From assembly GCA_965230915.1 (NCBI GenBank), contig OZ246395.1:76019-140018 (forward strand): a DNA stretch of 64,000 nt, read 5' to 3'. How positions within the stretch are numbered: position 1 is the first letter of the stretch; the number at the start of each line of letters is the position of its first letter. The DNA comes from an uncultured Candidatus Saccharibacteria bacterium. GTDB taxonomy: Bacteria > Patescibacteriota > WWE3 > 2-01-FULL-39-13. Made by a program: the position numbers and the translations under genes. The notes under the pieces were generated by a model. That model did no database searches. It was not told the DNA's origin and saw only the letters and a list, made by a program, of their open reading frames with translations. Positions 1 to 64,000 of the stretch are shown here, one piece after another.

Positions 1-2
1 AC

Positions 3-161
3 GAAGTAAAAAAACTCGGTATTAAAGATTCTCCTATCGCAATAAAAGGTAAACCTGGTCAATATAAAATTCAAATTGATTATGGAGCCGACATTAAAAA
101 TCCGGATAAGATAGTTAATATTTGTCCTCGAAATTGTTTCGACACTATTGTAGAAAAGTGA
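3..161 (+). CDS. 3' end of an upstream CDS (partial, product unknown)
   Basis: Frame 3 is open from the window edge to a TGA at 159-161 (…GKPGQYKIQIDYGADIKNPDKIVNICPRNCFDTIVEK*). No recognisable family. Confidence 0.3.
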   Translation, partial: EVKKLGIKDSPIAIKGKPGQYKIQIDYGADIKNPDKIVNICPRNCFDTIVEK

Positions 162-228
162 AGTTTCGTGGACTCAACTTCTTTTTTGCTCGGATTTTGT
201 TAAAAATTCTCGCAAAAAACAGCACACA

Positions 229-1089
229 ATGAATTTAGATTACAAGAAAGTTCTATATATAGATTTAAACACCCTAACGTACGACTTTAAAATCCACGAA
301 GATTTATGGAAGTACATTGGTGGTGTAGGCGTCGGTTACCGTTTATTTGCCGATAATCTTGACCAAAGTCCAGTTATTTTAACGTCGGGGCCATTGTCTG
401 GATACTTTCCGTATCTTTCGAAAGCCTGCTTGCTATATTTATCCAACGGCACGGTTCATGAGAAATTTGGTGGAGGCACAATCGCCGGTTTACTAAATAT
501 GGTAGGTATAGATGCAATTGTTTTTACTGGAGTTACCGACAAATTTGTACATGTATCACTTTTTAACCAAGAAGTTACAATTACAACCGAAAAAGAAGAA
601 GATTTCGAACGCAGATATTCAGATTTTGTTTTGACCAAAGATAGAGCTACATCGCAACGATATTTTTCGTTCGGAAATGGCATTAGTTTAGGGGATTCAT
701 TTACCGGTGGTTTAAGCGTGAATGTTGATTCTACTGAATCATTAAACTTTAGCGATTTTAATCACTACGAAGATATTTACAACGATTTACTAGATGAATA
801 CAGAAAACTTTCGGTTGAGCCTAGGAGCAATCCTTCATGTTTAGGTTGCCCGATGGGTTGCGATAGATCTTCTGAAGGTGAAGATGATGAGAATGTTGCC
901 GTTTTGCCAAGATGCTTGATTTCATGCGCTTATGCAGAGGAAGTTTACAAGAGTATTCCTACTGCATATGCTTGTTTAAATAGTGTAGGATATAAATACC
1001 ACCACTCCCATTTGGAAAATCTGCCCAGATTAGTAGGTGAATTAAAGGTAGAAATTAATAACAAATTAAGAAATGATAGTAATCGCTAA
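229..1089 (+). CDS. aldehyde:ferredoxin oxidoreductase N-terminal-domain-like protein
   Basis: N-terminus (LYIDLNTLTYDF…GGVGVGYRLFADNL…PVILTSGPLSG) resembles the AOR N-terminal domain. At 286 aa it is far shorter than a full AOR (~600 aa). Confidence 0.45.
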   Translation: MNLDYKKVLYIDLNTLTYDFKIHEDLWKYIGGVGVGYRLFADNLDQSPVILTSGPLSGYFPYLSKACLLYLSNGTVHEKFGGGTIAGLLNMVGIDAIVFTGVTDKFVHVSLFNQEVTITTEKEEDFERRYSDFVLTKDRATSQRYFSFGNGISLGDSFTGGLSVNVDSTESLNFSDFNHYEDIYNDLLDEYRKLSVEPRSNPSCLGCPMGCDRSSEGEDDENVAVLPRCLISCAYAEEVYKSIPTAYACLNSVGYKYHHSHLENLPRLVGELKVEINNKLRNDSNR

Positions 1090-1744
1090 CTGGAAACAAA
1101 ATAAGACCTTTGCTGATTTAAAAGAGTGGATTGAAACCTTTGATGCAAATGTTGATAAAAGCGTTTTAAATTCTGTTGAAATTGTTGTCGCTCCATCTCA
1201 CCCGTTAATATTGCCGTTTAAAATGATTACCCAAGGTTATCCATATATTAAAATTGCTTCTCAAGATGTTTCAGCTTTTGAGAAAGGGGCTCATACCGGA
1301 GAAGTAGGCGCATTTCAATTAACAAACATTGCACAATATTCAATAATTGGGCATTCAGAGAGACGTACTAATGGGGAAACCGCTGATATAATCAATTTAA
1401 AAATTGATAATGCACAAAAAGCCCAGATACAGCCAGTTGTGTGTTTTTCAAAGCCAGAAGAATTTCAAGCAGTAGAAATGAGATATGGAAAAGAGGGATT
1501 TTTATTTGCATATGAACCTGAAAATGCTATTAGCACTGCGGCAAATTCAACTGGGCCAATTAGTGCTGAAGAAGTAAAAGAAATGGTTGGAAAAATCGGT
1601 TTAGACAGTGTAATATATGGCGGTAGTGTTGATGAGAACAGCGTAGACAATTATCTAAAGCAGCCATTTATCAATGGGTTTTTAGTCGGAGGTGCCTCGT
1701 TAGATCCCGTACGTTTCGCTAAAATAGTTTCAAAATCAGCTTAA
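1073..1744 (+). CDS. tpiA: triosephosphate isomerase
   Basis: IANWKQN start and the GHSERR active-site motif. Length of 223 aa is typical. Start overlaps the upstream ORF by 17 nt. Confidence 0.85.
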   Translation: MIVIANWKQNKTFADLKEWIETFDANVDKSVLNSVEIVVAPSHPLILPFKMITQGYPYIKIASQDVSAFEKGAHTGEVGAFQLTNIAQYSIIGHSERRTNGETADIINLKIDNAQKAQIQPVVCFSKPEEFQAVEMRYGKEGFLFAYEPENAISTAANSTGPISAEEVKEMVGKIGLDSVIYGGSVDENSVDNYLKQPFINGFLVGGASLDPVRFAKIVSKSA

Positions 1745-1763
1745 ATTTATATAGACAAAATTT

Positions 1764-2870
1764 ATGTCCGCCATTAAATATATCCTTTTATTCATATTAA
1801 CAGTCGGCGTTTTGGCCTTCTTTTTATTAAAAGGGAATATGCCAGAATCTATTGCAAAAATGTTTGAGCCAGTTTCGGTGGTCTCAAAAGTTATTTCAAA
1901 TGGCAAACTAGACAGCACAGACGGTCGTACAAATATTTTATTAATAGGAGTCGATAGTCGTTCAGGTGCCAGCCATGCGCAAGGAAGTTCTTTAACCGAC
2001 ACTTTAATGGTTGTTTCGATCGATGAAGAAGGCAAACGACCAGTAATGGTCTCGATTCCACGAGATTTATGGATAGAAGAAATGAACGCGAAAGTAAATG
2101 CCGTCTATACGTTCAGACGCCAGTATTACAAATCTCAAGGGCTTTCAGAAGAAGAAGCTACACAAAAAGCGATTCAGGACTTAGAAAAAGCAGTAACAAG
2201 CATCGTTGGAATTCCAATTCATTATTACGCAGTTGTCGGATTCGATGCATTTAAAGATGCAATTGCAGCCGTTGATGGAATCGACATTACAGTAGACGAA
2301 ACCTTTGATGATTATCAATATCCAGTTGAAGGCAAAGAAGACGATCCTATAGAAGCAAATCGATATCAGCACGTTCATTTTGATGCAGGTCAGCAAACTA
2401 TGGATGGAGAAACCGCATTAAAATATGCACGTTCACGCCATTCAACTAACCCAAATGAAGCTGGAGATTTTAATCGTGCCAGACGCCAACAGAAAGTTAT
2501 TATGGCTCTTAAGGATAAAATCTTAAGTGCAGAAACACTTTTTAACCCGGCAAAATTAAAAGATCTTTATGATAGCTATATTGAAAATGTTAATACAAAC
2601 ATTGAATTAGCTGAGGTTACCGTTTTCTACGATAAATATAAGGACGTTAAATTAGGTGAAATCTCACGTGTGGTTATTTCGAATGAACCGGCAAACGATA
2701 CACCAGGTTCTGGAACGCTTAAATCACTATCTAAAGATGAATGGATAGCTAGATATGGAGAAGATAGGCTATACCAATACATTTTGGCTCCGATAAACGG
2801 TACTTTTGACCAGATTAAAGCCATTGTAAGACAGGAATTATTTAAAGACGATACAAGCTCTACACAGTAA
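1764..2870 (+). CDS. LytR-CpsA-Psr (LCP) family cell-envelope phosphotransferase
   Basis: N-terminal TM helix followed by the NILLIGVDSRSG motif typical of LCP proteins. Confidence 0.75.
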   Translation: MSAIKYILLFILTVGVLAFFLLKGNMPESIAKMFEPVSVVSKVISNGKLDSTDGRTNILLIGVDSRSGASHAQGSSLTDTLMVVSIDEEGKRPVMVSIPRDLWIEEMNAKVNAVYTFRRQYYKSQGLSEEEATQKAIQDLEKAVTSIVGIPIHYYAVVGFDAFKDAIAAVDGIDITVDETFDDYQYPVEGKEDDPIEANRYQHVHFDAGQQTMDGETALKYARSRHSTNPNEAGDFNRARRQQKVIMALKDKILSAETLFNPAKLKDLYDSYIENVNTNIELAEVTVFYDKYKDVKLGEISRVVISNEPANDTPGSGTLKSLSKDEWIARYGEDRLYQYILAPINGTFDQIKAIVRQELFKDDTSSTQ

Positions 2871-3565
2871 TGCTTTATTTAATAATTGGAGATAACAAGC
2901 CCGAAATCTCTAAATTTACTTCTCGCCTAAAAAAAGAAGCCACTGAAAAAGGTCACGCAATACATCAATTTACAAAAGAAGCTAAATTCACTCCAATTGA
3001 AGTAAAAGATTTAATAAATTCTTCTGGAATGTTTTCATCGGGTAATACCGTTTTTATTTATGCAAATAAAGCTGAGAACATTGACTTTACAGAAGATTTT
3101 TTAAAAGAAATTAAGGCTGACAAAGAAAATAACCTTATTATTGTTGACGATGGTATTAATAAATTAACTGCGATTTATAAAAGCCTTAAAAAAGCTGCGC
3201 AATTAAAAGAATTTTCGCTTCCAAGAGACTATTCTAACTTTAATATCTCAGATGCGATATTTGTTGAAGGCAATAAGCAGAAGGCCATTACACTAATTCA
3301 TCAGGTTGAAAATATTGAGGCTGAGGCGCCACTTGTTACGGCTACTTTATATATGGGACTTAGAAATTTTGTGTCTGTAAAGAAAAGTAACAAAACTTCG
3401 AATTCTATCCATTCATTTATAAAGCAAAAAAATGCATCTTCTAAGTACAATCCTAAAGATATTAAGAAAGTTTATATGGATTTATTAGAACTTGATATGA
3501 AGACGAAATCTAGCAGTGCAAATAAACGTGACTTGATAGACGACTTTGTGTTACACTCAATTTAA
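2870..3565 (+). CDS. possible DNA polymerase III delta subunit-like protein
   Basis: MLYLIIGDN… N-terminus and overall K/E-rich composition resemble short HolA homologues. Weak call. Confidence 0.3.
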   Translation: MLYLIIGDNKPEISKFTSRLKKEATEKGHAIHQFTKEAKFTPIEVKDLINSSGMFSSGNTVFIYANKAENIDFTEDFLKEIKADKENNLIIVDDGINKLTAIYKSLKKAAQLKEFSLPRDYSNFNISDAIFVEGNKQKAITLIHQVENIEAEAPLVTATLYMGLRNFVSVKKSNKTSNSIHSFIKQKNASSKYNPKDIKKVYMDLLELDMKTKSSSANKRDLIDDFVLHSI

Positions 3566-3674
3566 GCAACGGAACATATAAGTTAACAAAGCCTGAAAAA
3601 GGTTCATTTGTTGATTTGTATGTTCCTTTTTTTGTTTTGTTAGGACAGGGCGAAGCCGGCAAGCTTAAACCCAA

Positions 3675-4544
3675 GTGTTTAAACCACATAAATACGAGAA
3701 ATCAATTAAATACGTTCACATAGAAGAGGAAGCTCCAATAATTGTTGAAAAAGAAAAATTCAATGTTATTGGATATATTCAAGGATTAGCACTTAAAACA
3801 ATTGTTTCCTCTGTTTTAATTCTTGTTGGGCTTTACATAATGTGCACAAAAGTTTTTATTCCTGTTGTTGATACATATGCAAACTCCGGAGATATCGCCC
3901 CAATAATAAGTCCAGTTGCGGATGACGTTAATTCATCCCTTTCGCTAAAGGATGACGAGCCATTTGAATTTAAAGAACTTAATACAAGCTTTAAAGAAGT
4001 TACACATGAAGATTTAGCTAATCCAGAAGACCTTTTAGCTGAAAAGGGTGCATCTGAAGAAACTAAAGAAGAAGGCCCCGAACCTGAATATTTTTACTTA
4101 ACAATTCCATCATTAGAAATTGAAGACGCAAAGGTTGCTATAAATTCAACTGACCTGGATCCTAAAAAGGCTATTGGTCACTACAAGGGAACATGTTTAC
4201 CAGATGAAGCTTGTAATTCGTTTATATTCGGCCATTCAACATATAAAACTTCAAAAAACAGATATAAAAGTGGCGACTATACCGAAATTTTTGCTCATTT
4301 AGATGAGCTTAAATACGGAGATGAATTCACAATTAAATACAAAAACGAGGAATATAAATATATGGTCGAACTATCAAAAGTTGATAGGCCCGAGAACGTT
4401 GATCCATTAGAACAGCCCTTACCAAGAAGTTTAGGCAAACACGAAAGTACCGTGCAATTATTTACCTGCACCCCATCAGGTACTACAAAATACCGCCTTT
4501 CGGTTATCGGAAGGTTAGTAAGCACTTCTCCTATTACTGAATAA
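3675..4544 (+). CDS. sortase family transpeptidase
   Basis: N-terminal TM helix. His motif FIFGHSTYKT, catalytic Cys in VQLFTCTPSG (TLxTC-like), and a conserved Arg in KYRLSV. Confidence 0.7.
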   Translation: MFKPHKYEKSIKYVHIEEEAPIIVEKEKFNVIGYIQGLALKTIVSSVLILVGLYIMCTKVFIPVVDTYANSGDIAPIISPVADDVNSSLSLKDDEPFEFKELNTSFKEVTHEDLANPEDLLAEKGASEETKEEGPEPEYFYLTIPSLEIEDAKVAINSTDLDPKKAIGHYKGTCLPDEACNSFIFGHSTYKTSKNRYKSGDYTEIFAHLDELKYGDEFTIKYKNEEYKYMVELSKVDRPENVDPLEQPLPRSLGKHESTVQLFTCTPSGTTKYRLSVIGRLVSTSPITE

Positions 4545-4573
4545 ATTTTACTAATTGGAAAATAAAAAATCCT

Positions 4574-4618
4574 GAGCGATTACGTTTGGTGTTGAATATA
4601 TCAACGTAATCGCTCAAC
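4574..4618 (+). terminator. perfect 14-bp inverted repeat hairpin between convergent genes (candidate terminator)
   Basis: TGAGCGATTACGTT … AACGTAATCGCTCA, 17-nt loop, 30 nt after the sortase stop. No clean T-run follows. Confidence 0.4.
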
Positions 4619-4881
4619 TTTGTGGCAGAAAAATTACCTAGCCGCAATGGCAATGCGGACATCGCCCGCTGCGTGGGCGGTCCTTGCCGCAACTCTGGCA
4701 CTGACGCATGGTCTCGAGAATTCGGGCCCAGAAAATTTCGAACATGATGATTTCCTTTCTTGGTCGCGATCCTTAGAATTAACCACCCTAAAGCTTCAAA
4801 AACAGCTATAAAAGCCTGTCTTTTATGAAGTTGCGAATATTATAAAATCTTCTGCAGGAAATGCAATACTAAGAGCGAGGC

Positions 4882-5613
4882 TTAATCTTCGGGGTTAGTT
4901 GCGAAATTTATGAAACCTGGCCAGTCTGCCGCGGTAACTTCGCCATCGCCGGTAAAATCGTAGCGAATATCGTTATATATCATTGCCTCTTTAAATTCTT
5001 CTTGCATTAATTTATCTACGTCGCCAAGAGGATCAACTGGTTCCGAAATGTTTTCATCCGAAACTCCCAATACTTTATTTATTTGTGGCTCTGAGGTATT
5101 TACTTCACCAAAGCCTTCAAATTCATCTTCTTTAGGCGATATAGGAGCTTGTTCTGTAGCTGGTTCAGGAATTTCTGCTGTTTTTTCCTTAGTTCTAAAA
5201 GAATGATTCATATCAGCTGGATATATTTTTCCGTTACTTACTATTCTAAAGAAATAGGTTGTGCTTGGTTCTAAACCTAGTAGAAGGGCTTTATGAGACG
5301 TCTGAGAGTTGTTTAAGACACTTTTCTGGCAGTCTGGTGTCTCTGATTCGATATTCGATAAGCATTCAGCTTTCATATTTATTGAATAGATCAAATTTGT
5401 TGTAGCAGGGTCAACGGTAGTCCAAGTAATGTTGGCGGTCGTATCGGAAATATTGTCTACGGTCATATTAACCGGCTCTGTTTTAGTGGTATCAGCTTCT
5501 GAGGATGTGTTTGTCGGAATTGATATGTAATTAAAACCAGCAATACCTGTTCCCAGGATTGCCATTAATATCAAAAAGGTAATGAAGCCCCTAATGCCTT
5601 CGTGTGAATTCAT
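4882..5613 (-). CDS. membrane-anchored fibronectin-III-like protein with C-terminal dockerin-like (EF-hand-like) segment
   Basis: N-terminal TM helix, an FN3-like region (NITWTTVDPATTNLIYS), and a C-terminal DFTGDGEVTAADW calcium-loop-like motif. Confidence 0.45.
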   Translation of the reverse strand: MNSHEGIRGFITFLILMAILGTGIAGFNYISIPTNTSSEADTTKTEPVNMTVDNISDTTANITWTTVDPATTNLIYSINMKAECLSNIESETPDCQKSVLNNSQTSHKALLLGLEPSTTYFFRIVSNGKIYPADMNHSFRTKEKTAEIPEPATEQAPISPKEDEFEGFGEVNTSEPQINKVLGVSDENISEPVDPLGDVDKLMQEEFKEAMIYNDIRYDFTGDGEVTAADWPGFINFATNPED

Positions 5614-5626
5614 TTAACGTATTCTA

Positions 5627-6328
5627 TTACGCTCTTTTTAGAGGATTAGTGTAACTGACTACACCTAAAGCTACTAAACCTAGCGAGATAGCGAGGTAAA
5701 GGCCTATTTGGTTTCCACCAGTTTTTATATTAGCACCAGTAGTAGACTCTGTAGTCGTTGTAGTGGTGGTAGTTGTTGTTGAACCAGATGGAGCTCCAAC
5801 TGCTGCTGGAATATCTAATGTGAAAACTCCATTAACAGTTTCTGTTAACAATTGTTCCCCGCCTGCGCCATTTATTTCGCTATCTGGAGTAATTGTTAAT
5901 TGAACTTGGCCTGATGTATCAGTTGTGCTGAATGAAATTGAAGCAACTTTTACTTCTCCTGATTTGTAATTGCCTGCATTATTTAATGCATTAATAGAAA
6001 TTGTATGAGTTGCTGTGTCTGCTGATTTGTCTAAGTAGCTATCGAAAGCACCTTCTGTAACAGATACAACGCTAACATTTTCTGGGTAAGTGATTTTTAA
6101 TTGAGCACTGGCAATTTCTGGCTCTGAGGTTGTCGATTTAACATAAATACTAATTTTGAAATTCGAATTATTAATAAAGCCAGATGCTGGTGAAACCGAT
6201 GCTGTAGCTGCTTCTGATTGTGTTGGGAACAAAATAGAAGAGACTGAAACGCCTAAAACTATAGCTGAGGCTATACTTAAGGTTCTGAAGTTTTTGGGCA
6301 GAATATTCATAAAATTAGTGTAACACAA
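5627..6328 (-). CDS. secreted cohesin-like domain protein with Thr-rich linker and C-terminal hydrophobic anchor
   Basis: Signal peptide. β-sandwich-like cohesin pattern (VKVASISFSTTDTSGQVQLTITP). T11 linker. C-terminal hydrophobic stretch ending in a KRA tail, like a sortase sorting signal. Confidence 0.4.
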   Translation of the reverse strand: MCYTNFMNILPKNFRTLSIASAIVLGVSVSSILFPTQSEAATASVSPASGFINNSNFKISIYVKSTTSEPEIASAQLKITYPENVSVVSVTEGAFDSYLDKSADTATHTISINALNNAGNYKSGEVKVASISFSTTDTSGQVQLTITPDSEINGAGGEQLLTETVNGVFTLDIPAAVGAPSGSTTTTTTTTTTESTTGANIKTGGNQIGLYLAISLGLVALGVVSYTNPLKRA

Positions 6329-6538
6329 AATTAACTAACACAAATAGCACGAAAAGCTTTGTGTACGAAAAGTCTACACAATGTTTTTTGTCTACGCAAG
6401 ACATTTATTTCGACTTCTTCTCGAAATTTGACGCCTTCGGCTAATATTCCTATTGGAATAGGCAGCCTGGCGAATTTCTCAAAAAACTCGTAATAAATAG
6501 AGCATTTAAAATGAATTTAAGATTTGGGAGATTTAGCC

Positions 6539-6796
6539 TTAAGCAGCTTTAATAGCTTTCTGAGATTTAATGCGGTTAGCTTTATTTTTCTTGATAACGC
6601 CGTTTTTCTGGGCTTTATCAACGACTTGCTGTAATTCCTTGTAAGCAGCTTCGCCTTCCTTAGCATTTTCTGGTTTAGCTACTATCTCATCAAGAGCTTT
6701 AATCGCGTTCTTGATTTTAGTCTTCCACCACTTATTATAAGTAGTTTTACTCTTTATTTTTCGAACCATTTTTTTTGCTTGGGTGGTATTCGCCAT
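6539..6796 (-). CDS. rpsT: 30S ribosomal protein S20
   Basis: MANTTQAKKMVRKIKSK… basic N-terminus typical of S20. The internal Met is used as the start. Confidence 0.8.
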   Translation of the reverse strand: MANTTQAKKMVRKIKSKTTYNKWWKTKIKNAIKALDEIVAKPENAKEGEAAYKELQQVVDKAQKNGVIKKNKANRIKSQKAIKAA

Positions 6797-6860
6797 AACA
6801 AGCCATATTTTAGCAAGTCGTTGTAGGTATAGCAATACTCATGATATTATCAATAAGCTT

Positions 6861-8495
6861 ATGGTCATGCGCTTTATTCGCAACGGAACCCGTGTTTTTA
6901 CTTCTGAACAGCATACAATCCTCTCAGCAGCCACTATTATAGGACTTATTTACTGCCTATCTGCTTTTTTGGGTTTTATAAAAAACCGCTTATTGTCAGG
7001 CTATTTTGGGGACTCAGCTGAACTCGGAGTATATTTTGCGGCGGACGTTATTCCTAACCTAATATTTTCATTACTATTTTCTGGAGCCTTATCATCGGCT
7101 CTTATTCCAGTTTTCACAAGATACTATAAAAAGGATAAAGAGCTTGCTTGGGACGTAACCAGCAACATGCTAAACGTCTCGCTTTTCATGTTTTTAATTT
7201 TTACTGTGATAGTTCTTTTCTCGGCAGACTTTATCGCTCGTGAAATTATTGCCCGAAATAGCGACCTGACAGTATCTGATCTTACATTTATGGCTAATTT
7301 AATGAGAATTATGATGGTTGCGCAAATTATCCTCATTTTTAGTAATTTCTTTACAAGTATTTTGCAGTCATTTAATAAGTTTGTGATTCCGGCTCTGGCA
7401 CCGGTTGTTTATAACATAGGTATTATCATCTTTATAGTTTGTTTTGTTAAGGAACTTGGTATTTATGCTCCGGCCTATGGAATGATTTTTGGGGCGTTTT
7501 TGCATGTTTGTGTACAGCTTCCACTTGTAAAAGGAGCAGGCTTCAAATACAAATTCTTATTTGATTTTAAAGAAAAGGGGTTTAGAGAGGTTTATAAGCT
7601 AATGGTTCCTAGAACTATTGGGCAGGCTGCACAGAAGTTTTTGAATCCACTTTATACAAATTTAGCTCTATATATTTCAGGCTCTGCGAATGTTATTTTG
7701 ACTTTTGCTACCGATATTCAGGGTTTGCCTGTAAAAATATTCGGATTATCTATCGGTCAGGCGGCGCTTCCAATATTGGCCAATTCTATTAGAGAAGACG
7801 ACAATTTAGACGAATTTAAAGTTTTGCTGTTAAAGACGCTTCAGCAAATCGTATTTTTTGTATTACCGATGAGTATTTTATTCTTTATTCTTAGGGTTCC
7901 GCTTGTGCGTTTAGCAGTTGGAACCAGCAATTATTCATGGGAAGCAACCGTTATGACCTCTTATGCACTAGGTTTTTTTAGCATTTCTGTTGTTGCCCAG
8001 TCTTTGGTAATGATTTTGGCACGTGCATTTTATGCCTTAAGAGATACCAAAACTCCACTTTTTGTAAGTATTATTGCGATTTTAGTTAACGCTATTCTGG
8101 CCGTTTGGTTTATAAAGCATTTAGATTTGGGAGTTTGGAGCTTGGCATTAGCCTATACGATCGGGAGTTACGTTAATTTTATTATGCTTTTTACATTTTT
8201 AAGTCGCAAAATAGGAGGGATTGATTTTTCTGATTTTCTGCATCATATAAATAAGATTGGAATCGCATCGTTTATAACCGGCGTTGCACTATACATTCCT
8301 TTTAGAGCCATGGATGAATTAGTCTTTGATACAACCCGAGTTCCCGGGCTGATTGTTTTAACAGCAACTGTTTCTATTATCGGATTTTTTACATACATAT
8401 TTTTTGCTTGGGTTTTGAAAATCCGTGATCTTGATTTAATAATCGGGGCTTTTAAATCTATAAGAAGCAAATTAGTAAGAGATACGACTGTCTAG
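6861..8495 (+). CDS. murJ: lipid II flippase MurJ/MviN
   Basis: Polytopic membrane protein with MurJ-like N-terminal helices (LLSGYFGDSAELGVYFAADVIPNLIFSLLFSGALSSALIPVF). The ORF probably starts at the internal ATG 6861. Confidence 0.7.
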   Translation: MVMRFIRNGTRVFTSEQHTILSAATIIGLIYCLSAFLGFIKNRLLSGYFGDSAELGVYFAADVIPNLIFSLLFSGALSSALIPVFTRYYKKDKELAWDVTSNMLNVSLFMFLIFTVIVLFSADFIAREIIARNSDLTVSDLTFMANLMRIMMVAQIILIFSNFFTSILQSFNKFVIPALAPVVYNIGIIIFIVCFVKELGIYAPAYGMIFGAFLHVCVQLPLVKGAGFKYKFLFDFKEKGFREVYKLMVPRTIGQAAQKFLNPLYTNLALYISGSANVILTFATDIQGLPVKIFGLSIGQAALPILANSIREDDNLDEFKVLLLKTLQQIVFFVLPMSILFFILRVPLVRLAVGTSNYSWEATVMTSYALGFFSISVVAQSLVMILARAFYALRDTKTPLFVSIIAILVNAILAVWFIKHLDLGVWSLALAYTIGSYVNFIMLFTFLSRKIGGIDFSDFLHHINKIGIASFITGVALYIPFRAMDELVFDTTRVPGLIVLTATVSIIGFFTYIFFAWVLKIRDLDLIIGAFKSIRSKLVRDTTV

Positions 8496-8675
8496 GTCTT
8501 TTATAGTTGCATCGTTTTCTGGCGCAGTTAATTCATTCAAAAGTTCTTGTTTTACTGTGATTTTCTTTGTCGTTGCCGTTAATGTGGAATAGGTTTCATA
8601 GCCAATCCAAATGGTAATGGTAGCGACCGTTAATATAATTATTAGTCTCGTACTAATTTTGAACATCCGTTTCAT
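8472..8675 (-). CDS. small single-pass membrane protein (possible pilus-assembly accessory)
   Basis: 67 aa with an N-terminal TM helix, co-oriented with and overlapping the PilO-like gene. Confidence 0.25.
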   Translation of the reverse strand: MKRMFKISTRLIIILTVATITIWIGYETYSTLTATTKKITVKQELLNELTAPENDATIKDLDSRISY

Positions 8676-9264
8676 TTAAGAAATAAATTCTTCCGGTTAC
8701 TATTGCTCCTATTGATGAGATATCTTTGTTTTGCGGAGTTATATCTACGTTATCGATTGTTGTGATTCTTCGGAGTTTATTGAAGTCGGTTATAAACTTG
8801 ACCAGGTCGGAATATCTTCCGTACACTTTTACGGTAAATCCAAGTGATCCGACTGCGCTTGATTCTTCCTTTGAATCCTCATCTTTTTCGAACGCGAAAT
8901 TTATTGATTCAACCTGAATATTATTTTTAGCGGCAATAAAATTGATATTACGCAAATAGTCCCCTTCACTTGGAGAAGGTGGTAAAGCTTGAGCAATTAA
9001 TGACCTTTCATGTAGCAGTTTTGCTTTATCAGCATTAATATCGTTCAATATTGCAATTTTCTCGGTTAAAATTGCATTGACTCGTTCATAGTCGTTTAAA
9101 TCTCTTACTAAGCCACTGATGGTTGTTATTGATGGGCGGATTGCAAAAAGGCCAAAAATGATCACCGATAAAAAAGTTAGAATAAAATTTACGTTATTTC
9201 TGAAACCTTCGTCTGTGCGGTATTGAATATTCTTTTCTATTGTAAATTTAGAGACAATGTTCAT
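8653..9264 (-). CDS. type IV pilus assembly PilO-like protein
   Basis: N-terminal TM helix followed by a coiled-coil region and a C-terminal α/β domain. Overlaps the upstream PilN-like gene by 4 nt. Confidence 0.4.
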   Translation of the reverse strand: MNIVSKFTIEKNIQYRTDEGFRNNVNFILTFLSVIIFGLFAIRPSITTISGLVRDLNDYERVNAILTEKIAILNDINADKAKLLHERSLIAQALPPSPSEGDYLRNINFIAAKNNIQVESINFAFEKDEDSKEESSAVGSLGFTVKVYGRYSDLVKFITDFNKLRRITTIDNVDITPQNKDISSIGAIVTGRIYFLNETDVQN

Positions 9265-9803
9265 CGTTTTAACTCCAAATGAAGAGAAATACTGTACTCA
9301 CCTGTGGCGGAATCAAATTGGCTTGCTTGTAAAACAATGCTTTGAATATTGGAATCTGCAAGTAATACTCCAATAAAAGCCTGAAAGGATTGCGAGCTTT
9401 TAGTATTAGCCGAAAGTTCTATCGTGTTATCGATAAATTTCACATTTTCTAGAACTAATTCGCTTGGAATTTTCTTGTTGAAATCGTTTAGGCGGGTTTC
9501 CCAATCAACCTGTTTTTCAATAATTGGTTTTATTAGTCCAAGTTTTTCCTGGTTTTCGATGTATCTTTTTTCTGTTGCCGACAGGCTTTCTACAATGGCT
9601 TCGTTTTTTTCGATTTCGGTAGTTATATTTCGAATGTCACTATCGAATTTGAATCTGGAAAGAAAAACTAAGAGGACAATTGCTTGTGTAATGATTACGA
9701 TGCGTTTTCCATTCTTGATTACCCACTGAAAAATCTGATCCTTTACAGACGGATTTGTTTTTGGAGCGTTGGGAATAAAGTTTATTTCACTACTAGCTGG
9801 CAT
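9261..9803 (-). CDS. type IV pilus assembly PilN-like protein
   Basis: Short cytoplasmic N-terminus (INFIPNAP…), a TM helix and a periplasmic coiled coil. Paired with the PilO-like gene. Confidence 0.4.
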   Translation of the reverse strand: MPASSEINFIPNAPKTNPSVKDQIFQWVIKNGKRIVIITQAIVLLVFLSRFKFDSDIRNITTEIEKNEAIVESLSATEKRYIENQEKLGLIKPIIEKQVDWETRLNDFNKKIPSELVLENVKFIDNTIELSANTKSSQSFQAFIGVLLADSNIQSIVLQASQFDSATGEYSISLHLELKR

Positions 9804-9976
9804 TGACTAAAGTTTATAATACATTTTTGCTTTCTCAAAATAGCTATATTTCAGGTAAAATATCCCAGTATATGGTCTCTTGATGACAAGTGCGGTGCAC
9901 TTGCTATCTATACCATTAAGAAACTCTATGATGAAAAACTTAAAGTATTTATTGAACTTTCATCAAGAGCAGCTAT

Positions 9977-11761
9977 ATGAATCCTGATAAAATTCGAAAC
10001 TTTTGCATAATTGCCCACATAGATCATGGGAAGTCCACGTTGGCTGATCGCTTCATTGAAATTAGCGGGTCAGTTCGTAAAGAGAAAATGGGTGAGCAGA
10101 TGCTCGATTCTATGGATCTTGAACGTGAACGTGGAATCACCATTAAACTAAAGGCCATTCGTATGGCTTATTCATTAGGTGGTGAAGAGTATGAATTGAA
10201 TTTGATTGATACTCCCGGGCATGTTGATTTTGGATATGAAGTTTCAAGATCTTTGGCTGCTTGTGAAGGAGCTTTGCTACTAGTTGATGCGAGCCAAGGG
10301 GTTCAGGCTCAAACTTTGGTAAACCTAGAAAAGGCGAAAGAACACGGCTTAAGAATTATTCCAGTTGTTAATAAAATTGATTTACCATCGGCTTCTCCTG
10401 AAGAGGCTGCTTTACAGTTAATTGATTTAGGCTTTGAAGAAGATGATATTTGTTATACATCTGGTAAAACCGGCAAAGGGGTTACTGATTTAATTGAGAA
10501 AATTATAAAAAAGGTCCCGGCGCCTAAAGTTGAAGATGCCGATATTTCAAAAGCGCTTGTTTTTGACTCGGCATATGACGATTATCGTGGAGTTGTAGCG
10601 TTTGTTCGTGTATTTAGTGGAAGTTTTAAAATAAACCAGCCTATTAAGTTTGTAGCAACTGGAGCAACCGCAAATATTATTGAGATGGGATATTTGTCTC
10701 CTACCGAAGTTCGCGGCCAAGATTTAACAGCTGGTGAAGTAGGTTTTGTTGCAACAGGATTAAAGGATATCGCACAGGCACGAGTTGGAGACACTTTAAC
10801 TTTGGCTGCACAAAATCCGAAACCGATTCCTGGTTATAAGGAGCCTATGCCCGTTGTGTTTTTGAGCTTTTATCCGGCTGACTCTTCTGATTACTTGGGA
10901 CTTCGTGAAGCTATGGATCGTTTAGCTTTAAATGATGCAGCTTTTACCTTTGAACCTGAAAGTATCGGATCTATCGGGAAAGGTTTTCGTTGTGGTTTTT
11001 TAGGCCTTTTACATTCAGACATTATGCGCGAGAGAATCGAGCGCGAATTTAATATTGGTTTAATTACAACTTCTCCGTCGGTTAAATATAAAATTACTTT
11101 GACCAATGGTGAACAGATTGAAATTAAATCTGCCGCTGAATTTCCCGAGGTTACTACTATAAGGGAAGTTTCAGAACCTTGGGCCGCATTAGATATTTAT
11201 GTCACTTCTGAGTACTTAAGTGCGACTATGGATTTGTGCAAAAAACGTAGAGCTGTCTATTTAGGTACGACACAAATAGATGGTTTACGCTATAAAATTT
11301 CTTATGAGATTCCTTTAATAGAATTGATAATAGATTTTTATGATAAGTTAAAAAGTATTTCATCCGGATATGCTTCAATTGATTACAAGTTAATCGATTA
11401 CCGTGTTTCTGACGTTGTTAAGCTCGACATTTTGATCGCTGGAGATGTGATTCATCCGTTAGCCCAATTGGTTCAGCGAAGTAGCGCGTCAGACGAAGGC
11501 AAGCGTATAGTCGAAAAATTAAAGGATTTGATTCCACGTCAACAATTTAATGTGTCTTTACAGGCTGCTATTAATGAAAAGATCGTTGCCCGTGAAGATA
11601 TTGCTCAGGTTAGAAAAGATGTTACCGGCTATTTGTATGGTGGAGACATTACCCGAAGAAATAAACTTTTAGATAAACAGAAAAAAGGTAAGGCTCGTAT
11701 GAAGCGTTTTGGAAAGGTAGATGTTCCTCAAGATGTGTTCTGGAAAGTAATGGAGCGGTAA
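9977..11761 (+). CDS. lepA: elongation factor 4 (LepA)
   Basis: GTPase G1 motif AHIDHGKSTLADR, DTPGHVDF, NKIDL. Length of 594 aa and the LepA-specific C-terminus. Confidence 0.95.
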   Translation: MNPDKIRNFCIIAHIDHGKSTLADRFIEISGSVRKEKMGEQMLDSMDLERERGITIKLKAIRMAYSLGGEEYELNLIDTPGHVDFGYEVSRSLAACEGALLLVDASQGVQAQTLVNLEKAKEHGLRIIPVVNKIDLPSASPEEAALQLIDLGFEEDDICYTSGKTGKGVTDLIEKIIKKVPAPKVEDADISKALVFDSAYDDYRGVVAFVRVFSGSFKINQPIKFVATGATANIIEMGYLSPTEVRGQDLTAGEVGFVATGLKDIAQARVGDTLTLAAQNPKPIPGYKEPMPVVFLSFYPADSSDYLGLREAMDRLALNDAAFTFEPESIGSIGKGFRCGFLGLLHSDIMRERIEREFNIGLITTSPSVKYKITLTNGEQIEIKSAAEFPEVTTIREVSEPWAALDIYVTSEYLSATMDLCKKRRAVYLGTTQIDGLRYKISYEIPLIELIIDFYDKLKSISSGYASIDYKLIDYRVSDVVKLDILIAGDVIHPLAQLVQRSSASDEGKRIVEKLKDLIPRQQFNVSLQAAINEKIVAREDIAQVRKDVTGYLYGGDITRRNKLLDKQKKGKARMKRFGKVDVPQDVFWKVMER

Positions 11762-13272
11762 TGTTTAAGTCACATTCAATATTACTAACTACTTTAGTTC
11801 TCTTTTTAATATTCCTTCCGCAGTCATTATCAATTGATTTCATGCAAAATGATGATTGGAATCGTTATTACACCGTAAGCCAGTTCTTGTTAGGAAGGTT
11901 TAATTTACTCGAAGTTACCGCCACTACATTTTATACCCAAGGCTTTTTGGGAATGGCTTTCGCAAAGATCTTTTCGATAGAAAAATTGCCAATTTTAACC
12001 CTAGCTTTTGGGTGCTTAAATTTTTATATATTCGCTCGAATTTGTAATGAGTTTTTTAAACAGAATAAGTTGAGATCTATATTGGTTGCCTTGGTCTTCT
12101 TTTTTAACCCAATTCATTTTTATTCAATCTTCGGTTTTATGACTGAAGTTTATTTACTATTTTTTGTCTTACTATCCGTCTATTTTTATTACGCATTTTT
12201 AAGAAATAGCGAAAAATATCAGTTCGTTTTGGCTAATTTATTTTGGGTATGTGGATTTTTTGCGAAGCAGTGGGCGATTGTTTTTCCTGCCGCCATATCC
12301 GCTTATTTATTCTTAAATAAAAGATATAAATGGTTGGCTGCTCAAGTTTTAATTCTAATGTTAATTGTTGGTTACTATTTTCTTTTGTTTCCGGAAACTT
12401 ATGAAATGTCTGATACTAAAACCTTTGACTTCGGTAATTTTATGAAGCTGGAATATGTATATGTCCAGATTTATGCGTATCTAATTTATCTTATAGTTTT
12501 TGCACTGCCTTTTGTATTTAGTTTTCTGTTCTCGCAGCTAGTTTCAGTTAAATCCAAAGTTACAATTGCAACAATTGTGATTTTTTCTTTGGTGTTGGCT
12601 TTCTTCGGGAAATTTTTATTCGAAAAGATCGATTATGCTTGGCATAATTTTCCGTTGTATCCTAATGTTTTTACAGATAGGGGGTTCTTTCTAATTTTAA
12701 CTGAAGGAATTGTTCCCAAAAATCTGTATACCGACCTTATCAGATCTTATGATGAGATAGGTCTACTTTGTTTATCTTTATTGTTTTTAGTGCTTTTTGC
12801 CACTAAAAAAATTAAATTATCACTTTTGGGGTTTGAGTTAAATTCAATATTAATAGGTCTTTTGTTAATAATTGGAACTCCTGTCGTTTTCGATCGATAT
12901 CTGATTGTATTTGTTCCAATTATGATTTTGATGTTTTTAAAGTGGAATAACTATAAAATCAATTTATGGGTTTTGTGCGTTTATTTGCTTATTCAAAGTT
13001 TAATTTCTATTGATTTTGGGCTTGAATATATGAGCCGGCAAAAACAAATTTGGACTATGGCGACCGCTATTCGCAAAAACGAAAATATTCCGGAAAACAG
13101 AATAATGGCTGGCCATGCATGGGGTAAGTATTATCAGATTGATGCAAAAAATATAATTTATAAGTTTAAATATGCTGATGGGGTTAATCCTGAAACAGAA
13201 GAGGTTACAGGCAAAATAAATTCCAAAGGGATTTTTACTGGCATAGATATAGTGATTGTTAAAGCTAAATGA
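11761..13272 (+). CDS. GT-C fold glycosyltransferase (ArnT/PMT family-like), paralog 1
   Basis: Polytopic membrane protein. DD motif in the first extracytoplasmic loop (LSIDFMQNDDWNRYY). FAKQWAIVFPA motif shared with the downstream paralog. Confidence 0.5.
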   Translation: MFKSHSILLTTLVLFLIFLPQSLSIDFMQNDDWNRYYTVSQFLLGRFNLLEVTATTFYTQGFLGMAFAKIFSIEKLPILTLAFGCLNFYIFARICNEFFKQNKLRSILVALVFFFNPIHFYSIFGFMTEVYLLFFVLLSVYFYYAFLRNSEKYQFVLANLFWVCGFFAKQWAIVFPAAISAYLFLNKRYKWLAAQVLILMLIVGYYFLLFPETYEMSDTKTFDFGNFMKLEYVYVQIYAYLIYLIVFALPFVFSFLFSQLVSVKSKVTIATIVIFSLVLAFFGKFLFEKIDYAWHNFPLYPNVFTDRGFFLILTEGIVPKNLYTDLIRSYDEIGLLCLSLLFLVLFATKKIKLSLLGFELNSILIGLLLIIGTPVVFDRYLIVFVPIMILMFLKWNNYKINLWVLCVYLLIQSLISIDFGLEYMSRQKQIWTMATAIRKNENIPENRIMAGHAWGKYYQIDAKNIIYKFKYADGVNPETEEVTGKINSKGIFTGIDIVIVKAK

Positions 13273-14825
13273 ATATCCAAGATTTAAAGCGATATAAATA
13301 CATTTTTGCGACTACAATTGCTCTTTTTCTTATTTTTTTGCCCTTAGTGCTTTCGATCGATTTTTATCAAAATGATGATTTGGTCTATTACTCAAATGTA
13401 AATAGATTTTTGCACGGCGATTTAACACTTAGCTCTGAAGTTGCGCCTACTTTTTATGTGCAAGGACTTTTAGGTTTAGCTTTTGTGAAGTTTTTCAGTT
13501 TTGATCGGTTGCCTATTTTAACTTTTATTATCAGTTGTTTGAATTTTGGCACTCTATCGATCATTTCGTACAGATTTTTCAAACAAGATGTATGGAAATC
13601 AATCCTAATTGGATTATTGCTGTTTTTTAATCCAATTAGTTTTTATTCGATGTTGGGTTTTATGGGCGAAGCTTATCTCTTATTTTTTGCCCTTATCTCT
13701 CTTTATTTTTACTACTCATTTTTTGAGAATAAAAAGATTACACAGTTTATATTCGCAAATTTGTTTTGGATCCTTAGCTTTTTTGTTAAGCAATGGGCTA
13801 TTGTTATTCCATCAGCCTTTGTATTGCAGAAATTTTTTCAGAGAAAGTGGAATGAGATGGTTCCGCAGTTGTTTATATTAATTTTGGTCGTTAGCTATTA
13901 TTTCTTTGTCTTTCCAAGAACAAATGAAATGAAAGAGGTTAAGTTTTTTAGGTTGGACTTTTTTATTGCTGACAATTATATTTTTATATCAGCATATGTT
14001 CTTGCTATTTATTTATTGGTTTTTGCATTTCCTTTTGTTTTTAGTTTTATATATGAGCAAGCTAGACAGCTTTTTAATAAAAAAGATAAAACTCAGTTCT
14101 CATTTTTGGTTGTGTTCTCGCCTTTATTAGCGATATTCCTCGAGGTAGCATTTAGAAGAACTGGATATGTTTTTCAAACATTTCCATATTATGAAAATAT
14201 TTTCATGTCGACAGGTTTTCTTCCTCAGATTTATGTATTTGGAACCGAAGGGGTGCATCCAGATGGTGCTTATACAGCTTTAATTGAGTTCTTAGGCTGG
14301 ATAGGTTTAATTTGCTTGAGTATGTTGTTGCCGCTACTTTTTCTTACTAAGAAAATAAAGCGATCATTCTTGAGCTTTGAAGTGTTCGCAATTTTAGTTG
14401 GGCTTATTCTAATAATTGGAACTCCGATAATTTTCGATAGATATTTATTAATATTTATACCGATCGCGATATTCTTTTTTATCAAGCTAAATGATTATAA
14501 GGTGAATATTTATGCTGTTTCACTTTTTCTATTTGCGCAAGCTTTGATTTCAATTGATTTTGGTATTGAGTTTGTTAATAGGCAAAAATTGATTGAAGGT
14601 GTAATAGAATCAATGGATGTTAAAAGCGGAATCGATTACGATGAAATGTTAATTGGGAGATATTTACCCGATGTTTCAAAAGGTGAACCAGCTCATCCGA
14701 CATATTTAATAAAGTATTCACAGAATGTTAACCATGCGAAAGAAGAGGTCATTCATGAAATGCAATCGAAGGGAATTTTTACTCATTCAGAGATTTCGAT
14801 TATTAAACAAAAGCCCTCAGAATAA
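13269..14825 (+). CDS. GT-C fold glycosyltransferase (ArnT/PMT family-like), paralog 2
   Basis: Same architecture and motifs as the upstream gene (LSIDFYQNDD…, FVKQWAIVIPSA, C-terminal SKGIFT). 4-nt overlap with paralog 1. Confidence 0.5.
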   Translation: MNIQDLKRYKYIFATTIALFLIFLPLVLSIDFYQNDDLVYYSNVNRFLHGDLTLSSEVAPTFYVQGLLGLAFVKFFSFDRLPILTFIISCLNFGTLSIISYRFFKQDVWKSILIGLLLFFNPISFYSMLGFMGEAYLLFFALISLYFYYSFFENKKITQFIFANLFWILSFFVKQWAIVIPSAFVLQKFFQRKWNEMVPQLFILILVVSYYFFVFPRTNEMKEVKFFRLDFFIADNYIFISAYVLAIYLLVFAFPFVFSFIYEQARQLFNKKDKTQFSFLVVFSPLLAIFLEVAFRRTGYVFQTFPYYENIFMSTGFLPQIYVFGTEGVHPDGAYTALIEFLGWIGLICLSMLLPLLFLTKKIKRSFLSFEVFAILVGLILIIGTPIIFDRYLLIFIPIAIFFFIKLNDYKVNIYAVSLFLFAQALISIDFGIEFVNRQKLIEGVIESMDVKSGIDYDEMLIGRYLPDVSKGEPAHPTYLIKYSQNVNHAKEEVIHEMQSKGIFTHSEISIIKQKPSE

Positions 14826-14861
14826 AAACCAAAATTTGTAAACTCATGTTAAAATGTACGC

Positions 14862-15365
14862 ATGATTGAATTCACCTTAGAGACTGTATTAGCGATTGTG
14901 ATCGTTTTAATTACGGCAAACCTTCTGTTTATTGGTTTTTTTATCATCAGCGTTTTGCGCGAAGTCAAAAAAACTGTTACTCGAGCCGGAACGGTTATCG
15001 ATGAAGTTGATAGATCGGTAAAAGATGGAATTGAAAAAGCAAAGGCTATGAATGCTCCGCTTCAAGCTTTAGCGACAACTGCAACTGCATTTGGTGGAAT
15101 TATGAAAACTGGTGACGCTATCAAAAAAGCTACACAATCTATTTTAGGTGGGGGCAGTTCAGATGAAGCAGATGTAATCGAAGTAACCCCTGATGTTAAA
15201 GTTGTCGAAATAAAAGTAGAAGAGCCAAGAGCTAAACCTGCAAAACCAGCCGAAAAACAGTTTTCTATTGATACGGACGATTATCAATCAGAAGATTATG
15301 AGGTAAAGATTGAAACTGATAAGAAGAATACATATAAGAAACCACGATTTTTCAAAAAGCGCTAG
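14862..15365 (+). CDS. single-pass membrane protein, DUF948-like
   Basis: N-terminal TM helix followed by a helical K/E-rich region. Confidence 0.3.
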   Translation: MIEFTLETVLAIVIVLITANLLFIGFFIISVLREVKKTVTRAGTVIDEVDRSVKDGIEKAKAMNAPLQALATTATAFGGIMKTGDAIKKATQSILGGGSSDEADVIEVTPDVKVVEIKVEEPRAKPAKPAEKQFSIDTDDYQSEDYEVKIETDKKNTYKKPRFFKKR

Positions 15366-15452
15366 AAATTTCAGAAAATATCTATCGATCTAAAAAAAAT
15401 CACCAGCGGGGAATATGAGTTAAATATGCGGGAATCGTGATACACTCGAATC

Positions 15453-16493
15453 GTGTATAGCCCAAATTACCAGATAACTCCACAAATTCTAAAACACATA
15501 TCACAAATAGAAGCAGCTAAAGCTGTTATTAGCACTGCGCCACTTCTTCCACTTTATGAACGTCAATTTAAAACTGAAGCCGTTGCACGACGAGTACATT
15601 TTTCTACAGCAATCGAAGGAAATTACTTGCAGTTAAACGAAGTTCGTCAAATTATTAGCGGCAAAGATGAATTTGGAAATGAAACAATTGCCCGACAGCG
15701 CGATATTCAGGAAGTTATAAATTATCGTGATGTCGTTTCATTTATAGAAAAATCTTCTACGAAGCTAGATGAGTCTACGATCGCCACTATTCACAAAATG
15801 ATTTTAAAAAATATTATGGATGACCAGGCTGGTAAATATCGAACGCAACATGCGGTTACGGTTAACTATTCAACTGGCGAAAAGCTTGATTTATATGAGC
15901 CGGCAGAAAACATTCAAAATAAAGTGGACGAACTTTTAGCTTGGTACAATTCGGCCGACGACGAGGGCATTCACCCTGTAATTAAAGCTGCTTTGTTACA
16001 CCTAGAAATGGTGCGGATTCATCCTTTTGAAGAAGGAAATGGACGTTTGTCTCGAGCATTAACTACGCTTTCATTATCTGTCGACGGATACGATGTAAAT
16101 CACTTTTTTTGTTTAGACGAATATTATGATTCGAATGCTGGCGACTATTATGACCATTTAGGCAAGGGATTTAAAAATCCGACAGAATGGATCGAATATT
16201 TTTCGTTAGGAATGGCCATCGAATTTAATCGTGTCCGTGATAGGGTTTTGAAAATTTCAAAAGATGCGAAAGTAAAAGAAAGAACAGGAGGACAAATGTT
16301 CATTTCAGAGCGTCAGGAAAAAATTATAGAGTGGCTAAACAATTATACTATGTTCAAAAACAGTGATTTTGACCAGCTTTTTCCCGATTTGTCTGATGAT
16401 ACGGTTTTAAGAGAATTGAAAGAATTGATTGATAATGGAATTGTTAAGAAAAGCGGAAAGACTAAGAGTGCGTATTATGAATTCAAAAACTAA
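15453..16493 (+). CDS. Fic family protein (class II, with internal inhibitory helix)
   Basis: Fic motif HPFEEGNGRLSR. An upstream SxxxEG inhibitory motif (FSTAIEGN). A C-terminal wHTH-like region. Apparent GTG start. Confidence 0.8.
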   Translation: MYSPNYQITPQILKHISQIEAAKAVISTAPLLPLYERQFKTEAVARRVHFSTAIEGNYLQLNEVRQIISGKDEFGNETIARQRDIQEVINYRDVVSFIEKSSTKLDESTIATIHKMILKNIMDDQAGKYRTQHAVTVNYSTGEKLDLYEPAENIQNKVDELLAWYNSADDEGIHPVIKAALLHLEMVRIHPFEEGNGRLSRALTTLSLSVDGYDVNHFFCLDEYYDSNAGDYYDHLGKGFKNPTEWIEYFSLGMAIEFNRVRDRVLKISKDAKVKERTGGQMFISERQEKIIEWLNNYTMFKNSDFDQLFPDLSDDTVLRELKELIDNGIVKKSGKTKSAYYEFKN

Positions 16494-16524
16494 TAATTTT
16501 TGAATTTAGTAAAGATAAAAAAAG

Positions 16525-16598
16525 GGAGACTCTGTGTAGTTTGTCGGCGTAGCCGGGTTGCGAAATGCTTGTGGCATTTCTACTTTCACAGAATCTCC
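16525..16598 (-). terminator. intrinsic terminator for the minus-strand secreted-protein gene (also closes the Fic gene)
   Basis: Inverted repeat GGGAGACTCTGTG/CACAGAATCTCCC. On the minus strand it is followed by TTTTTTTAT. Confidence 0.5.
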
Positions 16599-16609
16599 CT
16601 GGGTGGAAC

Positions 16610-17128
16610 TCATTTCTTGTTGCAGAAATTTATTCTGACTGGAACAACGGTTGTTTCATCGGGCACAGACTCTGTAAATACGGGCCATGCATAGATTTGG
16701 ACCGGCGCTGATGCCAGCGGAATCCCAAACGACCCATAATACTCATCTTTCAGTTCGATGTTCTCGACGCCTGTACTCCATTGGTCAGACCGCCTTAAGG
16801 TAGATCCGCCCGAGTAGCCATGATAGACATTGAACTGTTCCGTCGAAGTGATAACAAATGAGGTATCGATTCCATTAACCTTGTTGACCGAGATATCAAA
16901 GGTATCCCCTTGAGCCAATGTGACTGGCGCCGACGCGTCGTATGTAACCTTTTTGTGCCTGGGAATGATTTTCCCGTTGACGGCTAAGTCCTCATACGAA
17001 ATATTCACCTTCGTGAATGTGACCGCCACATAGCATTTGTCGTTCCACTGAAAGATGATTGGTTCATTGACGTTTTGCTTGCCGCCTAAAACTACGGTTG
17101 CGATAAGCATCATCAAAATCTTAATCAT
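16610..17128 (-). CDS. small secreted protein, paralog A (unknown function)
   Basis: Signal peptide. Shares a TEQF…GY..L(R/K)RSD block with the neighbouring 164-aa protein. Lies in a segment that looks more GC-rich than its flanks. Confidence 0.5.
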   Translation of the reverse strand: MIKILMMLIATVVLGGKQNVNEPIIFQWNDKCYVAVTFTKVNISYEDLAVNGKIIPRHKKVTYDASAPVTLAQGDTFDISVNKVNGIDTSFVITSTEQFNVYHGYSGGSTLRRSDQWSTGVENIELKDEYYGSFGIPLASAPVQIYAWPVFTESVPDETTVVPVRINFCNKK

Positions 17129-17300
17129 TTGTAGTTCCTTTCAAACCTTAATGTGCGATTAAATAATTACTACGGTAAGCTATAAAAAACCCCAACATTT
17201 ATCTCTTTTACTTCTTGCCAACTCCTTATCGGAGAGAGATAGCCTGTTGGGAGGCTAGGCGATTAGCTAAATGCTAACTTCGGGCAAAAACTGTTTCAAA

Positions 17301-17795
17301 CTACCACTGCGGCGTGCAGACCTGAGGTTCAACATAAACCGATTCTGTGTGGCCGACTGATGCCATTGGGGTCAAAGTCATTGAGACTTGGCTCGATGCT
17401 TCGAGTTCGAAGTAGCCCATCTGACCCATATAAAGCCTGTATGCCTCGCTAGGCACATCGCTTTCGATGAACGGCTCGATCTTGTCAGACCGCTTTAAGG
17501 TGTACCCCCAGGCGTCTGTTTGCCTTAAGGCAAACTGTTCATCAGATCGTAGCCAGATTACAGGTGATACGAACTCGCGTTGCTCAACAGTGAGAAACGT
17601 GACGATATCGCCGTCTTCGAGAACGACTGTTTGGCCGTCCCAGAAGGTGGTAGTACCATCATTTTGTAATGTGGTTCCAGCCCTCATAGGGTAGCTGCGG
17701 CAGTCAAAGCTCTTCGGCTCGGTTGAGACCGGTGCTTGAACAGCATTGGCTAAGATAATCAAAATAGCCCACAGAATGTTTTCGAGGAACAACAT
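17301..17795 (-). CDS. small secreted protein, paralog B (unknown function)
   Basis: Signal peptide. A VEQREF…WGYTLKRSD block paralogous to the 172-aa neighbour. The segment looks GC-rich. Confidence 0.5.
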   Translation of the reverse strand: MLFLENILWAILIILANAVQAPVSTEPKSFDCRSYPMRAGTTLQNDGTTTFWDGQTVVLEDGDIVTFLTVEQREFVSPVIWLRSDEQFALRQTDAWGYTLKRSDKIEPFIESDVPSEAYRLYMGQMGYFELEASSQVSMTLTPMASVGHTESVYVEPQVCTPQW

Positions 17796-17914
17796 GGTTT
17801 TTTTGCCTTTCAGTGTGCGAAACGAACAATTTTCACATTCCTGCGAATTTGCAAGAATTGGCGTTATTATAAGCTATTTTGACAGGGAAGTCAATACTAT
17901 AGGTCTGGGGGCGC

Positions 17915-19747
17915 TTATTTAACCATAGTTAAAAAGTCATCCTCTGTGATGACTTTAACATCTAGTTTTGCGGCTTTTTCGAGTTTAGAACCGGCATCAT
18001 CTCCCGCTATTAAGTAGGTAAGGCCTTTAGTTATCGATGATTTATATTCTCCGCCGTTTTTGTTGATGATTTCGACGAGTTCGTCGCGTGAATAGCGGCC
18101 TTTTTTGCCGGTAATCGCGAATGATGATCCACCTAATTTATTCGTTTTATTTTCTTTTTCGAATTTAAGCCCCATTTTTTGTAAGGTAACTACGATAGGC
18201 CACTTAGCATGCAAATCATGAACAAAATGGCGGGCTTTAACTTCGCCGACACCTTTAACATCGGCTAAATCTTCTGCGGTTAGTTTTGGCAAGTTATCGA
18301 ATCCGAAGTGATTTACTATCCATCGGCTTGTTGCCGGGCCGGTTTGGGCGATTCCTAATGCCTGAATTAACTGCTCCGGTTTAATAGTTTCATGCAAAGT
18401 TGCTTTGATATTCTGAGTTATTTTTATAGCAGACTTTTGTCCAAAACCTTCAAGTTCAGCAATCTGTTCAGGTTTTAATTTATAAAAATCGTCGATTGAA
18501 TCGACTTTAAATTCATTAATAAATCTTTGAATGGTTTTTAGGCCCAATTCTTCGACGCCTAAAACTTTAAAAAAGTATTCGAATGATTGGGACTTTCGGG
18601 CAGGGCAGTTTTTATTTGGACATTCGGTGTATTTTCCCATTTCACGAAGCGGTGTTTTGCAAATAGGGCAAGTGGTGCGGAGTTTATGCGGTGTTTTTGC
18701 GGGAATTACCTGGGTAATAAATGGAATGACTTCTCCAGATCTACAAACTTCGACTTTAGAGCCTATGCCAATTTTAGAGGTTCGAATGTAGTCATAATTA
18801 TGTAGTGTAACGTTTGTGACAGTTGCTCCACTTAATTGAATTGGATCAATTACGGCAACAGAAGTAATGCGTCCGGTTCGGCCAACTTGATCGTTAATTT
18901 CGCGAACAACGCTCCATTTTCTTTCGGCAGGTGATTTATAAGCAACTTGCCATTTTTCGTGATGTTGTGTAGCCGCCATAGAACGTTTGATTGCATCGTT
19001 GGTAGCTTTAATAACAATCCCGTCGAGCGGATAATCTAACTGGAACATTTGTTCGAGTATGCTTTCCCATTGTTCTTCGTCCAATAATTCTTCCTTTGTT
19101 ACTGTGATTTTTTTTGCTTGGTCGTGCAGCACAAAATGTACTCCGCCGTCGCGTAAAGCCTTGATGCCTTCTGACCTAATGTTTTTTGCTTTTACGATTC
19201 CGACAGCTGCATTTCTTGGGTTCTTAAAAGGGCCGGCCAAATGTTCGTTAAAATATGAAAGTGGAATTATTATTTCTCCATAAACTGAAGAGTTATCAGT
19301 TGGTAATTCTCCTTTAATATTCAGGTCTTTTAAACGGTTTGAAATATCTTCTCCGTAATAGCCGTCGCCGCGGGTAGCCAAAACGCCAGATTGATAACGG
19401 GCGGCCATTCCGTCGTATTTAGGCTCGATTACGTATTTTTCATCGTTAATGTCTTCAACCCATTTTTTTACATCGTCGTATGTGTATTTTTTGTCTAAAG
19501 AGAGCATTGGAACAGGGTGCTGCACGTTACCAATTTCTCCGACCAATTCATAAAGTGCTGGGGAATCGGGTCTTATCTCTTTTAGCATTTCAACAATTTG
19601 ATCGAATTCTTCGTCGGGAATTTCTGCCTGGTTATCTATAAAGTATTTTTTGTTGTGGTATGTTATAGCTTTTTCTAAAGCTTCAATTTGCTTTTCTTGT
19701 GGAAGGGCTTGAATTTCTTTAAATGTTGTAGGGAATTTTGTTGCCAT
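17915..19747 (-). CDS. ligA: NAD-dependent DNA ligase
   Basis: Adenylation motif EPKYDGMA (KxDG). Zn-finger cysteines, HhH repeats and a C-terminal BRCT. Confidence 0.9.
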   Translation of the reverse strand: MATKFPTTFKEIQALPQEKQIEALEKAITYHNKKYFIDNQAEIPDEEFDQIVEMLKEIRPDSPALYELVGEIGNVQHPVPMLSLDKKYTYDDVKKWVEDINDEKYVIEPKYDGMAARYQSGVLATRGDGYYGEDISNRLKDLNIKGELPTDNSSVYGEIIIPLSYFNEHLAGPFKNPRNAAVGIVKAKNIRSEGIKALRDGGVHFVLHDQAKKITVTKEELLDEEQWESILEQMFQLDYPLDGIVIKATNDAIKRSMAATQHHEKWQVAYKSPAERKWSVVREINDQVGRTGRITSVAVIDPIQLSGATVTNVTLHNYDYIRTSKIGIGSKVEVCRSGEVIPFITQVIPAKTPHKLRTTCPICKTPLREMGKYTECPNKNCPARKSQSFEYFFKVLGVEELGLKTIQRFINEFKVDSIDDFYKLKPEQIAELEGFGQKSAIKITQNIKATLHETIKPEQLIQALGIAQTGPATSRWIVNHFGFDNLPKLTAEDLADVKGVGEVKARHFVHDLHAKWPIVVTLQKMGLKFEKENKTNKLGGSSFAITGKKGRYSRDELVEIINKNGGEYKSSITKGLTYLIAGDDAGSKLEKAAKLDVKVITEDDFLTMVK

Positions 19748-19838
19748 ACTGGGGCTATTTTAGCGTCTTTGAGAGTCAGAGGAAACGTCTATTTCGGCTT
19801 TTTTTGCCGTAATATCGTTTCCTCTAAATCGACTTAGT

Positions 19839-20441
19839 CTATGGCTGCCTTGAGGCACGCAGAACAATTGTTTTGCCTTCCGGTCGTCTTATGATTGCGC
19901 TCAGAACCTTTTTCCCAGATTCAATAGGTATGGTCATTACATGTTGCCCGAAAATATTTTCGAGTAAAAGCATAAAGACTCCTGGAGCCATGCATTCTAG
20001 CTCGATCATATAAACCGGATTTGATGAAAAGATTTTGGTCTCGTCTTTTTCATCGTCGATTAGTTCGCGAACCAAAGCGCTTCTGAGGTTTACTTCAGTA
20101 CCTTTAGGGTTGTTGAATGCACCGATTGCCGAGAGAATCCAATTTAAATGGTGATCTGCACTAAAAACCGAAAACTTATAACAGCCGGCATTGTAAGTTT
20201 CAGCCATAGAGGCATAAGTTATACCCGTTCGTCCAGGTACACTGAAAACTTGGGTCGGTTCGCTTGCCATCATCTCCTCAAATTTTTCGTATAGAGACTC
20301 CATGGTCTCCATAGTGGTGTCGATAAGTACTTGCCGACACACAGGTGAAGTGAAAGCGATTATATAAACCGGGACTTTCAACCCACAAGCAATTTCCTTC
20401 ATTATTGCAAGAGATTTTCTTGCTGTGTTTACCTTATCCAC
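19839..20441 (-). CDS. hypothetical protein
   Basis: 200-aa ORF co-oriented with and upstream of ligA. No recognisable motif. GC looks moderately elevated. Confidence 0.4.
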   Translation of the reverse strand: MDKVNTARKSLAIMKEIACGLKVPVYIIAFTSPVCRQVLIDTTMETMESLYEKFEEMMASEPTQVFSVPGRTGITYASMAETYNAGCYKFSVFSADHHLNWILSAIGAFNNPKGTEVNLRSALVRELIDDEKDETKIFSSNPVYMIELECMAPGVFMLLLENIFGQHVMTIPIESGKKVLSAIIRRPEGKTIVLRASRQP

Positions 20442-20534
20442 TTGATCTCCGTTTCTGTTTTATTGTGCAATCATCGCTAAGTCGATATTGAAATTATTAT
20501 AACCTATAATTTTAGGTCGGATCTATTTCGAGTT

Positions 20535-21455
20535 TTAACTTTTGGAACTTTCTATTCGTTCCCATTGGCCTTTAGAGTAGCTGGAAGAGAAGTGTTGTAG
20601 GTAAATTACTGTCCACAAGTAAAGTCTTAGAGGATATAAAAGAAGGCTGAACCAAAGTTCCCTAGGATTACGTGCAAATTGAATAGGGAAAAATATACTT
20701 CCTAAATCTTGCCATATACTCCGGCTATTTTGAGCCGAATTTACGGCCGAACGCTGATTTTCCGCGGCGGTAATTTTGGTCGCCTGTACATTTCCCCCTA
20801 GTGAACGTTTTTTCTGTTTGATCCAGTCGCTGAAATTCTTAGGAAAACGCACATAAGCTAAAGCCTCTGGCTCATATTGAATTTTATACCCGGCTTCAGC
20901 AATTTTTGTAGATAAGTAGGCGTCTTCTGCTCGAATATCCTCTGGAATAGGGAACAAGTTTTTAATGTTTCTAATGCCATACAAATATCCGCTCATTGGA
21001 ACATGTTTGTCGACTAATCGCTTTTGATGCGCGGCTTCGCAGAACAAATGTGAGTAATACCCAAATTGAGTTTTGCGATCGTCCAAAGAGACGGGGTGTC
21101 CGCTGACCCCTCCAACTTCTTCAGACTCAAAATGGCGAATCAAACCTTTAATAGCATTATGGCTAATATGCATGTCTCCATCAGTCAGAATTAAAATTTC
21201 GCCAGTTGCTGACTTAACGGCTAAATTTATGGCTGCAGGTTTGCCGTTTCCACTATCTTTTATAACTTTGTGGCTAGAGAACTCTTCGTACTCTCGAAGC
21301 ATATCTTGTGCCGCCTCTAGCGTTTCGTTGTCCGGAGCAACGACGATTAGTTGCATATTGCTAACTAAATCTAGGTTAGGCTGAACTATGCGCTCGATGG
21401 CCTGTTTAATTGTTGTCGGTTCTTTAAAACTTGTGAGAATGACCGAGAAATTCAT
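20535..21455 (-). CDS. family 2 glycosyltransferase
   Basis: GT-A fold motifs (VVAPDNETLEAAQDM; ILTDGDMHIS DxD-like) and C-terminal hydrophobic helices. Confidence 0.7.
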   Translation of the reverse strand: MNFSVILTSFKEPTTIKQAIERIVQPNLDLVSNMQLIVVAPDNETLEAAQDMLREYEEFSSHKVIKDSGNGKPAAINLAVKSATGEILILTDGDMHISHNAIKGLIRHFESEEVGGVSGHPVSLDDRKTQFGYYSHLFCEAAHQKRLVDKHVPMSGYLYGIRNIKNLFPIPEDIRAEDAYLSTKIAEAGYKIQYEPEALAYVRFPKNFSDWIKQKKRSLGGNVQATKITAAENQRSAVNSAQNSRSIWQDLGSIFFPIQFARNPRELWFSLLLYPLRLYLWTVIYLQHFSSSYSKGQWERIESSKS

Positions 21456-21510
21456 GTTAATATTTCTTTAGAAAGGAAATTACTTGCTTACGAGGAAATT
21501 TTAACAAAAT

Positions 21511-21786
21511 ATGAAAAATTTATCTGGTTTTGCCCCGTATAGTATGATTTTAGCTCTTGCCATTATTTCGCTAGTTGTAGTTATTTTTCAAATAAAAGTT
21601 CGTGCTGAGGAGCTCATTTTTTATAAAGAATTAAATAAGCAAAATGCAGCATCGGTAAAAACCCTAAATGGCGCCGCAGAACCTTGCGCTGGTCCAGGCA
21701 AAGCCAAGTGTAAAGACGGCTATAAGTGTGTTATACCTAAGACAAGTAGCGATGGATTTGGTGTCTGTGTTATAGATAAAAAATAA
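21511..21786 (+). CDS. small secreted cysteine-rich peptide
   Basis: N-terminal TM/signal segment. The mature ~50 aa carry four Cys in CAGPGKAKCKDGYKCVIPKTSSDGFGVCV. Confidence 0.4.
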   Translation: MKNLSGFAPYSMILALAIISLVVVIFQIKVRAEELIFYKELNKQNAASVKTLNGAAEPCAGPGKAKCKDGYKCVIPKTSSDGFGVCVIDKK

Positions 21787-21844
21787 CAAAAATATTTAGA
21801 GCGATTTTAAGTGGAATCGCCAATTTGCACCGCAAAAAAACAAA

Positions 21845-22753
21845 ATGGTCGAAGAAAAAACAGAAACAAAAGAAATGAAAGTTAACGAATCTAAAGAAGT
21901 TAAGCATCACACAAGTAGAAAGTATCCACGTATGGCTGGATTTAAAGATAGATTCGTTGCTATTTTTATAGATGGTCTAATTTTATCCGCTATAAATGGA
22001 GTTTTATTTTCAATTTTTAGTCCGCTATATTTTCATAATATTGCGCTGTCGATGAATTACAATAATGCCCAGGCAGCATCCTCTACGTTTGGATTCGCCC
22101 AAACTTTTTTTGGGCTTTTCTCAATTGCTTTAGGACTCGGATATTTCGGATATTTTTATACAACTCGCGGTCAAACAATTGGAAAACAAGTAATGAAACT
22201 TAAAGTAGTCAGATCAGCCGATCTAAAATACTTAAGCTGGGGAGAAGCTATATTAAGAGAAGTAATAAGATCTTTTATAAGCAGCTTTCTATTTTTCTTA
22301 GGATACCTTTGGTATTTCATGAGTGAAAAGCGCCAAACCTGGCATGACATTATTGCTTCAACTTATGTTGTAAAAACAGACGATAAAGGCGAAATATTAA
22401 TGGACGGATTAGCATCATACAAAAAAGAACCGGTAAAAACATTCGGATGTTGCGGAGCAATAGGAGTTGCCGCAATTCTTATATTTGCAGCTGTTATGTT
22501 TGCAATAGTAACTTTTATAAATGCTGTTAAAGACGAGGTTATAAACAATAGGCAGCCGAATATGCAGCAAGATTATGAAATGAATTTCGATGACGATTAT
22601 CAGTATTATAACGACGAGGATATGGCCCCGGGCGATGATGTAACTGAGGAAGAACTAAAACAATATTTTGAGCAGAACTTTCCTGGCGCGCTAGATCAGT
22701 TAGATCAGCAGAATATGCAAAGTGAGCCAGAGGCTACTCCTCAACAGCTATAA
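21845..22753 (+). CDS. RDD family membrane protein with acidic C-terminal tail
   Basis: R…D…D pattern (KDRFVAIFIDGLI) with flanking TM helices. Long D/E/Q-rich C-terminus. Confidence 0.6.
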   Translation: MVEEKTETKEMKVNESKEVKHHTSRKYPRMAGFKDRFVAIFIDGLILSAINGVLFSIFSPLYFHNIALSMNYNNAQAASSTFGFAQTFFGLFSIALGLGYFGYFYTTRGQTIGKQVMKLKVVRSADLKYLSWGEAILREVIRSFISSFLFFLGYLWYFMSEKRQTWHDIIASTYVVKTDDKGEILMDGLASYKKEPVKTFGCCGAIGVAAILIFAAVMFAIVTFINAVKDEVINNRQPNMQQDYEMNFDDDYQYYNDEDMAPGDDVTEEELKQYFEQNFPGALDQLDQQNMQSEPEATPQQL

Positions 22754-22784
22754 ATTGATTTATAATGCGGATTATTAATCATTT

Positions 22785-24059
22785 ATGAAAAAACTTGCAA
22801 CACAGCCACTAACCGGTTTTCGTGATTTTTTGCCAGAAGACTGGAAAATTCAATCTTATATTTTTAACACCTGGAAATCGGTATGTGAACGTTATGGTTA
22901 TAAAGAATATAACGGTCCTGTTTTAGAAAATGTAGAAATTTACAATAAATCTGGCGATGATGTGGGTGCTGCTGGTAAAGAATTGTATGCGTTTAAAGAT
23001 CGTGGAGAACGCGATGTTGCGCTACGTCCAGAAATGACCCCGACTGTTGGCCGTATGGTTGCTGCGTATGGAAAGCAATTTACAAAGCCTATTCGATGGT
23101 TTAGTATCGCTCAATTTTTTAGAGCGGAAAAACCTCAACGCGGACGTGGTCGTGAATTTTTTCAATTAAATGCAGATATTTTTGGGGTCGATTCAGTTTA
23201 TGCTGATTTTGAAGTAATTGATTTGGCCATTAACATTTTAGTTGAATTTAAAGCAACTAATGAGATGTTTAAGGTTAAAATTAATAACCGAAAATTATCC
23301 GACTATTATTTTTCAGAAATTCTAAAAGTTAATAACGAAGACCAAAAACGCTCCATTTTAAAGCTTATTGATGCATATCCAAAAAATGGCGACAACTGGC
23401 TTTACGCAAAAGCCGATGAAATGGGAATTGATGGATTACACTCCAAATTAAAGAAATATCTTTCATTAACAACTAAAGATTTAAGTGAAATGAAAGGCGA
23501 AAACGAAGGTGTAGACGAGCTTATTCAGCTTTTTGAACTAATAGAAGCCGCCGGATTGTCAAAATACTGCGAGTTAGAGACAACTATCGCTCGTGGATTC
23601 GATTATTACACCGGAATGGTATTCGAAGTTTTTGATATGAACCCACAAAACAATCGATCAATGTTTGGGGGAGGTCGCTATGATGATTTATTAAATCTAT
23701 TTGGTGAAGAAAAAATGCCAGCAGTCGGATTTGCTCCCGGCGATATCACAACAAAGCTATTCTTAGAAAGTTGGGGATTATTAGAAGGGTTTGATATGAA
23801 CCAGAAAGAAAGCTTTTATATTCCAGTGTTAAATAAGGACGATTTCAATTTATACAAAGAAATCGCCGATGATATAAGACGCGGCGGATCAATTGCCGAA
23901 CTTTCTTTAAGCGAAACAAATATCTCAGAAGCACTAAGAACTGCGAATAAAAATAAAATGAACTATGTAGTAATTATGGGTGAAGACGAAAAGAAAAATG
24001 AGTGTTACAAGCTAAAAGACATGAGAAGCGGAGAAGAGAAAACCATTAATTTCGCATAA
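22785..24059 (+). CDS. hisS: histidine--tRNA ligase
   Basis: Class II aaRS motifs (FRDFLPED…, RGFDYYTG) and a C-terminal anticodon-binding domain. Confidence 0.9.
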   Translation: MKKLATQPLTGFRDFLPEDWKIQSYIFNTWKSVCERYGYKEYNGPVLENVEIYNKSGDDVGAAGKELYAFKDRGERDVALRPEMTPTVGRMVAAYGKQFTKPIRWFSIAQFFRAEKPQRGRGREFFQLNADIFGVDSVYADFEVIDLAINILVEFKATNEMFKVKINNRKLSDYYFSEILKVNNEDQKRSILKLIDAYPKNGDNWLYAKADEMGIDGLHSKLKKYLSLTTKDLSEMKGENEGVDELIQLFELIEAAGLSKYCELETTIARGFDYYTGMVFEVFDMNPQNNRSMFGGGRYDDLLNLFGEEKMPAVGFAPGDITTKLFLESWGLLEGFDMNQKESFYIPVLNKDDFNLYKEIADDIRRGGSIAELSLSETNISEALRTANKNKMNYVVIMGEDEKKNECYKLKDMRSGEEKTINFA

Positions 24060-24067
24060 AAATTCCA

Positions 24068-24128
24068 AGGTGACAGAATAACAGTGACACGATTAGGTTC
24101 GTATTTTTGCTATCCTGTCACCTTTTTT
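24068..24128 (+). terminator. hairpin + T-run after hisS (bidirectional terminator candidate)
   Basis: AGGTGACAG … CTGTCACCT followed by TTTTTT. The loop is large. Confidence 0.45.
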
Positions 24129-24142
24129 GTTAGACGGTTTCC

Positions 24143-24751
24143 TTAGTGTCTGCACTTGCTCCTGTTTTCTAAAAGGCCAGCTATGCCGACTATCCCCATC
24201 ATCGTAAGAAGAAATCCGACTAGCCATATAGCGGCTATGGTTATGGGTTGTGTCCAAAAGACATAAAACTTTGTCGCATCGGTCGGGTAAACTCTTGTCT
24301 TGTTGGTTGTACCTTCCACTAGGATTCCAAGAACATCACCCTCATCGATTTCGACGTGTCCGCTTGCAGTTGTTTGCAGCGTATAGTATTGATCTATCCA
24401 CAACACACCCAAGGGAACTGGGGATCGAACGCCTTCGATTCTTTCTTCCCCAATCCTAATTGCGAAACTTTGAGGTGCCGCCACGGTTATCGTTACGGTG
24501 TCTGAACCCAGCTCTGCATATCTTCCGCGGGAAAGAGTAAATTCAGACGCGGGATCATGAACTACAACTGCAAGGGCGTAAAAGTTGATAACTTGAACCA
24601 AACCATACGCAATTACCAGCCATGAAAGAAACACTAGCACAACGATCCAGTTTTCTTTGCAAAAAACGGCAACGCTAACAATCCGAGGTGGAACTTTAAT
24701 TGCAGACATAGCACGCATTTGTCGATTCCTTCCTAGCCATGTAGTGTGCAA
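24143..24751 (-). CDS. membrane protein (DUF3592-like)
   Basis: Two TM helices flank a β-rich region. The segment looks more GC-rich than its neighbours. Confidence 0.4.
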   Translation of the reverse strand: MHTTWLGRNRQMRAMSAIKVPPRIVSVAVFCKENWIVVLVFLSWLVIAYGLVQVINFYALAVVVHDPASEFTLSRGRYAELGSDTVTITVAAPQSFAIRIGEERIEGVRSPVPLGVLWIDQYYTLQTTASGHVEIDEGDVLGILVEGTTNKTRVYPTDATKFYVFWTQPITIAAIWLVGFLLTMMGIVGIAGLLENRSKCRH

Positions 24752-24886
24752 AACTAATACGCGATGTATTAATTAGGGGAATATTAACAGTTTGTTAAAT
24801 TATTTCATAGCGAAACCCCAGCGTTAGCGCTATACTTTGCATAATCAAAAAAGTTATTTGTTTATTACCTCAGGAGGTGAATTCAC

Positions 24887-25198
24887 TTGGCAGAAGTTAC
24901 AAAAACCCCATCTGGCGATAGCAATATTTTTGCTGCGCTTAGTTATTTATGGATTCTTTCGATAATTTTTTATGTCATCAAAAAAGATGATGAATTCGTG
25001 AAATTTCACGCAAAACAGGGAATGGTACTTTTAGCAGTAGAAATAGTTGCTATGTTCCTATTTTTCTTAGGACCAATTCCAGTTCTTATTAATCTTGTCG
25101 TGTTTGTCCTTATGGTTATAGGAGCGATAAAAGCTTATCAGGGAGAAAAATATAGAATTCCTGTTGTTGCTGATTTAGCAGACAAAATCAATTTCTAA
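24887..25198 (+). CDS. DUF4870 family small membrane protein
   Basis: …ALSYLWILSIIFYVIKKDDEFVKFHAKQGMVL… signature. Strong SD AGGAGGTG 8 nt upstream of a TTG start. Confidence 0.55.
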   Translation: MAEVTKTPSGDSNIFAALSYLWILSIIFYVIKKDDEFVKFHAKQGMVLLAVEIVAMFLFFLGPIPVLINLVVFVLMVIGAIKAYQGEKYRIPVVADLADKINF

Positions 25199-25297
25199 TT
25201 GATTATGGTCACAGACCATAAGTACTGCTAAAACAAAAGTTCTATAGATTTTAAATTTTGTTTTGCAGTGACTAGAAGGAATTATTTTAGAGCATAG

Positions 25298-25328
25298 TTG
25301 GGAGGCCATAGAATGCCTCCCAATTTTT
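25298..25328 (+). terminator. intrinsic terminator
   Basis: 9-bp stem TTGGGAGGC/GCCTCCCAA with an 8-nt loop, followed by TTTTT. Confidence 0.6.
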
Positions 25329-25364
25329 GTTCTTTTTCACGGTTGATGTATTACAATTACTCGT

Positions 25365-25688
25365 ATGGTTAAATCACTCGGAGAAATTCTTCGAAATATT
25401 CAAGCAAAAGACGCAGGAAAATATCTTAAACATGAATGGCAATTATACGGCTACCGTTTGGCTAATTGGCTCGACGATATGGACCGAATTTCCCTTTATA
25501 TGCGTCTCGCCAAAACCGAACACCGCAAATTACTAGATGAAGCTTGGGATTTCGTTAAAGACGCTTATCATCCGAACTCAAAGTCAAAGCTTTTTATGTG
25601 GAAGTTATCGCAGTTACGCAAAGAACGGAAAGACAAGGAGCAGGCAGCTGAGATAAAAGCCGATGAGCAGGGACAGACTATTCTCTAA
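25365..25688 (+). CDS. hypothetical protein
   Basis: 107-aa ORF. No recognisable motif. Confidence 0.35.
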   Translation: MVKSLGEILRNIQAKDAGKYLKHEWQLYGYRLANWLDDMDRISLYMRLAKTEHRKLLDEAWDFVKDAYHPNSKSKLFMWKLSQLRKERKDKEQAAEIKADEQGQTIL

Positions 25689-25715
25689 TAAATTTTCTTG
25701 TGTTAACGTATATCT

Positions 25716-26285
25716 ATGAGTAATCCTCTGTTTGATAGATATAAAATTCCTTTCTTGTTTTCAATCGCAATAACACTCGCCGTTATAATCTTTTCTAATC
25801 AAGTTTCGACATTGTCACAGACCGAATTAGCTTTAAGTGCCTCTATAGCTTTTGTAGGATCTATTGCAGGCTTTTTATTGGTTGACTTAGAATATCTAAT
25901 TCATGCTTACCTTGTTGATCCTTCTAGCGATGTGTCAATAAAGATAAAAGATCTTTTTTCGCATGGAAAGTTTGTTGCCTTGATCGATTATTATAATCAT
26001 GAAGAACACACGTTTGGTGAGCTTTCGATTAGAAGCGCAATGTTTCAGATTATATTGGCAGGTCTTTCTCTAATTGTTGTAACTGGTGACACTTGGATTT
26101 TCGCCAAGACAATGGTCTTATCAATGGGGGCAACCTTATTATATTTTCAATTTGCAGAATACCTAAGAGCACATACATTATTGCGCTGGTTTTGGATTTT
26201 TACGGGAAACCTAACCGACAGCTTTTATAAAGCTTATATGGTCGTGCTTTTTATTATCTATATATACCAATTCACGCTTTTGTGA
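25716..26285 (+). CDS. hypothetical membrane protein
   Basis: Several predicted TM helices. No motif. Confidence 0.35.
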   Translation: MSNPLFDRYKIPFLFSIAITLAVIIFSNQVSTLSQTELALSASIAFVGSIAGFLLVDLEYLIHAYLVDPSSDVSIKIKDLFSHGKFVALIDYYNHEEHTFGELSIRSAMFQIILAGLSLIVVTGDTWIFAKTMVLSMGATLLYFQFAEYLRAHTLLRWFWIFTGNLTDSFYKAYMVVLFIIYIYQFTLL

Positions 26286-26300
26286 TTTGATATTACTATC

Positions 26301-27272
26301 ATGCCCAAAATTCTTTGTATTGGACATATAACACTTGATACCTTTTTAACGGTTGAGAATGTCGACGTTCACTGCGATTTAAATCACATTGATTGCAAAA
26401 TTTCATTCGGGTTCGGAGCTAAGGTTCCTGTTAAAGATGTTTTCTATTCAATCGGGGGAGGTGCAGCTAATACAGCTGTGGGTCTTCGAAAGCTAGGTCA
26501 TGAAGTATCGGTTTTCACAATTTTAGGAACAGATGCAAAAGCCAAGGACGTTATTAAGCAATTGTCGCATGAGAAAATAGATATTTCGCATATTGAACAA
26601 GATAGTAACCCAACCGACCAAGCGTCAATAATCTCATATGAGATTGAAAGGACTATCTTCACATATAGCTATCCAAGGAAGTACTCGGTTAAAAACATAG
26701 ACGAAAAATTTACAGCAATCTACCTTTCGTCGGTAGGTACCGAGGTGGCCCAATTGTATAAAGAAATTATCCATTTAAAGCAGAAAGGCTCAATTAAAAG
26801 CTTATTCTATAACCCTGGCTCGCGTGAAGTTAAAAATGCTCGTTCGGAAATGAATGAATTATTAAAGCATGTTGATTATTTAATAGTTAATGTAGAAGAG
26901 GGCTGTGAAATTTTAAATTTAGGGTTAAAGCGTACCGATATTGAAATGCAAGATTTAATGAACTTGTTAAACGAAAAGGGTCCAAAGCATATTGTGCTTA
27001 CAGATTCAGATAATGGAGCATATGTTTGGTCCGAAGGGGACTTGCACCATCTTCCGGCAAAAAAAGTTGAAGTTGTAGAAAAGACCGGTGCCGGTGATGC
27101 TTATGCATCAGGCTATATAGCGGCTATTTTATATGGATACGATATTAAACAGTCATCTAAATTCGGGATTTTAAACAGTTCCAATGCAATACAAAGTATT
27201 GGAGCTCAAACAGGCCTTTTAACAAAAGCCGATTTAATCAGAGAATTAGGCGAAATTCCCAATAAAAATTAA
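26301..27272 (+). CDS. PfkB family carbohydrate kinase (ribokinase-like)
   Basis: GGGAANTAVGL (GG motif) and the C-terminal TGAGDAYASGYI ATP-binding motif. Confidence 0.75.
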   Translation: MPKILCIGHITLDTFLTVENVDVHCDLNHIDCKISFGFGAKVPVKDVFYSIGGGAANTAVGLRKLGHEVSVFTILGTDAKAKDVIKQLSHEKIDISHIEQDSNPTDQASIISYEIERTIFTYSYPRKYSVKNIDEKFTAIYLSSVGTEVAQLYKEIIHLKQKGSIKSLFYNPGSREVKNARSEMNELLKHVDYLIVNVEEGCEILNLGLKRTDIEMQDLMNLLNEKGPKHIVLTDSDNGAYVWSEGDLHHLPAKKVEVVEKTGAGDAYASGYIAAILYGYDIKQSSKFGILNSSNAIQSIGAQTGLLTKADLIRELGEIPNKN

Positions 27273-27274
27273 AA

Positions 27275-28549
27275 TTATTTATCAGAAGAGGTTAAGCTTG
27301 GAGCTTCTTGCTCGATATGGTGAGCCTGATTATTTATTAATGATGTAACTGAACTCACCTTATTATTTTTGAAGATAGGGCTGTCATCTTGAAATATACG
27401 TGTTCTTCCAAGTGTCGAAAGTGTAATTATTGGCAAAATACCAATAATCATAAGGGTTATTCTTATGGTTAAATCATCTTCAAGGTTTAGTCCGGTAAAT
27501 AGTAATAAACAAATAGGGACTAATCGGCCGATTGATGTTACTGTGTCAACTAAATATTGATATTCGGAGTACAATTGATATTCTTTGCGGTCTTCGCTCA
27601 TAATTCGCTCTGTTGAAGCGTTATATGAAACCTCTTTAACAACATCCATAAATTGGGCTGCGACTAAAAAGCCTAAAATAACGGCAAAATTTATTTCAGA
27701 TAAAAAGAATGTACTGGCCGCTGCAAAGATAAATGCTCCAATAGAATAGAGAACCTTAGAGTTAAAATTATTTACCCATATTGTTAAAAAGAAGCTAAGG
27801 ATAATCCCGAATAAGACGATACCGCTATTTATTAAACCCCATTTCAAGAAAGATTCAGCAAACATAAGTACGATGACCGGAAGAATTGTAAGCGTAATAC
27901 CTTCTGAAAGGCCTTGAATAAAAACCCCTTTAACTAAATGAATCTTATCGCTATTGGTTCCAGGGAAGGTCAGAATATTTTTTAAATCAAAATTATTATG
28001 ATTTGGCGGTATTTTATATAAAAATACAACAATTGTTTTAGCTATTAAGAGAATAATTATTAATTGGAATAGAAAGTCGAAATTTCCTTCTGTAACAGTA
28101 AGTAAATAGGCAGCCGCTAATGGTAATGAAACACTAATAAGTCTTGAAAATAATGATTTATCCGCGTAGTAATGGTTTAAATCAGCACGTTCTCCTTGAA
28201 CTTCGTATTCAATAGCATGGATTGGAATACTTCTAAATGATTCGCCAACGCCTCCCAGTACTGCAATTACAACTAAAGCCAGAATACTGATAGGAAATTG
28301 AACATAAATCATTAGTACAATCTGAAGGATTTGTATCCATATACCAACAAGCATTGTTATTTTTATATCGAACTTGTCGGTAAGATAGCCTGCCAAAAGT
28401 CCAATGATTGGTGTAACCGCAAAATAAGCCAACACGAATATAAGCACGTCGCGCAGATCGCGTGTGTTGTCCCATATATATAAAGTGAAGAAGGTTCTTT
28501 CGAGCACGTCACTTGATATGGCGAGTAGGCGAAGTGGAGGCAAGTTCAT
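27275..28549 (-). CDS. MFS-like polytopic transporter
   Basis: About 12 hydrophobic helices. Weak similarity only. Confidence 0.4.
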   Translation of the reverse strand: MNLPPLRLLAISSDVLERTFFTLYIWDNTRDLRDVLIFVLAYFAVTPIIGLLAGYLTDKFDIKITMLVGIWIQILQIVLMIYVQFPISILALVVIAVLGGVGESFRSIPIHAIEYEVQGERADLNHYYADKSLFSRLISVSLPLAAAYLLTVTEGNFDFLFQLIIILLIAKTIVVFLYKIPPNHNNFDLKNILTFPGTNSDKIHLVKGVFIQGLSEGITLTILPVIVLMFAESFLKWGLINSGIVLFGIILSFFLTIWVNNFNSKVLYSIGAFIFAAASTFFLSEINFAVILGFLVAAQFMDVVKEVSYNASTERIMSEDRKEYQLYSEYQYLVDTVTSIGRLVPICLLLFTGLNLEDDLTIRITLMIIGILPIITLSTLGRTRIFQDDSPIFKNNKVSSVTSLINNQAHHIEQEAPSLTSSDK

Positions 28550-28891
28550 GGTTAGTTTTATTATAAAGTGTTTTAAAGTTCAAAGAAAATTTTTTAAAAT
28601 TTTGCGGGAATTATTCTGAAAATAAAGATACTAGATCTTACGACGTTGTTAATTGTACGCGACTGATTTTGGCTTTTTGTTACAACCTAAGTTTAATTGA
28701 GAAAAAAATCAAAAAAGTTAGGGGAGTCTGAAAAAAAATAAAAAGTAGGGGGTGTTTTTGAAAAAAAAGGTCCTCCCCCGATTTTGGCCCAAAAGCCACT
28801 CCCCCGGTTTTTGAAAATTCCCGAACTATGACAATGTAGGGCAGCTTGGGGAAGACCTGGGTCTTGGCCAAAGCCAAAACGTCGGTTATAG

Positions 28892-29320
28892 TTGTGGTAT
28901 ATGGTATCTCAGATCTCCACTTTATCGAAATTATCCCTATTTTTAGCTCTTTTAGGCGTGGGCATATCCGGATATCTGGCATATGCACGTATAACAGAAG
29001 CCGAAATTGTGTGTGGACTATCTACGTGCGGTATCGTAAATGGTAGTGAATATGCATATTTTTTAAATGTTCCGGTCAGTTTTTGGGGATTAGCCTTTTA
29101 TTTGACCTGTGCGGCTTTAATTTTATTTAAACAGCCTAAGGTGTTCTTAATTGTTACAACAATCGGCTTAATTTTTTCGGCCTACCTTACCTTTCTCGAA
29201 GCCTTTGTAATTCACGCTTGGTGCCAATGGTGTTTGTTATCTGCATGGATTTCTTTATCGCTTTTTATTATTGCGATAAAATCTAATAATCAAAATATTT
29301 CTGTCGAAACAAAAACATAA
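28892..29320 (+). CDS. vitamin K epoxide reductase (VKOR) family protein
   Basis: Four TM helices. Loop cysteines (VCGLSTCG) and a CQWC redox motif. Confidence 0.65.
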   Translation: MWYMVSQISTLSKLSLFLALLGVGISGYLAYARITEAEIVCGLSTCGIVNGSEYAYFLNVPVSFWGLAFYLTCAALILFKQPKVFLIVTTIGLIFSAYLTFLEAFVIHAWCQWCLLSAWISLSLFIIAIKSNNQNISVETKT

Positions 29321-29370
29321 GTAACAAATAAAGCGAATGATTACGTTCGCTAATTTGCCAAAGTAAAAAC

Positions 29371-30111
29371 ATGGATCAACTTTTACTAATCATAATTTTT
29401 TCTACATTTATTTTAAGTTTGATTACATTTGTTGCAGTAGTTTTACTTGCATTTAATAAAAAACTTTTAGACAACATAATTTTTTCACTTGTAGCAATTG
29501 CTGCGGGTTCAATGTTGGGAACCGCATTTTTGCATTTGTTGCCCGAAGCAATAGATTTTTTATCCGCTGAAATAGTGCTTAAAACCACACTTTTTTCGAT
29601 ATTAGCCTTTTATCTTTTAGAGAAAATTATGCATTGGCATCATCCACATAATGAACCTAGCCATGTGCATTCATTTGGATATTTAAATTTAATGGGAGAT
29701 TTGATTCACAATTTTATAGACGGATTAATTCTTGCTTCAACTTTTATTGTTGATATTAATTTGGGTTTTACAACTTTGTTTGTTTTGGCTTTGCATGAAA
29801 TTCCACAAGAACTTTCTGACTTTGGAGTTTTGTTATACGCAGGTTTTACAAAGAAGAAGGCATTGGTTTTAAATTTTTTTGTCGGAGTTTCGTCGGTGTT
29901 AGGTGGAATCCTCGGCTACTACCTTGCCTCTTCTGTTGAATCTTTTGTGCCGTATTTATTGCCGGTTGCCGCAGGAGGGTTCATATACATTGCGACGTCT
30001 GACTTAGTTCCATCTTTTAAAAAAGAGCGCCAATACAGGAAATCTATTAATGCAACTATTATGTTTATGCTAGGTATAGCGCTCCCACTCTTGATCAGTA
30101 CGATAGAATAA
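29371..30111 (+). CDS. ZIP family metal transporter
   Basis: LALHEIPQELSDFGVLL signature of ZupT/ZIP transporters. His-rich loop. Confidence 0.75.
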   Translation: MDQLLLIIIFSTFILSLITFVAVVLLAFNKKLLDNIIFSLVAIAAGSMLGTAFLHLLPEAIDFLSAEIVLKTTLFSILAFYLLEKIMHWHHPHNEPSHVHSFGYLNLMGDLIHNFIDGLILASTFIVDINLGFTTLFVLALHEIPQELSDFGVLLYAGFTKKKALVLNFFVGVSSVLGGILGYYLASSVESFVPYLLPVAAGGFIYIATSDLVPSFKKERQYRKSINATIMFMLGIALPLLISTIE

Positions 30112-30115
30112 TTGC

Positions 30116-30970
30116 GTGAACCGTCTATCAATACCCGATTACAACTTCCACCAAACTTTACTAGGAGGCCAGGCCTTTAACTGGGACCACTATATAGTAG
30201 AAGACAAACATGTTTTTTATGGAACCACTCAAGATCGGCTAATTAAATTAGTTGTTGAGAATGATGGTAGTGATGAAGTGTTGTGGCAGACTTTTCCAAA
30301 AAATGATGAGTACGATTTTTTAAAACAATATTTAAAATTAGATATCGATTATAAAAATATTTTAAAAAAAATAAATAAAGATGAGCATGTTAATTCAGCA
30401 ATAAATCATTACCCTAACCTGCGGCTTTTATCTCAAGATTTTGATCAGACCACTTTGTCATTCATTATATCGGCGTTTAATTCGATCAAGTCCATAAGAA
30501 CGCGAATCAACAAAATGAAGCGTGATTTAGGTGAAAAGCTGATCGTAGATGACCGTGAATTCCACCTTTTTCCAAAAACTGAGGTTATTGCTGATGCTCG
30601 TGTTGATTTGCTGACTTCGCATAGCCTTGGGTATCGAGCAAAGTACATAAAAGAGGCCGCGAATATCATTTTAAGAGAAAATTTAGGCAATAAGTTGGCT
30701 GGCCTAGACGAAGAAAGCGCTAGGGCTGAGCTGCTAAAACTGCCCGGTATAGGAGACAAAGTAGCCGATTGCATAATGGTTTTTTCGCTGGGGTTCGATA
30801 ACCTAACCCCTCTAGATATATGGGGAAAGCGTGTTTTTACTGATTTGTATGGCCTGGACTCAAAAATGAAATATTCAGATATGCGCAAGTGGCTAGGCGA
30901 ATATTTTAATGGATACGCAGCCTGGGCTGGGCAGTTTTTATTTGAGTGGTATAGAACTAAGGGCAAATAA
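30116..30970 (+). CDS. ogg: 8-oxoguanine DNA glycosylase (OGG family, HhH-GPD)
   Basis: LPGIGDKVADCIMVFSLG helix-hairpin-helix/GPD motif typical of Ogg. Confidence 0.7.
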   Translation: MNRLSIPDYNFHQTLLGGQAFNWDHYIVEDKHVFYGTTQDRLIKLVVENDGSDEVLWQTFPKNDEYDFLKQYLKLDIDYKNILKKINKDEHVNSAINHYPNLRLLSQDFDQTTLSFIISAFNSIKSIRTRINKMKRDLGEKLIVDDREFHLFPKTEVIADARVDLLTSHSLGYRAKYIKEAANIILRENLGNKLAGLDEESARAELLKLPGIGDKVADCIMVFSLGFDNLTPLDIWGKRVFTDLYGLDSKMKYSDMRKWLGEYFNGYAAWAGQFLFEWYRTKGK

Positions 30971-30983
30971 ACCCGCGCTACCA

Positions 30984-31012
30984 TTGACATTCTTCCGCTC
31001 AGCAGATATACT
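30984..31012 (+). promoter_or_regulatory. near-consensus sigma70-type promoter (TTGACA-17-TATACT) plus downstream operator-like palindromes
   Basis: TTGACA at 30984-30989, a 17-nt spacer, TATACT at 31007-31012. Followed by GAATGC/GCATTC (31022-31040) and GATCAC/GTGATC (31051-31069) inverted repeats, then an AAAGGGA RBS. Confidence 0.45.
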
Positions 31013-31095
31013 ATAGGCCTTGAATGCTGTTGCGGCATTCGATTAACTTTGATCACTGTGGTGGTGATCACTATAACATCCAGAAAGGGATTGTT

Positions 31096-31677
31096 ATGAA
31101 GCACATTAATCTTGAGTCTATCGATCAGTATGAACTCGTCGGCTTCCGCACACATTATGGCTTTTGCTATCTGGCATTTGCCAAAATGGGGTGGATGGCG
31201 CGGGTGGGCCATTTGGCTTTGACCAGCAATGGTTTTTCGAGCATCTTCGATGGCGGCTACGGCTCTATCGACTCTGACTGGGAGATTGTGCATTTCGTCG
31301 GAAAGCAACACGTGGACGAGACCATTGGATGGTCCGTCTACTGCAATGGCGAGGCAAACCGCTTCGATATGGAAATGCCTACGGCAGACGCTTCGGATTA
31401 TGCTGAACTTTCTCTGGCAGATTTGAAACTGTCGCTTTTCTATCGTCTTGCTGCGATTTCGTATGTCGAAAGCCCACAGGGGATCTTTAAGCCCAAGCAA
31501 ATCGCTTGGTTTAAAGAATTTGAGCGTCGGTTCCGCAGTATGTGGGGCCAAGGCGCAGACACAAATCTGTGGCCTGGCAGTATCGGCGATCGTGGGCCAA
31601 CTTCACGCACAATGGACATTCTGTCCGACGCGTCGCGTGGTCTCGACTACAGCATGGGTGACTTTCGAGAAGAGTAA
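31096..31677 (+). CDS. hypothetical protein encoded in a segment that looks GC-rich (candidate horizontally acquired gene)
   Basis: 193-aa ORF from ATG 31096 with an upstream RBS. By eye ~50% GC against ~35-40% flanks. No recognisable motif. A long antisense ORF here is a GC artefact. Confidence 0.5.
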   Translation: MKHINLESIDQYELVGFRTHYGFCYLAFAKMGWMARVGHLALTSNGFSSIFDGGYGSIDSDWEIVHFVGKQHVDETIGWSVYCNGEANRFDMEMPTADASDYAELSLADLKLSLFYRLAAISYVESPQGIFKPKQIAWFKEFERRFRSMWGQGADTNLWPGSIGDRGPTSRTMDILSDASRGLDYSMGDFREE

Positions 31678-31805
31678 CTAGCTTCTCGGTTTTCGGGGGT
31701 ACATGGTGCTACAGCACTTTAGCCATATGGCCTTGTACCTCCGAAGTTTTTTTAAGTTTCTAAATATTTAGGGGTTTAAAAAAGCTTATAATTAAAGCAA
31801 CAAAT

Positions 31806-32594
31806 ATGGCATTTTCTAGAAATAGCAAACATACTCGCCGAACTCCACATGAAGGAGGATACAAAGGTAAAAACGCATGGAATTCGCACGCAAACTGGTA
31901 CGCCGGAATGGTAGGCAGTGAAGGCAGTATGTATCACCAAAAATTGGCTTTTCCACATACTTTAAAACTTTTGAGTATAAAAGAAGATGACAAAATATTA
32001 GATATTGGCTGTGGCACAGGTGTTTTTTCTCAATACGTCAAAGAAAAAGGTGGAAAATACTTTGGGCTCGATATAAGTAAGAGAATGATTGCCCAAGCTA
32101 AAAAAGATTTTTCACAACAAGGAAAATTTTTCGAATTTGACATACTTAAATTACAGCCTAGAGGTGAGTTTGCCCCTGGCTCTTTTGACGCTGTCACATT
32201 TATTTTGAGTATTCAGGATATGTCTGATCTCGAATCGGTAATAAAAAACGCATCAAAGCTATTAAAAAAAGGTGGAAAGCTAGCGATGTTCATAAAACAT
32301 CCCGCATTTAATATTCCTCGTCAGAGTGGATGGATAGAAGATAAAGAGCGTAGTCTAACATCAAGAAGAGTAGATCGCTATTTAACTCCACTTGATATGC
32401 CGCTTGTTAAGAAGCTAAAAAATCAAACAATCACAACTTTTCATTATCATCGTGCACTGCAAGATTATATGAATGCTTTAATAAAAAGTGATCTAGAAAT
32501 TTTTGCTTTTGAAGAGGTACAAGACACTATTTTAAAAGATAAAAAGACTTCAGAATTTCCACTTTTCTTGGCTATCGGAGCTAAGAAGAAATAA
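31806..32594 (+). CDS. class I SAM-dependent methyltransferase
   Basis: Motif I ILDIGCGTGVF and downstream acidic motifs. Confidence 0.6.
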   Translation: MAFSRNSKHTRRTPHEGGYKGKNAWNSHANWYAGMVGSEGSMYHQKLAFPHTLKLLSIKEDDKILDIGCGTGVFSQYVKEKGGKYFGLDISKRMIAQAKKDFSQQGKFFEFDILKLQPRGEFAPGSFDAVTFILSIQDMSDLESVIKNASKLLKKGGKLAMFIKHPAFNIPRQSGWIEDKERSLTSRRVDRYLTPLDMPLVKKLKNQTITTFHYHRALQDYMNALIKSDLEIFAFEEVQDTILKDKKTSEFPLFLAIGAKKK

Positions 32595-32670
32595 TGGTCG
32601 GGAAGATTGGACTTGAACCAACAACCTCGCGAACCCGAATCGCGCGCGCTACCAATTGCGCTACTTCCCG
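32595..32670 (-). tRNA. tRNA-Pro (anticodon CGG)
   Basis: The reverse complement CGGGAAGTAGCGCAATTGGTAGCGCGCGCGATTCGGGTTCGCGAGGTTGTTGGTTCAAGTCCAATCTTCCCGACCA folds as a cloverleaf. Anticodon loop UUCGGGU. CCA is encoded. Confidence 0.8.
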
Positions 32671-32807
32671 TTGTAGAATTTGAATTTATTCATCGAAATT
32701 TCGCAGCCTGGCGAATTTCTCATAATAAATTCAAATTCCAGACATGCACTCACAAGTTTAGATTATAAAACTTTACGCAAAAATATCCTATGCTATACTG
32801 CAGAAAT

Positions 32808-33797
32808 ATGGACACGGACAAACTAGTATTCGGAATAATCGGTGGAATCACGCTATTAATCACCGCAATTATAATAATTACTTCTTTCTCAACTACATCA
32901 TCAGCAGAATTAAAGGCACAGGAAATAATCGGAAATAACGCACACAGAAAAGGTCCAGAAAGCGCAAAATTAACAATTGTTGAATTCAGCGACTTTGAAT
33001 GTCCATACTGTGCACAATACAGCCCAATTTTATCTTCTTTACAGGCACAATATCCAAATGATTTAGCAATTGTTTATCGAAACTTCCCATTACCAATGCA
33101 CGCTGGTGCAGTACCTGCAGCAAGAGCAGCAGAAGCCGCAAATAATCAAGGTAAATTCTGGGAATATCATGATGAACTTTTCGCAAACCAGCCGAACTTT
33201 ACGCAATCAGACCTTGAGAGCTATGCACAAACTTTAGGCTTGAATATCGATCAGTTTAAAGCTGATTTTAATAGCTCAGATGTTATAAACAAAGTTCAAG
33301 AAGATGCAGATTATGCTAGAAAACTGGGAATTTCTGGTACGCCAACTTTTTATGCCGTTTATGATGGAAAAGTTGAAAAAATCAGCTTGCAGCAATACTC
33401 TGATTTAGAATCAAAAGTTAAATCAGTCCTCGGAGATCCGGCACAGGCAGCCGAAGTTCAACCAGGTGATTCTACAGCTGATTCAAATTCAACTGGTGGA
33501 CCAACGGTTGGGGCACAGGTTCCTGCAGATATGCCACAGAACATTCCGATGAATGTGACTTTAGATATAGTTAATGTTCAAAGAGATAATGTTGCTCCAA
33601 GTCAGGTTAATATTACTTCTGTAACAAAAGAGACATGGCCAAGTGCAGATTTAGGATGTCCAAAAGAAGGCATGACTTATGCGCAAGTAGAAACCCCGGG
33701 ATATAAAGTGTTAGCCGAAGCAAATGGCGAGATTTTCGAATATCATACAGATGAAGCAGCTTTGGCTGTTAACTTTTGCAGTGTGCAAGCTAAATAG
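32808..33797 (+). CDS. DsbA-like thioredoxin-fold protein with C-terminal extension
   Basis: N-terminal TM helix. CPYC active site (FECPYCAQY). Start moved to the ATG at 32808, since the ORF-track start overlaps the -10 box. A TTTACG-17-TATACT promoter lies upstream. Confidence 0.6.
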   Translation: MDTDKLVFGIIGGITLLITAIIIITSFSTTSSAELKAQEIIGNNAHRKGPESAKLTIVEFSDFECPYCAQYSPILSSLQAQYPNDLAIVYRNFPLPMHAGAVPAARAAEAANNQGKFWEYHDELFANQPNFTQSDLESYAQTLGLNIDQFKADFNSSDVINKVQEDADYARKLGISGTPTFYAVYDGKVEKISLQQYSDLESKVKSVLGDPAQAAEVQPGDSTADSNSTGGPTVGAQVPADMPQNIPMNVTLDIVNVQRDNVAPSQVNITSVTKETWPSADLGCPKEGMTYAQVETPGYKVLAEANGEIFEYHTDEAALAVNFCSVQAK

Positions 33798-33899
33798 GCC
33801 TAATCTTATATACAACACAAATCCAAATACATACTTAAAGCTGAGTAATTCAAACTTACTCTTTGTATAGAATCGTAGTTATTATATCCGAAGTTTGAA

Positions 33900-34451
33900 T
33901 TATGAAGGTTTAATGTATGATTTATATTTCGTATCTTTCTTCATAGCAAGATCGATTAATCCTCTAATATAGTCCGATTTTGTAATCTTTTTATTTTCCG
34001 AAACCCATTTTAAATAATCTGAAGTTTGCTTATTAAAACTTAGTCTGAATTGGTTATTATTATAATTTTCTACCTCATTTACTGTGTCTTCGAGTTGTGT
34101 TTCGAGCTCGGCCACTTTGTAGCCACGAATTATTAGTTTGCTTTTAGGATTTAGCGCCATAAGTGGGAATAAATCGCGATTTCCGGTTTCGTCATGGTAT
34201 AAAACCACAACAGGAACTCCTTTTTCTAATGCAAAAGCCGATTCATAGCCAAGTTGCGCATTCGTATTTGAACCTTCGACCAAAACAAGATCATATTTTA
34301 ATATGTGGTTTACCTCGTCTGAAGAATAGTCGTCTTTGTTTTTTACATCTATTATGTTTACATCAACTTTATGGTTAGAGTTTTTTAATGTGGATTTGAT
34401 TCGCTCTATTATAGAAGAGTCTTTGTTTGCAGAGAGCAAATAAATTTTCAT
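33900..34451 (-). CDS. nucleoside 2-deoxyribosyltransferase-like (Rossmann-like) protein
   Basis: DLVLVEGSNTNAQLGYESAFALEKGVPVVVLY matches the NDT-like D..G…E.GyA.A.gKPV pattern. C-terminal helical extension. Confidence 0.35.
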   Translation of the reverse strand: MKIYLLSANKDSSIIERIKSTLKNSNHKVDVNIIDVKNKDDYSSDEVNHILKYDLVLVEGSNTNAQLGYESAFALEKGVPVVVLYHDETGNRDLFPLMALNPKSKLIIRGYKVAELETQLEDTVNEVENYNNNQFRLSFNKQTSDYLKWVSENKKITKSDYIRGLIDLAMKKDTKYKSYIKPS

Positions 34452-34538
34452 AATTGCAGTTTATCGTTTATAAGTTGAAAAACAAGCGGAAGCCCTCTAT
34501 ATAATACCTTTCAGGTATAAGGGCTTCCGCACACACGA

Positions 34539-35003
34539 CTATGGATCGATCTCGGACATCAGTTTTTTCAATGACTCAGATTTGGCCGAGGTGAACCGAA
34601 TAACTTCTCCGTGATCGAAGACAAAATTATAAAAAATTTCTTTGTCTTCTAAAGACGTTCGGTGCAGGATTACCTTTACGAGCGATCTAGAGACAAACCT
34701 AATAACTGAGTCAATGATCAAGTCGGAGTATTTGTGTGTCAATAAAGCATCTGCTAAGTCATGCTCCTCGAGAATCAGCCGGATTCTTTCATTTGCCCAG
34801 GCGAAACTAATTGGGCCTATGACCTCTGAAAGACCCGCCGTATGAAACACGCCGATATAAACCTGTTCCAAGTCAGAGTTGGCTACCTCATGGATCGTCA
34901 GAAAGAACAGATTTGGCCTTTCGGCGTAATAAGGGTGTAAGCCCTCTGAAATCTTGTTTATGACCAAGAAATTGGTCATTCGTTCAAGTCGTTGGCGTGC
35001 CAT
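34539..35003 (-). CDS. hypothetical protein
   Basis: 154-aa ORF co-oriented with the NDT-like gene. No motif. GC looks slightly elevated. Confidence 0.4.
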   Translation of the reverse strand: MARQRLERMTNFLVINKISEGLHPYYAERPNLFFLTIHEVANSDLEQVYIGVFHTAGLSEVIGPISFAWANERIRLILEEHDLADALLTHKYSDLIIDSVIRFVSRSLVKVILHRTSLEDKEIFYNFVFDHGEVIRFTSAKSESLKKLMSEIDP

Positions 35004-35087
35004 ACCAATCCTCCCGTTTTATGAAATGTTCGTAATGCCAAAATCGTGTTGGTCGTAATTATAGACTATTTCGTGTAATATCCAATC

Positions 35088-35762
35088 ATGGTAGAAATAG
35101 ATACCTCAGGTAAGAAAGTTAAAGAAATCGTCTCACAGCTACATAAAGTTTACGAAGAGCCAAAAACAGAGCTTGATAATTGGGAAAATCCGATTCAGTT
35201 TATGGCTTCTGTAATATTAAGTGCTCAAGCTACAGATAAGGGGGTCAATAAAGCGACTCCAGCGCTTTTTGCAAAATATAAAACTGCCACTGATTTTGCC
35301 AACGCCGATATAGATGAGCTAATGAAGTTAGTTTCATCTATAAACTTTTATAGAGTAAAGGCTCAAAGAATAATCGATGCCAACAAATTTGTAATTGAAA
35401 ATTTTGGCGGAGAATTACCCGCAGACATAAATAAACTTGTCTTGATTCCAGGCATCGGCCGTAAAAGCGCAAATGTAATTATGCAAGAAGCCTTAGGTGT
35501 TGAAGCCGTCGGTATGGTTGTTGATACGCACATAACACGCTTATCTAATAGATTGGGTCTACAGCCTTACGATAATCAAAAAGATGCAGTCAAAATTGAA
35601 CAAAAATTAATGGAAACATTTCCACAAGAGGAATGGAGATTTTTATCTCAGGCTATGGTTTTGCATGGGCGATATGTTTGTACAGCCAAAAAACCGAAAT
35701 GTAGCGAATGCGTGCTAAATAAGCTTTGTCCTAGCGCTTTTAAAATCCCTGGGGCGCAATAA
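35088..35762 (+). CDS. nth: endonuclease III
   Basis: HhH motif LIPGIGRKSANVIM and a C-terminal 4Fe-4S cysteine cluster (C…CxxxxxxCxxC: CTAKKPKCSECVLNKLC). Confidence 0.85.
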   Translation: MVEIDTSGKKVKEIVSQLHKVYEEPKTELDNWENPIQFMASVILSAQATDKGVNKATPALFAKYKTATDFANADIDELMKLVSSINFYRVKAQRIIDANKFVIENFGGELPADINKLVLIPGIGRKSANVIMQEALGVEAVGMVVDTHITRLSNRLGLQPYDNQKDAVKIEQKLMETFPQEEWRFLSQAMVLHGRYVCTAKKPKCSECVLNKLCPSAFKIPGAQ

Positions 35763-35805
35763 ATTTCAATTATTTTAGGTTTACACTTAAAGTGCTATTC
35801 TTCTA

Positions 35806-36873
35806 GTGATGACATCTGCCCAATCTATAGTTTCTTCACCTACTAACGCTGCAATAGCTCCCAAAAGCTTTAAAAAAGTTGTTTTTTTTGACCTTAAAGA
35901 TTGGGAAAAAGACGAAATAAATAAAATAATGCCGCAATTCGAAATTAAACTGTGCGAAGACCCTCTAAACATCGAAAACGCTTCACAGTTTTCTGACGCC
36001 GAAGCTATATCCACATTTATAAATTCTGATTGTAGTGCAAAAGTTTTAGAGACGTTTCCAAACCTGCAACTTATTACGACGCGCTCGACTGGTTACGATC
36101 ATATAGATATGGAATATTGCAAAGCCCACGGAATAAATGTTGCGAATGTTCCATCATACGGATCAAACACTGTAGCAGAACACGCAATGGCTTTAGTTTT
36201 AAGCCTTACCCGTCGCGTTGTCGAATCCGTAGACCGAGTACGCCGAAATGACTTTACTCCTGATGGCCTTACAGGTATTGATTTAATGGGTAAAGTAATG
36301 GGGGTTATTGGTACAGGTAAAATTGGTCAGAATGTTGCTAAGTACGCATCTGCTTTTGGCATGAAAGTCTTGGCTTTTGATCTAAAGCCCAACCCAGAAC
36401 TGGCCGATAAATTTGGCTTCACCTATGTTGATATGGATTTACTTTTAGCAAAAAGCGACGTTGTATCTTTACACGTTCCATATTTACCAACGACGCATCA
36501 CATTATTAATAAATCAAACATACTTAAAATGAAAAAAGGCGCATACCTAATTAATACAGCCCGCGGAGGACTAATCGAAACCGACGCATTGTTTGATGCC
36601 CTTAGAACTGGTCATTTAGCTGGAGCTGGCCTAGACGTTTTAGAAGAAGAAAAATTCCTAACAGAAGAGGCTGAGCTTTTACACAAAGACTCGCATGGAA
36701 ATGTCGACTTTAAAATTGCGCTCGAAAATCACATGCTCGCATATTTGCCAAACGTCGTTATGACTCCACATAATGCATTTAATTCTAAAGAAGCCTTGCA
36801 AAGAATTATAGTAACAACCGTTGATAATATTGTTTGCTTTGCAAAGGGCAAGTGTGAGAATATACTAAAATAA
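35806..36873 (+). CDS. D-isomer-specific 2-hydroxyacid dehydrogenase family protein
   Basis: NAD-binding GVIGTGKIGQNVA. Catalytic R/E/H region (MTPHNAF). Confidence 0.75.
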   Translation: MMTSAQSIVSSPTNAAIAPKSFKKVVFFDLKDWEKDEINKIMPQFEIKLCEDPLNIENASQFSDAEAISTFINSDCSAKVLETFPNLQLITTRSTGYDHIDMEYCKAHGINVANVPSYGSNTVAEHAMALVLSLTRRVVESVDRVRRNDFTPDGLTGIDLMGKVMGVIGTGKIGQNVAKYASAFGMKVLAFDLKPNPELADKFGFTYVDMDLLLAKSDVVSLHVPYLPTTHHIINKSNILKMKKGAYLINTARGGLIETDALFDALRTGHLAGAGLDVLEEEKFLTEEAELLHKDSHGNVDFKIALENHMLAYLPNVVMTPHNAFNSKEALQRIIVTTVDNIVCFAKGKCENILK

Positions 36874-36918
36874 ATCCACTTGGATTTTTGTTTTTGCTCT
36901 GCCCTACTTAAATAAATC

Positions 36919-37851
36919 ATGATATACGACACAATAATAATTGGAGCTGGAGCTGCTGGATGTTCAGCCGCTGTTTACGCTACAAGGTATAACTTAAAAA
37001 CTTTAATGCTTGGAGGTCCGATGCCAGGTGGTTTAATAACCGAAGCATTAGATGTAGAAAATTACCCTGGCTATATTTCTATTCCTGGTTTAGAGCTCGG
37101 CAATAAATTTATAGAACATGCAACCAAGCTCGGGGCTGAATATAAAATAGAGATCGTAGAGTCTATTATAAAGAATGGCAGCGATTTCATAGTGAAAACT
37201 AATGCCGAAGGGTACCAAACTAGGTCAGTAATTTTGGCTACTGGTACACACCATAGAAAATTAAACATACCAGGTGAATATGAATTGTCTGGTAGAGGTG
37301 TAAGTTATTGTGCAACTTGCGACGCGCCATTTTTCAGAGGAAAAACTGTAGCAGTAATAGGTGGTGGCAATAGTGCCGTAGAAGGTGCTCAAGACATAGC
37401 AGTTCATGCCAAACATGTCTATTTGATCTCTAGAAGTTCACTGAAAGCTGCGCCATTTTATGTCACTCAACTTAGAACTAAAAGTAACATAACTGAGATT
37501 CCTGATACAAATTTAAAGGAAATAAAAGGCACTAATATAGTAGAAAGTGTACTCTTGGACAAACCCTACAATAATAGCGATAGCTTAAAAGTTGACGGTG
37601 TATTTGTTCAAATCGGTTATATCCCTAAGAATGAATTGGCTATATCAGCTGGAGTAGAAGTCACAGAATATGGCTACGTAAAGGTAGACCAAGGAATGGG
37701 TACCAATATAAAGGGTATATTTTGTGCAGGAGATTTAAATAATGGTTCAAATCAGTTGCATCAGCAAGTTACATCCGCTGCTGAAGGTGCAATAGCTGCT
37801 CAAAGTGCATACCGTTTTTTGCAGGGTATGGACTACATCGTAAACGCTTAA
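36919..37851 (+). CDS. trxB: thioredoxin-disulfide reductase
   Basis: FAD GxGxxG (IIGAGAAG). Redox-active CATCD. NADPH GGGNSA motif. Confidence 0.85.
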   Translation: MIYDTIIIGAGAAGCSAAVYATRYNLKTLMLGGPMPGGLITEALDVENYPGYISIPGLELGNKFIEHATKLGAEYKIEIVESIIKNGSDFIVKTNAEGYQTRSVILATGTHHRKLNIPGEYELSGRGVSYCATCDAPFFRGKTVAVIGGGNSAVEGAQDIAVHAKHVYLISRSSLKAAPFYVTQLRTKSNITEIPDTNLKEIKGTNIVESVLLDKPYNNSDSLKVDGVFVQIGYIPKNELAISAGVEVTEYGYVKVDQGMGTNIKGIFCAGDLNNGSNQLHQQVTSAAEGAIAAQSAYRFLQGMDYIVNA

Positions 37852-37890
37852 TCCTCTTTAAATAAGCTTTTCTAGTATAATTTACGCATT

Positions 37891-39087
37891 ATGGATTCTA
37901 AGCCTAAATGTTATGTGGGCATGAGCGGTGGGGTTGATAGCTCTGTTGCGGCCTACGTACTTAAAAATAGTGGGTATGAGGTGCATGGCATTTATGCCAA
38001 CTGCTTTTATGATGATGCTCAGTGCCGCAATAGTGAAGACCACAAAGATGCTGTTAAGGTCGCTAGTAACTTAGGTGTTAAATTAGATACTAAGGATTAC
38101 AGATCAAATTATCATGACAATGTTTTGAGCTACTTTTATTCGGAGTATTCAAACGGCAGGACGCCTAATCCTGACGTGTTATGTAATTCTGAGATTAAAT
38201 TTGGAGTTATGGCAAATGACATATTCGAATTAAGTAAGGAGAATTATCTTGCAACTGGGCACTATGTCGGTCGCGTTGATCTAGGTCATAACGAACTAGC
38301 CGCATATCTGCTGGCTAGCAACTTTACTAAACCTGCGATAGATAAGATAAGTGGCTTGATATCTGACCCTAATGATATGCGACGAACATTCCTCTTCTCT
38401 GGAAAGGATGACACTAAAGATCAGTCATATTTTTTATATCGCCTATATGACAAAACAGAAAATTTGGGTAGGTATATCTTTCCCTTATCAGAGCTGACAA
38501 AACGCGAAGTCAGAGACTTAGCAAGATCAATTGGAATAGACGTTGCCGGTAAGCCGGACAGCCAAGGTATTTGTTTTATTGGTGATGTTAAGTTAAGAGA
38601 GTTTATAAAAGACCATGTGAAAGGTGTTGAAGGTGATGTTGTTGATTTGCACGGAAATGTAATCGGAAAACATTCCGGAATTCAACTGTATACTATCGGT
38701 CAGCGGCATGGTTTTACTATATACGCCTATTCTGGCAGACCATACTATATAGTAGAGAAGATTTTAGATAAGAATATTTTGGTTGTCGGAAATAGAGAAG
38801 ATGCATCGACAACTAAATTTAATATTTCTAACTTATGCTTTCCACACTATATAGATAACTTTTTAGAGGAGTTCAATAATGGAGACTTAACTGTTAGGGT
38901 TAGGAACCTTGGTAGAAAAATTAAATGCAAAGTTAAATTGATTACCGAAAAAGATTCGGCTGAAAAAAAATATGAAGTCGAATTGTCAGAACCTGAGTTT
39001 GGAGTTTCGGCTGGCCAAAGTGCTGTGTTCTATTTAGGTCGGCTAATGTTGGGTGGTGGGGTAATAGAATCTTCATTAAAAATTTAG
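37891..39087 (+). CDS. mnmA: tRNA 2-thiouridine synthase MnmA
   Basis: PP-loop SGGVDSS. Catalytic cysteines (NCF…, GICFIG). Confidence 0.85.
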   Translation: MDSKPKCYVGMSGGVDSSVAAYVLKNSGYEVHGIYANCFYDDAQCRNSEDHKDAVKVASNLGVKLDTKDYRSNYHDNVLSYFYSEYSNGRTPNPDVLCNSEIKFGVMANDIFELSKENYLATGHYVGRVDLGHNELAAYLLASNFTKPAIDKISGLISDPNDMRRTFLFSGKDDTKDQSYFLYRLYDKTENLGRYIFPLSELTKREVRDLARSIGIDVAGKPDSQGICFIGDVKLREFIKDHVKGVEGDVVDLHGNVIGKHSGIQLYTIGQRHGFTIYAYSGRPYYIVEKILDKNILVVGNREDASTTKFNISNLCFPHYIDNFLEEFNNGDLTVRVRNLGRKIKCKVKLITEKDSAEKKYEVELSEPEFGVSAGQSAVFYLGRLMLGGGVIESSLKI

Positions 39088-39229
39088 GGCAAATAACTTC
39101 CACAAAAATTTCTAATAAAAATTTTGGACAGGCACTTCACTAAAAACTGCTCCCAAATACTACTTGACACTTTTGTGCTCATTATTGTTAAATAAGTATA
39201 AGGACAGTGTAAGTTAGAAAAATTAAAAA

Positions 39230-40048
39230 ATGAGCAAAACAAGTACTCACAATAAAACTTATCTTTCCTTATTAGAAAACAGCCTTCACGAGCTATTCAG
39301 TCCTCGTTCTAAAAAAGCACTCCTCGATTATGATCAGCTAAAGTTAATCGATCCTAAACAATTAAATGTTATTGATTGGGAACAATTGAAACTTATTGAT
39401 TCGAAAGAATTAGCTCTATTAGATGTAGCTGTTCTTTCTATTTTCTTCCAATATATAGGCGCATTCTTTTTGACTTTATCACTTGGCTTTATGGTGTCTT
39501 TTGGAGTGTTTACACTTCATAACTCTATAAATTCAGTTGTCTTAGCCGAAGGGAATCCTTCAAATGCTAATGTTTATGCTCAGGCTCCTGTTTCTCACTC
39601 AAAGCGAGTAGAGCTAGCTTCAGCTGTTGTAGAAGTTGATTATGTTTCAAGATCAAGCTTCGCTGTATTAGACGAAAAGCCTGTTGTTGAGGCTGAAGTC
39701 GAAAAATCGGTTCTTGGCGCTTCCACTAATGAAGAGCCAGTAGTCTTAGTTGCGCCAAATTCATGCTCATTTAGAGTGGTAGAAGGCAAAAAGATTGTAA
39801 GAATTTCAAGTGGAAGCCAGTACGCTCCATCTAAAGTATTCAAACTATGTGTTGATTCAGCTGAAAAATCATCAGCATACTCATGGAGCCTAGATTCAAA
39901 AACTACCGATAATAACAGTGATTGCGTAACTTCTTACGAAATAGCAAACATCGCAAATATTGATGCATCAGTCTTAGATGAAACAGGAAATACAATCGCT
40001 TCCTGTGATTTAAGTTTAGTTAAAAGCGCCATAATGGCGGCAAATTAA
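39230..40048 (+). CDS. membrane-anchored protein with N-terminal (D/E)QLKLID repeats
   Basis: Three QLKLID/QLNVID repeats, then a TM helix and an extracytoplasmic Ser/Val-rich domain. A TTGACA-18-TGTTAAAT promoter lies ~40 nt upstream. Confidence 0.45.
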   Translation: MSKTSTHNKTYLSLLENSLHELFSPRSKKALLDYDQLKLIDPKQLNVIDWEQLKLIDSKELALLDVAVLSIFFQYIGAFFLTLSLGFMVSFGVFTLHNSINSVVLAEGNPSNANVYAQAPVSHSKRVELASAVVEVDYVSRSSFAVLDEKPVVEAEVEKSVLGASTNEEPVVLVAPNSCSFRVVEGKKIVRISSGSQYAPSKVFKLCVDSAEKSSAYSWSLDSKTTDNNSDCVTSYEIANIANIDASVLDETGNTIASCDLSLVKSAIMAAN

Positions 40049-40487
40049 TATGGAATTCTCAGTACTAAACTTAAATTCAACCAAATTTTTTGCCTATATT
40101 TTTTCATCTTTAATGCTCTTTATGGTGGTGGCCATAAGTGCTCCCCAGATGTATTCTGACGCAGCGAGACCTGCATACGCGAGTCAGAAAGAAGTAGTTG
40201 TATTGCAGTGTGAAATTCGCTAGAATAACCGTTGCTTAGTTGGTTGAACAAAAATTCTCCAACATTCTAGCGAAAATTCGCACAAGCCCAGACATAACTA
40301 ACTAAAACAGAAGCCTTTCTGGTTTTTGTTTTTTTGAGTTTTTGTCCACCTAAATAGGGTGTAAGCGAGTAGCTCATTTATAATTAAAGAGATTTTTTTA
40401 CAGTCATATAAAATCATTTTTTATTAATTTATTAAAATTAAAAACAGCAAACCAATCGAGTTTTGATTGGTGAAAAGAATTCTATTT

Positions 40488-41924
<1,437 letters not shown>

Positions 41925-42116
41925 AAAGGAGAAAAATTTCGGTTTATTGAATCCCGGCTCGCAAGAGTCAATCAATAAACGGCTTTACGTGGAGCTAATC
42001 ACTTCAGTATTGTCACAAAAGCTAGCTTCTCATGCTAGCTCTAGATAGCTTTTTGCGTGAGGCTAAACGCATAACCGAATTCTTTTCACCGCTCAGATCT
42101 TGATTGAATATCAAGT

Positions 42117-42142
42117 AAAAAGCGCTCGCAAGCGCGCTTTTT
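42117..42142. terminator. A4-hairpin-T4 bidirectional terminator candidate
   Basis: AAAAAGCGCTCGCAAGCGCGCTTTTT. Confidence 0.5.
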
Positions 42143-42175
42143 GTAATAAAAATCTCTTTAAAATTAACAAACGAA

Positions 42176-42201
42176 GGCCGCAATTAAATGCGGCTTTTTT
42201 T
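42176..42201 (+). terminator. intrinsic terminator downstream of 16S
   Basis: GGCCGCA-AUUAAA-UGCGGC stem-loop followed by TTTTTTT. Confidence 0.7.
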
Positions 42202-42260
42202 GTTGCCTAAAAGTTAAGATAGGATTGCAAATTTTTATTTAATTCATGCGAGTTTAAGGG

Positions 42261-42277
42261 TATACTAAATTAGTATA
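42261..42277 (+). promoter_or_regulatory. 17-bp palindrome TATACTAAATTAGTATA (promoter/operator candidate) upstream of giant gene 1
   Basis: Half-sites TATACTAA/TTAGTATA are perfect reverse complements. It ends 16 nt before the ATG and contains a -10-like TATACT. Confidence 0.4.
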
Positions 42278-42293
42278 TTAAACCTAACTGCCC

Positions 42294-45200
42294 ATGAGGA
42301 ACTTACTTAACATTTTCGCTTCACTGTTTCTATTGATATCAATTGTGATTGCTGGGGATGTGCTGCTTGGCTTTTTAGGATTCCATAAGACAGATAATTT
42401 AATAATGGGCGAGGTTTTAACCCAAACAGCTGGCGCAGAAACCGGGAATTTTGTGAGTCCGGTTGAACTTAAAACGAGCGCGGTTGTTCCTTCTGTTCTT
42501 GCTGCCACAACTGCAGTAACTCCGATAACTACAGCTTCAATTCTAAAATCTTTTTCGTGGGAAGAAATTTCTACCAAACTAAGAGCTTTGCCTGATTTTT
42601 ATTTCAGCGAAGATGTCCAATTCTATAAAGATGCAAATATCAGTGGTTCAGCATTTATCGAAAACAATTTAGAAGTTGGGGAAAAGTTAAAAGTTCACGA
42701 TGACGCAAAAATTAAAGGTAATCTTACTGTTGAAGGAGAAAAAATTTCAATTAATGGAGAGAAATATATTTTTCCGGACGAGCAGGGTGTCGGATCGTTA
42801 ACTAACGATGGCGAAGGTAATTTATCGTGGGCAAGTATCGCTAACAGTATTACAACCTTTTTAGGGCTTAGTGATACTCCAAATTCGTACTCGTCGAACG
42901 AAGATAAAATTGTGCGTGTAAATACTGCAGGCACTGCTTTAGAATTTGTAGATCTATCTAGCTTAGGCGGAGTTACATCTGTCACAAATAGTGACGGAAC
43001 ACTTTTGATTTCTCCCACAACTGGCGATGTAATTGCGTCGTTGAACTTGGGGAATGCCAATTCTTGGTCTGCCGCTCAAACCTTTTCTTCTAATACATAT
43101 TTTTCTGATAGCAGCGCTATTAGTTCATCCGGAAATTTAGGAATTGGAACGACTGCCCCAAGCTCAAAGTTAACTTTAGTTGGCGGAGATTATTTGCATA
43201 ATGCAAGCGGGTCACTTTCATTAACGGGGACATATACCGCACCTGGTAATACTGAGGATGTTTATGTTCAGGGTAGATACGCTTATTTAGCGTCCGATTC
43301 AAACGGATTTTATATTGTCGATATTAATAATCCTGCAGCTCCTGCTTTAGTTTCTAATATAAATACAGCTGGGGTTGCATATGGTGTTTATGTTTCAGGT
43401 AGGTATTTGTATGTGGCAGATGGAACAGCTGGGCTTTTAATTTATGATGTAACTAATCCAAACTCACCTGTAAGAGTCGGTTTATATAATACTTCAGGCC
43501 AAGCTAGAAAGGTCACTGTTTCTGGAAATTACGCGTATGTAGCAGATTACACAGGCGGGTTAGATGTAATTGATGTTACTAATCCAAGAAATCCAACTTT
43601 GGTCTCAGCTACTAGTACTACATTAGCTTTAGATGTTTACGTAGCTGGCAGATATTTATATTTAGCAGATGGGTCAAATGGGCTTGTAACTTATGATATT
43701 ACAAACCCGGCCTCGCCAAGTTTGGTATCTACCCAAGCGATGAGTGGAACAGCTCGAGATATATATGTGTCGGGCAAATATGCTTACGTTGCCGCATCTG
43801 ATATATCGGCTGCGCTAAGAATATTCGATATAAGCAATCCCAGTTCGCCTTCAGCCACAGGGTCCGTATCAATTAGTCAGCCTTTAGGAGTTGTTGTTTC
43901 AGGTAGGTATGCGTATGTCGCAGATGGAACCGGCGGTGGCGGGATGAGGGTTGTGGACATTAGTAATCCTACAGCTCCAGTTATTGCAGCTTCCTATGTT
44001 TCTGCAACATTTGGCGCTACGAGTGTTTATGTATCAGGCAAATACGCATATTTGGCTGATAATGATACGGGGCTTGAAATTGTTGGAATTAATGGGGATG
44101 ATACACCGGCTGTAACCACGGGCAATTTATCATCAGGGAATATTACTGTTTTAGACAGTGCGGATATCGGAAATAATTTAAATATACGAAACAGTGTTAA
44201 CGTCGGTGGAAGAGCTAACTTTAGCGGAATGGTCGCAATCGGAGTTTCGAGCCCACAAACTGCATTAACGATTGCACAGTCAAGCACAGGTGATCTTCTA
44301 AATTTACTGAACAATTCAACTAGCTTATTTATTGTTAAAGGTAACGGAAGAGTTGGTATTGGAACTACAGCTCCGGAGTCGCTATTATCACTCGCAGGTG
44401 GAGCAACAATTGGGGCAGGTTATACGGGTATTGGAATTTCAGCTCCACTAAACGGACTTTTAGTTCAGGGGAATGTTGGTTTAGGTACTACCAACCCGAG
44501 TGAAAAGCTAAATTTAGTAGGGGGGAACTTTTTACATAAGGCGAGTGGTGACCCAGAATTAATTGCGACTGTATCAAATGTGGCACAAGATGTTGTCGTT
44601 GTTGGTAAGTACGCATATATTGCGGATCAAAATCAAACCGCCGCATTAAGGATTTTAGATATAAGTAATCCTTCGAGTCCTTCTCAAGTTGGATCTGCTA
44701 ATATTGGTGGATTTAATCAGGCAGATGAAGTCTTCGTTTCAGGTAGTTACGCATATTTAGCAGCTTTATCTAATGGAACTAAGATTATTGATATAAGTAA
44801 CCCTTCAAGTCCAACGGTTGTTGCTTCGATTGCCGCCGGGAGCAGCGTTAGAGGTGTTTTTGTACAGGGTAACTATTTATACACTATAGACAGCGGAGTT
44901 GTAGGTGATGCATTGAAGATTTATGACATAACTGTTCCTACAAGTCCTAGACTTGCAGGGTCGTATGGAAGTGTTTTGTATGGTGTATATGTTTCGGGTA
45001 AATATGCTTATTTAGCTCAGCATAGTGGGGGAATGTTAATTGTTGATATTAGCGATCCGTCGAGTCCCAGTTTAGTTGGTACTTATGACACTCCAGGCGC
45101 AGCGCTAAAGATTACGGTTGTTGGTAAGTATGCGTATATAGCTGATCTTGATGGTGGTTTGCAGATAGTTAATATATCAAACCCAGCATCGCCAGTTTCT

Positions 45201-46481
45201 GCCGGTTCTTATGCTACTACAGATTCGGCATATGATGTTAAAGTTGCCGGAAATTACGCTTATATTGCAGAAAATGGTACGAATAATTACTTCGAGATAA
45301 TTGATATATCAAACCCAGCATCGCCGGTTTTAGTTTCTACCGTAGGCACTACAGAATCATATGGAATTGATGTAGCCGGAAAGTATGCTTATATTGCAGA
45401 TCGAAGTGCCGGAACAAAAATTTATGATATTAATGGGGTTGATACTCCATCATTGGTAGCTGGAGCTGTAGAGACAACAGATCTTAATGTAACAAATAAT
45501 TTATCAGTCGATAATTATCTATTGGCGAATAGTTTAGGTATTGGTCGCGGTGGTGCAAAGATTGAAGGAACCGTTGGTATCGGAACATCATCGTCACAAT
45601 CTGCACTGACAGTCTCGCAAAGAGGCTCAGGATTTATTTTTAATGTATTAGATGGAAATACAAGTGTATTCACTGTTGAAGATGGCGGAAATGTAGGAAT
45701 CGGAACAAGCGACCCGGGAAGTAAATTATCAATTGCTAATTTGGGCACTGGAACGGGTACAACGCTTGTTATTGATTCAAGTGGCAATGTGTTCAAAGAT
45801 TCATCTTCCGAGCGCTATAAAATGAATATAGAACCTTTAAACGTGGATTTTGAAAAGGTTCTCGAACTTCAACCAAAGGAATATGACTTCAAAGATAGTG
45901 GTATACATACAATTGGTTATATTGCGGAAGAAGTTGAAGCACTTGGCGGGTTGGATGATTTATTGATTTACGACAATCAGGGCCGAGTCGATGGATTTAA
46001 ATATGACCGTCTTCCAATTTACACATTAGAAATTGTTAAAGGTTTAAATGAACGAGTTGAATCACTTGAAGAACGTGTAAGTAATTTAGAATCAAAAGCG
46101 GGTGTGTTAGGAGATTCAGATGATGCAACTGATTCCGAAGGGGTTGCTGATGAAAGCGTTAGTGACTATTACGGAATAATTGTTGTAGATGAAGATGGCG
46201 ATGTAGAAATAGAAAATAACGTTGAAGTTAGAGGTCTATTACGCGCCGCAAAGATAAATATTTCAGAAAATTCAGAAGCAGTAGGAAAGGCAGTGATTCG
46301 TGCGGGTCAAACTTCGGTTGAGGTGGGTAGTGCAACTTTAACTGTTGATTCGGTAATTTTTGTTACTCCAGATTCTCCTGTGACTATCTCTGCAAAGAAA
46401 ACTGATTACGATAAATTTGAAGTTAAATTAGATAAATCATATGACTACGATGTCAACGTAAATTGGATCGTTATTAACTAA
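42294..46481 (+). CDS. giant secreted/surface protein (1395 aa): N-terminal anchor, LVIVD-type β-propeller repeats, GIGTT repeats, C-terminal intramolecular-chaperone (peptidase S74/tail-fibre) domain
   Basis: N-terminal TM helix. About 20 repeats of the type GRYAYVADGTAGLLIYDVTNPNSP. GIGTTAP…L.LVGG motifs. C-terminal SSERYKMNIEPL…IGYIAEEVEAL… as in phage tail-fibre chaperone domains. Confidence 0.6.
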   Translation: MRNLLNIFASLFLLISIVIAGDVLLGFLGFHKTDNLIMGEVLTQTAGAETGNFVSPVELKTSAVVPSVLAATTAVTPITTASILKSFSWEEISTKLRALPDFYFSEDVQFYKDANISGSAFIENNLEVGEKLKVHDDAKIKGNLTVEGEKISINGEKYIFPDEQGVGSLTNDGEGNLSWASIANSITTFLGLSDTPNSYSSNEDKIVRVNTAGTALEFVDLSSLGGVTSVTNSDGTLLISPTTGDVIASLNLGNANSWSAAQTFSSNTYFSDSSAISSSGNLGIGTTAPSSKLTLVGGDYLHNASGSLSLTGTYTAPGNTEDVYVQGRYAYLASDSNGFYIVDINNPAAPALVSNINTAGVAYGVYVSGRYLYVADGTAGLLIYDVTNPNSPVRVGLYNTSGQARKVTVSGNYAYVADYTGGLDVIDVTNPRNPTLVSATSTTLALDVYVAGRYLYLADGSNGLVTYDITNPASPSLVSTQAMSGTARDIYVSGKYAYVAASDISAALRIFDISNPSSPSATGSVSISQPLGVVVSGRYAYVADGTGGGGMRVVDISNPTAPVIAASYVSATFGATSVYVSGKYAYLADNDTGLEIVGINGDDTPAVTTGNLSSGNITVLDSADIGNNLNIRNSVNVGGRANFSGMVAIGVSSPQTALTIAQSSTGDLLNLLNNSTSLFIVKGNGRVGIGTTAPESLLSLAGGATIGAGYTGIGISAPLNGLLVQGNVGLGTTNPSEKLNLVGGNFLHKASGDPELIATVSNVAQDVVVVGKYAYIADQNQTAALRILDISNPSSPSQVGSANIGGFNQADEVFVSGSYAYLAALSNGTKIIDISNPSSPTVVASIAAGSSVRGVFVQGNYLYTIDSGVVGDALKIYDITVPTSPRLAGSYGSVLYGVYVSGKYAYLAQHSGGMLIVDISDPSSPSLVGTYDTPGAALKITVVGKYAYIADLDGGLQIVNISNPASPVSAGSYATTDSAYDVKVAGNYAYIAENGTNNYFEIIDISNPASPVLVSTVGTTESYGIDVAGKYAYIADRSAGTKIYDINGVDTPSLVAGAVETTDLNVTNNLSVDNYLLANSLGIGRGGAKIEGTVGIGTSSSQSALTVSQRGSGFIFNVLDGNTSVFTVEDGGNVGIGTSDPGSKLSIANLGTGTGTTLVIDSSGNVFKDSSSERYKMNIEPLNVDFEKVLELQPKEYDFKDSGIHTIGYIAEEVEALGGLDDLLIYDNQGRVDGFKYDRLPIYTLEIVKGLNERVESLEERVSNLESKAGVLGDSDDATDSEGVADESVSDYYGIIVVDEDGDVEIENNVEVRGLLRAAKINISENSEAVGKAVIRAGQTSVEVGSATLTVDSVIFVTPDSPVTISAKKTDYDKFEVKLDKSYDYDVNVNWIVIN

Positions 46482-46511
46482 AATTCTTTTTATTCTTAAC
46501 TCAATTTCAGC

Positions 46512-46528
46512 TATACTAAATTAGTATC
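46512..46528 (+). promoter_or_regulatory. second copy of the TATACTAAATTAGTAT(C) palindrome upstream of giant gene 2
   Basis: 16 of 17 positions identical to the copy at 42261. It lies 49 nt upstream of ATG 46577. Confidence 0.4.
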
Positions 46529-46576
46529 CTATAAACAAAGGACAGGGCTTTGTGTTGTTGGATAGGAACCTATTAA

Positions 46577-49500
46577 ATGAAAAGGTTTTTAAACATCTTT
46601 GCAACCTTGTTTTTGTCTATTTCGCTTATTGCGGTAATAAACGTATTTGTAAATGTATTCGAAGCGAAAAATAATGGTTATGAAGCAGAATTTCCAATAG
46701 ATCCTAAAGTTAAAGCGGCTTCTGTTACGTATGAAATTGCTGATTCTCCTCAAAGTGCCTATAGTGCTGAGGCAAAAACGACTACAATTAATAACTCAAT
46801 TTATTCAGATAGCAATGTATTAAAAGACTTCTTAGTATGGAAAGATTCTGAACCCGGTTTGGTTAAGAAAGCTGAGGTTATTCCAGATACATATTTTGAT
46901 GAGGATGCGCAATTTGAAAAGCGCTTGAATGTAGCGGGAAATGGATTAATCGAAGGTGGCTTAGCAATAGGCGGTCGATTAAGAGTTGACGATGAAGCAA
47001 CATTTGAAGATAAAGTTACGATTGATAATGATGAAGTTGAGATAAATGGTGTTCGATATTATTTTCCGGAAGAACAGGCAGCGGATGATGGTTATGTTTT
47101 AGCAAATGATGGCGAAGGTAATTTAGATTGGATTTCACAAGAAGAAATATTCCCAGGCATATCAGGTACCGATAACAGATTAGCAAGGTTTAACGATGCA
47201 GGAACAGGAATCGAAGATTCTTCGATTGATGATTTATATTCTGGTGGTGTTGCCTTAACAATTGATTCGGATGGAGGCATTGGAATTGGGACAACTGTGA
47301 CATTGTATGATTTCGAGGTTAATGGTACTTCAAACTTCACAAGCTTTTTCTTAAATAGCGTTTTAATAACCGCTACTGCATCTGAAATCAATTCATTAAG
47401 TGGATTTTCAGCAGATGCAGGTGCCGTTACATTCGGTGATGGTTCAGGAATAACAAACGATCAGGCAAATTTTTATTGGGATGATTCTTCTGATAGTTTA
47501 GGTATCGGAACAAGTGCTCCGACTCAAGCGTTAGATGTTGATGGGGGAATACGTACAACCGATGATGTTTATATCGGATCGATCGGATTAAATGATACAA
47601 CCGGAACGGCTACATCCGGGGCTTCGAGGATTGGTGTTTTCGATGAGTTTCAAAATACGAACTCGACTAACCTTCAAGATGTTTTAGATGATCTTGATGC
47701 TTCGATTACTACGTTCGCAGCTGGGGCAGGAGATATCGAAGCAGTCGGATCGATGGCAGCAGGCGAAACATTTAATAGCGCGTCAGCCGACGATCAATGG
47801 TTAGGATTAGGTGCAAGCGCCGGACGAATTGAATTCGACGACCAAACAACCGATGAAGTTAACATTTTAAATGCAAGATTGGGAATTGGAACAACAGTTC
47901 CCACAGAAACATTACATGTTGCTGGAACAGCATTAGTTACCGGAGAAATAACAGCTTCATCTGGCGTAAATATTGGCTTAAACCAGGATGCAAATCTTAT
48001 AAGTACATCCTCGGTAGGAGCTTCTTCTACAACACTATTTATTGGTAATGAATCCATTTTAACTAGTGGGGATATTGGTGTGTCTGTCCAAGCTTGGGAT
48101 ACCGACCTTGATACAATGGCTGGCTTAAGTAGTGCAGACGGCAATTTTATTGTCGGGTCAGGTTCAGGATGGGTTGTTGAATCTGGAAACACTGCAAGAA
48201 CATCATTAGGTCTTGGAACCGGTGATAGTCCTCAATTTGCCGGGCTTAATATAACCGGAAACACAACCCTAGGTGATGCTGCAGGTGATACAGTGACATC
48301 AAATGCAGCAAGTTGGACATTTGCAAATGATACGAACGTAACAGTATCAGGTGGAGTCGGAGGATTTAGTTTTGATACAAATACTTTGTCGATCGATTCA
48401 ACAAACGATAGAGTTGGAGTAGGTACGACTGCTCCATCATATGCATTTGAAGTTAATGGAAGTGCTGGTGGTATTGCTATTACGCGCACAAACGATACAG
48501 CGTCAATAGAGCCATTTCTCTTATTTAGAAAAGGAACAACTCCGGTTGATATAGCTCAGATAAGAGCGATTGATGGTGGAGGGTTAAGGTTTACAAATGG
48601 AAATGCGTCAACTGAATGGGCCAGAATTTCAAGTACTGGCAATGTTGGAATTGGAACAACAGTTCCGAGAAGCTTACTTTCAGTTGCAGGTGGAGTAGAA
48701 GTTGGTTCAGGATATACAGCTACAGGTGTATCAGCTCCAACAAATGGATTAATTGTCCAAGGTGCGGTTGGAGTAGGAACTTCTAACCCTACAAGTGGGG
48801 TTGCCCTAGATGTAAATGGAACGATAAAAATTTCCGGGGGATCTCCAGGCGCAAATAAAGTTTTAATTTCAGATGCGAATGGGGTTGCCAGCTGGACAAG
48901 CTTATCGGCGGGGGGAGTTGGAGTTTCTTCAATAACAGGAACCACAAATCAAATTACTGCGTCGGCATCAACGGGGGCTGTAACTCTAAGTTTGCCGTCG
49001 ACATTAATTGCACCTGGAACGTTCCAGTCACTCGGGAATATCACATTCGGTGATGCGGCAGCAGATACAGTCACATCGAATGCTTCAAGTTGGACATTTG
49101 CAAATGATACAAATGTGACTCTATCAGGCGGATTAGCCGGACTTAGTTTTGATACAAATACACTATCAATTGATGCAGCAAACGATCGGATTGGAGTTGG
49201 AACAACAACTCCAGGAGCAAAATTAGATGTAGCAGGATCAGCCAGATATCTTGCAACTAACACACTTCCAACCGGTGGAGGAAAAGGTTTGGAACTTTGG
49301 TATTATCAGACCGGCGATTATGGTCTTGTATTATCCTACGACAGAGGCACAAATGCCTATCAAGACTTGAGGGTGGCTGGTAGTTCTATTGGCTTTGAGG
49401 AGGGTTCGACAAGAATAATGACGATTGATGGCGGAAATGTCGGTATTGGAAACACTGCCCCACAGGAGCTTTTAAGTTTATCTTCGACTACTGATCCGAC

Positions 49501-64000: not shown

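Follow-up and report, generated by a model that had tools for sequence, protein, structure and literature searches.

The window, which is the whole 64-kb stretch of DNA that was analysed, contains a gene for 8-oxoguanine DNA glycosylase, ogg (30116..30970; Pfam OGG_N and HhH-GPD), followed by a gene for a class I SAM-dependent methyltransferase (31806..32594; Pfam). Both genes are on the plus strand, as are all the features of the cassette that lies between them, and both are outside the cassette. The distance from the ogg stop codon to the methyltransferase ATG is 835 bp (30971..31805, GC 0.479), whereas it is 9 bp in the syntenic relative L012, which is collinear with the window over 15 kb and has an OGG protein with 76% identity to that of the window. 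The limits of the extra segment come from the gene order in L012, L015, L018, and a JGI contig, from the L012 junction, and from the collinearity map. The syntenic loci were recovered via contigs encoding methyltransferase homologues with 67–75% identity; a methyltransferase query against genome and metagenome contigs gave distant methyltransferases only. The slot between ogg and the methyltransferase gene is variable, since other relatives hold different genes there: an antisense methyltransferase gene in L015, and an ORF of 138 aa with no Pfam match in the JGI 3300050046 contig. L018 does not have ogg. A first-pass annotation, made from the letters alone, had described the segment as a self-contained insertion with its own transcription signals and a deviating composition, and the comparison with L012 bears this out.

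The chromosomal surroundings are housekeeping genes (a ZIP transporter, ogg, the methyltransferase, and DsbA). Neither direct nor inverted repeats that could be insertion scars were found around the cassette, and the 64 kb contain no second copy of it. The same locus, identical in sequence, occurs in the Logan runs SRR14271365 and SRR14271372. All three of the window-specific genes in the 15-kb block collinear with L012 are GC-richer ORFs without a Pfam match. Furthermore, at least three GC-rich orphan units of the window carry a promoter-like site and a terminator of their own.

The cassette begins with a sigma-70-type promoter (30984..31012), with TTGACA at 30984–30989 and TATACT at 31007–31012, separated by 17 nt. 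This is the near-perfect promoter that had been proposed earlier; it agrees with the consensus at 11 of 12 positions, and within 8 kb no sigma-70 site matches better. By itself, such agreement could have arisen by chance, because two sites with at least 11 of 12 positions, including this one, are present in the 64 kb, and shuffled sequences yield 3.1. Both hexamers are kept in two relatives, with one change in the -35 element in each, and 10 of the 17 spacer bases differ in L001, the locus of the orthologue described below. The sequence at the equivalent place in L019 is TTGACG-17-TATAAT. The conservation of the hexamers supports promoter function, and the predicted transcription start is near 31019.

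The gene of the cassette encodes a protein of 193 aa (31096..31677). The orthologue in L001, which has the same right flank as the window, is 77% identical in protein sequence, with dN 0.14, dS 0.77, and dN/dS 0.18. Together with the family alignments, this establishes the 193-aa frame of the first-pass annotation as a real protein-coding gene. Public gene calls give a 217-aa form, which starts 24 codons upstream in the same frame (31024..31095). The 217-aa reading frame was rejected because of the noncoding substitution pattern of this extension: about 8 of its 24 third positions would be expected to differ but none does, and the three differences that exist are nonsynonymous. Furthermore, the ATG at 31024 lies within the stem of a leader hairpin (H1, below) and is absent in L019, and the remote homologues cannot be aligned to the extension. 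We judge the extension to be noncoding leader RNA, so that the annotated start is probably wrong and translation would begin at 31096, not at 31024. A 368-aa ORF on the antisense strand crosses the 3' end of ogg as well as the promoter, and it is 61% conserved, compared with 77% for the sense frame. It is a shadow frame, in agreement with its earlier dismissal as an artefact.

The gene is followed by a branched intrinsic terminator (31691..31753), which has a 13-bp outer stem (UUUCGGGGGUACA / UGUACCUCCGAAG), inner hairpins including GCCAUAUGGC, and a U7 tract. The hairpin with its G+C-rich stem occupies 31691–31746, and T7 follows at 31747–31753. The GGTACA…TGTACC hairpin and T-run seen in the first reading correspond to this outer stem with its branched interior and to T7, and the structure has a predicted folding energy of -27.2 kcal/mol (z -3.7). 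The changes in L001 are in the loops, are G-C to G-U switches, or affect one base at the foot of the stem. In L019, whose protein is only 28% identical, about 80% of the terminator sequence is kept, with a different inner hairpin at the same position. The window has no second copy of this terminator. Since the cassette terminator precedes the methyltransferase gene, that gene needs its own promoter. A TATAAT read from the sequence at 31787..31792, 13 nt before the methyltransferase ATG and conserved in L001, would provide the -10 element. In L012, a TATAAT is located 8 nt before the methyltransferase ATG, within the 3' end of ogg.

The 193-aa protein is acidic (pI 5.0) and Trp-rich. Profile searches with Pfam, PHROG, NCBIfam, PADLOC, and PDB gave no match. 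Two AF2 models of moderate confidence (pLDDT 62 and 67) were compared by Foldseek with PDB and BFVD, and the best TM-score was about 0.27, the best alignments being mostly Hsp70 substrate-binding domain noise. The protein is thus an orphan by profile, PDB, and Foldseek searches, and the first reading had likewise seen no recognisable motif in it. The family is very small, with only eight related clusters or members in about 15 billion proteins. Pfam searches with seven members (E up to 5) and PHROGs and PADLOC searches with all eight found no match, and neither tblastn against phage and plasmid records nor protein- and DNA-pattern scans of viral contigs gave anything credible. Motifs shared by the family are R-x-H, FDGG, an H and a W that are conserved, and WGQG. 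The conserved R, H, D, and H residues, along with the loops rich in Gly, may belong to a site for catalysis or ligand binding. The pI values of the family proteins are 4.7–6.6, which is unusual for an RNA binder.

The GC-rich character of the segment, first judged by eye, is confirmed by calculation. The GC content of 30971–31760 is 0.495, and that of the CDS is 0.510, while windows of 790 bp over the whole 64 kb have a mean of 0.383 (sd 0.041) and come to an equal level only in the rRNA genes. The GC3 of the CDS is 0.572, compared with 0.313 ± 0.077 for 44 long ORFs (z about 3.4), and GC1 and GC2 are raised as well. High expression does not explain the high GC3, since the gene for ribosomal protein S1 has the lowest GC3, 0.21; expression-linked codon bias was rejected on this ground. 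The 3' half of ogg is somewhat GC-richer in relatives too, with GC of 0.33 and 0.41 for the two halves in L012 and 0.38 and 0.44 in L015.

The composition had also led to the suggestion that the gene was recently acquired, which does not hold. The L001 orthologue, with the same right flank, is at dS 0.77 from the window gene. The third-position divergence between the window and L001 is the same for the cassette CDS as for the neighbouring methyltransferase gene, so that the cassette was inherited vertically. There is no net drift toward AT at GC3, with 32 weak-to-strong and 26 strong-to-weak changes. Furthermore, the L019 homologue looks as if it occupies the ogg/methyltransferase slot of a third lineage, as its left flank ends in an ogg-like EWYRSR*; homologous cassettes adjoin the methyltransferase gene in the window, L001, and L019. 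The high GC may then reflect maintenance instead of a past transfer. Family members on contigs with GC of 0.50–0.60 have GC3 values up to 0.75, and these contigs are compatible with a higher-GC origin without identifying a donor. The GC of the family CDS is 0.46–0.51 in all AT-rich contexts.

Could the gene simply be ancestral to the clade and have been lost or replaced in the relatives examined, with its high GC kept by selection on the mRNA or the protein and not derived from a donor? The shared position beside the methyltransferase gene, the symmetric changes at dS 0.77, and the steady GC of the CDS in AT-rich contexts are what this reading would lead one to expect. However, the three GC-richer, Pfam-less ORFs that the window has and L012 does not look like influx, rather than three independent losses. 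The elevation of GC1 and GC2, and the GC3 of 0.75 reached on the GC-rich contigs, also argue against it. We consider an ancestral gene unlikely.

Between the promoter and the ribosome-binding site are two palindromes, GAATGC/GCATTC and TGATCAC/GTGATCA, which had been described as operator-like. The palindromes are real, at 31020–31042 and 31050–31070, but they carry the signature of two RNA hairpins in the 5' leader and not of operators in duplex DNA. Hairpin H1 (31020..31042; UUGAAUGCUG-UUG-CGGCAUUCGA; tip Y-G-U-N-G-C-G) sits at the predicted 5' end of the mRNA. Hairpin H2 (31050..31070; UGAUCAC-UGUGGUG-GUGAUCA; tip Y-G-U-N-G-U-R) is identical in L001. H1 is present in the MFE fold and H2 in the predicted fold, and both are found by RNAalifold. 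The two changes of H1 in L001 are both in the conserved 7-nt tip, and pairing is still possible. The leader has a folding energy of -28.3 kcal/mol (z -3.3). It differs between the window and L001 at 3 of 89 positions, compared with 66 of 194 third codon positions (34%), so that the leader, including its single-stranded linkers, is about 10 times more conserved than the third codon positions.

One or two 5'-leader hairpins are present in seven of the eight family members, some of which are only 25–30% identical in protein sequence, from genomes with GC of 0.38 to 0.60. The same tip is found on stems of other sequence in L021, L009, L006, L019, and L020. All 12 tips read Y-G-U-N-G-Y-R, with the G, U, and G invariant. 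The evidence comes from eight proteins and seven independent leaders. When the 12 hairpins were compared as 21-mers picked by eye, 95% of the cells pair and there are double changes in seven of nine pairs, a result reached by 0 of 500 shuffles. The alignment of five leaders with MAFFT and RNAalifold, done with no hand-picking, recovered both H1 and H2, with 17 pairs, 12 of them compensatory. A covariance model of five leaders found the held-out L009 leader in the right place (E 0.13) and matched nothing else in 136 kb on both strands. The tip on a stem of at least 7 bp was found in 152 kb, both strands, only in the family leaders and at one antisense site in the L006 CDS. The hairpins contain 27 G·U pairs when read on the sense strand, compared with one on the antisense strand. 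Rfam release 15 covariance models, run on the window segment and seven related loci, gave nothing near the gathering score for either the leader or the 3' element.

The palindromes are thus RNA hairpins, because the arms covary, the centre is conserved, and the G·U pairs are on the sense strand only. A dimeric repressor acting on the strong promoter through duplex DNA would also be suggested by two dyads, each with arms of 6–7 bp around a 7-bp centre, that closely follow a near-consensus promoter. However, the two dyads cannot serve one repressor, since their arms differ. The homologous cassettes change the arms completely and keep the non-palindromic centre, which is the reverse of a dimer-binding site; seven of the nine stem pairs have changed on both sides, while three bases of the centre are invariant. 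The strand asymmetry of the non-Watson-Crick G·T positions (27 and 1) has the same implication, and the cassette carries no regulator gene. We regard DNA operators as extremely improbable.

A third hairpin, H3 (31072..31098), is predicted by folding to pair part of the Shine-Dalgarno sequence AAAGGGA (about 31084–31090) and the AUG. By itself, it has an energy of -8.1 kcal/mol, and it is not conserved across the family. Strong sequestration of the Shine-Dalgarno sequence and AUG by H3 was rejected, as the unpaired probability of 0.43 is unexceptional when compared with 0.53 ± 0.18 for 43 genes of the window. Two forms of tRNA recognition were also rejected for the hairpin tips. Mimicry of a tRNA anticodon arm, with NGC in the tip of H1 and NGU in that of H2, fails on the loop register: given the covarying closing pair, the U sits at position 3 of the loop and not at position 2. 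A T-box-like pairing of UGGN with the tRNA 3' end fails because N4 varies (G, U, or C). The search within the transcripts for a partner of a loop-to-transcript kissing interaction gave no consistent complement.

We suggest that the locus is probably an autonomous single-gene accessory cassette of foreign-looking composition in a variable slot of a small AT-rich genome, itself probably from the Patescibacteria (CPR), and that H1–H2 acts in cis as an RNA signal. In the proposed mechanism, the strong promoter would start the mRNA at about 31019. The first 50 nt or so of the mRNA would form the tandem hairpins H1 and H2, with stems that vary freely and tips that are fixed, and the third, weaker hairpin would overlap the Shine-Dalgarno sequence and AUG. 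Translation from 31096 would give an acidic cytoplasmic protein. The branched terminator would end the transcript, and the methyltransferase gene would be read from its own -10 element. H1–H2 would then set the stability or the translation of the cassette mRNA, or both. Since the element accompanies the gene family in unrelated genomes, there are three options for its partner: the encoded protein, in an autoregulatory loop; a ribonuclease, the ribosome, or another universal component; or no partner, with H1–H2 as a purely structural 5' cap.

A 5'-terminal hairpin may just protect the mRNA, and its tip may be a stability motif instead of a recognition site. The ompA leader is a 5'-terminal stabiliser stem-loop, and stabilisers of this type are not known to depend on a particular loop sequence. 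H1–H2 could be a generic stabiliser of the same kind with no specific partner, whose tip caps the stem stably, while the 3' structure is just a strong terminator. The cassette resembles the ompA type in that a stable hairpin, H1, begins right at the predicted 5' terminus of its mRNA. Such a role would agree with the ability of the tip to form a U-N-G triloop closed by a G-Y pair, with the lack of a complementary partner in the transcripts, and with the acidity of the proteins. However, the three tip bases are invariant in tandem hairpins across homologues with proteins 25–30% identical and genome GC from 0.38 to 0.60, and the strong conservation of the 89-nt leader extends to its single-stranded linkers. 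A generic stabiliser is possible but rather unlikely.

Some gene products bind hairpins upstream of their own start codon, as in the autoregulatory operators of the E. coli thrS mRNA and of ribosomal protein mRNAs. The cassette is similar in that its hairpins are just upstream of the start codon and co-occur with the gene of a candidate binder; it differs in that the protein is acidic and, by this analogy, would be a candidate binder only. We put forward as speculation, and think it unlikely, that the tandem hairpins are the RNA operator of the downstream protein, which would be a new fold of RNA-binding autoregulator, and that promoter, operator, gene, and terminator spread between distant bacteria as a self-regulating unit.

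In another version of this speculation, the structures conserved on the 5' and 3' sides may delimit a novel type of mobile cassette. The window unit is like the IS200/IS605 elements and integron cassettes in its size of nearly 0.8 kb, its single small ORF, its structured 5' and 3' ends, and its 5' hairpin that overlaps the ribosome-binding site. A present or former small mobile unit, with the structured ends as recombination signals and the orphan protein as recombinase or cargo, would also fit the variable slot, the occurrence of the family in backgrounds of very different GC, and the much greater conservation of the noncoding ends than of the CDS. Moreover, L021 and L020 carry a structured element of 60–75 nt that is directly repeated on either side of the leader and ORF (81% identity in L021). 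However, the cassette has no Y1 (HUH) transposase, TnpB, integrase, or other recombinase domain, with no Pfam match in seven members, and the family alignment contains neither an invariant Tyr nor an H-U-H motif. The core sites of attC (GTTRRRY / RYYYAAC) were found on neither strand when the arms of the 3' hairpin were read, and, whereas integron cassettes lack a promoter, this cassette has one of its own. It is also a single-copy unit in 64 kb, flanking duplications and terminal inverted repeats were not found, and its third-position divergence indicates vertical inheritance together with the adjoining methyltransferase gene. The family is extremely rare and gave no phage or plasmid matches. 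We therefore consider it very unlikely that the cassette is such a mobile unit.

These results describe an accessory gene that a reduced genome carries in a variable slot, and they probably correct the miscalled start codon of this gene. They also provide a candidate for a new cis-regulatory RNA motif, supported by covariation with only seven leaders and tied to one orphan protein family in genomes with GC from 0.38 to 0.60. This pairing of motif and protein makes the question of what binds the hairpins directly testable. The three additions in the 15-kb collinear block are all GC-richer orphans, and at least three units have their own promoter-like site and terminator; these facts point to a regular route of uptake of autonomous single-gene units in small genomes. 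Finally, the GC excess has persisted through dS 0.77, which is a warning that compositional deviation does not equal recent transfer.

The RNA substrates of ANTAR proteins also consist of two tandem stem-loops, with terminal loops that are recognised by a protein dimer (PMC3369931). Each loop has six nucleotides, of which the first is A and the fourth is G, on a stem of about 3 bp, and formation of the second hairpin precludes that of an intrinsic terminator (PMC3369931). The cassette leader is similar in having two tandem hairpins with variable stems and conservation at particular loop positions. However, its tips are Y-G-U-N-G-Y-R or a U-N-G triloop, with 0 of 12 starting with A and 0 of 12 being hexaloops, and its stems are 7–10 bp. 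There is no terminator after H2; H3, over the Shine-Dalgarno sequence and AUG, comes next. In addition, Pfam found no ANTAR domain in the cassette protein.

The closest parallel for the cassette as a whole is with phage morons, which are autonomous promoter-gene-terminator units located between genes that lie side by side in related phages (PMC3594210). Like a moron, the cassette has, judging by its sequence, a promoter and a terminator of its own, its GC deviates from that of its neighbours (0.495 compared with 0.383), and it lies between two genes that are 9 bp apart in L012. However, the flanks of the cassette are conserved chromosomal genes and not a prophage, and there is no match to PHROGs, phage records, or viral contigs. 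Furthermore, the structured leader that is conserved in the cassette goes beyond the definition of a moron. Thus, the cassette is best described as a moron-like autonomous unit in a chromosome, whose putative cis-regulatory RNA leader has not been described before and whose branched terminator is conserved.

The segment at 30971-31760 had been described by eye as GC-rich against its flanks, and computation bears this out. Its GC content is 0.495, against a mean of 0.383 (sd 0.041) for 790-bp windows across the window, where only the 16S and 23S rRNA genes are equally GC-rich. A 300-bp sliding profile gives 0.51-0.52 over 31100-31700 and 0.29-0.44 on both sides. The orphan coding sequence has GC 0.510, distributed over the codon positions as 0.54/0.42/0.57, and this GC3 compares with 0.313 ± 0.077 for the 44 other long ORFs. 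Expression-linked codon bias is ruled out as the cause of the excess, because the gene for ribosomal protein S1 (61297-62388), as a rule a strongly expressed one, has a GC3 of 0.21, the lowest in the window; strong expression pairs with AT-ending codons in this genome. Composition favours a foreign origin of the segment.

The two rRNA genes, 16S at 40482-41924 and 23S at 58100-60986, are 16 kb apart, so the rRNA operon is unlinked, as is often reported for Patescibacteria. Between them lie ORFs 42294-46481 (1395 aa) and 46577-52429 (1950 aa), several smaller ORFs, and several tRNA genes. At 57230-57303, ARAGORN reports a tRNA whose anticodon has four bases (tcca) and to which no amino acid is assigned, while Rfam sees a normal tRNA (67 bits); either a wrongly parsed tRNA-Gly(UCC) or a real anomaly could underlie this.

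Syntenic contigs were reached through homologues of the flanking methyltransferase. One of these, L012 (methyltransferase 67% identical), is collinear gene for gene with 22785-37851, yet its ogg stop and methyltransferase ATG are 9 bp apart, compared with 835 bp in the window. In the groundwater genome assembly L015 the slot is taken by a methyltransferase gene of 265 aa in opposite orientation, and in a JGI contig by a 138-aa ORF without a Pfam match; L018 has no ogg. These gene orders make the segment an accessory unit that occupies a slot of variable content, because the gap in L012 is only 9 bp and the other relatives carry other content there. In the closest relative, L001 (orphan protein 77% identical), the orphan gene is again followed by the methyltransferase gene, but the upstream flank is a different, divergent gene and a 240 bp AT-rich spacer, and homology with the window starts about 10-15 nt upstream of the -35 element. 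A third lineage, L019, has a 28%-identical homologue and shares the layout of promoter, leader, and terminator. Its left flank terminates in EWYRSR*, where the window ogg terminates in FEWYRTKGK*, and its right flank is similar to the 5' end of the methyltransferase gene.

Three genes in the 15 kb collinear with L012 are present only in the window: 24143-24718 (minus strand), the orphan gene, and 34539-35003 (minus strand). All are GC-richer ORFs without a Pfam match. The insertion at 34452-35087, which is specific to the window relative to both L012 and L015, is flanked by the endonuclease III gene and a conserved gene of 183 aa. Its ORF encodes 154 aa with GC3 0.50, and it brings along a TTGGAT-16-TATAAT site and a long, G+C-rich terminator hairpin of its own. 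The insertion at 24060-24886, specific relative to L012, lies between the HisRS and MamF-like genes; its 191-aa ORF (GC 0.46) has a hydrophobic segment at either terminus and a terminator hairpin of its own. Another variable slot is 32595-32789, between the genes for the methyltransferase and DsbA. It holds a minus-strand tRNA-Pro(CGG) abutting the methyltransferase stop in the window, a 163-aa ORF in L012, and a 352-aa SNase-domain gene with a 64-aa ORF in L015.

All features listed in the first-pass annotation were found at their coordinates, including the 193-aa ORF, two palindromes, and the 3' hairpin with its T-run. The TTGACA-17-TATACT promoter (30984-31012) is the best sigma-70 match within 8 kb and one of only two sites in the window matching at least 11 of 12 positions. 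However, shuffles give 3.1 such sites, so the match by itself is within chance, and it is the conservation pattern, as read from the alignment with L001, that carries the weight. The hexamers are kept with one -35 change, while 10 of the 17 spacer bases differ. The coding sequence is 80% identical, with differences at 66 of 194 third positions, and the 89 nt from the -10 element to the ATG show just 3 differences. A functional promoter with a leader under strong constraint behind it would be expected to look like this. The window's only other such site, TTGACT-17-TATAAT (17894-17866), precedes two weakly similar orphan ORFs on the minus strand (17301-17795 and 16610-17128, within 16550-17900; 34% identity over 50 aa, E 0.006). 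Both have hydrophobic signal-like N-termini, GC3 of 0.58 and 0.56, and a terminator-like hairpin after each; the pair has no leader motif in common with the orphan cassette.

Public gene calls prepend 24 codons, giving a 217-aa form from the ATG at 31024. We reject this start because the extension shows no third-position change against L001 where about 8 are expected, its ATG sits in a hairpin stem and is missing from L019, and remote homologues fail to align with it. The three changes it does contain are all non-synonymous, Arg to Trp among them. The true start is probably 31096, with AAAGGGA upstream. The 368-aa antisense ORF was rightly dismissed as an artefact: it is a shadow frame, running through the promoter and the 3' end of ogg, with 61% conservation against 77% for the sense frame.

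The leader folds as three plus-strand hairpins, H1 (31020-31042), H2 (31050-31070), and H3 (31072-31098), with dG -28.3 kcal/mol and z -3.3. In the upstream DNA of remote homologues, one or two hairpins lie within about 130 nt of the ATG, so that seven of the eight family members have them; L008, for which just 44 nt upstream are available, shows a comparable hairpin whose loop has 8 nt. Stem sequences are unrelated, but the seven bases at the centre follow Y-G-U-N-G-Y-R, in which G, U, and G never vary (H1-type tips TGTTGCG, TGTGGTG, CGTTGCG, CGTGGCG, CGTCGCG; H2-type tips TGTGGTG, TGTGGTA, TGTTGTG, CGTTGTG, TGTCGTA). A regex search of 152 kb on both strands confined this loop on a stem of at least 7 bp to the family leaders, apart from one antisense site inside the L006 coding sequence; shuffles of the window give 1.4 matches even at stems of at least 4 bp. 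Among twelve hairpins, 21-mers picked by eye, 95.4% of cells are paired and 7 of 9 pairs show double-sided changes (31 cells), a result reached by none of 500 shuffles. Unsupervised MAFFT and RNAalifold on five whole leaders recovered H1 and H2 independently (17 pairs, 12 compensatory). Run over 136 kb on both strands, the covariance model from this alignment located the L009 leader, which had been held out, in the right place (E 0.13) and returned no other hit; no Rfam family matches the leader RNA.

The palindromes had been read as operator-like, but a duplex-DNA operator is rejected, since it would give the opposite of what is seen, namely arms that vary around a constant centre and G·U confined to a single strand. 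At 27 of 32 non-Watson-Crick stem positions there is G·U on the sense strand, and at 1 on the antisense strand. Because the arms vary, the centre is conserved, and G·U is confined in this way, comparative evidence identifies the palindromes as sense-strand RNA hairpins of a conserved leader motif.

At the 3' end, a 13-bp stem encloses a branched interior and leads into U7 (z -3.7). Differences in L001 fall in loops, in G-C to G-U switches, or at one stem-foot base. In L019 the outer stem persists, one G-C pair having become A-U by compensatory change, and so does the GCCAUAUGGC inner hairpin; the other position holds a different inner hairpin. The methyltransferase TATAAT lies 13 nt before the ATG in the window (31787-31808) and 8 nt in L012 (5975-6003), where it is located within the ogg coding sequence. 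These distances imply that the methyltransferase mRNA would be leaderless or nearly so.

Any acquisition of the cassette, as against ancestral presence with later loss in relatives, is not recent, contrary to what had been proposed. The orphan gene gives dS 0.77 and dN 0.14 against L001, and its third-position divergence (34%) equals that of the flanking methyltransferase (35%, hand-counted over 17 comparable codons). Third-position changes are symmetric, 32 weak-to-strong and 26 strong-to-weak, with GC3 of 0.57 in the window and 0.60 in L001. Thus, the extra, foreign-looking, autonomous gene of the first-pass annotation stands, by the L012 gap, GC content, and its own promoter and terminator, while the operators and the recent acquisition do not.

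Searches of Pfam, PHROGs, NCBIfam, PADLOC, and PDB sequences yield no match for the orphan protein. When 5.8 billion clusters were searched by indexed words, only the protein itself and its L001 orthologue came back; exhaustive phmmer against 1.84 billion representatives added five members (27-37% identity) and a profile search one more, all on contigs of less than 1.8 kb. In the alignment, Arg-x-His (R-[ST]-H-[FY]) is invariant, as are one His and one Trp; FDGG and, at the C-terminus, a motif of the WGQG type (W or F, G, Q or H, G) also stand out. Family members are rich in Trp and acidic, with pI 4.7-6.6. Two AlphaFold2 models (pLDDT 62 and 67, pTM 0.64 and 0.69) have a sheet of about seven strands, then helices, and Foldseek finds no match for either of them in PDB or BFVD (TM-scores at most 0.27). 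No family member matches a phage, defence, or plasmid resource. In L006 (1079-1510) and L007 (901-1332), a downstream 143-aa ORF without a Pfam match is overlapped by 11 nt by the family gene, which suggests a two-gene operon in that lineage; the window has no counterpart.

The cassette is an autonomous unit of promoter, leader, coding sequence, and terminator. The protein is under purifying selection, and selection on the leader and terminator is much stronger. Transcription would start at about 31019, with H1 capping the mRNA, and H1 and H2 may act in cis to regulate mRNA stability and/or translation. The terminator would insulate the cassette, the methyltransferase gene being transcribed from its own TATAAT (31787-31792). 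Covarying tandem fixed-tip hairpins accompany the gene family across genomes of GC 0.38-0.60, and because they travel with the gene there are three candidates for their partner. That they bind the encoded protein seems improbable to us, and recognition by a universal component is likewise doubtful; that they act without a partner, as a structural 5' cap, is a tentative possibility. Autoregulation and translational gating are disfavoured on two counts: the protein is acidic, and the occlusion of the Shine-Dalgarno sequence and AUG by H3 (-8.1 kcal/mol) is unexceptional, with an unpaired probability of 0.43 against 0.53 ± 0.18 for 43 genes; nor is H3 conserved across the family.

Integron cassettes, IS200/IS605 elements, anticodon-arm mimicry, and T-box-like pairing were checked against the sequence and rejected. 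A low-probability reading is that the cassette is a mobile unit. In its favour, the GC-richer contigs L021 (475-560 and 1258-1345) and L020 (858-935 and 1498-1570), which carry remote homologues, have a 60-75-nt structured element as a direct repeat on both sides of leader and ORF, one copy after the preceding orphan ORF and one after the family gene (81% identity in L021); this could be a cassette boundary, or else a genome-wide terminator or REP-like repeat. ANTAR substrates, with a hexaloop carrying A at position 1 and G at position 4 and a competing terminator (PMC3369931), are alike in concept as tandem loop-conserved hairpins, but the cassette hairpins have neither these loop features nor a competing terminator. 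A phage moron brings its own promoter and terminator, deviates in GC, and is missing from between its two neighbour genes in a relative (PMC3594210). The cassette has four of the five defining features (promoter, terminator, GC deviation, and absence in a relative), but a moron resides in a phage or prophage, whereas the cassette lies in the chromosome among housekeeping genes. The cassette is of a familiar kind, in that it is an accessory gene transcribed autonomously behind a presumably cis-regulatory leader; what is new is the coupling of a very rare protein family to a leader RNA motif, neither of them described before.

What the first reader, a model, noticed from the sequence alone, without database searches (positions are those of the whole stretch)
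42261..46528. Identical 17-bp palindrome TATACTAAATTAGTATA immediately upstream of both giant genes
Copy 1 (42261-42277) ends 16 nt before the ATG of gene 1. Copy 2 (46512-46528) is 16 of 17 identical and lies 49 nt before gene 2. The half-sites TATACTAA/TTAGTATA are exact reverse complements around a central A. That is the architecture of a dimeric repressor or activator operator, and it overlaps a -10-like TATACT. It was not seen before any other gene in the window. It marks the two paralogs as a co-regulated unit.
Basis: seen in the sequence. Interest (0 to 1): 0.6.

Follow-up and report, generated by a model that had tools for sequence, protein, structure and literature searches.

The report
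Shared palindrome at two giant-gene promoters
Two neighbouring giant surface-protein genes of a tiny, uncultivated (CPR-type) bacterium each carry the same 16-17 bp palindrome on top of their likely promoter -10 box; it is most likely a binding site for an unknown repressor. The site is found in this lineage only, the reading is unproven, and this kind of element is fairly ordinary.

Summary
TATACTAAATTAGTATA (42261-42277) lies 16 nt before the ATG of a 1395-aa gene. TATACTAAATTAGTATC (46512-46528) lies 48 nt (not 49) before the ATG of a 1950-aa paralog. No other site with 3 or fewer mismatches exists in the 64 kb, and weaker matches are not enriched.

Dyad symmetry alone is unremarkable: the window holds four perfect 8-1-8 palindromes. 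The recurrence is what is non-random. The paralogs are only about 30% identical at the N-terminus, and promoter DNA is unalignable with the closest relative. Yet 16/16 bases are identical, and the conserved block ends where the dyad ends.

TATACT is a credible -10 box. It is used in canonical promoters elsewhere in the window, and the nearest relative keeps it at the same distance from the ATG.

The palindrome is absent from every relative found. There the two giant genes form a tight operon (gap or overlap of 4 nt or less). Copy 2 and its 95-nt spacer are therefore derived.

Best reading (about 0.5): a lineage-specific operator overlapping the -10/start site, which keeps two now separately promoted genes co-regulated. 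No regulator gene is in the window, and the source genome could not be searched.

Interest is modest.

The parts
42261..42277 (.). Palindrome copy 1, TATACTAAATTAGTATA (perfect 8-1-8 dyad)
   Evidence: It ends 16 nt before the ATG of gene 1.
46512..46528 (.). Palindrome copy 2, TATACTAAATTAGTATC (16/17; only the outermost base differs)
   Evidence: It ends 48 nt before the ATG of gene 2. It sits in a 95-nt spacer that relatives lack.
42261..42266 (+). Inferred -10 hexamer TATACT of the gene 1 promoter (left arm of copy 1)
   Evidence: It is the only strong -10-like element between the terminator (42173-42198) and the ATG. TATACT sits 27 nt before the ATG here and 26 nt before it in relative L121. 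TATACT serves as -10 in canonical promoters at 31024 (TTGACA-17-TATACT) and 36919 (TTGCAA-16-TATACT). The -35 is poor (TTTAAT). No transcription start site data exist.
46512..46517 (+). Inferred -10 hexamer TATACT of a second, internal promoter for gene 2 (left arm of copy 2)
   Evidence: Inferred by identity with copy 1. The -35 is poor (TTTATT). No terminator-like site lies in 46482-46576, so read-through from gene 1 is also possible.
42294..46481 (+). Giant gene 1 (1395 aa): N-terminal membrane anchor or signal, 12 LVIVD repeats (beta-propellers), Peptidase_S74 intramolecular-chaperone domain
   Evidence: 100% identical to P0001 from a 945,287-bp NCBI contig.
46577..52429 (+). Giant gene 2 (1950 aa): N-terminus paralogous to gene 1, GIGT-type repeats, Peptidase_S74, weak H-type lectin hit
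   Evidence: An SD-like AGGAA lies at 46564-46568, 8 nt before the ATG.
42122..42198 (+). Two intrinsic-terminator-like hairpins after the 16S rRNA gene (42122-42135 and 42173-42198, each followed by a T run)
   Evidence: The second is conserved in L121 with compensatory stem changes. Gene 1 therefore needs its own promoter.
40482..41924 (+). 16S rRNA gene directly upstream (context: the giant genes lie inside a split rRNA operon)
   Evidence: The same synteny occurs in L121.
52548..52624 (+). tRNA-Ile(GAT) directly downstream of gene 2 (context)
   Evidence: The same synteny occurs in L125.

Best explanation
The palindrome is a lineage-specific operator for an unidentified dimeric DNA-binding protein. 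It is superimposed on the core promoters of the two giant surface-protein genes.

The left arm (TATACT) is the sigma-70-type -10 hexamer. With transcription starting about 7 nt downstream, the 17-bp dyad would span roughly -12 to +5. A bound dimer would therefore block RNA polymerase, which means repression.

The ancestral state, still seen in relatives, is a two-gene operon driven by one TATACT promoter. In this lineage a 95-nt spacer carrying a second promoter arose before gene 2, and it bears the same 16-mer. Both genes therefore stay under the same control even though gene 2 can now be transcribed separately.

Shown:
- The sequence, its uniqueness in the window and its non-random recurrence.
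- Its absence from relatives and the operon state in those relatives.
- The terminators upstream.

Inferred:
- The -10 assignment and the start-site position.
- Protein binding, and that the effect is repression.
For: 1. 16/16 identity between two upstream regions whose genes are only about 30% identical. The flanks align poorly: the left flank has p = 0.155 and the right flank p = 0.83.
2. Promoter DNA turns over fast in this lineage. Window promoters against the L121 promoter give p = 0.115 and 0.58. The two window promoters against each other beat all 3000 shuffles.
3. The conserved block (16 nt) coincides with the dyad (17 nt). A promoter alone needs only the 6-nt -10 box.
4. The position is fixed relative to the -10 but not to the ATG (16 nt against 48 nt). 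This points to a function at the DNA or initiation level, not at translation.
5. The -10 assignment is supported in three ways. Terminators lie upstream. TATACT sits 26 nt before the ATG in L121 and 27 nt here. TATACT is the -10 of canonical promoters in the window and in other CPR-type genomes, for example TTGACA-17-TATACT in L086.
6. The very same sequence behaves as an operator elsewhere. In three Clostridia loci it occurs as tandem sites 31 bp apart between an Rrf2-family regulator gene and a prismane/hcp gene. In a Bacteroidia locus three copies lie next to an Xre-type HTH gene.
7. No Rfam family matches the region, and its RNA hairpins are weak.
Against: - The palindrome is absent upstream of the orthologous or homologous giant genes in L121 (same 16S-giant1-giant2-tRNA-Ile synteny), L122, L129, L130 and L132. 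There is no phylogenetic footprint.
- There are only two copies, so a single recent copying event cannot be excluded.
- No regulator gene was recognised in the 64-kb window.
- Perfect 17-bp dyads occur by chance about four times per window.
- The 16-mer alone occurs by chance in many AT-rich genomes: 120 or more single hits in unrelated taxa.
- Both promoters have poor -35 elements and no TG extension, so even the promoter assignment is an inference.
- The genome-wide distribution is untested.
Confidence: 0.5

Rival explanations
1. Promoter copy without a regulator. A short core-promoter segment of gene 1 (-10 plus the initially transcribed region) was copied in front of gene 2, or the reverse ('promoter propagation'). 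The dyad arose incidentally, for example by a template-switch mutation that made the sequence after TATACTAA its own reverse complement. The 16-mer is identical because the copy is recent, or because the -10 and start region are constrained by RNA polymerase.
For: - Relatives have one TATACT promoter and no spacer, so the second promoter is new.
- TATACT is a general -10 in this genome.
- Dyads of this size are not rare.
- There is no phylogenetic conservation and no regulator gene in the window.
- The left flanks show a faint, non-significant resemblance: TTTTTAT..TTAA.TCA.
Against: - A recent segmental copy should carry similar flanks, but identity drops abruptly at the dyad limits.
- RNA polymerase does not constrain 10 further bases after the -10 to exact identity.
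- The coincidence of repeat limits and dyad limits is unexplained.
Confidence: 0.27
2. Recombination sites. The two near-identical palindromes flank gene 1 (4.25 kb apart) and act as crossover sites for a site-specific recombinase. This would excise or invert gene 1 and so change which giant surface protein is expressed (phase or antigenic variation).
For: - Two copies bracket exactly one surface-protein gene.
- The central propeller of gene 1 differs between relatives: LVIVD in the window, FG-GAP in L121, LVIVD/Kelch in L122. This points to rapid diversification of this locus.
Against: - No recombinase, integrase or invertase domain was found in the window.
- 8-1-8 with a 1-nt centre is unlike tyrosine-recombinase sites, which have a 6-8-nt asymmetric spacer, or hix/gix-type sites.
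- No variant arrangement was seen in the few related contigs.
Confidence: 0.05
3. RNA element. The palindrome acts as a hairpin at or near the 5' end of the mRNAs, for stability, processing or attenuation.
For: Copy 1 can fold into a 9-bp hairpin (-5.9 kcal/mol, z = -3.5).
Against: - Copy 2 folds weakly (-2.1 kcal/mol, z = -1.4).
- The stems are almost all A-U pairs and there is no U-tract.
- If TATACT is the -10, the left arm is not transcribed from these promoters.
- The distance to the ATG differs (16 nt against 48 nt).
- No Rfam hit reaches threshold.
Confidence: 0.06
4. Chance coincidence of AT-rich, promoter-like sequence.
For: - The 16-mer is found in at least 120 unrelated genomes, mostly intergenic.
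- The window's intergenic DNA is AT-rich.
Against: - Expectation for two copies with 1 or fewer mismatches in 64 kb is essentially zero.
- Both copies lie before the only two members of one paralogous pair.
Confidence: 0.02

Closest known systems
Phage lambda-type operators (OR/OL sites bound by CI/Cro dimers) and, more generally, repressor operators overlapping the -10/+1 region
   Same: 17 bp, two 8-bp half-sites around a central base pair, overlapping the core promoter. Expected mechanism: occlusion of RNA polymerase by a dimeric helix-turn-helix protein. This comparison rests on established knowledge and was not tested here.
   Different: One site per promoter instead of three adjacent sites. 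No repressor gene next to it. The sequence is unrelated. Binding is untested.
Rrf2-family (NsrR/IscR-like) operators, as seen here in Clostridia between an Rrf2 gene and hcp (prismane) (L006, L017, L091)
   Same: The identical 16-17-mer, TATACTAAATTAGTATA and close variants, lies in the regulator-target intergenic region. Rrf2 repressors of hcp/hmp are described in PMC1274295.
   Different: In Clostridia the sites come in tandem pairs 31 bp apart and sit beside the regulator gene. Here there are single sites, no Rrf2 gene in the window, unrelated target genes and a very distant phylum. A similar AT-rich palindrome lies next to an Xre-type gene in L046, so the sequence does not identify the regulator family.
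Fur/PerR/Zur-type 7-1-7 boxes and LexA-type SOS boxes
   Same: Short AT-rich dyads with a 1-nt centre (the Fur family) that overlap -10 boxes of regulon members.
   Different: The half-site sequence does not match: CTAA-N-TTAG here against TAAT-N-ATTA in Fur-family boxes (my own knowledge, not tested). No regulon beyond two genes is visible.
Promoter propagation / 'putative mobile promoters' (identical promoter segments before different genes of one genome)
   Same: The same core-promoter sequence occurs before two genes. The second copy is evolutionarily new relative to relatives.
   Different: The copied unit would be only about 16 nt, and its limits are exactly those of a dyad.

Membership tests
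Operator of a dimeric transcription factor | Dyad symmetry of two half-sites at a fixed spacing | tested here: met
   8-1-8 perfect in copy 1 and 7-1-7 (ATACTAA-A-TTAGTAT) within copy 2.
Operator of a dimeric transcription factor | Placed at a defined position relative to core promoter elements | tested here: inconclusive
   The left arm equals the best -10 candidate in both copies. That hexamer is supported by L121 (26 nt against 27 nt to the ATG) and by other window promoters. There are no start-site data and the -35 is weak.
Operator of a dimeric transcription factor | Recurs at several regulon members more often than chance | tested here: met
   Two sites before two paralogs. None elsewhere in 64 kb at 3 or fewer mismatches. 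Genome-wide recurrence was not testable.
Operator of a dimeric transcription factor | Conserved upstream of orthologous genes in related genomes (phylogenetic footprint) | tested here: not met
   Absent in L121, L122, L129, L130 and L132.
Operator of a dimeric transcription factor | Cognate DNA-binding protein encoded in the genome and binding shown | not testable with these tools
   No HTH, Rrf2 or other regulator domain in the window. The rest of the 945-kb genome could not be reached.
Sigma-70-type promoter | -10 hexamer with A at position 2 and T at position 6, plus a -35 at 16-18 nt or a TG extension | tested here: inconclusive
   TATACT is present. The -35 candidates TTTAAT and TTTATT match only 3/6, there is no TGn, and the consensus scan did not list either site.
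Intrinsic terminator / stable RNA hairpin | G+C-rich stem followed by a U run; folding energy well below shuffles | tested here: not met
   -5.9 and -2.1 kcal/mol, A-U stems, no U run.
Known RNA family (Rfam) | Match at or above the gathering score | tested here: not met
   Only sub-threshold hits that overlap the terminators.
Dispersed repeat (REP/MITE-like) | Many copies, typically at gene ends, longer than 30 nt with structured arms | tested here: not met
   Two copies in 64 kb, 17 nt, both at 5' ends of genes. The genome-wide count was not testable.
Site-specific recombination site | Recombinase gene nearby; inverted arms around an asymmetric 2-8-nt core | tested here: not met
   No recombinase domain in the window. 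The centre is a single base.

The most novel reading that the evidence does not exclude
A regulatory module was born recently in a CPR bacterium. An ancestral two-gene operon for giant host-contact proteins, lodged inside the 16S-tRNA-Ile spacer of the rRNA operon, was split by a new promoter. That promoter carries a copy of the same operator, so an unknown sensor-repressor, possibly Rrf2-like, gates both genes. The more exotic variant is that the two palindromes are crossover sites that excise or invert giant gene 1, giving phase variation of the cell surface.
Probability: 0.1. Interest if true: 0.6.

Novelty: new member of a known kind. Interest (0 to 1): 0.3.

Why it matters
Almost nothing is known experimentally about transcription control in CPR/Patescibacteria. 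These bacteria have very few regulators and depend on host contact. The giant, tail-fibre-like surface proteins are prime candidates for that contact.

A discrete 17-bp site shared by exactly two such genes gives a simple handle. It can serve as DNA-affinity bait or in a reporter assay to identify a regulator and its signal. The comparison with relatives also shows a concrete case of an operon being split by a new promoter that carries the same control sequence.

The feature remains one putative operator among many, in one lineage, with no evidence of binding.

Tried and rejected
1. Genome-wide search. 
2. Fetching the source contig by exact protein look-up failed twice.
3. Protein-pattern scans of metagenome contigs and viral contigs with the N-terminal alignment found no relatives. 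A 16S-based pattern in metagenome contigs found only two distant, non-syntenic CPR contigs.
4. The full-length gene 1 homology search was swamped by LVIVD repeats. The N-terminal profile search gave only 10 weak hits.
5. A MerR-type reading, with the palindrome in a 19-nt spacer between -35 and -10, was rejected. The required downstream hexamers (TAAACC and TATAAA) lack the conserved T, and the -35 candidates are poor.
6. RNA hairpin or terminator: rejected on energy and on the absence of a U run.
7. Homology of either window promoter to the L121 promoter beyond TATACT: not significant. The apparent shared words TTTAAGG, AAGGACAG and ACTGCCC are not interpretable.
8. A literature search for the genome size and for CPR promoter or leaderless-mRNA studies returned nothing.
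Full report
OBSERVATION. The sequence is as described. TATACTAAATTAGTATA occupies 42261-42277 and ends 16 nt before the ATG (42294) of a 1395-aa ORF. TATACTAAATTAGTATC occupies 46512-46528 and ends 48 nt (not 49) before the ATG (46577) of a 1950-aa ORF. Allowing three mismatches, these are the only matches in the 64 kb: 4 strand-hits against 0.61 expected, and 0 of 100 shuffles reached 4. Weaker matches are not enriched: 2 against 7.8 expected at four mismatches, and 24 against 48 at five. Dyad symmetry on its own is not special, because the window has four perfect 8-1-8 palindromes. What is non-random is that the same 16-mer precedes both members of one paralogous pair. The local alignment of the two upstream regions beat all 3000 shuffles.

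CONTEXT. The window comes from a 945,287-bp NCBI contig; P0001 is 100% identical to gene 1. Gene content suggests a CPR/Patescibacteria-type bacterium: type IV pilus parts, sortase, LytR_cpsA_psr, DsbA/VKOR, few metabolic genes, and homologs named Pacebacteria, Roizmanbacteria or WWE3. That assignment is an inference.

The two giant genes sit inside a split rRNA operon. The order is 16S rRNA (40482-41924), two terminator-like hairpins (42122-42198), gene 1, gene 2, tRNA-Ile, five small genes on the plus strand and one on the minus strand, three tRNAs, 23S and 5S.

Gene 1 encodes an N-terminal anchor, 12 LVIVD repeats and a Peptidase_S74 domain. Gene 2 encodes a paralogous N-terminus, GIGT-type repeats and Peptidase_S74. 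These look like tail-fibre-like surface proteins. The paralogs are old: 30% identity over the N-terminal ~300 aa, 56% over a 69-aa patch, and 49% over the last 61 aa.

THE LEFT ARM IS THE PROBABLE -10. Several lines support this.
- Gene 1 needs its own promoter, because two terminators follow the 16S gene. The second is conserved with compensatory changes in a relative.
- Within the 95 nt before the ATG, the only good -10 candidate is TATACT.
- The same hexamer is the -10 of canonical promoters elsewhere in the window: TTGACA-17-TATACT before 31024 and TTGCAA-16-TATACT before 36919.
- In the closest relative (L121) TATACT lies 26 nt before the ATG of the gene 1 ortholog, against 27 nt here.
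- Among the chance hits of the 16-mer in other genomes, the CPR-type ones use the TATACT as a -10. Examples are TTGACA-17-TATACT in L086 and TGC-TATACT in L034 and L050, often with the ATG 8 nt later.

The -35 candidates at both giant-gene promoters are poor, and the consensus scan did not call either site. The promoter assignment therefore remains an inference.

COMPARATIVE TEST. Three relatives with the tandem giant-gene arrangement were recovered.
- L121, L125 and L126 are Logan contigs. The 16S 3' end is nearly identical. Gene 1 is 41-63% identical and gene 2 is 42-56% identical. They keep the synteny 16S-terminator-gene1-gene2-tRNA-Ile.
- L122 (GCA_964582715.1) has an LVIVD giant followed by an S74 giant elsewhere in the genome.
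- L129 is a short contig covering the junction of two such genes.

In all three the second gene starts within 4 nt of, or overlaps, the end of the first, so they form an operon. None has the palindrome or any dyad with arms of 6 nt or more in the upstream regions. Two more distant homologs, L130 and L132, also lack one.

The palindrome is therefore not an ancestral operator of this gene family. The 95-nt spacer with copy 2 is a derived feature of the window's lineage.

Promoter DNA in this group evolves fast. The window promoters are not significantly alignable with the L121 promoter (p = 0.115 and 0.58).

WHY A PROTEIN-BINDING SITE IS STILL THE BEST READING. There are four arguments.
- Against this fast turnover, and despite roughly 30% protein identity of the genes, the two copies share 16 of 16 bases. 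The flanks are not significantly similar.
- The conserved block ends where the dyad ends. RNA polymerase would constrain six bases, not sixteen.
- The element keeps its position relative to the -10, not relative to the ATG (16 nt against 48 nt). This argues for action at transcription initiation.
- The identical sequence demonstrably sits in operator positions elsewhere. In three Clostridia loci it occurs as tandem sites 31 bp apart between an Rrf2-family regulator gene and a prismane/hcp gene. In one Bacteroidia locus three copies lie beside an Xre-type gene. Rrf2/NsrR control of hcp is described in PMC1274295.

These parallels show that such a sequence can be an operator. They do not identify the regulator here.

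With the -10 at the left arm, the dyad spans about -12 to +5. That is the classical place for a repressor.

The simplest history runs as follows. A TATACT promoter acquired a dyad. When gene 2 gained its own promoter, the same site was copied or selected, which kept the two genes co-regulated.

WEAKNESSES AND RIVALS.
- There is no phylogenetic footprint.
- There are only two copies.
- No regulator gene lies in the window.
- No genome-wide count could be made, because the source genome could not be reached.

A plain promoter copy with an incidental dyad is the main rival (about 0.27). It explains the novelty of copy 2 but not the sharp limits of identity.

A recombination-site reading (about 0.05) is prompted by the two copies bracketing gene 1 and by the swapped propeller types among relatives. 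It lacks a recombinase and a suitable site architecture.

An RNA hairpin (about 0.06) is weak energetically (-5.9 and -2.1 kcal/mol). It would not be transcribed from the inferred start sites, and no Rfam family matches.

Pure chance is excluded by the statistics.

CROSS-GENOME BEHAVIOUR OF THE 16-MER. Of these hits, 102 of 120 lie outside ORFs of 100 aa or more. The 17th base completes the dyad in 42% of hits against 32% expected (p = 0.024). The 16-mer is therefore a generic AT-rich, promoter-like word. It is mostly present by chance and sometimes as a real operator. Its occurrence in other phyla says nothing about homology.

VERDICT. The element is best described as a lineage-specific, operator-like dyad built on the -10 box of two promoters: a new member of a well-known kind. 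Interest is modest (0.3). It is a usable handle for finding a regulator in a poorly understood group, but it is unconserved and untested.

Noticed in passing
window 40482-61202; L121 1-7760; L125 6890-6966: The two giant genes lie inside a split rRNA operon. The order is 16S, giant1, giant2, tRNA-Ile, six further protein-coding genes, tRNA-Val, an odd tRNA, tRNA-Ala, 23S and 5S. The 16S-giant1-giant2-tRNA-Ile order is conserved in the closest relative.
   Followed up: partly
window 57230-57303: A tRNA (Rfam 67 bits) has an 8-nt anticodon loop, CTTCCATA. ARAGORN reports a 4-base anticodon 'tcca' and no amino-acid assignment.
   Followed up: no
window 57035-57113: tRNA-Val(TAC) is 79 nt long with a low Rfam score (45.6 bits). 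It appears to have an insertion in or next to the anticodon arm.
   Followed up: no
window 52530-52549 / 52622-52641: A 20-nt inverted repeat (95% complementary) brackets tRNA-Ile exactly. It is probably a processing stem.
   Followed up: no
window 40384-40397/42148-42161, 40469-40481/42078-42090, 58031-58049/61000-61018: Leader and trailer are complementary around the 16S and 23S genes, which suggests RNase III-type processing stems. This probably explains why about 110 nt after the 16S gene are 95% identical to L121 while the neighbouring DNA has diverged.
   Followed up: partly
window 6462-6481 and 32703-32722: A second repeated intergenic 20-mer, GCAGCCTGGCGAATTTCTCA, occurs as direct copies. 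Each copy lies inside a larger hairpin, one near the S20-like gene and one between tRNA-Pro and a DsbA-like gene. It may be a terminator or another regulatory site.
   Followed up: no
window 57304-57866: A 560-nt ORF-free spacer lies between two tRNAs. It has strong local hairpins (for example 57365/57431) and no Rfam match even at E <= 1.
   Followed up: partly
window 42294-46481 vs L121 467-3442 vs L122 2972-9997: The N- and C-termini of gene 1 are conserved, but the central beta-propeller differs between relatives: LVIVD x12 in the window, FG-GAP in L121, LVIVD/Kelch in L122. This looks like cassette-like domain swapping in a surface protein.
   Followed up: partly
window-wide, e.g. upstream of 27275-28549(-), 37891, 56020-56922(-), 31024: Many genes have a -10-like hexamer only 6-12 nt before the ATG and no Shine-Dalgarno sequence. 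This suggests frequent leaderless or very short-leader mRNAs.
   Followed up: partly
proteins P0138, P0139, P0174 (homologs of gene 2): Some giant S74/tail-fibre-like homologs in CPR genomes carry MerR/HTH_17-type DNA-binding domains according to precomputed Pfam hits.
   Followed up: no
L006 1981-2028, L017 541-588, L091 2228-2275: In three Clostridia genomes the same palindrome occurs as tandem sites 31 bp apart between an Rrf2-family regulator gene and a prismane/hcp gene. This is a likely uncharacterised Rrf2 operator for hcp.
   Followed up: partly
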